The notes beneath the pieces are model-generated. The model was not told the DNA's origin. It saw nothing but the letters and a program-made list of their open reading frames with translations, and searched no databases. DNA of 63,823 nucleotides, counting the filler, from Hausera hauseri (taxonomy: Eukaryota), in NCBI GenBank assembly GCA_046269625.1. It is 13 parts of 13 records of this genome, joined end to end, with 100 filler letters (N's around TTAATTAATTAA, not from the genome) between each part and the next. Parts side by side here need not be neighbours in the genome. Positions count along the whole stretch, not along the records: positions 47,168 to 52,321 come from JBJURY010320383.1; 12 more parts are not named here. One strand, 5' to 3'. Shown here piece by piece: positions 1-63,823 of this stretch; position 1 is the stretch's first letter; every line of letters starts with the position of its first letter. A program made the translations under genes and the position numbers.

Positions 1-94
1 AGCAGCCGCAGCAACAACAACAACAACAACAATGACAGTTCATTTGTGACAGGTTGCAGTAAGTCAATTTCATTTTTACTCTTTTGTCCTTAAC

Positions 95-523
95 ATGTAT
101 TTAGAAAGCAACAGTGAGTTTAAGTATGGCCCGTATTCCCTCAGCCAGTCCAGAGTAAATAACGGGTACAATATACATTTTCAGCGAACCCCATTTCTAG
201 TAAAATTATCAACACCGATCAAAATGAAACAGGTAAAATATGTCCTGTTGGCAAAGGAAAAATGTGACAGTGACTTGGATGCATTGGAGGAAACGATGAA
301 GAAAGTGGACAATGATTTGATGTTGTCCAATGATATTCACGACACATCCTCGCTTTTCCTTAAAGGCAACATAGCGAAAATTATGAGTGCTAGTGGACAA
401 ACAGAAGTTTTGCCAATGGAAGGAGTAAAAGGATACCTGACAATGAAGCTAAAAGGATATAAGGAACTTTATGGTATTAAATCGCCAATGTGGAAGTTTG
501 GGAAGTTTACCCTAATGAATTGA
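95..523 (+). CDS. Intact 142-aa ORF convergent with the pPolB gene; possible OB-fold ssDNA-binding accessory protein
   Basis: Uninterrupted ATG-to-stop ORF. The beta-rich C-terminus (GYLTMKLKGYKELYGIKSPMWKF) resembles the C-terminal strands of viral OB-fold SSBs; function is inference. Confidence 0.5.
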   Translation: MYLESNSEFKYGPYSLSQSRVNNGYNIHFQRTPFLVKLSTPIKMKQVKYVLLAKEKCDSDLDALEETMKKVDNDLMLSNDIHDTSSLFLKGNIAKIMSASGQTEVLPMEGVKGYLTMKLKGYKELYGIKSPMWKFGKFTLMN

Positions 524-818
524 CTTTAGTTTATAATTTGTAATGAAAGTTATTTGAGTTTTGGTGTTGTGTTGTGCTGTGTTGTGAAAAGTCTTTGAGT
601 TTTTGAGTAAAATGAGATTTTTTTTCCATAACCCAACTTGAGCCCCATTTCCTTGTTATAAAACAGAAGACAAAAGCTAGTGTACAAATACGTTATTGAT
701 CACATGTACAGAAGATGAATGTAAAACAAACAAAGATCACAAATGTCATAAAATGATGTGGCTGATCTGAATTGCATCTTTGTACTGACTAAACTGTTGT
801 TTAGTTACTGAGTAATGC

Positions 819-3800
819 TATCTCAAACGCCAATGTCCGTACGCTCAGCTCTTATTTCGCCCCACCCACATTCGCTTCTCATTGTTGCATGACAAAACAA
901 TTTTTTTATTTGTTACAGTATACAACTGGTGCTTAATCGATCGTATGGTCGTTTGAGATACAACAGCCTTTCCTCCTTTTCCGTCTTCTCCGTCTTCTTG
1001 TTCATCATAGACACGGCGATAATCACCGTGATTTATTTCCATCTGTTTCAGCTGGATGCCTTTTGCCCGAATTTTCGTCCCACAGTCCGTCAGAAGACTG
1101 TAGCACTTTGGGCTTAGGAATATCCATTCCCTGTATTGAACTAGGCCTTTACTTTCGTCTTTGAAGCAGCCGATTTTGTTTGTTATTGAGCTGCTGTACA
1201 GCGGTGATTCTGCGGGTAATTGGACGTGTCCAGTAGTCAATCTGCCATCATTTGTTGGAGTAGCTGGTTCCGATTGATGTTTTTCAGCTCAAGGAAAAAG
1301 CTGTCTGTCAGCGGCAACGATACTAATCTCACAGTCGCCGCCGCCTCCGCCAAACATTTGCCGTTAACGTGCCAAGTCTCGATACTGGAGCTCGTACATT
1401 CGCAACTTTCTCAGGTCCAATACCACTTGTCCAATGTAACTTGGCCGGTCCAGAACGACTTCTTCCGTGTTGAGGAGCACGGCGACCAATCCATCGGCAA
1501 TGTTCATTGACCGCCTGAACTGAGCCTTGCTGCTGTACGTAACCAGTCGTTTTTCGTTGTTGCACAGGCGCACATTGAGCCGATTCTTCAGATTTTCCAC
1601 TGTTTTCCCATACAGGGAATTGTTTTTCAGCTTGTAATTGTCCTTCTCGAATTTTGTACAAGCTGCAGTTCGTTTCCTGGAATTTCCATCAATGTACGTT
1701 TTAAATATCGGCGCCTGATTGAAGCGGATTGCACGATGCAGCTGTATGACGCGTACACCAAGCTGCATGTAAAACTGCAGCAGACGCCAATGAATTATGT
1801 AATTCGATATGGATTCATGTGTCATGAGCAGTTTCTTTACTTTTATTGAGCCGCCGGGTGGACATTGGCTAATTGGTGCGACCGGCAGTTCATCTAGAAA
1901 GTCATGCAGCTCATCCGGTACCACGAGAGTAACTTCCATTAGGTAGCCGACTGAGCTGCTTTCGGTCGTGTTTGATGCTGACAGACTGTCCAGCAATATA
2001 TTCAGTTCTTGTTTGTCCATTATCCATTCAAATGAACCGTAAGGCAAGGGTCGCGAATGCGCCCAGCAGTACAGGTTATTAATATAGATGTACAACACTG
2101 ACGTTGTATCATCGTCATCACTGGTTACGTGATGCTTGTTGACAAATGTCATGCCGCCACCAATGCCAACGTCAAAAAATCGGTAAATTTTCGGGTCTTG
2201 AAGCAGCTCAATGTCCCGATCAAGTGACATTAGTGCCGATGCTTAACTTATTCCCGGTATTGAGTAAAAGTTGAGCAGTTCCAACCTATCTTCCTCCAAC
2301 GATTTAGCCCGAAATATCTGTAACACATTGGCTAATAAGTACACATCGAGCTTTAGATACTGAAGCATGTAGTCCAACATGTTTCTACAACCGAGCTCTG
2401 TCCAAGATTCTTCTGCTGTGTGATATTCATCCTCTGTAATACCTGTCCATCGCGGCGGTAATTCTTCTGTTGTCCGGAGTCGCTCATATGACACAGCAAA
2501 GTCATGCGGGAATATGCCTTTGCTGCGTGCAATATGTGTGGGGAACTGCGTCAGTGTAAGCGGCACATTCGGCAAGGCATTTAAGAGCTTTGCTAGAGAC
2601 TCACTGAGAAATTGCAATGAGTCAAGAAACCGTACCTGAAACAGGTTTATGCGTGCCGATAGGGACAGTACTTCTCCATCGTTGTTGGTATTATGGATAG
2701 CTCCCAGTGCGGAAATCCGTTTATGGCCCATTTTAAAATATGGTGACAGTTATAACCCCTGATGTTATGAAATATCACCGTCAGGAATGGCCGTACCCGT
2801 CTTGCCAAATTGCGTGCGTTGCATGCTGATCCCAAGTATCGACCGGTAAAATAGTCGTGATCCGGTACGAGCCGTTCCTGTAATATTTTGTGGCACAGGG
2901 AACATTCATCGGTGGTTGCAAACTTTAGGCGTTCATCTGCATTTGTCCAAATCAGGGGTTTTTGCTGCTATTGCGATACCACGGTGCAATTTCCGTTTTT
3001 ACTACCGTGTCAAAACGCTGCAGGAAATCACGTAGACATGTCCAGCCGTGAAAGGCGTAATAATGCGGCTGACAGTCGGCTTTTATTGGGACAGTCAACA
3101 TACCAACGGCGATTGGAACGTGTTTTTGATCACCACGTTGTGCCGTAGTATAATTGCTTCAATATCGGCATATATCACATATGCCGGACTGCCTGTCTTT
3201 GACCAATCTGTAAACCTGAGTTCCTTTTTGATGGGCATGACATACATTGTGGTTCCCGATGAATTTTGTCTGCACAGAGTCACATGTTTCTCCCGTGATA
3301 TTTCCGACCTAAATCCGTGCAGACATACAGGACACCATTTACAATTTATACGCTTTTTGATGAATTGATGATGATCTATGTTAAGTAGTCTATCCAAATT
3401 GGTTACTGTCACATAGCGAAATTTATTTGCCTGCTCCAGTAGCAACAAATTTTCTACTGAGTGACCATTTGGGTTCCGACTTCGATAGAGTATATCTACA
3501 TGAGGGTTTTTGTAAATTTTTTCATCCGCCGGTATTTCTACGACTGTGTTGTACCGGAACACGTTAATTGTCAGTGTCGGATTACGTAGTTTGCCATCCA
3601 CTACCCTTTTTGGTGTAGTTGACGATTTTCTCCTCGAGCTTTTCGCCTAAGTCGGCAATAAAATCTTCAGAATACGGTACGGCTCGATGTGACAGGTACC
3701 ATTGTTTCCTGTCACCTTCCTAATTTTCAAATTCTGCAAGTGCATAATATTGCATTTTGCAGTGGTGGTGGTGTTGTTGGAATTTGGCCACCTCTATTTC

Positions 3801-4480
3801 CAACCGGTTACGCACATGAGCAGGTACATCCTTCAATTGCGTTGCTGTTTTCGCTGTCATGTCCACCTTCATGTCCATGTACGATCTGTTCAGGTCATAC
3901 CTGACTGTAATTTTGGGAATATTGGCCTCCTGTTCTTCTTGTTGATGCTGTTCCTGCTGCTGCTGCTGCTCTTGCTGGGTACTCTTTCTGATTAAGTCGT
4001 CAAGACTTATTGAGGTCTGACGTTTCCTACTGGTTGTTGTTGTTGTTGAGGGGATGATGCTAGCGCTGTTGCCACTGTTGTTGTCGTTTTCTATAAATAT
4101 TTGTTTCTTTGACCGCTTAAACTGGTTTAAGTAGTCCTTGTGCAAATTATAGAATTGTTTGTAGTTGATTTGATCATCATTATCAACTATAGAATAACAA
4201 CCGGGACAAACATAGGCCCGTTTACTGTGCAGCGCTGTGGTGATGCCATAGTACCGCTCCATTGCAGTATGGCAACCATCAACGTTATGCACTTTACTAG
4301 TAATGTAGTGTGAATATGTGGGGCAATGCGCAAGCATCAATTTCTTGGACCACGTAAATTTTTTTATTGTGTGTGTTCAAGCTACGTGTCCCTCCCCACA
4401 GCGTAATACTTCGCCATCTGCTGATTGCACTGCTCACGATCTGTGCGTATGCGTGATACGCAATACACGGGATAATGTTT
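819..4480 (-). mobile_element. Polinton/Maverick (adintovirus-like) protein-primed DNA polymerase B, frameshifted, copy A1
   Basis: Successive minus-strand ORF pieces give exoI YVIYADIEA, EndoVII-like DHDYFTGRYLGSAC, exoII FHNIRGYNCHHIL, exoIII YLKLDVYLL, motif A INNLY, motif B YKLKNNSLYGKTVEN, KIGCFKDE, SPKCYS and C-terminal KR...AYGH. Confidence 0.93.
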
Positions 4481-4611
4481 GCATTTCTGAATGAGAAACA
4501 AATTAAAGTAAGCGTAAAAATATATTAACTTATTAATACTTTAAATAAAATAAACACTACTTCTATGGTGGGGTGGGATGGTGGTGGTAGTGGTGGTGGT
4601 CTAAGAGCGAC

Positions 4612-4618
4612 TATAAAT
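4612..4618 (+). promoter_or_regulatory. Candidate TATA box for the small ORF at 4655
   Basis: TATAAAT about 40 nt upstream of the ATG. TATAAA also lies upstream of the homologous ORF (about 37233) and of the next ORF (37653) in the paralogous contig. Confidence 0.4.
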
Positions 4619-4654
4619 ATTCAGCACTCAATGTCACTCAAGTAAGACAGATAG

Positions 4655-4903
4655 ATGAAAGAGTACAAAGAAAGTGAGATTCAGAGATTGACCGATGGCA
4701 TTTTGACCGGCAATGTGTTTGATGTTCAGTACTTATGTGAGCTTTCAGAAACGAGAATAATGAGCAGGCGAGAATATATTGAACTGATAGTAAGATCTCT
4801 GTTCGTAAAACATATCGAGGATGAAATAAGACGAAAACGACAAAAAGAACGACGAATAATTTCCTCATTGGATTTGTATTTACTGCTTCGCTTTGTATTG
4901 TAA
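4655..4903 (+). CDS. 82-aa Polinton-associated hypothetical protein divergent from pPolB
   Basis: Intact ORF with a clear homolog (stop-disrupted) in the same position at 37289-37535. Confidence 0.65.
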   Translation: MKEYKESEIQRLTDGILTGNVFDVQYLCELSETRIMSRREYIELIVRSLFVKHIEDEIRRKRQKERRIISSLDLYLLLRFVL

Positions 4904-4919
4904 TGAAAAAGTTGATTGA

Positions 4920-5019
4920 NNNNNNNNNNNNNNNNNNNNNNNNNNNNNNNNNNNNNNNNNNNNTTAATTAATTAANNNNNNNNNNNNNNNNNNNNNNNNN
5001 NNNNNNNNNNNNNNNNNNN
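4920..5019. other. Artificial contig linker (first of 12)
   Basis: N-run + TTAATTAATTAA + N-run, 100 bp. Identical linkers at 9571-9670, 14396-14495, 18885-18984, 23935-24034, 29091-29190, 33297-33396, 38193-38292, 42614-42713, 47068-47167, 52322-52421, 59311-59410. Confidence 0.98.
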
Positions 5020-8000
5020 CCTACGGAGATGTTTGATTGATTCCCTTATTTTTCTCCACCAGGTGGTGTGTTTGGGATATTTTAGACAGGTAGTACCGGC
5101 ATTGATCCATCTGAGGGATTCGTGGAATTCCAGTTTATTATGTGTTCTATTTCTGGTTACTCTCAATAGATGGTTTAAGGCAAAGAATCTTATGTTGGGG
5201 TCATGACTATTTAGTAGTTGGTGGGCTTGTGCAATACTTTGGACTGCGTATTCATCTTTTAGAGGGACCATTCCAAGACCTCCTTTATTGGATCCAACGA
5301 AGAGGTAGTCAGTGCCAGCGTCGTTGGTGGGGACCTTAAGTATTTTAGTTTTAAGTATTTTAAGGAATTTTGCTTCGTAGTTGAAATATATATATGAGAG
5401 TCTTTTTGCTGTATTTACCTAGTGATGTCCAATTGATTACTATATTTCGAAGATAGAATGGAGTTGTGGAGAAGATAAAGGTCTTATATGCGTGTACTTT
5501 TTGTGCAGGTTGAAGACGAGAATCTGCTATATTGTCCCACAACTCTAGATTTTTGCTTAGAAGTTCATCCAGGTTTTGTTTTTTCTGATGACCAAAGGGG
5601 ACTCTTAAGTACTTATAGTAGTCATCATCTTTAATTATTGGCACCGGTTGGACATTAATTATTAGGGTAGGCTTAGTGTCATTCCTAATCATACTAAAGT
5701 ATCCCCACTTACTCGGATTAAATGTTAGATTCACCTGGGAGGCTGGTACCATTATCTTATCTAAGAGATTTTGTAGGTCAGAGTGAGATTTGGCAAGGTA
5801 TACTACGTCATCAGCATATGCCAGGGATCTTAAAGGCTTTCGGAATAATGTTACGTGGTCTGTGATTATTTCTTCTGCTTCATTTAGGAGGAAGTTTGTT
5901 ACCAGGGAGAAATGGGTCTTGGAGAGAGGGCAACCCTGCCTCACACCTCGTTTGGTGTCCAAGTGTGGGACGTGGAGACTACCACAGGAGTATGTTGTTT
6001 TACACTTTTCGTACATTTTCATAATAAGGCTTCGGGTTAGCTCGTGAAGTCCCATTTTCTCAATGGAAAAATTTATGAAGTGGTGTGGTATCGAAGGAAA
6101 TGCTTCCGTGAGGTCAACAAAGCAAAGTTGAACGTGTTCGTTTGGGTATCGGAGGACCTGTTCCTTTAGAGCTATAAGAGTGAAGTTGTGTTCGGCACAT
6201 GCATTTGAGGCTCCTATGGCTTTTTGGAATGGGTGTAGTAGTTCACCTGAAGATATCAAATCAAGTAACCTCTGGTTTAATATTTTGGTGAAGATCCTAT
6301 AAGACGTGTCCAAGACTGCAGTGGGCCGCCAGGAGGAGACAAGATATGAGTATTCTTCTTTGCCAGGCTTGGGAATTAGTGTGGTTCTAAAAGATTTTTA
6401 TTAAGTAGGAATGTCCTGGTTGGTCATTATGTGATTGAAGAAGGTTTCTAAGGCTGTATAGTTAGGATCTAAAGCTTTCCAATGGCTGTACTCGATATCC
6501 TTTTCCCCGGGACTACTTTTCTTGCAGTTACTCAAGGTTTTTTCTATTTCATCAGAGGTAATTGGAAGGTATGTGAAAGAATCCTCGATACAAGGTACCT
6601 TAAGGATGGATTAGTTTAAGTCCATTACTTTTGTTGTTTGTTGGGAGTAATGTTCTTCGACAGCTTTCCTTGTTGGGAAAGATACAGCCATAGTCGGGTT
6701 GGTAATTCTGTTATATACAATTTTAGGTGCTCGTTGGTACTGCAGGCGTAGAAGGGGATCCGACTGTTCCATAAGTTTTGTATTGGTCATTGGGTGTCGT
6801 ATAGTTTTTTCTGGTGAAGGAAAGAGTTCTTCTTTAGCTCTCGCGGCTTCATTAAGGAAATGTGTTGCACCGAGGCCTTGGGAGTCTAGGTAGAGTAGGG
6901 CTCTAGCAACCAACGGGTGGGTAGACTTTCCTTCTTTCTTCTTAATTTTCCTATATTCTAAGTATTCATTTGTTATTAGATGAACATCTTCTCGGATGCT
7001 AGTAACATTGCAGTTGGTGAAGAATGGATTGTGATGTTCAGTGTAATGTATAGCATGGTAGCAGATGAAGAATCCTCTTTCCTCGTAATCATTTTGGAGT
7101 GGGTAATCTCTCAGGTAGCAGATGTTTAGCGGTTCTTCTATGGAGAGGTAGGACAGGTGATACAAGAGGTCCCTTAGCTTACTAGTGATTAGTTTGTGCT
7201 CTTCCGTTATGGTATTAGTTGAGGGGTCGATTAAGAAGCAACAGTGGTCCTTCCTTTCTGCAATAAATAGGATCCAAGACATTTTGTTGATGTGAATGGG
7301 CCATAGTATTATTTGCCAATCAGGAAAGGTAAAAAAGGGAACAGTTGGAAGAGGGATTTCTCAACAGAGTTTTGTACCGCTTTTGCAGACAGGGGATTTA
7401 CGAACAGAACATGAGAAAATTTAGCGCATTTGATTCGAATGTAAAGTTCGATTTTCCAATCATCTAGTCATGCAGTATTTTGATCTGAGAAATTGATTGG
7501 TAGATCTAAGTTCTGAAAGTTAGAGTAATTTTGTTTTGATATGATGTCCGTGCAAGCTGTATCGGTGTGAGCCTTAGAGCAGTGTGATGAAGCTGCATTA
7601 AGCGAAAATTTCATGTTGCAGGGGATGCAGTGAAAAGTTTTTTCAGTTACTTCCTTCGAATGTTTTTTAATTTTCAGATGTTGGATTGTACCTTTATCAA
7701 ATCTATTCGATGTTGGCATGTAGTTTGTTTCGTAGGTGCAGTTAGGGAGGTTACACTGTAAGGTAAGAGAGTTATTGTCATTTCTACGAAGGAGAAAGGG
7801 GCAGCTAACTCCGAAGGATTCTGAGCTGCTAGAAGATTCTTCTCGCGCTCCTCCGAGTCTAGGAGATTTAGATCGGGTACTGTGTGAGGTAGGAGAATCC
7901 GGGGTAAGGACAGTGGCGGCTCTTATTTCATTAGGGTCTACTTTAAGGTAATTTTTTCCAGCGGCGAATTGGACCATATAGCCACAAACGTATGGTCCAC

Positions 8001-9400
8001 AGTCATTGTAGTTACTGAGGGGTTGGTGGTCTTTGTTTAGGTAAAGTCCCTTATAGTAGAGATTGGGTATGTTGAAAACAGCTCTGAAGACGTCGACTCA
8101 AGAGACTAGAAGTTCAGATCCTGCTCGTGAGTATAGTGATTGACAATAGGGGTCAAGAAGTTATAGGGATTCTGTTTTCCTGTTTATGTAACCTAAGAGC
8201 CAGTGGCTTTCATGCCATAGGGACATGAAGATTTGGTCACAGTGTTGGTTAACGCAGCATCCTCATCTGACATTTTTATGTGGGCTGTGGCATCATGGGC
8301 GTTCGGGAAAAATATTTTAAAGAGGGACCAGGATATATATAGGGATTTGCACCTGAGAGTGGCCTGTTAGCCCCAATAATCCATTTCGTTGGTGGAGAAC
8401 CAAGTAGTCACATCTGGTTTTCTAAGAGCTTTTTTGTGAAGTTGTTTGGGTCCTTAGTCATGTTTTGCAGTGGTGTGTCGCAAGATGATTTCAAAATTTC
8501 CACAAAGGATTTACGATTTGGGAAAGAAGATTTGGAAAATTTTTACTGAGTGTCTGTTAAGTATGATTGTGAAGTTGAGCTGCTCTCAGAAGATCCCCGG
8601 CTACTTGAGGATGAGATGGTCAGGTTATCATTATCTGTACTGTCGTATATTCTAATTATCGGTTTCGAGTAAGTTGTGACAGGGTTGTCTACTTTAGAAA
8701 TATGCGAGGCCAGTGTTGCAATATTGAATTCTATTTTGTGGCTCTTTACTTTAGGTGTGGTTACCGTGATTTTATCTATATATGTAAGGTCATGTTTTGT
8801 AAGTTATAGTTTTAGGTTGGGTATACGTCCTATGGATTGAGTGCCGACCTGAAGGCCTTCTTTAATGGTTTAGAACGTAGAGGGTTGTTTGAAGCATTGT
8901 CGGAAAATTTTTCAACTTTGAAGTACTTCAAGAGTTCAGGCAGAGACGCTTCGGAAGATGTGGTTGCATTAGATAGTAATTTTAGAAAGTTGAGGACGCA
9001 CCTACTATCTGAAAAATAGATGATTTTGTACTTATCTGTGGCACTGTTATACTTCCCTAAGAACCTATTCAGGAAGTCAGCAGCTGTCAGCTTCAGTCTG
9101 TTATTTTCAAAGTATACTGATTTATTTGTTAAAGAAGTATTGAAGGGCTTTAGCAGTGGGTACATAAGTAGACAGTGCACAATGGGTTGAGACGAGTGCA
9201 TTGTCCAGTGGCCAAGTAAAGTGTGAGTTAGGTGTGGTGATCGGTATAGGTATCTCCTGTGGCGTAGCAGTAGTCTTGTTCTCAATTGGAGTAGATGTAC
9301 AGATTTTTAGTTGTTGTACTAATTTTAGAAGGTTGAGGATTTGAAGCTTCGTTTCAAAGCTAAAGTTAAGTTTGGGGGTGTCCTGACAGAAGGTTGGCAT
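5020..9400 (-). mobile_element. Non-LTR retrotransposon of the RLE group (NeSL/R2-like), degraded single ORF: Ulp1 protease, C2H2 fingers, second Ulp1-like domain, RT
   Basis: RT motifs FQKAIG, VDLTEAFPSIPH, GVRQGCPLS, LAYADD, FNPSK, YKYL and thumb GGLG. Two C2H2-like fingers in ORF 7468-7977. Protease motifs SHW...LDP...NDCG. The 3' endonuclease is cut off by the contig end. Confidence 0.88.
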
Positions 9401-9769
9401 CTTACCTTTTATTGCAAAGATTTGAGACTAGAATTGTGGTTTGTCAATTTTAAATTAAATTCCAGGTTTTTTTGTGATTATTACGTAATAAGTGGTAAGA
9501 ATTTTTAAAAGAATAATCAGTAGTTTAGTAAGTAACCAAGTACGAATGTTGATTTTATTTAATACTACTGNNNNNNNNNNNNNNNNNNNNNNNNNNNNNN
9601 NNNNNNNNNNNNNNTTAATTAATTAANNNNNNNNNNNNNNNNNNNNNNNNNNNNNNNNNNNNNNNNNNNNTCAACCAAGGAGCCTTTTTTTAAAAAAACT
9701 TTTTATTCAATAACTTAAACGTTTACAACAAATATAATTAATAACTAACTTGAGTTCAGAACACTCATT

Positions 9770-9880
9770 TTTGCTCAAAATGTCCGCCTCTGGCATCTGT
9801 GACAGCTTTAGCCTCCTTGGGAAGTTGTTAATTGAATTTGTTGACCGTGGCTGTGGTGCCCACATTCACCCCATGGGTGA
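9770..9880 (-). mobile_element. Tc1/mariner transposase C-terminal scrap
   Basis: With one frameshift it reads SINNFPRRLKAVTDARGGHFEQK*, the typical Tc1/mariner C-terminus. Confidence 0.6.
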
Positions 9881-10254
9881 TTTGTTCAAAGAACTGTTTT
9901 TCTGTGAACATTTAAATAAATTCAAACTTTTCGAAAGAAATTTTTATTTCAAACATATTTCAAATTCTGAAATACATGTCGGAGTCAATTTATTGTAGTC
10001 TATTTTTCAAACAATTTAGCAATGCCAATGGGGAAATAAGTCCTGATGTTTTTCAGGCATTGTCCAAATGCTGTCCAGACGTTGATAATGAAAAAATAAT
10101 GACGGTCTACAAAATTGGAATGCCAATTCACAAATCTGGAATTTCAAAGTCACTCAATCGATAGTTATTCCAAATTACAATAAGATTACTGCGACAAAAA
10201 CAGATGATTAAATTGTTCGGAGTAAATCAGCAATAAGTGAACATAAGTCTGACA

Positions 10255-10750
10255 AACAAAACATCGTCATTCACGGCTGTGATGAACCGAAGAATATGAA
10301 GAAAGATTTCTTTTGTACAAAGAAACTCCTTGTGAAAGAAATGCGCTGCTTCGCTGATTATTTGTCAGCGGAAAGTGAGTCATATGAAGATGTTGATATA
10401 TCAGTCCATTATGATATCAATATATTTGACTAGCCGACGAAGTATGTTAAAATAGAACAGTTGTCAGAATGCGACAGAGTATCAGTTTCATCATTAAAAC
10501 CAAATAATGTTCCGATATTAATGTCTTCCGGCCTTTTGAAAATCGATACTTTGGTTGATGATTGCATCGAATATATTCATTCGAATATAAATGATCTGCT
10601 GTCGACGTCGTGCAACATAAATTTTGTAAATTCTTCTCTTATCGAAAAGATTGCAGAACGATTCATTGATTTAGAAATAGATGCCATTGTCGACAAAAAA
10701 GATAAAATAAGAAATAAATTATTTCGAATCAAAATGGAGCAGCTAAAGTC
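10255..10750 (+). pseudogene. SANBR: Disrupted SANBR/KIAA1841 (BTB/DUF3342 region) fragment
   Basis: IVIHGCDEPKNMKKDFFCTKKLLVKEMRCFADYLS...EDVDISVHYDINIFD* then LKPNNVPILMSSGLLKIDTLVDDCIEYIHSN...VDKKDKIRNKLF matches the KIAA1841 family; contains an in-frame stop. Confidence 0.82.
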
Positions 10751-11159
10751 TGATGACGATATTCCTGGTGATTTGTACGTCATTACTGAATATCCCCAAG
10801 AAGATAAACACTATTACAATTACTGATCCATCAGGTGATACTATTTTTGAACGATTAGGTAGCATTGGCGACAAAATTCAAATTGAAATTATGGGCAATT
10901 CAATGGAATACGAAATTGAGGGCTTTGATATTGATTGAACTTGTCGACAGATCCGTGTGTACGTTCAGAATTCTGATACGGTTAAGTCTAACGAAACGTT
11001 CGATGGTCATCCGCACCAATATATAATGTCAACCGATAGAATTTGGCCGAACATGGAACAATCTGATGGTGGCGGTAATAGAGAAGAGTATGCCGTAGTT
11101 GAAAGAACTGTGTTAATCGATTCACGGAATGTATAATTGGCATCATTAACTGATAAACC

Positions 11160-24965: not shown

Positions 24966-25325
24966 AATTTAGAATATTATATTATTATTTTTATCAAAAA
25001 GTCTTGTTTATTATTTAATTCTGGTTTTAATTTCCTTATGTAAATGGCTTCCTTAATTCTAAAGTTAATTTAAAGATTAAATTAACCTTAGGATTAAAAA
25101 GCCATTTATATAAGGAATTTAAAACCAGAATTAAATAATAAACAAGACTTTTTGATAAAAATAATAATATAATATTCTAAAATTTTAAATTTCAATTAAA
25201 ATTAACTTAAATTAATATTAACTTAGTTAAATATAAAATTAAGTAAATTAAAATCATTTGTACAAACTAATATTAAGACAATTCATACTCTGACGAAGAT
25301 CTTAATAAGATCGAAATATCAATTC
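24966..25325 (+). mobile_element. Penelope-like element 3' end: GIY-YIG tail in inverted duplicate, plus hammerhead motif
   Basis: Arms of about 105 bp (24966-25071 and 25079-25183) encode RIKEAIYIRKLKPELN, the C-terminal Penelope endonuclease motif; a hammerhead core follows. Confidence 0.75.
25280..25325 (+). ncRNA. Minimal hammerhead ribozyme motif (Penelope type), possibly degenerate
   Basis: CTGACGA-A-GATCTT-AAT-AAGATC-GAAA-TATC: both core boxes, a perfect 6-bp stem II and a palindromic ATAT in place of stem III. Stem I pairs poorly. Confidence 0.6.
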
Positions 25326-25707
25326 AAAAAATTCTCAACATTATTGTTCTCAAAAAGATTTATCATTTATCATTTTACATTATCTCAATGTTGCTCCAAA
25401 AACTTCCGTATTCTGAATATAAATAACTATTATTTACAAGACATAAAAACAACGTACTTGTATATAACAGTTTGATAGTATTTAGGTGTTAAATATTATT
25501 CTGTTACATTTTGTTGTATAAACAGAGGACAAAAGTCAGTAATGAAAATATGACCTGAGAAGTATAATACATAGTCATGTAAACCTCAACATCCATAAAC
25601 GATTTACAATGGTAAATATATCTTGCTTTCTAAACGTTAATTTATCTGTTAAATTTGTTTATTTCATTTATTCTTAAAAGCGCATTTTTTATAAATTTGT
25701 TAACATA

Positions 25708-25828
25708 AGTAGGGGAAAGGAGGACACGAGGCCAATATAAATTTTCTATCTCGGGATCCCCGCTCCCCCGGGATCGATAAATCGATACTGCACATGTGCC
25801 AATCGATAGTACACCCTTTCCCCCTACT
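25708..25828 (+). mobile_element. 121-bp non-autonomous mini-Polinton-like element
   Basis: TIRs AGTAGGGGAAAGG / CCTTTCCCCCTACT, flanks AACATA / AACATG (6-bp TSD, one mismatch). Internal CGATAAATCGAT..GCACATGTGCC.ATCGATAGT is shared with the large terminal repeats. Confidence 0.75.
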
Positions 25829-28800
25829 AACATGTATATATTTTTATTAACGCATGTTTATTTTATTTATGATATACAAAGTAATACATTTTGTTTGTCT
25901 GTAAAAATCGTTTCCCTCAATTACTCTTAAGTGTATTTCTACATTTGTCATTATTGTTTTTATTAACACATCGTGTTAATAAAAACTATATTGACCAATT
26001 TAGAAAATATGCTTTTAAGATTCAGCAAATGAAACAATTTTTACTGACAAATAAACTGTACTACTTTGTATATCATAAATGAAATCAGTAAATATCACAG
26101 ATAGTTTAAGTTTTCTTCATTAATTTCGTTTTTTCAAGTCATGATCTATTTATCCACTACACATTTTACAAATATAGACTGATCATGTGTGAAGGCAATT
26201 TTCTTACAAATTATTATAAGTAAAATGTACTGATAATTTGCAAAACTTTATTAGATTGGTATGATACTCAATATAAAATAAATAATTGATAATAAAAAAT
26301 GTACTTACATGAAATGGTACAAAATGAATTTAAAGAAAAAATGGTTCCACCTCCAGTCTCATTTTAAATATATCATCCTACGCAACACAAATATACGCAT
26401 TGTTTGTTTTCTGTTTACGTTTCACTTACATCTTATCATAATTTGTCTAAACTTAGACATTTATAATAAAAAATGTTATTTAACACGTTTAAGATATGTG
26501 GGCGTATTTTCAGATTTGGATATTAATGTGTATTTGTTAAATATTTGTGTTCGGTTTTCAAGAATACACACAAGTTTTTCTTCAAACAGAGACCATTTCA
26601 ATTAGTATATAAGCAACCTTTATTTCCCTATTTGCATTATCTATTTCCAACAAGAACAAATGGACCAATCACAGCCATTATTTTCTTTGCAAACAGATTA
26701 TGATTATGAAGAAACCATTGTTATATCTGATGAAGAAAACAATCAATCAAAGATCGTAGGATCTGAAGTGAATTCAAGCAATTAAAAAGTAATTGCTCAT
26801 GATCTTCCATTATCAACGAATTCCCAAATGACTATGCCAAGTTCAATACAATTAGATAGTACCGATCTTAATATTATAGAATCATCACGAAGTTCATTCA
26901 AAGCGGTTAAATCTTTCTTTGGATATATGATTCATTTTTTAACAAAACCAATATTGGTAAAATTTTCACAGGCAATAACATTGAAAACTTGCAAGTTTGG
27001 CTATCTTATTAAGGATATTTGCGAGGATGACATCAGTGCTTTAGGCAGTGCGCTGAATATAATGCCTGTTACTGTTACAGTTGATCCGGAGTCAATATCC
27101 ATAAAGAAACTAAATAAATGGTCAATTTATAATACCCGAGGCAATAGAATTCAGTCTCTTTCAGCGGAATCACGTGTTATGATAATCATAAAAATTCAGG
27201 TTATAAAATGAGCAGTGCCGAAAAAGCATCACCATTATTGGAAATCTCTGAAGTACACGATGTTGGAATGAATTTCTCAGATGCACAATTGTTTTACTCT
27301 TTGGTTTTATGTTATCAATACATATACTTGTTGATTAACGTTTTCTTTAGATTATACTGTGCCAGAAGAAAGTTAAAGATAAAATATATATTTTATATCG
27401 CCTATTTTTCTGTTTAGTACTATTTTAATTATTGAAATAATAAGTGCGACGTTTAATTTGTTAATTAACTAGCACCATATGTTTAAATTGAGACTATGGA
27501 TGTGGATGATCATTTATTTTCATGCTTTATTATTCTACAACTGGCAAACGTAAAATCAATTATAAATAGACAGGGATGTAATTTAACTAAATTATGACGA
27601 CAATAACCCTCGGTATTCATTTTTCCCGGTGTCCCTCAACGTAGGCGTACAATCAAAGGAATGCCACCGCCTACATCGAACTTTACTTTGTGTGCTGAAT
27701 GCCACTTCTGGTGACACTCTTTATGTTTAAGACTTTTCCTTTCTATTGTTGACATTGCTTTAGAGATGCTCAGCAAACAAAGGAAGAGTTTTGCACAAAA
27801 TAGAATGCTGACAGCGGCTGCATTCCTTTGTTGGTGCTCACCATACAAAGGATAAAATAACGGTAACATCAAGGGCGGTGACATTTCTTTGTGTTATCGA
27901 CTGTATCTTTCTATCTCAGCGAAAAGACAACCGCCAGCGGCAACTTCAAAGGTGGCGGCATTCCTTTGTGTTCTTAACTGCACCTTTCTATCTACTTCAG
28001 TCAATTGTCATATATCCTTGGTAACAAAGATTGACCCGTACAATGAAAGTATGGTTTAGAGTAAATGTTTTTTTGGTAATTGGCATTTAAGTTGACATTC
28101 CTGTTGGTTACTGTCAGTAAGAGAAATCTGAGAGTCATTGGACAATTTAACCATGAAAATATTTTCTCACAATAATATAAAAAGGTACTTTGGTACTGCA
28201 CATTCAACGCTTTAGTATAGCTAAGGAGTTCAACAAACTATTTTCTTTATAATGATTCCGGATTTTGGTCACACAGACAAAAAATTGTTTTAAGTGGCAA
28301 AGTCACTAATGTTGTATTATATTGCAAATATTGCAGGAACGTATATCATCAAATACAGGCAGAATTTGTGTACCGTAGTTAACAGTCATTGTTATAATAT
28401 AGTTTCATATGAATAATATTTTTGAAGTGTTTTCTCGAAATATCAAAGTATACAAATTCAGGGACGATTTTATAATTTTCCCAATTCTCATAATTGTTAT
28501 CAATGACATTTAAATTCCATCGAATAATTCACATATTGACATGACAATTACAACTGTTAAAGAGTCTAAGATCATTCACAATGCATAAACACGTCATAAT
28601 TATGTAATTGATCAGATAAAAATATAGGTGGAACATAAACTTTAAGGAGTTTGTTTAAAAAAATTATTCTGGATTTATGTGATGGTTATTGTATAAAATT
28701 TGTTTTGTAGACATCGATCTGTCGTAGTTGCGATAGACAAAATTGTAAAGAGTCAGTAGACTTGTGCAGCTGTTTCTAACACAATTTAATTTATTGGACA

Positions 28801-28830
28801 ATACATTTATTTTGTAAATTTTAGGAAATG

Positions 28831-29090
28831 AGTTTAATCAATAATGATGGGGGGGTTAATCGATAAATTGATATTGCACATGTGCCGATCGATAGTGCAT
28901 CCGGAGCACTATCGATCCATAAAGCGCCTGGCAACGGTGTCGTTAGGGACGGTTGCTAAGGACACTTTTGCACATTTCACAAATCGATCGCTGCACAGTG
29001 TAGTATTGATCGCATCGATCGGGATAAAGTGCTAATCGATAGAGCACATCGAGTTGCACCTTGATTGATTATGTGCAGGTGCATAGCACA
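28831..29090 (+). repeat. Another Polinton-type terminal repeat, opposite orientation to 24035-24473
   Basis: Reverse-complement similarity to about 24200-24430 including the GATCGATAGTG hairpin; truncated by the contig end. Confidence 0.75.
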
Positions 29091-29190
29091 NNNNNNNNNN
29101 NNNNNNNNNNNNNNNNNNNNNNNNNNNNNNNNNNTTAATTAATTAANNNNNNNNNNNNNNNNNNNNNNNNNNNNNNNNNNNNNNNNNNNN

Positions 29191-29340
29191 GATGTTTTGT
29201 CGACCTAATAAATATCCATCTAACATTTGACTAATTGTGTTTTGTTGATGTTTTGTCGACCTAATAAGTATCCATCTAATATTTGACTAATTGTGCTTTG
29301 TTGATGTTTTGTCGACCTAATAAGTATCCATCTAATATTT
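29191..29340. repeat. 56-bp tandem repeat, about 2.7 copies
   Basis: Units start at 29191, 29247 and 29303 (gatgttttgtcgacctaata...), with no spacers. Confidence 0.92.
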
Positions 29341-29559
29341 CTCTCATAACATGTCATCATTCATGTGTAAAGTTAAATATTTTTAAGGAATAAAGATACA
29401 GTGGACTCGACATATATCGAGACCATATTCCCTCCTCAACAATTAGCACAATTTTAAATGATGCGAAAGATATTTAAATTGATGTTTAAATTGGTTTCGG
29501 AAGCTGCAGAAAGCGAGTCAGAAAGTCAACTCATGAAGATGTGGATGAGGCGCTTCTTA

Positions 29560-30120
29560 TTTGGTATAAAGAAGAAAACTTTACACTTCAAGGGACTGTT
29601 CTATATGAGAAGAAAGGCAAGCCAGGAATATGGACGGAAGCCACAAGCTGAAGCCTTTCGTGATTGGTCGAAGCAAGTCTCCTCGTTTACAAAGCCAATC
29701 TTAAGGCATGGATGAGCAGTGCAATATCTGAAGAATGGGTTAGGCCCTTAGACTTTCAAATGCAATCTGAAAATAGGAAAGTTCTCCCCTTCTCGACAAC
29801 TGCCCTGCCAATCCGTTGAAGATTGAAGGACTTTGTCAGACGCGTGAAGCATTTCATCCATCCAACATGACTTCTAAATTGCAATCGTATGACCAAGGGA
29901 TCATCCTTGCGTTAAAGAGATCTTGCTGCAAGCGCTTACTGAGTAAGTATCTCGTGTCTGTGAATCTCGGAATGCAATACATCATCAATATACTCGGTGC
30001 TCTAGAACTAGTGAAGATCACTTAGATGGATGTAAAAGAAACAACTATTCAGTCATGTTGGAGGAAAGCTGGAATCTGGAAGACACAAGAAACCCCATTC
30101 AACGTCGAAAACGAGGACTT
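29560..30120 (+). mobile_element. Tigger/pogo (CENP-B-like DDE_1) transposase remnant
   Basis: FHPSNMTSKLQSYDQGIILALKR, ETTIQSCWRKAGI and a degenerate LDNCP motif. Confidence 0.82.
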
Positions 30121-30562
30121 TGATACATACTATGCGCAATATTTTTTCATAATTTCTAATTTTAACATTATCCCCTTTCACAACAACAACAACAGCAGAC
30201 CTTTAAATAAATTAAAATATTTATAGGATTACTATATAAGTTTTATCAGTCAGGGTCATCTGAAATAATGATTTGTTTAAATATTATCAGTAAACTCAAA
30301 AAATTCAAATTCTTTGGTGGGCAATAATTTTTCATAAGTTTTAAAATTAGCTGTTTCAGATAATATAATGTGACTCATGGCGAAAATGCATGATAATTGG
30401 TTAAGACATCGATCCAAAGGATATTCTGCGGTATCAGTATCACCCGTATCTGATGAATAATCCGGCATATTTAAAATATGACTAGAATTCATGACGTTGA
30501 AGAAACCAAAAAATCTATTTATGTAAACAAAATATTTGGAGATTTGAAATAATTTATTTTTA

Positions 30563-31610
30563 TGTGAACCGTGTTTTATATTATTATTTAATGAAATTTA
30601 TTATCCGATTTTAAACCTTACATCTCCCTTAAAAGGTTTCAACCACTCTACATTATGAACAACTTGCATTCCATATGGACCCTGAAAGACGTAGCTTCTG
30701 TCATGTGGTTTTTTGCTAATTATCCGTCACATCGGTTTTCATCTTTTCGTTTCATGACTTTCTTGGATAGAACAACATCTCCAATCTTAAATTCTCTTCA
30801 GACCGGTAGTATGTCATGAATGTTTTTTATCATTTCACGTACTTCAGAAATTTCTTTCGGATTTACTATATTATTTTCACTCCACACTTTGGAAAGTTTC
30901 CGACCAAACTCTATCTCTGATGGACTATAACATATCGTTTTTTGAACTGTAGCATTTAGCATATATTCTATTTCTGAAATTACTTCTGGCCAAGCTTTAT
31001 GCTTTTTGTCGCCAAGTCGAAGAACTATAGAATCTGGAATTGTTCGAAACTGTCTTTATATCAACCCATTGCCACTATGACGATATGGACTGCAATATCT
31101 TAATTCTATCTGGTATTCGTTTGTTAGTTGTTTCATCATTTTTCTGCCGAAAGGCTTTCCACAATCCAATTGGATTATCTTTGGAGGGCCAGATTTGTAT
31201 ATTCAGTCGTCTAAAAGGATTTTTGATACTGTACTTTCATCCTATTTGGTTACAGCCTTCACTACAACATACTTACTAAATCTGTTAATAATAGCAATTA
31301 TATATATATATATGACTTTTCGTGATATGTGAGTTGTAATGTCTAAAAATTCGAATACAATTTCTTCGAAGGTCTGTTTCGTATGGGTTTTGAGTAATTG
31401 ACAATTCTTGCAATTTTGAACTGTTCTTTGCAAATGTCTTTGATCTGTTCCATATCAAATATATTTCTTTTTTCGCACATGCATGAAAGACGTCACTGTG
31501 TGTTCTTTTTACATTTTCTTACATTTTTCTCTGATCTTTTGGAATCCAGATTTGTCCTTCCTACGTTTGTACAATACCATCCTCAATTTTAAATTTATTT
31601 GTGTAGTTAG
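30563..31610 (-). mobile_element. Ty3/Gypsy integrase remnant with PPT and start of the 3' LTR
   Basis: VQNCKNCQLLK, IIAIINRFSKYV and terminal VHNVEWLKPF, then AAGGGAGA (PPT) and TGTAAGG starting at 30622 on the minus strand. Confidence 0.75.
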
Positions 31611-31762
31611 AATGTGGTGCCCACAGCGGCCGGTGCCATTTGGCCCATTTGGTCGGGCACGGCCGGCCTTTCGTTGCTGCCGCGTCGGGCCCATAGGCGG
31701 GTCCCGATTTTCCGCCTCAAAAATTTCTGATTTTCGCTCAAATACACTTCATATACAGAGAT

Positions 31763-33240
31763 GATGACCGATTCCAGACGTTTCTCACGCACATCCGTGT
31801 TAGTTTCCGCAGTCCATCGGCGTCCCGGTGCACGTTTGCTTCTCACCTCAATCTTTACCAATCGTGCTTCATCGTTCGTTCCAACGGCAAAATCAGCTCG
31901 ATTAAGAAAATTGAGTCCATTTTGTACAGGCCGATTGAGCCCGAATAGTCATGAAGCCCGACCGTTCAGTATCTCGGTGAGAACTTTGCTTGTGATCTCA
32001 TGAAAGGAGGTTCGGCTTATCTGGATAGGTACCTCGATGAACTGCAAAGCAACCCATCGGCCTGTCTCAGTTTCGTCGTCAATTGCATCTTCACCATTGT
32101 CCGCTGTCAAGATGCTGATCAACTTGCTTGACATAACTCCATGATTGTTGATACTGTTCTCCAAGTATCTACGCTTCCTGGAGAATGGATGACAGGATTC
32201 TTTAGTCTTCTTATGCCCTTCAAAGCATTTTTTGGGTATTCAATGTTTATGAAGGATTTTATTTCTATGCTTCAATCGAATGACCTACTTGTATTCGAGA
32301 ACATTTCCGTACTCATCACCACTCTGATCGCTAGACATTGTTTCACATTTAACGACCTATTGAGCAAAGTAATTTGCGTTGTCATGACACAGGGACTTGA
32401 AGAGCAGTCGTCCATTAGCCTGAAATGCATTCCAACCACGCCTCTTGCAATGTTCATTTTACGTCGATTATTCACGATTGAGTCCAACGTGAACGTAATG
32501 TCAAACACGAGTGATTTTCAGTTGAAAGATGTCAATTTACTAACATTTTCTTTGCAAAAGTTACGACAGAATTTTTTGTTGGCATTTTGAAAATGCTAAC
32601 TGTACATAGCGTAAAGGTCGGCCTCAAGATGCAGATAATTGTAACGATGGTTTTTTTAATCCAGTCATCTTATCTAAACACTCGCGAGAATATATGATCA
32701 AAATTAATGAAAATGTTTTCCAAATCGAAATTTGGGATCTGGCTCTGACAGTCCTTCGAGAAATTTGCTGTGTTCCGTGGGTGTGCATAAAATTTTCCAT
32801 GGAAACACCAAATAGGCTCATTCAGGATAACGTGTTGATTGACAAAAACATATCAAATACTCAGGTTCGCAACTTGCTAAATATTATCTGTTTCGCCAAG
32901 GAGCATCAATGGCGTTTGTCATGTTCTAGTAAGGACATTGCCGATGTGATGACAAAAAACTCTCAATAAACTTAATCTATGGTCTCTACATTTTGATCTA
33001 ATGAAAATGCAATTGCTTCTCACACATATTGGACAGGAAGATCAAAGGGATATCATTGAACATGTTTCAAGGGACATCATCAATTTATTTCATTATCAAG
33101 CCGAACAACATGAAATGAATTTACAAGATTTAGAGACAGATGTTCTTAATCTCGTCCCGGTACTAGATATTGAATCGTCTTATTTGATCCCACTTCTGAC
33201 ACCATTTTAGTTTCATAGACTCCGTTAGAGTCGTATCAAT
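31763..33240 (+). pseudogene. MED12: Disrupted Mediator subunit 12 central-region fragment
   Basis: Colinear MED12-like blocks: LYQSC...ILYRPIEPE; LQSNPSACLSFVVN; EWMTGF...NDLLVFENISVLITTLIARHCFTFNDLL; LALTVLREICCVPWV...LIDKNISNTQVRNLLNIICF; NLWSLHFDLMKMQLLL. Several stops and frameshifts. Confidence 0.78.
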
Positions 33241-33409
33241 AGTTTGACACATATAAGCATTGCAATCGGTTAACGTTTCATGAAATGGCGGCAGTTNNNN
33301 NNNNNNNNNNNNNNNNNNNNNNNNNNNNNNNNNNNNNNNNTTAATTAATTAANNNNNNNNNNNNNNNNNNNNNNNNNNNNNNNNNNNNNNNNNNNNAATT
33401 GATCGGATG

Positions 33410-36400
33410 ATCGTTTGAGATGCAACAGCCTTTGATTGTCCTTCTTCTTCATAGATACGGCGATAATCACTCATTTATTTCCGTCTGGGCCAACTGAACT
33501 CCTTTGGCGCGCATTTTCGGTCCACCGTCAGTTAGAAGCCTATAACATTTGGCCCATTCCTGATACTGAACCAGACCTTCACTTTCATCCTTGAAGCAGC
33601 CGATTTTGTTTGTGATGGCGTTGCTGTACAATGACTAATTCTGTGGATAATTTGACGTGTCCAGTAATCTGTCTGACATCATTTGCCGCAGTAATTGTTC
33701 GCAATTGACGTCTTCCAGTTCCAAGAAAAAATTATTTGTGTCACCGGCAATTATATTGATCCTGCATCCGCCGCCAAACATTTGCCGGTAACGTGCCAAA
33801 TCGAGGTACTGCGGCTCATATATCAGCAACTTGCTCAGATCAAATACCACTTGTCCTCTATAACTTCGCCGGTCCAGTACAACTTCTTTCCCGTTTAAAA
33901 GCATGGCAACCAATCCATCGGCAATGTGCATTGATCGCCTGAACTGCGCCATGCTCGTGTACGAGACCAACCGGTTTTCGCTATTAAATAGGCGTACATT
34001 GACCCGATTTTTCAGATTATCTACTGTTTTTCTGTAGAGCGAATTATTTTTTAGTGTTTAATAGTCTTTTCAAATTTTGTACAAGATGCATCTTGCTTTC
34101 CCTAATTCCAACTGATATATGGCTTGAATATCGGAGCCTGTGCGAATCGGACAGCGCGATGCAGCTCTGTGACGCATACACCCAACTGCATGTAAAATTG
34201 CAACAGACGCCAATGAACTATGTAATTTTGTTTAAGTTCATGCGTCATAAGAAGCTTCTTCACCTTCGAGCCCGGTAGACATTGACTGATTGGTGCGACC
34301 GGCAGTTTATCGAGAAAGTCATGCAGCTCATCTGGTACCACGAGATCGGCTTCCGTCAGGTACCCGATTGAGCTGGTTTCTGTTGTGTCTGCTCTCGGCA
34401 GATTTTCCAGAATTGTGTCCAGGTCCTGCTTGTCAACTACCCATTCGAAAGAACCGTATAACAAGGATTGAGAAAGCGCCCAGCTGTACAGGTTATTAAT
34501 GTCGATATATAACAGTGATGTGGTTTCATCACTGGTTACGTGACGCTTGTTGACAAATGTCATGCAGTTACGAATACCAACATCAAACATTCGGTACATT
34601 TCCGGGTCTTGCAATAGCTCGATATCCCGATCCAGTGACATCAGAGCTCATGCCAAACTTATTCCGGGTATTATGTAAAAGTTGAGTGGCTCCAGCCTAT
34701 CTTCTGCCAACGCTTTAGCTCAATATGCCTGAAACACTGCGGCTAACAGGTGAACATCCAATTTCAGATAGTATACACCTACAAGTTTCTGCAGCCAAGC
34801 TTTGCCCAAAACGACTCTACCCTGTGATATTCTTCTTCTGTGATACCGGGCCATTGAGGCGGTAATTCGTATGTCGTCTGGAGCCGCTCGGACGATATCG
34901 CAAAGTCATACGGGAATATACCTTTGCTGCACGCAATATGTACAGGGAACTGAGTCAATGTTAGCGGAACATCTGGCAAGGCATTTACCAGCTTTACCAA
35001 TGATTCGTTGAGAAATTGCGATGAATCAAGGAATCGTATCTGAAACCGGTTTATACGAGCAGACAGTGACAGGTATTTCTCCATCGTAGTCGTAATTACG
35101 GATAGTTCCCAGTAAGAAAATCCGTTTATTGCACATTTCAAAATATAGTGACAATTATAACCCTGAAGTTATGAAATACCACCGGTAGGAATGGCCGCAC
35201 ACGCCTTGTCAAATTGTATGAATTACATGCGGCTCCGAGATACCGACTGGTAAAATGATCGTGATCCGGTACGAGCCGTTCCTGTGCATCGAGCGGTAAT
35301 ATTTTTTGGCACAGGTAACATTCATGTGTGACTGCAAACGTCAGGCTTTCATCTTCGTCTGTCAAGATCAGAGGTTTGGTGCTATTATCGCAATATCACG
35401 GTGCAATTTCAGTTTCCAGTATTGTCTGCAACTGCTGCAAGAAATCGCGTACACAATTCAATACATGGAAAACATAATAATGAGGTTGACCTGCGGCTTT
35501 TTTGGGACAATCAACATATCGACGGCGATTGGAACATGTTTTTGGTCATATATGTTGTTCCGTGTTAAGACAGCTTCGACATCGGCTTATACTACATATG
35601 CCGGACTGTCTGTTTTTAACCAATCAGTGAATATTAGTTCCTTTTTGACGGGCATGACATACATTGTGGTTCCTGATGAATTTTCTCTGCACAGAATCAC
35701 ATGTTGCTCCCATGTTGTTTCTGATCTGAATCCATGCAGACGTAATGGACACCATTTACACGGTATCCGTTTTTCAAAAAAGTGATCACATTCCATGGTC
35801 AGCAGTCTGTCCAGATTTGTCACTGCAACGTAATGGAATTTTTCCTTTTGCTCTAATAGCAACAAATTTATTGGGCTACCATTTGGGTTCCGACAACGAT
35901 AGATTATACCAATATTCGGATTCTTATAGATTTCTTCATTTTCGGGTATTTCAACTATTGAGTTGTACAGGAAAACGTTGATTGACAGAGTCGAATTACG
36001 TCGTTCGAAGGCCGGCATCCATCTTTCATCGAAATCAAATTCGTAAAAATTCTGCCGATATTGATTTGAACGATCAGCATGTTTTCTAACCACTTTGTAA
36101 TGTTTCAGTACCGCCAGAATACTGTAAAGAAAACAGTATTCATCGTTGGTATTTTTTACATTTACTACCGCTAGAGACTGCTTCAATGTTGCAGGTGTTA
36201 GTATGAATGATCACCCGGACAAATATATTATATCACTCAGCTTTGTTATGATAAAGCCCATGGTGACAATTTTTATAATTCGCCATGCACTACCCTTTTC
36301 CGAATAGCTGAAGATTTTCTCCTCAGGCTTTTCGCCTACATCGGCAATAAAATCGTTGGAATACGGTTCGGCTCGATGTGGTAGGTAACATTGTTTCCTC

Positions 36401-37171
36401 TCACCTTCCAAATTTTCAAATACTGCTAGTGCATAATATTGCACTTTGCAGTTGTATTGGAATTTCTCCACTTCTGATTCCGGCCGTTGGTGCACATTAG
36501 GCGGAACATGTCACAGTTTCGTTGTTGTTGTTGTTTTCGCCGACATGTTCACTTTTATGTCCACGTACAATCTGTTCAGATCGCATGTGACTGTAATATT
36601 GGGAATATTGGCTTCCTGTTGCTCCTGTTTTTGTTGTTGCTGTTATTGCTGTTGTTGATGCTGTTGCTGCTGTTGCTGCACGGTACAGTTTTTGAATAAG
36701 TAGTCAAGACTTTTTGAAACCTGACGTTTCCTACTGGTTGTTGAGGGGATGATGATGCTGCTGTTCTTAGTTGAGTCTATAAATAGTTGTTTTTTTTGAC
36801 CGCTTAAACTGGTTTAAGTGGTCCTTGTGCAGATTATAAAATTGTTCATAGTTGATTTCAACAACTATTGAACAACTGGGACAAACGTAGGTCCGTTTAC
36901 TGTGAACCATTGTGGTGCCATAGAACTGCTCTATTGTACTATGGCATACAATAACGTTGTGCACTTTATTATTGCAGTAGTGTGGATATGTGCAGCAATG
37001 CTCAACCATCATCTTCTTAGACCGCGGTAATGGTCCAGGGTGATGCTTGTGAACTTCATAAAAGTCGTCGTACGGCCCTTGGGAACAAACATCACACGTT
37101 GGACACATACGTGTCCTTTCCTCCAACGCTGTAATATTTTGCCATCTGTTGATTACACTGGTTCTCCACAT
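33410..37171 (-). mobile_element. Polinton-type pPolB, degraded, copy A2 (paralog of 819-4480)
   Basis: VVNVKNTNDEYCFLYSILA, HECYLC..VPDHDHFT..LGAACNSYNL, LYIDINNLY, IAGDTNNFF; colinear with contig 1. Confidence 0.93.
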
Positions 37172-37288
37172 GTATGCGTAAAACTAAACATTAAACATAA
37201 CCAAAATGGTCTGTGAAATTGCCTTACTCTGTTATAAACGTTTGTTTCCCATACATCTACTACTATTATTACTACTACTACCAATCAA

Positions 37289-37535
37289 ATGGAACAGTAC
37301 ATTGAAAGTGAAATTTAGAAATTAACCGATGGCATAATGACCGGACATGTGTTTGATGTACAGTTTTTGTGTGAACCCACGGAAACGAAAATATCGAGAA
37401 GGAGCGAATACATTGAATTGATAGTAAGATCTCTCTTCGTAACACGTATCGAGGATGAAATGAGACGAAAATGACAACAATTATGTATTAGTTTCCTCAT
37501 TGGACTTGTATTTTCTGCTTCGCTATGTATTGTAA
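37289..37535 (+). pseudogene. Stop-disrupted homolog of ORF 4655-4903
   Basis: MEQYIESEI*KLTDGIMTGHVFDVQFLCEP...YIELIVRSLFV aligns with the 82-aa ORF. Confidence 0.8.
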
Positions 37536-37691
37536 TGAAAAAGTTGACTGACCGTACTTAATCACACACATATATTATATATATTATTTTGCTATGTTTG
37601 TTTTCGTGAATCAATATAATTTATTTTTCGTGTCTTTGTTGTTACATTTCAGTATAAATACGCGTGCTTCGGTACGGCATGACATTACGGC

Positions 37692-38138
37692 ATGTCCCAT
37701 TTATCAGAACTCATTCGTTTGTATCACTCCTTTGACGGTCTCCAGAGTCACCTTTACAATTTTGATTGACCTTTACATGATGTGCGATATTATTCGCCCA
37801 AGGAGATACTTCTGCGTCGACATATGAAGCAGGTTGTTGGTGACATGGACATGCTATTTGGCCAGATTTTTCGCACTTATCGGAAATTGGGTAATTACTA
37901 TGCGTTGGAATGCAATCCGCATCAAATACGGTTTGTGGAACATTTTGTCAAATGTGATCAGACTGGTGATTACATTATAACGTGGAAATCAGCGGATCGG
38001 ATTTTCTTCAAGCAACACTGCAATGTAATTATTTCCGATGGACTCGTTCATTTTCCTGCTGAATTGGTTAATGCACACGTTTTGTGTGATGATCCCAATT
38101 TTTTATTAAACTCAGATTTAGTTGTACCACATAAATAG
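37692..38138 (+). CDS. Polinton-associated hypothetical protein, about 148 aa, with one in-frame TGA
   Basis: The ATG at 37692 is in frame with listed ORF 37782-38138; TATAAATA at 37653 and AATAAA just after the stop. Confidence 0.5.
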
Positions 38139-38292
38139 AAAATAAAAGTTTGATAATGACTTGATCGCCCTTCTGTAATTTAGACAATATTANNNNNNNN
38201 NNNNNNNNNNNNNNNNNNNNNNNNNNNNNNNNNNNNTTAATTAATTAANNNNNNNNNNNNNNNNNNNNNNNNNNNNNNNNNNNNNNNNNNNN

Positions 38293-41100
38293 AAAAGATA
38301 ATGACGGACAAACTGAAAAGAAAACCAGATGAAAACAAAAGAAGAAATAAAAGTACGAAAATCGATTGGAATGAGAGGTTACAAAAATGTGAAATTTTAA
38401 GTCAAAAAGAGAAGGAGATGGTAATCAAATTATTGGAAAAGAATGACAGTCGATTTGCAGAAACTGACTATGACCTAGGCACAATGAAAATAATACAGCA
38501 TACCATCAAGTTGAAGGATGGACAAGACAAGCCTATTAAGAAAAGACCGTATAGACTAGCATACGATAAGAAACAGGAAGCGCGTAAAATAATAAAAGAG
38601 ATGACGGAAAATAAGATAATTCGACCAAGTTGCTCCCCATGGACAGCGCCAGTAGTGATGGTCAAAAAGACAGACGGAACTATGAAATTTTGTATACACC
38701 ATAGGGCCTTAAACGAAATAACAGAGACAAATGCATATCCTTTACCAAGAATTGACGAGATTATAGATAAACTACACAGATCGACCATATTCACGACCTT
38801 CGATCTACAAAAAGGCTATTGGTAAGTGGAGGTGAAAGAAGAAGATAAACCAAAGACAACCTCCTCAATTGGAGAAGGGTTATGGGAGTTCAACAGGATG
38901 CCATTTGGATTGAAGAATGGTCGGCCCACATTTCAAAGAGGAACAGAACTCCTGTTGTTAGATGCCCCACATGCCATGGTATATATCGATGGTGTAATAA
39001 TAAAATCACCAAATTTTCAACAACATTTAAAAGATCTACAGGATCTCTTTGATAGATGCGAAATAATGGGTTCAAAGATAAATCCCAAGAAATGTTTATT
39101 TGCCCAAGCAGAAGTAGATTTCCTCGGACATAAAGTAGATAGGCATGGTGCAAAACCTCAGGACAAGCTCTTGGGAAAAATAAGAGATTTTCCTAAACCA
39201 AGTACAGTTAGAGAATTACGTCAGTTTCTAGATTTAGCAAACTATTACCAATGATTTATAAAGGATTTTAGTAAAATTGCGAAACCGTTATATGAATTGT
39301 TACGTAAGGACCTAGAAAAAGTTATTTGGACAAATGAATGTCAAAAAGCTTTTGAATATTTAAAAGATAGACTATTAACGGCTCCTATATTAATTTATCC
39401 GGACATGACCAAACCATTTAGTTTGGCAACAGACGCAAGTGATTATGGAGTAGGAGAAGTATTATCACAGAAGGGCGAAGAAGGAAAAGAACACCCAGTA
39501 GCTTATGCTTCACGAAAACTTAATAAGCATCATAAGAAATATACTGTAATAGAAAAGGAGTTATTGGCATTAATCTTTGCCTTGAAAGTATTTGCACCCT
39601 ATATTAGTGAAAATAAACCTCTCTTAATCTATACGGATCATAGACCGCTCCAATGGCTAAAGCATCATGAAAATCCAAACAGCAGATTACTACGATGTGC
39701 TCTAAAGTTACAACCATATACATTAAATTTCCAATATGAGCCTGGATCGTGAAATGCTAACGCCGACTACTTAAAGAGAATACCCGATAAATCAAAAACA
39801 AAGGCAGTAGTCGCAGCCATATGGAATATGAATGGATCAGTCGAGAAAATTAAGGCAAATCAAAATGAGGATGTAGAAATAAGGACCATTAGAAAGTACG
39901 TAGAAGACAAAACCATATCAGCTGACAGAGAGCTAACCCGTCACCTGGCTCAATTCAGCGAAGTTTACGAGGAAAAAGAAGGATTTCTATATTTTATTAG
40001 TCAAAGCGGCCCTGCGCTAGTAATTCCTAAGAAAAATAGAGTAGTTTCAATGACTCAGTATAATGATAAATTACTTGGTGGACACCAATTAGCCAATAAG
40101 ACACTAAACAAATTAAAACGGAAATACTTTTGGCCAACGATAACGAAAGATGTACAAGAATGGTGCGAAAGCTGCAAGCTGTTTGCTATCCGAAAAAACA
40201 TAGAATCAAAGTTTAAAGCACCATTAAATGTATGGGACAACCCTCCAGCACCATTCCAATTTACCGCAATCGATATAACGGGGCCATTACCGTTAACACG
40301 GAACGGAAACAAATATATCTTAGCCTTTATTAACTATTTCACCAGATGAGTTGTTGCCCTACCAATGCCTGATATGAAGGCAGACACAATAGCTGAAAGA
40401 TTTGTGGAAAATATAGTATTTAATTACGGAGCTTCAAGAATCCTCTTGACAGATCAAGCGTCAAATTTAACTGGAACTGTAATGCAGTCCATATACAACA
40501 TCCTGAAGATATTGAAATTACGATCTACACCGGGACATCCGGAGAATAACGGAATGGTTAAGAGATATATTGGCAATTTAAAAGGGAAATTACCAACGGT
40601 GGTAAATATTAGACAAGACGACTGGGACGAATACATCAATGCATGTGTTTTTGTAAATCGGACATCGGTTCATGAAGCTACTAAACAGACACCCTTTTAT
40701 CTAATGTATCTACGGGGCGCGAGATTACCGATCGATCTAGATATTAATGTAAAACCAATTTCACATTTAACGGAAATAGAAGATTATAAGAAGTTAATGC
40801 AGGAACGCCTTCAATTAGCATATAAAATGATTGGCGATAACCAGAAGGACTATAAATTAAAGTATAAAAAGTACTACGATCAAAAGACCAAACAGCCTAA
40901 AATCAAAATAGGTGACCAAGTAGTGCTGTATTCACCAGCAATTAAAAAGGGTAAAACATCTAAGTTAGATAGACCATATAAAGGACCGTATGAGGTAGAA
41001 AAGGTACACTTACCAAATATTTGTTTGAAGAAAAATAATACTTCAGTGAAAGTCCATGTTAATAGATGTAAGCCCGCTGCCAAGGAGAATGAACTAAGAA
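38293..41100 (+). mobile_element. Ty3/Gypsy pol (RT, RNase H, integrase) with stops
   Basis: SPWTAPVVMVKK, YPLPRID, DLQKGYW, RMPFGLKN, VYIDGV, ATDASDYG, EKELLAL, YTDHRPL, HHCC-type finger, AIDITGPLP, LTDQ and the GPY module. Confidence 0.96.
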
Positions 41101-41169
41101 AAGGTGAGAAAGAGTTGGTATGTAGCATTAGTGATAAAGTAATCGAAAGAGATTCAACAAATAAACTCC

Positions 41170-42519
41170 AGATAAAGGATGTCCTATTACTAATCATCAG
41201 CGTGTTATCGCCCATAGTGATAGGACAGATGACGAATTCAGAAATCGAACAAGCAAAAATAAGACATGCCGTCGCTATACAAGAAGATATACTAACGAAA
41301 GCTCTAAAGTATAAAATAACATATTCAGAGAAAGGACAAAAAATAATAATTTAGAGTATGCTAGACCAAATGACATCAACATATATGATGAGAATACAAA
41401 TGGTACCTTGGCACGATAACAAAAGAGACCTAACGAAAGACAGTCTAGTTGCCTATTGCACGCAAAAACCAATCACACAAAATGTTAGGTACAAGACTCA
41501 GGAGTTCACTATATATATCTTACGCTCATAAGGAAGCAAGGCGATTATTATAGAAGCCAGAAAACGCAATTTTTTAGATTCATAGTGATCCCTACTAGAC
41601 AACAAATGAATGAAACGTTATTAGACAAAATAATACTTAACCAAATGATAGCAAGGCGCATGGGATTCAAAAGCGGAAGAAGCTGCATAGAGGTCATAAC
41701 AATGATACGATTAGAAGATACTCGAAGAATGACAATAAAGCTGATAGACACAGCAATCCCAAAAGTCAGAGTCTGCAGAATTAAAGGCAATCAACAGCGA
41801 GTGTGTTGTATCGTTACGAGAGGCAAAATATACCACGTCCATTATCTTCTATTCCGAAAAAGGAATGGTAAATTCAGGTATCCAGTAGAACGAAAGGACC
41901 CACAATGTTCATACGATACAAAAATCAAAAAAAGTACGATGATATACAAAACAAAATCACGATGCCATCTGTGCAATCCTCGACTGATAAAAAAGAGATG
42001 ACTATCTTAATTAAACCCTACGCTTCATATTATCGTCAAAAGCGTTCCATATGGGATAACGTAACTATCATAGCAGCCCCCACTGCACTAAATATCTCCG
42101 TTAAACCAGATATCAATTTCGTAAAAATAAAATTTAGTTATAAAAAACAAGACATCATTGTAGCAAAAGGAATCATAACCCCTGATGATCTGATAGTTCC
42201 GCGTGCGGCTTTAGAGCCTGATATTAAATATACGGTCATTCTACAATTGTTAGATGACAATGACAAAATAACATCTACGAAAGTAATGTCTGCGATCACA
42301 AAAGGTAACAAAATAGAATCACCATACGGGATAAATACAGTTAAAAGTAAAAATACTAAACAACCATCACGAGCGGTATACATATATTCTCGCCTAGAAA
42401 TAATCATAATAGATTCAACAGTCCCAGTAGCAGTTATAATAATAGTAGTGATATTATTTAAGGTGATACAACGGCGACGCAAGAAGAAACGAATCTGGGT
42501 GCGAATTAACTTGCGCTAG
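41170..42519 (+). pseudogene. env-position membrane protein ORF of the Gypsy element (signal peptide, furin site, FN3-like domain, TM), frameshifted
   Basis: Hydrophobic VLLLIISVLSPIVIG in frame after integrase; RQKR; ALEPDIKYTVILQL; TM VPVAVIIIVVILF followed by RRRKKKR. Confidence 0.68.
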
Positions 42520-42879
42520 CTAACGAACCCGTTAGCAAGTGACAACCCCAGCTGACGGTTAAGTCTAGAAATTGCTATTTATGTCACCCTTTTAATAGCG
42601 ATAACCACATGTCNNNNNNNNNNNNNNNNNNNNNNNNNNNNNNNNNNNNNNNNNNNNTTAATTAATTAANNNNNNNNNNNNNNNNNNNNNNNNNNNNNNN
42701 NNNNNNNNNNNNNATTATTTTGAGGGGAAAGTGTTGCTTCTATATGGCTCTATATCAGCTACGTAATCACAATTTCCTTCAAGAACTTTAGACCAGACGA
42801 GTACAGAGGTAAACTGTTTCTTAATTTAAGTAATATAATTAAATAGTTTCAAATCCTAGTGAAAGCATTGGAAATTAGT

Positions 42880-43030
42880 TATTCCGTTTGCCTCGAGTGC
42901 TAGAGGTACGGAGTTCGAATCCCGGTGGAAGCACTTGGGTTTTTTCCTCCTGGACCTTCTAGTAATAAATTATGATCTCTGGATGGTGAGATCGGACGTC
43001 CGTGTTCATTGTTGTGCACGTTAAAAATCG
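42880..43030 (+). mobile_element. tRNA-derived SINE fragment with Meta/MESC-like central motif
   Basis: B box GAGTTCGAATCC followed by GTCCGTGT...TGTGCACGTTAAAAATC. Confidence 0.55.
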
Positions 43031-43034
43031 CTTT

Positions 43035-43303
43035 AAAAAAAAAGTACATTGTACACGCCTAAGAAGTGGAGTTAGTGTCCACATATTTTCCTAGACATCG
43101 GCACATAATTGGGCTATGTTGTCAGCATAACGTCAGGCCGCCTTTACTTTCCCAGAGAATTTCTCCGGTACCCATTTCTGAGGCTGGGTGGGCCCCTGGA
43201 GCCATTTTGATTTAATAAAAATTCAATGCCCACATCTGGTATTGAACCCGTAACCACACGATCGGCAGACGAGCACACTAACCGCAACGCCACCGCGGCT
43301 CCC
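43035..43303 (-). mobile_element. tRNA-derived SINE with Nin/Deu-like central domain, near full length
   Basis: A box TGGCGTTGCGG, B box GGTTCAATACC, then CCCACCCAGCCTCAGAAATGGGTACC...GGGAAAGTAAAGGCGG and a T-rich tail. Confidence 0.75.
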
Positions 43304-43559
43304 AAGACTGAATACGCATGCCCATTTCCAGGAACTCCACAATGTAGTTTATCATATTACAAGTTAATGTATCTGTGCGTTTATTCTTGATTGTGGTCAA
43401 GATATGAAATCTGACGGTTTTGTACAAGTTGTCTAGCTTCACTATCATCTGTCCTGGGGTGAGGACAATCAAGGCAGTCATGGCATCCAGCATGCCTTGT
43501 GGCGTCCAATAGTGCAGAAACAAACACTCGCCATTTCTCTCAATATGCAGCCATGCCTC

Positions 43560-43850
43560 CCTATAGTGCACCAGCTGTGCTGCATGTTGTTCAATTCCGC
43601 TTACAGTCTTCTACACCAGGCTGTTTTCGGTCTTCCTTTTATTCTTTTTCTCTCTGCCATCTAGTGCATCGTGGTCATGGTCTTTCCTGAGGACATGTCC
43701 AAGCCATCTCCATCGTCCATTTTTTTTAACCTTTGTATGACCGCTTCGAGCGCGGAGTTCCTGGTTACTAATGATCTGTGACCACAATACTCTATGAATT
43801 GTTCTTACCCATGATGCCAGCTTTGACATTTTTTTTCTGTTGTTCTCCAA
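43560..43850 (-). mobile_element. RTE-type LINE C-terminal fragment
   Basis: RVLWSQIISNQELRAR...RWRWLGHVLRK. Confidence 0.78.
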
Positions 43851-44639
43851 CTCTCTCCTTATTACCTACTAGCTTACATTTGTATTATTTATATCATATA
43901 ATTAAAATCATTCTTTACTTTTTTTACGCTAAACATTACACTATATTCTTACTTTTCTCCGCTCACATTTTTTAAAAAGTTACATTACATTCCTGATTTT
44001 GAATTTCTGAATAAATAATAATGTTCGATTATTGCAGATTGTGTTATTTATTTTAATGCGTTCATTGTTGATGATAAATATAGCTAACTTTAACATTTTA
44101 AGTTAATTTTACTTACTAAGATACTCCTCATCTACGCTGGGGCGTGGAAATTTGCCAATTTTCCAGAATTTTCGGTCTGCTGTCTTTTTTCTTGACGTCT
44201 TGATTTTTCAGACTTGTTCAGTATTAACAATGCAGAATTTTTTTGGTCTGCCGTGGTCTTGTTGCTTCAGGTCTGGTTTCCGTTACTTTTCGTGATAGCC
44301 GTTCTTGGCTCATTCTGCATCCATGTATGAGCAATTTCAGCTGCGCATGTGTGGCTGCAGTGGCATGCACATCAAAATTTACAGTTATTTTTTCCGGATT
44401 TTGTCCACTCGTTGAATCAATAATTACAGGCGGTCACATGATTAACACTACGTTCCTTTGTACAAAAACTAGACAAGAAACAAAACTGCCCAGGTATATA
44501 AAGAAGACCATTCAAGTTTCAACAATGATTATCGTCCTTGCACTCCCTGCAGACCCAGAGGTCCTCAGGTCGCCTTCTCAGAATCTCCTTAAGCGTACAT
44601 TGACTGACAATTCCAAATTCGGTATTAATTCACTATCCT

Positions 44640-44935
44640 TCTAGGTTTTTTTGCGTGTTCTTCATGTTTGAATCTCCTTTTTGGATGCAAAGTGTTCTGA
44701 TACTGACTAGTGATCTTGTTTCACCACTTTCATTGATAAAGGCGGACGATGTTGCTGTTTGATTCAATATGTCGATTTGATTGATCGATGTGCCCTCCAC
44801 CACAATTGCGGTGTCAGACAGTTTATCTGCTCTCTCCTTACCTCTGACTCCTGCATGACCAGGTACAAAGACTGTCGTGATACATGACCACCGTATACAC
44901 TCAAGCCATTTTTGTCTTTTCAGACTGAATTTTCA
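44640..44935 (-). mobile_element. Non-LTR retrotransposon RNase H fragment
   Basis: VFVPGHAGVRGKERADKL motif. Confidence 0.7.
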
Positions 44936-44999
44936 CTCGATATTCACACATGAATATAAGCCTGAGTTTAGAGCCACTGCACGGTCGTGGTCACAGCTA

Positions 45000-45360
45000 A
45001 CAGTTCTAGATGCTTTTGTATTTATTTATTCATTTTCCACGACTCACTTCCATAAAAGAGTATAGGCAGTATTTAAATCTATAAGACCCTCTTCCTTATA
45101 TGTTTTGTTAACGACTTATTAAAACTGATGTTTTTCATTTTGTGAAATGTTGCTTTAGCTTATGCTATACTGTTTTTCACCTCAGTAATGCGGCTTTCAT
45201 CTGCTTTTATTTTTGTTCCCAAATATTTAAACGTTTTGCAATCATCTGAGTTTATACTTCTAGATTCAGTCCACATCATTTCGCATAAGCCCTTTATACT
45301 AATATTCATTCTTTTCATTTCTCTCATGATATTATCCAACTTCCCATCTTAAATTTATGT
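45000..45360 (-). mobile_element. RTE-type RT thumb fragment
   Basis: FKYLGTKI...EVKNSIA*AKATF...ILPILFYGSESW. Confidence 0.7.
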
Positions 45361-45399
45361 CCTAACATTTCATGTACCTGTTTTGAGTGTATGTTTTTT

Positions 45400-46060
45400 T
45401 TTTATTTTTGCCTACAGTAATGTGTTGACGATCGGGTCTCGCCTGTACATCACGAATCCACAATTGTACCGCAAGTCAAACTCCTACCTGACAGTACATT
45501 TGTTGCAGTGCTCGTCCATGCCTCCTCATGTCGCCGTCGTCATCTCCTACTTCAATAGGTCGGTTGTAAATCTTGCCGTGGCGATGAATCCCATGTCTTC
45601 CTTATCGCGTGTTTTAACCAATCAACCCCCTTCCCTCTATCACCGTTGATAATGTCACCGTTCTCGCTTCTTTTAGCAGATCCTCATTTCTTAACTGAGT
45701 TTGGCCATTTTGTTTTCTGGATTCTTCTCAGACACGTATGTATGTGCTACGTGCTATTGGGACTAGCATCACTACATTTGGGACATTCCCATATCTGTTC
45801 CGCCCCCCTTTCCAGCAGCCAGCGAAAAGTGTTCCCGCTATTTGTTCTAGTATTTCGTTGATTGTAAGTTTTTCTTGCCTTTCCAGAAAGTAAGCTATTT
45901 GTTCCTTCACTCTTCACTATGCATGACTCCAGATATAGGTATTCTCTTCCCATTCTTTATCTTTATCCCCACGCAATTGTGCCTCCAAGGCACATAGTTT
46001 GGAAATAGTTTCAATTCTGTCCAATTTTCTTCATCATCTTCTATATTCTATGCAGTAGTG
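45400..46060 (-). mobile_element. Possible very degraded LTR-retrotransposon gag
   Basis: Weak gag-like segments and a degenerate knuckle (RYNCG). Confidence 0.3.
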
Positions 46061-46659
46061 CATTGGGAGCATTGCTCTTACATATACAAATTGTTGGAAT
46101 CAAGCGCAACTTCCAAATGTGTAAAATAACCTGTGACTCTTTATCATGTGACTCTTGTTTTCGTTCGTGATGTAATTGAATTGAGTGTAGCGTTTTCTTT
46201 GTGTGTTGTGCCTGAGAAAGACCTTTTTGGTAGTAACGTATTTGTTTTTCTTGTTCACCATACTCGTAAGACTCTATTACTCCATTTTTATTATTTTTTT
46301 TTTCACGACCGTAAAATAACTAGTGATGTCATAAATAGGAAGACATGTATACATGTATTCTTGCAAGGCAGCGGATGAGTGATGCTTGTATTGCTTGTTT
46401 TCATTTATATTTGTTACAATATATTTGCAAATATTATATTTGGGTTCACTGATTATCTCTACTCTTACAAACTATATTTTGGATGACTTTAAAAAAATAT
46501 TAACCATCTTCCATGGTAAATCCAACCAGCTAACAATTTGGTTCTCATGTACATTAATGAACTATACTAGCATGTTTAAACATGTTTACTTCTATTGGGG
46601 TGGAGGCTCTTGGAATCACTGTAAGATACCATTGCATAAGTTAAAAGAAGAACAATTAA

Positions 46660-47067
46660 ACGAATGGCAAATATTTTTCCGTGTAGAGATAAATCTTCTA
46701 GATATGGATAAATATGGTATCCAGCAAGTAATTAGTTTGCTGAGACAAATGGTTGAAGATCGTAGATTTTACCGAACATTTGATATACAATGGATAAACT
46801 TCAAACGAATACAATTTGTTAGTGCATGTAATCCTCCAAGTCCTGGTCGAAAACTATTAAGTCACAGAATTTTAAGAAATGTTCCAGTGGTGCGTGTTGA
46901 TTATCCTGGAAAAATGTCATTGAAACAGATATACGGTATATTAAACCATGCGATGTTAAGAATGTTGCCATTTCATTGAGGTTATATCGACACATTGGCA
47001 AATGCAATGGTAGAGTTTTTCTTGAAGACTCTAGATTGTTTCACTCAAACTGTGCAACTTCATTATA
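46660..47067 (+). pseudogene. DYNC1H1: Cytoplasmic dynein 1 heavy chain AAA3-region fragment, mutated
   Basis: [24 protein letters not shown]...[42 protein letters not shown], then after a frameshift LANAMVEFF...FTQTVQLHY. Confidence 0.9.
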
Positions 47068-47167
47068 NNNNNNNNNNNNNNNNNNNNNNNNNNNNNNNNN
47101 NNNNNNNNNNNTTAATTAATTAANNNNNNNNNNNNNNNNNNNNNNNNNNNNNNNNNNNNNNNNNNNN

Positions 47168-49024
47168 CCATAAAAATTCTACCTACTGCTTTTAGTAGAG
47201 CAGCTAGTATTTTTCGGGTACATCCAGTTATGGCGTATATTGAGTATGCATCCACACACGTCATACATCCATTTTTAAGAATTACAAATCCACAATAGAA
47301 GACTAATATAGTGGAAGCTATATTACCTAATCACTGAAACTGTCCAAATATTATACCAAAAATCTTTTTCATAGTTTTTTCTTGGATATCAGGATCTAGC
47401 ACAGTTTGCCAACCTTTACTATAATCTCTGGATGCTGTTCCACCCATTAAGACTGCATGTTCTACTCGATTAAACTCCTGTTCTCTCATTATTGGGAACA
47501 TAATTTGTTTTATGAAAGTATTTAATTTATTTGGTCCATATAATCCTACATTTGCTGTATCCTGAAATAAGTTTATATCGACTGCATACTTTTAGGATTT
47601 CATCCTTATGTTTAGTGGTGTTTAGACAATCGTACTGTCTGGTAATTGAACCCATTGTCCTTGATTATTATATTTTATTCTAGGCTTTATTAGTCCTAAA
47701 CAGTTATGAATAATAGTGGGTTTTGTTTCTTTTGGTAGAAGGATTCGTTTTATTGGTGTTACCAGTTTTATTTTATTATTTAATTTGACTGGAATTTCTG
47801 ATGTACAGATAGTTATATCTGATCTGTCTGTGACTAAACTTACCTCAAGTTTTGGACTCATGAAGGTCAATAAGGTTTCTCCGATTGCTCTTCCAAACAT
47901 TCCTTCGGCTAAGGGTAATTCTGGAACTAGAATATCCGGATTGGATGTGATTAAAGACAATTAAGTTCTTAAAATCTCTTGGTTTAATCTATAATCATTT
48001 TCTATGACTTCCGGATACATTTCGTGTATTCGTTTTCTAATGTAAAATTTCTAATGTAAAATTGTAGATGCAAATGTTGAGTTTTATCGAAAAATTCATT
48101 ATCTGCTCCTCTGACCCTTGTCGAAGATATAAAGAAATTATCATAATTTGTTTTCCATAAGGTCGTATCATATTTTATTGTAGCTTCTTGTCTTATAAAT
48201 TTCATCCCTTCTGTTATATTACTTGACCAATATATAGTCGGGGTATTTACTTCTGGGATTACTTTAACAGTTGAATGTGGAAGGTTTCTGTTCATTTCAT
48301 CGCTATAACGATAGCCTGTTGTCACATTAAACATTCCTTCTTTTAGGAGTGCTAAGAGACAGCTTGCTTTTTTATCATTCGTCCACATTAGTAATCCAGT
48401 CATTACTCGGCATGATTCTGCTGTATATTTGCAAAATGGTGCATCTATTATTGTACCTGTAGTTGTGTCAAAAACAAATTTAGCTGTTTTCAATTCAGCG
48501 ATATATCTTTGTGTGTGTACGTTTCCTTTTCCTCCACCATTAGCAGCACAATTTCCTGCAGCATCAATTGTTTCTTCTTTATAACGCAATACCGTTCGTA
48601 CTTCTCCTGGTTGAATATCTATAGTAAATCCATCCCAATTAATTCTTCCATATTGTATGGCTTCTAAACATTGCTGCGGTGTAATTTTCAATTGCATAAA
48701 TGGTGTGAAAGGTTTAATTTCGGATATATGACTATGCATTCCACAATATTGTAATTTTTCAGACAATTGTAAAGAGCATTCATGGCCGGATACATGTAAC
48801 TTTTGTTTTTGTTGATAAACGTATATATGTTCCCTTTGGGTAGTTAGACGATGAGGTGATGCGTCTGGACATTTGTCTAGATCCATTAAAGAATAATACT
48901 TTCCATGCTTAATATTATTATTACAATCATATATGGTAATACCTGCTCCTTTTGGTAGGATAGTTGTTAGTAGTAATAATACGGCTAATATTGCATTTAA
49001 AATATTCTTATTGTTGCATGGCAT
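47168..49024 (-). pseudogene. Chuvirus-type (Jingchuvirales-like) envelope glycoprotein, near complete, disrupted
   Basis: Signal peptide then ITIYDC, YSLMDLDKC, YCGMHSH, AGNC, GMFGRAIGE, CTSEIPV, VTPIKRIL, VGLYGPNKL...IMFP and a C-terminal TM region ending AYSIYAITG; this is the motif order of chuviral G proteins. Confidence 0.85.
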
Positions 49025-52000
49025 TGGTTTTCCTTCTCCTTCTTCTTGTATTTGTTGTTTTCTTATTCAATCCGTCAGTTAAATTACAACTTCAGGTAAG
49101 GTTTCTAAAGTCATTTTTGGTACTGTTTGTTGAATTTGTGCCGCTATATTTTTATCAAATATTGACAACAATCCTCCGAATTTATAAACTTCAAGATCTA
49201 TTAAATCAATTATAATTGGAATAATTTCCTTAATTTCTGATTTACTTTCCATTGTGGTAACAAGGTAAACTAAAGTTTTTTCGACACGTCTCTTTGAGGG
49301 TGTTTGCAATAACTTTTTATTTATTTGTTCGCGAAAATGTTTAAGGACTTGGTCCTTTTGGTATTGCAATGCTAATTCCTTTACGGCTTTTATCCAATTT
49401 GGTGTTTCATTATTGATAGTGATTACACCAGTAATGATATCATACAACTACTTTACCATGTCACGAATTATCTTGTAATTCTTATTGGTTTTTATGACTT
49501 CAGTTGTAGTCATTTTTTGAACAAAAGAATTTATTATAAAATCTTCATTCGTCTGTTTGGTTTTAAGCTTTTTCTGTTGAGCTTGTAATAGCTGCTGAGG
49601 TATATCCTGATGTATTTCCTTATCATATTCAGCTATGGATGTTATCTGTTGAGTCTGGATATTACGGTTAAGTTTATTTATATATAACTTTTTGTCATTT
49701 ATTCCAAGGATTTCTTCATCTATTTTGATTTCTTGTCCATCAGAGACTCTTCTTATGATATCTTCTTTGAGTAATTGTTTAGTTTCTATTACATGAATCT
49801 CATTATTTTCTCCTGGCATAATACCTACTTCTGTTAGGTAAGAAGCATTATCTAATATTCGATTTGCGAAAATAATCCACATATAATTTATGTTTATTTT
49901 AGTCTTTTCTGCTATAACCTGTTTTGTAACCAGGACATTATCATGAGTTGTCATTATTATTTTCAATTCTTTTGTCCTTAAAGTTATCACCTTTAATGGA
50001 AGCACTAGCGGAGGGTTTTGTCTAAATGTACTTCCATATTGTTTCAACAACATTCTTGGCAATGCATTATATCTATTATTATCTGCTGCCAATATGATTA
50101 ATTCAGGTATTTTATCTTTTAATTCTTGTAATTCGAATTTTGGTTCAGAGATTTGAGAGGCGTTCATCCAAAACTTCAGGCCAAACCTGAGTTAAGGAGA
50201 TATTGGATTTCAGTGTCTCGGTTGAGTACTGAGGTTGATATATCGAATCTTGATTTGATTGTGTTATCACTTCTTCATACTGTTGTAGGGTTTGTTCTAC
50301 ATCTTCTTCAGTTAGATTTAGTTCATCTAGAGTTTTTGGCTCCTCTGAGTCGTCTAATTCTTCTACTGGTATGTTATCAATATCTTGATTTTGATTACTT
50401 GTTGCATCTTTATACCATTCAGCTACTTTTTGGATTTTCTTTTTACCTAATTCTGTAAAGAATGGTTTAAGCGTTGATAGCATTTTGAGATGTTTCTTGG
50501 CTATAGGTTTATCAGCTAGTTTAATTTTTCTATCCTTAAGTTTTAACTTTAACTCTTCAATTTTATTCAAGATCTTAGGAGTATCATCCACTTTGTCAAT
50601 GAAACTTTCTATGGCATTTATTTTAGCCCGATCTATTTCTGAAAATGTGCTTTTGAATTTGTTTAGTTTTAACATTTGTTTATTTAATTTTTCCTGTGAC
50701 AGATTAGGCAGATTAAGTTGACTCAATCTTTCAATTCTAAGTTTTAATTCATTAACCTTTTGTATGGTTGGTTTAGTATATTTATCAATTTCTTGTCGGA
50801 TTTCAAGGATGCATTTTTCATTATCCTTTTGAAAAGGGTATTCTGACGCCAAAGCTATTTCATTTTTCTATGAACCCACTTCAATTTTTCTTGTCTGGAA
50901 AGCTTCATTTGATTTATTCGATCCATATCAAAGTATATTTCGTCTATGAATTGTAATTTTTTTTGGGAGTCAGCTATTTTGTGTTGTAAGTCTCGGATAC
51001 TACTCTGAACATTTTGTCTTTCACGATAATTTAATTTTTTAAGGAATAATTGATTTTCCAATCCTTGGTTAATTTCTTCAAGTTGAGTTAGGGTGGAAAT
51101 CTTTTCCATATCAATATCTGTAGCTTTCTTTAGCAATTGTGACAATATATCTTGTGCTTGAGGCGAATTCTCAGTTAAATCTATTGCTTTTACTGATGGA
51201 GTCTAGCCTGAATTTTGTGAACTTGAGGTATCTCCTTTTCTACCTAAAACTTCATCTATTACTTCGTCAATTTCGTTACATTCCTTATTATAACGATTTC
51301 CGTGTATTTTTTTAATGTCTGTAAAAGATCATCAAATACTTTAGATTGTTTCAATTTCTTTGGTCCATTCATATACTTTGACAAAATTACTAATTGCATT
51401 TCCGGCAAATCTTTTGCGTACTCTGGTATTTCCCCACTTAATATATTTTTGACATCTTGTATTATTTTCTTAGTAACATATTTTTCTTCGTTATTATCTT
51501 CGACTATCATTTCTATTGGTTTAGCATATGTTTTTTGCTTTGATTTCTTAGTTACCTTTGGAACTACTTGAGTAAGAAATTCCTCAGTTTCATGTACCTC
51601 TTGTATCGGTATCCATCGAGGAATGTTTAATGGAAGTTTAATTTCTTCTTCAATTTCTAACTTATTTGAAACTTTATCAACTCCATCTGCAATTGTCAGA
51701 GGTTTCTCGGAGCTATCACTTGAATAATTATCTAAATCCGGATTACCTTCTTTTTGCTCTTGTTCACTTTCTTTCTCATCTTTTTCTAATGCGGCTAATG
51801 AATTTTCATTTATTTCCTCATCAGAGGCTGGTTGTACAGGTGCATTTTGTTGCATTTGTGAGGTTTTGACTTCGGATCCCACAGGCATAGCCTTTAATAA
51901 ATAGTCTTCGGCTGGTGTCAAAGTTTCACCTTTAAATAGTTTATCGTAAGCCCTTTTTCTTCTTGTAAGGATTATACTGTTGGTGACGAATTCATCTGTA

Positions 52001-52321
52001 TAATCTTTTTCCTCAATCATTGACGTCATGGGATTTTTATACTTTCCTGCTTGGTATCGTTTAAGCATGTCATCAATGTCAGTACTTTCTTTAGCTGCTT
52101 GAGCAAGAAACTGTTCTTTTATTTGCGGCGGCAATCGATCTAATTTAATTTTTACATCATCTAATGTTTCATGTAATGATGATAAATTCAACACTTTTTC
52201 TTGTTTTACTGTTGGTAACTGTTCAACAGGGGTCATACAATTGACCGAAGTATGACCATCTTGACCGCATCTTTTACATATTACTGGGGTTCCATTTTTA
52301 TTTAAATCTAATATACCCCTT
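49025..52321 (-). pseudogene. Large disrupted polyprotein region: CCHC knuckle, acidic and coiled-coil segments, ubiquitin-like domain
   Basis: Abutting minus-strand ORFs with uniform composition; CKRCGQDGHTSVNC at 52237-52278; Ubl at about 49784-50002; same frame as the glycoprotein from 50167 onward. Confidence 0.72.
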
Positions 52322-52959
52322 NNNNNNNNNNNNNNNNNNNNNNNNNNNNNNNNNNNNNNNNNNNNTTAATTAATTAANNNNNNNNNNNNNNNNNNNNNNN
52401 NNNNNNNNNNNNNNNNNNNNNTGTCATTCAGAACTATGATAGTCCTTATCAGGAAAGTGCTGTCTTTTCTTCATCGAGAAGTGGTCCCGGTTTTAATGAT
52501 TTCGGTCGAAATGTAAGCATCTATAGATCATCATTACCATCACAACCACCCTTACAAAGGGATTATAATTCTCCTGACGATAATGAAATGTTAGAGGACA
52601 TTTTACGCAAACTAAATGCGCAACCAAGGAATTGACTGGTTGATAGACCGCGCGTACCCGCTCCCACTGCACTACATCCCCTGTTCCTCTCTGTCCTTTT
52701 TAATAATAAGCACATCTATACATTGAGTGGCACACATAAACATTCTGTACACACGCTATATTCTTCATTATTTTCTTGCTTCGGCACCTCCGACTTCTAC
52801 ATCATGTATAATGGTTTGATTTTGTTCCCTTCCGACTTTCTGTCATCTTTTACATTCGGGTAACATTCGATCATTCTTACTCTCCATTTTTGTATCCGTG
52901 GCAAATCAGACCCTAATACTTCTGACGAAAATTCCACGAAAACTAGATCTGGTCGTCGC

Positions 52960-55900
52960 TCTACTGAATCTATACCATCTGCTTCTCCTAACCTTTCTTG
53001 TAGAGAGTTTTGCCTTTATAAAACTAAGTCAAGTCGCACCGGGCTATAATTTCATTTACAATGGCTTAGAGCCAATAACATTACTGATTTTTTCTTGTGT
53101 GCTAACAGCTTGTTACTTCTTCTACTATCAAATATCAAGCAGAAAATCAACAATCTTGCTAATATTCTTACTTCTTCATCACTGTATGACATGCTTTACC
53201 AGTCTGTGCTCCATATTACAAATCCATCGATCAATAGTATAATACAAAAATACTTTAATTAGCTTGCTAGAGGCAATAGAAAGCCTTCTGACTTTCTGCA
53301 GACCTCTATTTCACAACAAAGTGCTCTTGGAGTCACTCCCACCAACAATTCAGACCTGCTTCGTCATTATTTCCTCTCCTCTTTACCCACTCCAATTAGG
53401 GCACTACTTACTCTCGTCGACGACTCAGTGGCCATTGAAAAACTTGCCTTATTGGCTGATAAGAGTTTTGAAATTCTTCAATCGAATAATACATCTCCTA
53501 TAGCTGTAGCAACCACTTATACGCCACCACACACATATACCATTTTATTTTCGCAACAACTGCAAATGATTCAGAAACAATTCGACACACTGCAACAATC
53601 CATTTGTGCGATTGCGGCCCATTTTAGTAATTTAGCTGTGCCTCGACGAGGTGACATCCATGTTTCGCGCGATCGTAACCTTTCCAGGCATTCATTTCGA
53701 TCCAAATCTCGAGATGGACGAATGATTTACATTTATCATAATAAATTCCATAGCGACGCAAAGAAGTGTCTTCTAGGCTATAGAGTTTACGACAAACGTT
53801 ATGCAGTAGACAACCCTATCTGCATTTACCACACAAAATATCAATCTCAGGCTAGATTGTGTATTCCAGGATGCAAACATTATAAAAAAATTTTCACTTT
53901 TTCTCCATCTTCTCCTCGCTCTTCTTTTCATTCCTCTTCTTTTCACAACAATTCTCAAAAAACTAACAACGCCGCCAGATGCCACGGAACATTCTGGTAT
54001 AGGCAATATCGCTCAATCTTCTGGCCGTCTTAACACCGTCTCTGCAGTTTTTGTGTTAAAAGCTGCATTGTTCTCTAGCAATGTTTCACATTTCGACTTC
54101 CTTAGCGATTCAGGAGCTGCCTTTTCGCTCCTTCCCTTGTCCTTCACTCCTACATCCACTATAATTTCCTCTCACCGCTTTTCACTGCGAGTGGTCAACA
54201 GTTGCACATTGCAGGTACCATGAAACTTATTTTCACATTCGCCAACTTGCCATATAAGCATGTTTGGAAATTCCACGTGGCCAATCCCCAATAATCGGCT
54301 CAGATTTTCTGGTCGCACATGATCTGCTAGTTGACTGCAAGTATGGCTGTCTGCTACACAGAGACTCCGTCGTGGATGCTAACAAATATCTACCAAAGAG
54401 CCCAGTAGGAACACAGCCGTTTTCAACTGTTAACTCACATGTGAATTTCACAACTTTTTAGTTGGCTGATAACGATACATTTAGTAATTTATCCATTTCT
54501 CAATTACATCTAACGTATCTAAGTCGGTTTTAGAACAACAGAGTAAAAGAAATGCTGATGGTGGCCGTTGAAGTCGTTCTTCGCCAATACCATCCACTGT
54601 CGCTTCTGATGATATGCCTCCATCATTCTTATCGCTGGAATCCAATCTTAAAACCTACATCACAACTCCTTGCTTCCGCACTCTCAAAAAAGACGTTAAC
54701 TTCAAGCCGCCTTCTACAACTTATTACCACATAGTCACCGAACGCCAAAGACCTATGAGACTAAAGGTCAAAGCACTGTCACCTCGTAGACAAAAAGCCG
54801 TTGAAATAGAGTTCAGTGAACTCGAAAAGTTAGGTATTATTCGAAGATCAAAATTACCATGGGCTTCACCATTACATGTAGTAACAAAGATAGATGGCAC
54901 TTAAAGACCATGTGGTGACTGCCGGCAGTTAAACAACCTAACAGTTCTAGGTCATACCCTTACCTCTTATAAAGGACATCCTGCACAGTCTAACCAATAC
55001 TAATGCGTATTCCACAATTCATTTGCATAAAGCGTATCATCAAATTTCGGTTCACCTGATGACATTCCAAAAACTGCTGTTATTACTCCATTTGGCCTCT
55101 ATTAGTATATATTTATGCCATTTGGCTACGTAGAGCTTCCAAAACCTTTCAACGACACAATGATACCGTTCTATCAGGCCTTGACTTTGCTCATCCTTAC
55201 ATTGATGTCATATTAGTTGCCTCCACCTCTATTAAACCTCATCAAGAACATCTCCGTATTATCTTTCACAGACTACATCACAGTAATTTACAAGTCAATT
55301 TCTTCAAGTGTCATTTCTTTCAAAAACGTGTTAATTTCCTAGGCCACATCATCACTCCTAAAGACCATTCTCCACAGCCGGATCGACTATAACAATTGAA
55401 AAACATAATGCTACCAGCGACTACTACGGATATCAGGAGTTTCTTAGGCACACTCCACTTCATCCACAAATACGCACCGAATTGTTCTGAGATTACAGGA
55501 CCGTTCGCACATCTATCATCCGGGAAAAGAGGCAGATAACCCACTGGACTCCGGATTTAGTCACCAAATTCGATTACTTACGTGAAGGCCTATAAACCTT
55601 CGAAATACTGGACTATCCAAAGCCCAAATCAGATCTTATACTTACTACCGATGCCTCTACCACAGCTACCGGTGCATTACTACACCACATTTCTAACGGC
55701 GTCGATGTATCATTAGAATTTTACTCCCGAATACTCGCATACCGCAAAAGCCGTTATTCATCATTTGACCGTGAGTTACTCGCCATAGTTCTGGCAGTAA
55801 AGCATTTCAAACTCTTACTTCTCTCTCGTCTATTCGTTATTCACACTGACCACAAGCATCTCCTGCATATCATGTCGTTAAAACAGCCATCACCGAGGCA

Positions 55901-57798
55901 AGAACGACATATATCATACCTGTTTACATTCAGTTTTGTTTTAGAATAGATTTCAGACACAGATAATTTGGTAGAAGATTTTCTGTCGAGGTCGGTTGGC
56001 GCCATTACAGTTGAGCTGATTTTCTCATACGAAGTCTTAAAGGCCAATCAACCGTCTGCTGACTTCCTTAGCTCTTTCAAATCCTTCGAAATCATTGATA
56101 GCATTGCTTTTGATAAGTCGTATTTCGGTAACAAAAAGATCATTCTACCGCCACCTTTACAACAGCCAGCCTTCCTTCATGCACATTCACCCCATCATCT
56201 GGGTTTCAAAGCAGCCTTTTGTCTGCTTCAACGTCATGTAGTTTGGCCATCAATGCGCAAAGATGTACAGGACTGGGTTAAGGAATGCGTAGCGTGTCAA
56301 AAATACAAAATCAACAAACACCTTAAACCGCCGGTTTATTATTTCTCTTGTACATCACATTTTCACACAGTTCATCTTGATCTCGTTGGTCCTTTACCTT
56401 CTGACAACGAATATCAATATATCCTTACTATGATGGATAGTGCTTCGCGCTGGCCTGAAGCCGTTTCTCTTCGTTCAACGAACACTGACTCAGTAGCCTA
56501 CGTCGTCATAAAAATTTGAATCAAAGTCTACAATTTGAGTCGGAACTCTTTAAATCACTTCTTAAACGCTTGGAGATATCTTATGTTCATACAACACCAT
56601 ATCATCCTCAAGCGAATGACCTCCTTGAAAGGTTCCATCGAACAATGAAAATGTCTTTAAAAATCTTGGTTGACAATCATCGTAATTGGACGTAAATTCT
56701 ACTATTTGTCCTACTGGGGTGGCGCAACACACCCTCCACCACCACGGGTTGTGCTGCAGCCGAGGCACTCTTTGCAACTCCAATACGGGCTTTATTTGAA
56801 TTTTTAGACCATGACGACAATTCCACAAACGAAAACATTCGTGCAGCACAATCTCACTTCGTCGAGGTCAAATCAGACTCGTTCTGCCGACTCTTTAACA
56901 TTAACAAATCGTACATTCCAAAGAATTTGTACTCCTCCAAGTTTGTTTGACTAAAAGATCAATCGCCTTCGGGTTTTAGACCTCAATATGTTAATCCATA
57001 CAAACTCTTTAATCTCTCATCTCACACAGATACCATCTTACGCCAAGACAATCCTTGCAACGTCCACATTTCGAATCTGAAGCCCGCTTCCTTTATTAAT
57101 GACAACCCGGATGCCAATTCTACCTCCGATTCAAACTCAACTCTTACTCCTTCCATTGCGTCCTCTAATTTTCTTCATGACTTTGCGCCGTTGCAGCAAT
57201 CACCGTTCTGTCACACTCAATCACCATCATTTCTTCCGTCCATTTCGTCTCCCTCTCTGTCATCATCTCAACTACTTTCTTCACCTCCATTACCTACATC
57301 TATTATTTCATTGCCTTCTGCTTCATCACCTTCAATTGCATCGATTTTTTTATTTTACTTATTTCCGTTACGACCTTCATCCTCTTCATCACATTCAACA
57401 CCGGACATTGAACCAGGCAATCTCACAAAACGTCTAGCACAAAATGTCGCTCAACAGCCAAGCACAAATCAATCAATTAAGGCATGCAGAGTGCCATTCA
57501 GCTTTTACAGCAACGAAAAATTCTTTGATGATACACTACGCCTGATACATACTAAAACCGAATAGGCACTAAACACTGTTCCTTTGTTGCGATTTATTGC
57601 TTTTATCTTTATTGTTTTTATCATTTTTCTTCTGCCACGAGGGTATTGTGGTGTCGCGGTCGCTGACACAGCTCGTGTCCTCACCAATTGGCCAGAAACC
57701 AAGACGATACCATTATTGCAGTCCTCGAAATGGTTTTCAGGCTTTTTAAAGCACTCTCTCTAATATATTACATTCCTCTCAGATATCCTCTCATTACA
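52960..57798 (+). mobile_element. Ty3/Gypsy element of CsRn1-like type, degraded gag-pol with candidate 3' LTR
   Basis: Gag CHCC motif CIYHTKYQSQARLCIPGC, protease FLSDSGA..S, PWASPLHVV, YIDVILV, LTTDAS, FDRELLA, HTDHK, integrase VHLDLVGPLP / RWPEAV. Candidate LTR TGTGGTG...CATTACA at 57647-57798. Confidence 0.92.
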
Positions 57799-57859
57799 GA
57801 AATGTCAAAGATGATTGTCCGAGATAGGTTTCAGTAACACTAACAAGTGACGGAAATTG

Positions 57860-58325
57860 CTTATTAGATTCAATTATCACAGATTTTGGTTTTGCAAAAA
57901 GGGTAAAGGGAAGAACCTGGACGTCATGTGGAACCCCTGAATATTTGGCTCCCGAAATTATTCTTAGTAAAGGCTATAATAAAGCAGTTGACTGGTGGGC
58001 TCTCGGAGTTCTCATCTACGAAATAGCTGCAGGTTACTCACCATTTTTTGTTGATCAACCCATTCAGATTTACAAAAATTGTGTCTAGAAAAAATCTCTT
58101 ACAAGTCGATTTAGCAAAGCGGTAATTTGAAAAATGGTGTCAACGATATGAAGAATCAAAAGTGGTTTTCGACAACCGAATGGTTCATAGTATATAGAGA
58201 AGAATTGGAGGCACCAATTTTGCCGAAGTGTAAAGGTCCAGGTGAGGCCAGTAATCTTGATGATTATAAAGAAACCCTAAAAAGGTACAAGTGAAAAGTG
58301 TGCAAAAGAATTTGCAGAATTTTAA
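57860..58325 (+). pseudogene. PRKACA: cAMP-dependent protein kinase catalytic subunit, C-terminal half, disrupted and intronless
   Basis: [48 protein letters not shown]...NLLQVDL...KGPG...EKCAKEFAEF*; frameshifts and an internal deletion. The symbol denotes the PKA-C family, not a specific paralog. Confidence 0.93.
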
Positions 58326-59410
58326 TCCTTGTGTTGCAGTACTTTCGCTTGGATTAGTACATGAGTTTGAGTTTTATTAAGACATGTTTAACGGTTTAAT
58401 GTTAGCACAATTATTTAGACTGTATATATTTTCTCTTCTCTTAATGTACCCGTGAAAAAATTCATTAATAATTATTGTTATTGATAAATGTGATGGTTGT
58501 ATTTGATATTTATTAATTTCTGTCTTATTCTGTAAATTTGTTAACTGATTTGTAACTGATTTCAACGTTTCATACCGACTTTAGATAGCTACCGGAAAAT
58601 CGTTAGATTTATTATGCATGATGTTAAAAAAATTTAAAATTCAAATAAAGAAATCGATTGTTGTAAAACGTTATTATTATCCGCAATTTATGTTGGAAGA
58701 AAAATACTTTTGTGATGTTCAGAAAATCCTGAATAGGCTTTATCTAAATCTTCTTTGGATTTAAGTCCAAAGGTAAAATCTGAAGTGCGATCGAAATAAT
58801 ATTTCCTTGGTTCGAACTGTTTAATAATATGCTGAATAATTGCTTTGCAAAAATCCAGTTTAACAATAGAGGACGTAAATTGAAGTCAGTTGATTAATAT
58901 AACAGGCATTTTTATACAAAAATACAAAAATGCTAAACATCAATTAATGATGACAAAATTATGAAAACAAATATCAGCTAAATATAAAGTAATTTACTTA
59001 AATATGCTGAAAATTTGACAGTTTGATCCAGAGCAATTTTATAAAACTTCCAAATTTGTCAAATTAAGTAATAGTTTACAAACTTTTTGATCAAATTCAG
59101 GGAGCGAATTTGGTTTCTTGAACCTTTGCCAGGGACTCTGAATTTAGTTAATTTTGAAACTCTTCATGTGACCCAACGGTGATCATTTTTGATTTAAGTT
59201 AATTTTGTGCATTAAGTGATTTTTGGTGCATGTTTTTATACCTACCCTAAAGGTTTGGTGTTTTATGGCTACTTTGTTTAGTGACCAAAGGTTGGTGAAT
59301 GTTGTTTTACNNNNNNNNNNNNNNNNNNNNNNNNNNNNNNNNNNNNNNNNNNNNTTAATTAATTAANNNNNNNNNNNNNNNNNNNNNNNNNNNNNNNNNN
59401 NNNNNNNNNN

Positions 59411-62318
59411 TTGATATCTTTATCCACACATTTATGTTAATTTCAACAATTTTTCCGAACAGGAAATAAATTTTTTAGCATATACATTAGTACTGAAAAA
59501 TGTTTCAACCAAAAAATTTTTATAATTGCTACATGGGGTTGCCAAAAATAAGCAAACATACATAGATTTTTCTGTTGTAAACGCGAACTTGAATGTCAGT
59601 ATATTGCAGCGGCATAAAAATTAAATATTATAAATGATTTTAATTTCAGCTCATTCCATGTACAATGACTGACGGTTTCCTTGGTGTTGCTAAAATATTA
59701 CGGAAACAATTACATGCCTGTAGTGCGGAATTGGTTCTTTGATTCAGAGAGGGGCATTGTTTTTCTTGATTTAAGCTTAGCTCTGACGAAGCCATCTCGA
59801 ACTTCAGCACCGCAAACCTCCTCTGGCACCTCGGTCACCATCTTTACGCAGCGTTCCACTGCTTTAGTGTGACATGGAAATTCACAGAAATTCCAGTCAC
59901 GACGAATTTAATCAGCTTGATGAAGTAGACTTTCCAAGTATTTGGTGCTTGCGCTGACTAAGACAGGAGAAGGTTTAGTCACACAGGAACTCCAATCAAT
60001 TAGTTCAGTGTAGTCTGATGCCCGGAAGTTTAGGATCGGCAATTCAAAATTCCTGATTGAGCCTTGGTTGTTCATTCTGGTCTGCCTAGCCTGTAAAATC
60101 CTCCGGATTGCGAACTCACGAATGTGCGACCTCTTATCTGTCAGCATCGATAACAAGATGTTTTCTGGGTGAGCGTAGAACGAGTTTCGTGCTTTCACCG
60201 GGTCGATTATACTCAACAGATCCGGTCTCAGGTATCGCGAGCAATTAATTGTTTCCCAGATATGCCTTGCTCCTCTCTTGACCGAACTGTTCATCTTCAC
60301 CCTGAACCATCCAGGAACGTAGACACGTAAGGCGAACTCTGCAAGAATTTGTAGTTCGTGGGTTGAATTTTCGGTTGCTGAGTACGATCTCAGGAGACGA
60401 TTCGCAGCCGTCAGCCATCGGGAATTGGAGAGATTTCCAGGATCCTTCCGTAATATATTCGGAGAACAAATGCCAGACTGCACTGCTTGTGAGCTTTTAA
60501 GTAGATACTTTTGGTCCGTGCCCAAGTCTTCGATAGAGTTGATCGTAGAAAATTCGCATTCGATCTTCCGAAAAGCTGAAAGTGATAGATTCTGGCATGT
60601 ATGAAGCTGTTTTCCTATCGGTCCACTGTAGGTGCGAAGACCCGTTGTTAGTCCGTCGAGATGACTTAATAGATGGCGAATTGGTAGCTCGTTGAAATGA
60701 AGCAGGCATATGAACCATTGCAACGGCCTCTGCAGCTTATTTTCAAAATGACAAATTACACATCCCTTATTTCCCATGTTAACCACAGTTCCGTCGCAAC
60801 CGATTGCTACCATTTCCGCCAGGTCTTCTCCTGTTGATGAAAAGTAATCAATAATACTTTTAAAAATTTTAACCGCTGACCCAGATTTAGGACTAACGCG
60901 TCCGACATATGTCAATCCAGGTTCTTGTAAAAGCTAAGTGTTCTTCGACAATAGTTGAACGGTATAATTTATTTCCCTCTTTGATGTTTGTGCACGTTTT
61001 ATCTTTCCGGCTGTCGAAGTAAAGTCCAATGGTCCTACCGCCTTCTCCGCTGTGCTGAAAAGTTTGTCGGATTTTGAGCTTTTCCCGTCGAATTTTGTTT
61101 TTGTCGACCACGAGGGAACGATCGCTCTCGCTAACTAAGCCAATGTCTTCCAAAACGCTTGATACTATGGCTGCGGTTAATCGGTCGGACACCCCGAAAT
61201 GGTCACTGGCCGAGGCAGTTGCAGGGAGTCGCATTCGCATTTGAGACGTGGATTGTTCATCAGATGGACCTTCGAACATATCTGTCGGTTCTAAGTGTTC
61301 GGGTCGTGGTCGTTTATCCGGCTCATCAACCGTCACTGCCGATTCCGTATTTTCTATAACTTCGGCGGACTTACGAAGCAAATTGCGCTGCTGCCTTTCA
61401 CTTCTTTGAATAATTCTCACAGTTTCTGCAGAATCAATCGACTTAATACTACGTTTTCTCGTAGTCCTCTGGTCGGTTAAAAACTCTCTCTCTCTCTCGA
61501 GACGGTGCACTCGTTTCGATTTCTCGCACTGGCAAGAGTTGAAATTAGAGCACATGCAGGCAGCAATATCGAAAAGCTCGCTCTTAGCTATCCTCATAAA
61601 TTCCTCAACTCTATTTGTGTAATTCTGCTTCTTAGCGCGTTGGTACGATTTTATCAGGTTTTGGTAAATTTTGTAGCAGGATTTTATCTTCGTTACAACC
61701 CTAAAGTGAGATACTGCAGGAATTCACGTTTTTTCATATAACCGCAAAATTTTATGGGCTACAATGTTGTTGGCAGTATCAAAACTAGGGTTTGCCCTGT
61801 TACTCATTGACGAATGAAGATCATTCGGAGAACCAAAAATAGGACATCTAACTGTTATTCTTATAACTTTTGATACAACTGTCGAGGTAGTCATCATTAA
61901 AAATTACCGTCACTAAAGTGAAACTAAAAGTACAACTTTACAGTATTCAGTATAACTGAATTACCTAATAACTATTCAACGTATCTCAGAAAACGTGAAA
62001 ATGGATTTTTTAATTAATGTATATAAAAGCAAATGTTTATAAAGTTGACATACGAGGTTTGCAATTTCAGTGTTAATGTATATGCTAAAAGAATTAATTT
62101 TCTGCTCGGAAGAATTGTTGGAATTAATATGTGTGGATAAAAATATCAGCAATTTGTTGTTTTTTTGCGATTTTTGCCAACTTCAGGCCTCTTGCGGAAA
62201 CTGAAGATCTGAGCCTAGGAGCTCCAAAATTCTGGTGCTTTGTCCCCATACCCAGAGACAACTTTTCCGCACTATATGTTTTCCGGATTCGAAAATTTTT
62301 AAAATTCGGCCCACCCTA
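59411..62318 (-). mobile_element. hATm-type DNA transposon with frameshifted transposase (about 59715-61880) and one terminus
   Basis: GLYFDSRKD, AIGCDGTVVN, LQWFICLLHFNELP, SNSRWLT, YAHPEN and FPCHTKAVERCVK. Minus-strand terminus TAGGGTGGGCC at 62318 (alternatively CACAGTAGGG at 62323). Confidence 0.85.
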
Positions 62319-62324
62319 CTGTGG

Positions 62325-62860
62325 ATGTTTCATACTGTAACATCTATAAAGAGTAGAATGCTATTGTTTTCAGTTCTACCGTGAACTTAATGTTTTCATG
62401 CAATCCATTTAATAATGTCAGATATTTACCTATATGATCCTTTTCTTTAAATACAAGAAATATGTCATCTACATATCTTTTATACACTTTGGGGGCATAG
62501 TCAATATCTCGTGGTATTTTGGCTTCAAATGATTGTAGGAACAACGATGCCAAAGTAGGTGCTAATGGAGAACCCATTGCCACTCCGTCAACTTGCTCAT
62601 ACCATTCGTTATTAAATAAGAATCTTACATTTTGTATGCAAAATTCCAAGAGGACCTTTAATGCACGTTTAGTTAATCCATTATTTCCGTTCCAAGCTTC
62701 AATACATATTTCAATGGTTTAATTCACCGGCATATTCGTGAAAAGTGATAAAATATTAAAAGAAGTCATCACTTCACCGCTCTCAATAATTCTATCCGAT
62801 ATGTATTGCACAAGTCTAAAAATGTTTACATCCTAAACTGTTTGCTTTCAATCATTCCAA
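62325..62860 (-). mobile_element. Penelope-like reverse transcriptase core fragment
   Basis: SLFTNMPV, YEQVDGVAMGSPLAPTLA, YKRYVDDIF, IKFTVE. Confidence 0.93.
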
Positions 62861-63165
62861 TGAATATATTAATACGAATCACTATATGAAATATGCGTCG
62901 CTGAAAATCCTTCAAACATTAAAAATGAAAATATCATTTGTAAATTTGATAAGGGTTGCGGCTTTGCTGTTGTAGATAACGAGGAATATACCATAAAAGT
63001 TCTATAGATTTTAAATTGTGAAAAATTCAAGGTCAAGCTCAGTAAAAACGGAATTCCAATACCGACCTCAGAGTGATATATATTGAAACAACTGTTGATC
63101 CCGAAATACAATCTTTTCCTTATGGATCCCACGTGGATATCGAGAGGACACACTGATTTAGCTAA
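62860..63165 (+). mobile_element. Penelope-like RT N-terminal fragment in inverted orientation
   Basis: IICKFDKGCGFAVVDNEEY matches the conserved DKG motif that precedes the PLE RT core. Confidence 0.7.
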
Positions 63166-63823
63166 AAAAAATCAATCCTTGTAAATCAATTATATAATCA
63201 ATAATAAAGTATGTATTGAAACTTTGGCTGGTTGTGTATTACTGTCACGTCCTTCATGAAATACAGTTATTGAAAGTAATCGTAATGCTTTGTGGGGCAA
63301 ATAATCAATAATCGATATTTGTTTTCTGTCGAGAAGCCATTCATTCAATCGCCAATTTATATTAAATGATTAGTCACTGCAGTCTGTATTGATAAACGTA
63401 ATTACAAAACAAAGTCTCAAAAACAAATGGAAACTAAATAAGCTTTTCTCTAACATTAAATCTTTGCCGTTTGTTGTATCATCGAATTCCGCATGGTAAA
63501 TTAATAAAAAGAAGTCAAATTGCCGTAATGCAGAGTTTACTAATTCGAGTCACAAGTTAATTTACCCAACAATAAGCTTCAACAATCTCCGACTGATTTT
63601 CTTTTCATCTTTGTTTTTGTTTTAATTTGATGACACAAGCATATTAATTGAAATAAACTTTCTGAAAACTCATGAGACTCAGTTCTTCTGCATTTTCACA
63701 CAGATGCATAATTTGTTTGTGTGCCTTGTTTAAATATGCAATTGTATTCATTTGTTAAACGATTTTGAAAGAGGGAAACAGTTTATTCTACTGCCCTTTC
63801 AGCAAATATAGTTTTCTGAATAA

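Follow-up and report, generated by a model that had tools for sequence, protein, structure and literature searches.

What is a Gag-type zinc knuckle doing on the same short contig, and the same strand, as a chuvirus-like envelope glycoprotein? This question is raised by JBJURY010320383.1 of Hausera hauseri (assembly GCA_046269625.1), which occupies positions 47168-52321 of the window, i.e. the whole stretch of 63,823 nucleotides, short contigs joined by N spacers, that was analysed. We think that this contig is in all probability a broken middle-left fragment of a retrotransposon, likely a multicopy Burro-like Ty3/gypsy element, whose intact form would make one polyprotein. The latter would comprise Gag, accessory domains, Env, protease, RT, RNase H and integrase.

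All 5,154 bp of the contig are present. A sequence-only reading of this DNA had described minus-strand ORF pieces tiling it, and we recovered the same tiling from 52320 to the contig end (pieces 52320-51259, 51202-50855, 50867-50145, 50191-49448, 49447-49079, 49066-48002, 47960-47622, 47591-47334, then a last piece reaching that end). The reading also held that the ORFs starting at 50167, 49447 and 49024 share one frame, with only point stops in the gap before the glycoprotein; indeed, 50191-48002 forms a single frame holding three point stops, and the sequence contains the junction text that was quoted. The whole frame is interrupted 12 times, by four frameshifts (three in the spacer, one in Env) and eight stops, and this copy is unable to make the protein. 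The domains follow one another as CCHC knuckle, long charged spacer, helical and ubiquitin-like module, possible Bcl-2-like domain, signal-like segment and PF24664 (chuvirus/gB-type) Env ending in a membrane anchor (Table 1). The contig itself bears no linked pol, LTR or capsid, and neither an LTR nor a meaningful repeat was seen within its 5,154 bp. Pfam gave no N or L gene match among the pieces, and comparison with the other contigs of the window gave no nucleotide match and one weak translated match (E 0.007).

Table 1. Features along the contig, in window positions
Feature	Position	Strand	Basis and remarks
Whole contig: very probably an inner piece of a decayed single-frame Gag-Env-Pol retroelement	47168..52321	-	bounded by contig ends on both sides
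CCHC zinc knuckle (Gag, nucleocapsid-like end)	52237..52278	-	sequence motif
Charged, helix-prone spacer of ~700 codons	50160..52236	-	frameshifts near 51300, 50860, 50150; stop 51203-51205
Conserved helical bundle and ubiquitin-like domain	49790..50152	-	ubiquitin-like part ~49993-49790; Pfam and relatives' profile
Helical region placed like the relatives' Bcl-2-like domain	49157..49519	-	alignment; stop 49448-49450
Two point stops, junction before Env	49067..49081	-	sense codons in most other copies, no indel
Internal signal-peptide-like segment	48941..49003	-	hydropathy; same position in relatives; cleavage predicted just before 48940
Env ectodomain, PF24664 family (chuvirus-like, HSV/gB-type)	47334..48940	-	frameshift ~48020-48040; stops 47961-63, 47622-24, 47592-94
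Env membrane anchor and start of cytoplasmic tail	47169..47333	-	anchor ~47330-47277, after stop 47331-33

The CCHC knuckle noted in the sequence-only reading is present, its motif starting at 52278. The capsid part of Gag would lie beyond the contig start; in relatives P0003 and P0183, Gag-like sequence precedes the knuckles (by eye). The spacer that follows is about twice as long as the longest of eight relatives (~700 codons between knuckle and ubiquitin-like domain, versus 104-379 residues), and most of it upstream of 50315 has no match to any fetched relative. The site of the frameshift near 50150 is crossed in a single frame by relative P0030. The long coiled coil previously seen here stands in part: in a crude heptad test against 500 shuffles per piece, only 15 shuffles scored as high as piece 51202-50855, versus 373 and 105 for the other two pieces.

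The ubiquitin-like domain, also proposed earlier, is borne out by Pfam (ubiquitin, E 2.5e-6, above the cut-off) and by a profile of the module built from relatives only, which scored 31.2 bits on the contig versus a best of 10.9 among 1000 shuffles. The model of a relative's module (pLDDT 90.6) has a ubiquitin/SUMO fold. The neighbouring helical bundle was considered as a possible TFIIS N-terminal-type domain, which is absent from the Pfam listing; among the top 50 matches, the sole one covering the bundle was to importin-13 repeats (Z 10.3, rmsd 2.2, 75 residues), and such matches are commonplace for helical bundles.

The Env is preceded, where an internal signal peptide had been noted, by a signal-like segment (hydropathy 2.01 at 48994). 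The transmembrane anchor attributed to the ~600-residue glycoprotein is likewise seen, hydropathy reaching 1.9 at ~47330. PF24664 is found in profile order on three successive pieces, as 4-226 (E 1.3e-18), then 351-445 and 472-543, both below the cut-off; a profile made from the Env of nine relatives is matched over 6-344 in one frame (iE 2.8e-60) and over 343-620 in the following one (iE 1.4e-52). The top atlas match for Env stood at 0.94, its recognition falling short of the tool's threshold; a PDB sequence search with the N-terminal half returned one match at chance level (E 1.4), and a word-index protein search found no match of similar length and one longer. The label "chuvirus-type G" needs a correction: PF24664 was built on chuvirus-type G, but the nearest relatives of this Env are Ty3/gypsy polyprotein Envs, neither free viral G nor BEL/Pao Envs. 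It was correctly remarked that the contig carries no RT; none is seen because the contig stops shortly after the Env anchor, at a point from which relatives go on into protease.

Do the two stops before Env separate two genes? Other copies argue against it. One public run contains 1621 contigs at 80-100% identity, across all 30 bins, 1276 of them below 95%, which indicates a multicopy family with many diverged copies (depth in this single run, possibly the window's own source, is no copy number). At six of the eight in-frame stops, including both before Env, most or all of the depth has a letter giving a sense codon (the other two stops and the Env frameshift are not among the rows listed). 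At the junction stops, 7 and 6 run contigs give sense codons and three long contigs bridge the junction without gap. This speaks against conserved stops and a separate G gene, and the frame was most likely continuous. Env most likely lies in frame behind Gag, the copies reading through the junction; its continuation into Pol is seen in relatives, the contig ending before that point. With copies open at the junction and relatives in a single frame, the earlier proposal that a nucleocapsid-like protein and a fusogen come from a single precursor holds. Related loci were confirmed neither among viral contigs (7 candidates) nor among metagenome contigs (178 candidates).

The closest database relatives are single-frame polyproteins of 2,000-4,800 residues, with Gag, a ubiquitin-like domain, sometimes a Bcl-2-like domain, Env, and after it protease, RT, RNase H and integrase of Ty3/gypsy type. 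In eight of the ten best matches among 141, Env is preceded by at least 117 residues, and six of these eight continue into an aspartyl protease. Fourteen fetched proteins have at least 300 residues before Env; CCHC was found in 11, the ubiquitin-like domain in 10, the Bcl-2-like domain in 3 and an RT motif in 11 (these counts are partly circular). The 4,057 residues of P0173, for instance, hold knuckles, PF00240/PF11976, Bcl-2-like, Env, ankyrin, PR, RT, RH and IN. All scanned pol-bearing close relatives have RVT_1, RT_RNaseH, Integrase_H2C2 and rve after Env, in Ty3/gypsy order, and no BEL/Pao-type Pfam family was listed among the scanned relatives. These relatives are Gag-Env-Ty3/gypsy pol, ordered as described for Burro in PMC6431247, in agreement with the large enveloped, possibly Burro-like, retroelement first suggested. 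The G phylogeny that had been called for likewise groups the contig with polyprotein Envs: in our Env tree (31 rows, no named chuvirus), it falls in a 100/100 group of 22 rows containing all 18 polyprotein Envs, its branch flagged as long and its placement within the group unresolved. Identity to the best fetched relative is only 31%.

Could the glycoprotein be a Jingchuvirales/chuvirus G gene, integrated as an endogenous viral element in or next to a Gag remnant of unrelated origin and joined in frame by chance? The PF24664 match would fit, many of the 131 weaker matches are stand-alone proteins of 630-750 residues, and arthropods often harbour insertions of this sort (PMC10084718). This scenario is nevertheless largely refuted, and we consider it very improbable: the junction is open in other copies, the upstream ubiquitin-like module is common to Env-bearing polyproteins, and both the best Env matches and the tree group are polyproteins. 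A BEL/Pao element with a captured chuvirus glycoprotein has a precedent in the mosquito Anakin elements, which bear chuvirus-like glycoproteins (PMC7642597), and the weak match P0083 has a knuckle before its Env; but the pol domains of the relatives, on which this argument is based, are Ty3/gypsy-type with no BEL/Pao Pfam family listed, which makes this origin hardly credible.

A non-autonomous offshoot of this lineage, having kept Gag-Env, lost pol and been copied in trans, is improbable in our view. It would account for a contig without pol and for a spacer about twice that of any of the eight relatives, but another, unlinked contig of the window carries a piece of pol (Ty3/gypsy PR-RT-RH-IN) from this lineage, and the absence of pol is uninformative because the match to the Env tail is cut off by the contig end. 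When the post-integrase part of window contig 38293-42613 was compared with the tails of 15 relatives, one trivial match was obtained. Finally, short-contig assemblies of repeat families can mix copies, and the contig might be such a chimera, or else a domesticated host gene; the chance of either is minimal, since the order is collinear with intact relatives, two run contigs match this copy without difference (one of them across both junction stops), and 12 breaks speak against a working gene.

If the contig is indeed a fragment of a Burro-like polyprotein element, the following scheme can be proposed. Gag would be translated in the cytosol together with the accessory region; the internal signal peptide would then thread Env into the ER, where host signal peptidase would free its N-terminus. 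The Env anchor would bring the chain back to the cytosol, where RT and integrase would be cut out by the aspartic protease(s) of the element. Until cleaved, Gag would remain tethered to the membrane by the leftover signal segment, and this tethering would couple capsid assembly to Env-bearing membranes; the resulting particles would be enveloped and carry a class III fusogen. The two accessory domains, ubiquitin-like and Bcl-2-like, would probably modulate the host cell.

The Bcl-2-like domain deserves separate consideration. In relatives, it comes and goes directly before the Env signal peptide, with weak but consistent Pfam matches (E 9.6e-4, 0.055, 0.2). In P0121, all 54 of 54 PDB sequence matches contain Bcl-xL (best E 0.056), and the tail anchor of Bcl-xL lines up in register with the signal segment; residues 620-760 of P0003 gave no usable atlas match. 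In this copy, the region is at the right position and has partial Bcl-2 motifs in the alignment with relatives. A first Bcl-2-like profile was not significant and a second borderline (55 and 105 of 2000 shuffles as high). The model of this region has low confidence (pLDDT 45); Foldseek found nothing at E 0.001 or below, and VIA on the same model gave a best Z of 7.2, with Bcl-xL and Bcl-2 fusions ranking 11 and 46 amid unrelated helical proteins.

We tentatively raise the idea, which we find rather doubtful, that a single hydrophobic segment serves both as Env signal peptide and, after cleavage, as the C-terminal tail by which a functional Bcl-2-like protein is anchored, on a flavivirus-like processing plan. 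If so, a retrotransposon would deploy its own membrane-anchored death regulator, together with a conserved helical-bundle/ubiquitin-like module, from the precursor of its capsid, fusogen and polymerase. A working Bcl-2-like domain anchored in this way would be an apoptosis regulator within a reverse-transcribing element, a feature otherwise known from large DNA viruses. We found no description of such a double role in the literature searched; searches for Bcl-2 together with a retrotransposon polyprotein returned no paper, and others led to PMC6431247. That paper suggests, without settling the matter, that Burro interferes with host apoptosis, which would become directly testable if our idea were true.

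How does the contig compare with known systems? The closest likeness is to Burro (GYPSM1), the giant Ty3/gypsy elements of planarians. The sequence-only reading did not recognise the architecture, but the same domain order has been published: as described in PMC6431247, Burro has a Gag with CCHC knuckles, a Smc-like region, a ubiquitin/SUMO-like domain and a BCL2-like domain (for which the contig has a candidate region), followed between gag and pol by an in-frame Env matching mononegavirus fusion proteins. Burro has a MATH/TRAF domain, whereas Pfam detected none between knuckle and ubiquitin-like domain here; a Dugesia tigrina element likewise lacks it in ORF1 (same source). One knuckle is visible on the contig (more may lie off it), versus several in Burro. 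Burro proper exceeds 30 kb, with LTRs, an ORF of ~5,000 residues and a planarian host; such size, LTRs, BIR, ankyrin and dUTPase are beyond what a 5,154-bp contig can show.

GAG-ENV-POL errantiviruses with an HSV/gB-type Env, such as Smed_errantivirus_1-6, are reported from Platyhelminthes, Bryozoa and Nematoda in PMC13524379; they too have Env before pol, and their Env is related to the BEL/Pao chuvirus-like glycoprotein. Over ~48244-48125 (compared by eye), the contig shares with Smed_errantivirus_3 17 identities in 40 residues and a similar cysteine spacing. The accessory domains seem undiscussed there, since the main text never mentions ubiquitin, CCHC, polyprotein or Burro. In contrast to these errantiviruses, the contig copy is broken. 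The NERVs, endogenous retroviruses of nematodes (Sacco et al. 2022, as cited in PMC13524379), have Env before pol in a metavirus, as in the contig's relatives. Their gag-env-pro-pol frame is reportedly continuous, and they are not known to have ubiquitin-like or Bcl-2-like accessory domains. Anakin and the chuvirus insertions carry glycoproteins of the same broad family as the contig Env, but Anakin belongs to a different retroelement superfamily, whereas the contig's relatives have a Ty3/gypsy-type pol after Env. Because the layout was already published, the fragment adds a divergent family (Env at most 31% identical to any fetched relative) and no new concept. The intact relatives gathered along the way are useful in themselves, since they show the ubiquitin-like module to be one of the conserved, well-folded units of this lineage.

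The window comprises 13 short contigs with N-linker-N spacers between them, and 47168-52321 is one entire contig (GC 32%). Long stop-free minus-strand pieces are found on it end to end, as the sequence-only reading had described, and the order given there (knuckle, ubiquitin-like domain, helical region, signal segment, glycoprotein) is borne out by motif, Pfam and hydropathy; the long coiled coil that it also proposed finds weak support in a crude test. The frame is interrupted by four frameshifts, which lie near 51300, 50860, 50150 and 48020-48040, and by in-frame stops at eight sites (51203-05, 49448-50, 49079-81, 49067-69, 47961-63, 47622-24, 47592-94 and 47331-33); this copy is dead.

Features of the Env contig from its 5' side, followed by the pol fragment of a separate contig
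Feature	Position	Strand	Basis or remark
CCHC knuckle	52278	-	sequence motif
Charged sequence, ~700 codons	after CCHC knuckle, before ubiquitin-family domain	-	
Ubiquitin-family domain	after charged stretch	-	Pfam, E 2.5e-6
Helical region	between ubiquitin-family domain and hydrophobic segment	-	
Hydrophobic segment	48994	-	hydropathy
Env, three pieces successive in PF24664 profile order	after hydrophobic segment	-	Pfam
Decayed Ty3/gypsy RT-RH-IN	38379-41072 (in 38293-42613)	+	4 stops

Other copies were sought in one public sequencing run, which shares 0.40 of sampled words and is possibly the window's own source. At 80% identity, 1621 contigs of this run align over 30/30 bins of the Env contig, and because they span a wide range of identities (130 at >=99%, 215 at 95-99%, 511 at 90-95% and 765 below 90%), the Env contig is a member of a diverged multicopy family. 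Stop-codon differences were taken from 40 of 1142 difference rows, plus a narrower look at the junction before Env. Among the rows listed, the stops at 49448-50, 47961-63, 47622-24 and 47331-33 are each replaced by a sense codon in 6-12 run contigs, at nearly all the depth. Of the stop pair before Env, one is a sense codon in 7 contigs (53/69 depth) and the other in 6 (37/55 depth); both are real in this copy, since one run contig is identical across them, and the junction, bridged by three long run contigs, is without indel. The stops at 51203-05 and 47592-94 lie outside the rows listed, so that the continuity check proposed earlier finds other copies open at 6/8 stops, including both before Env. 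Other copies also differ in length at three of the four frameshifts (among 12 of 20 rows listed), strongly near 51300 (5 contigs, 97/101 depth) and in part near 50860 and 50150. P0030, a fetched database protein, crosses the site of the 50150 frameshift in a single frame, and at the Env frameshift the relatives' Env profile passes from one frame, matched at its positions 6-344, into the next, matched at 343-620.

Queried with a 729-residue frame of the Env contig (X at stops), a full HMMER search matched 141 proteins, 140 in or into Env and one near the ubiquitin-like module. Among the best 10 of these 141, eight carry Env behind at least 117 residues and six run on to an aspartyl protease. 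Domain scans covered 17 of the 141. P0004, P0010, P0017, P0023 and P0144 each combine Env, protease, RT, RNase H and integrase within a single frame; P0010, filed under a bacterial genome bin, is probably a contaminant. A second query, the pol fragment, gave 375 matches; among the 120 listed, 12 are at least 42% identical across 97% or more of the query, with PF24664 in 9/12, and the top rows by E-value are pseudoscorpion gene models, less similar than those 12. P0173 reads knuckles, ubiquitin/PF11976, Bcl-2-like, Env, ankyrin, PR, RT, RH, IN. The 14 fetched proteins with at least 300 residues before Env include 11 with a knuckle, 10 with the ubiquitin-like module, 3 with the Bcl-2-like domain and 11 with an RT motif, counts that are partly circular (3/10 module and 3/3 Bcl-2-like cases had been in the profiles); among 12 new proteins, the independent counts are 7/12 and 1/12 (P0173, E 2.4e-12), respectively. 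Relatives with Gag-Env-Pol in one frame thus support the earlier view of this contig as part of a large enveloped retroelement. The relatives P0144, P0007, P0004 and P0170 have several aspartic-protease-like repeats within one polyprotein (as many as 7 by Pfam, in P0144 of 4,844 residues), as well as ankyrin and C2H2 fingers; in P0195, integrase is followed by an immunoglobulin domain.

The helical and ubiquitin-like module of the window is matched at 31.2 bits by a profile of four relatives only, versus 10.9 for the best of 1000 shuffles. The module of one relative is predicted (pLDDT 90.6) as a four-helix bundle plus ubiquitin fold, matching SUMO, ISG15 and ubiquitin with Foldseek probability 1.0 (structure comparison Z 11.8, rmsd 2.0, 76 residues). 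P0183 apparently has two module copies, at residues about 545-661 and 783-911, the first scoring weakly. The Bcl-2-like domain of the relatives is weak but recurrent, immediately before the signal peptide; its matches to outside libraries are below formal significance, except in P0005 (E 9.6e-4, under Pfam's cut-off). The window region at this position aligns at two motif-like spots, with profile scores borderline at best and an unusable predicted model; it is a likely candidate for the Bcl-2-like domain.

In a tree of 31 Env rows (30 of 151 profile hits being long enough, labels from simple motifs, named chuviruses outside the set), the window Env falls, on a long branch, inside a 100/100 group of 22 rows that holds 18/18 polyprotein Envs, with the 9 other rows apart; its placement is at the level of this group. 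The relatives' pol domains are Ty3/gypsy-type by identity and by order, and no BEL/Pao family was found among them in the Pfam scans. The last codons of the Env contig still match the relatives' Env tail, and it is because the contig ends there, too short to reach pol, that no RT is present, as had been noted.

The pol contig (38293-42613) could be the pol half of the family to which the Env contig belongs, or of a sister family. Among the matches listed, the closest full-length ones to its 38379-41072 fragment are Env-in-the-middle polyproteins; a signal-like stretch follows integrase near 41175, and near 42430-42515 frames end in a hydrophobic segment and basic tail comparable to the relatives' second membrane protein. 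Sense-strand A content is 0.40, versus 0.42 in the Env contig.

Elsewhere in the window, contigs 1-4919 and 33397-38192 are ~76% similar along most of their extent, the former carrying a decayed protein-primed-type DNA polymerase B that, by inference, is Maverick/Polinton-like. Contig 24035-29090, with a ~210 bp inverted repeat close to its two ends and a palindromic stretch inside, has pieces in common with contig 9671-14395, and 14496-18884 is an extremely purine-rich low-complexity scaffold (AT skew ~0.8, internal gaps). Further repeats and gene pieces (5360-6397, 22615-23328, 46383-46979, 54632-56749, 62344-62718) comprise reverse transcriptases, part of a dynein motor, a PIF1-like helicase and another Ty3/gypsy pol that is more distant.

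In relatives, hydrophobic segments stand at both the start and the end of Env, and many relatives have two more after integrase. The general rules of polyprotein topology are established; by them, Gag and the accessory domains would be cytosolic, Env luminal and freed by signal peptidase, and protease, RT and integrase again cytosolic. The idea that the Env signal peptide might also anchor the Bcl-2-like domain had no match in a literature search, and the topology may have been depicted already in published figures or in the authors' sequence repository. Predicted structures in PMC13524379 give the Env family a class III (gB-like) fold, and the window Env would be class III by family membership.

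The architecture, which the sequence-only reading did not recognise, is already known, the same layout being published for Burro: in PMC6431247, ORF1 holds Gag, CCHC knuckles, Smc, MATH, a ubiquitin/SUMO-like motif and BCL2, Env sits between gag and pol in the same frame, and decaying Burro fragments are mentioned for a third planarian. When silencing by piRNAs breaks down, BURRO1 is transcribed (PMC8532177). GAG-ENV-POL gB-type elements are known from flatworms (nine listed), bryozoans and nematodes in PMC13524379, and its planarian Env rows resemble the window Env by eye, with 17/40 identities in one stretch.
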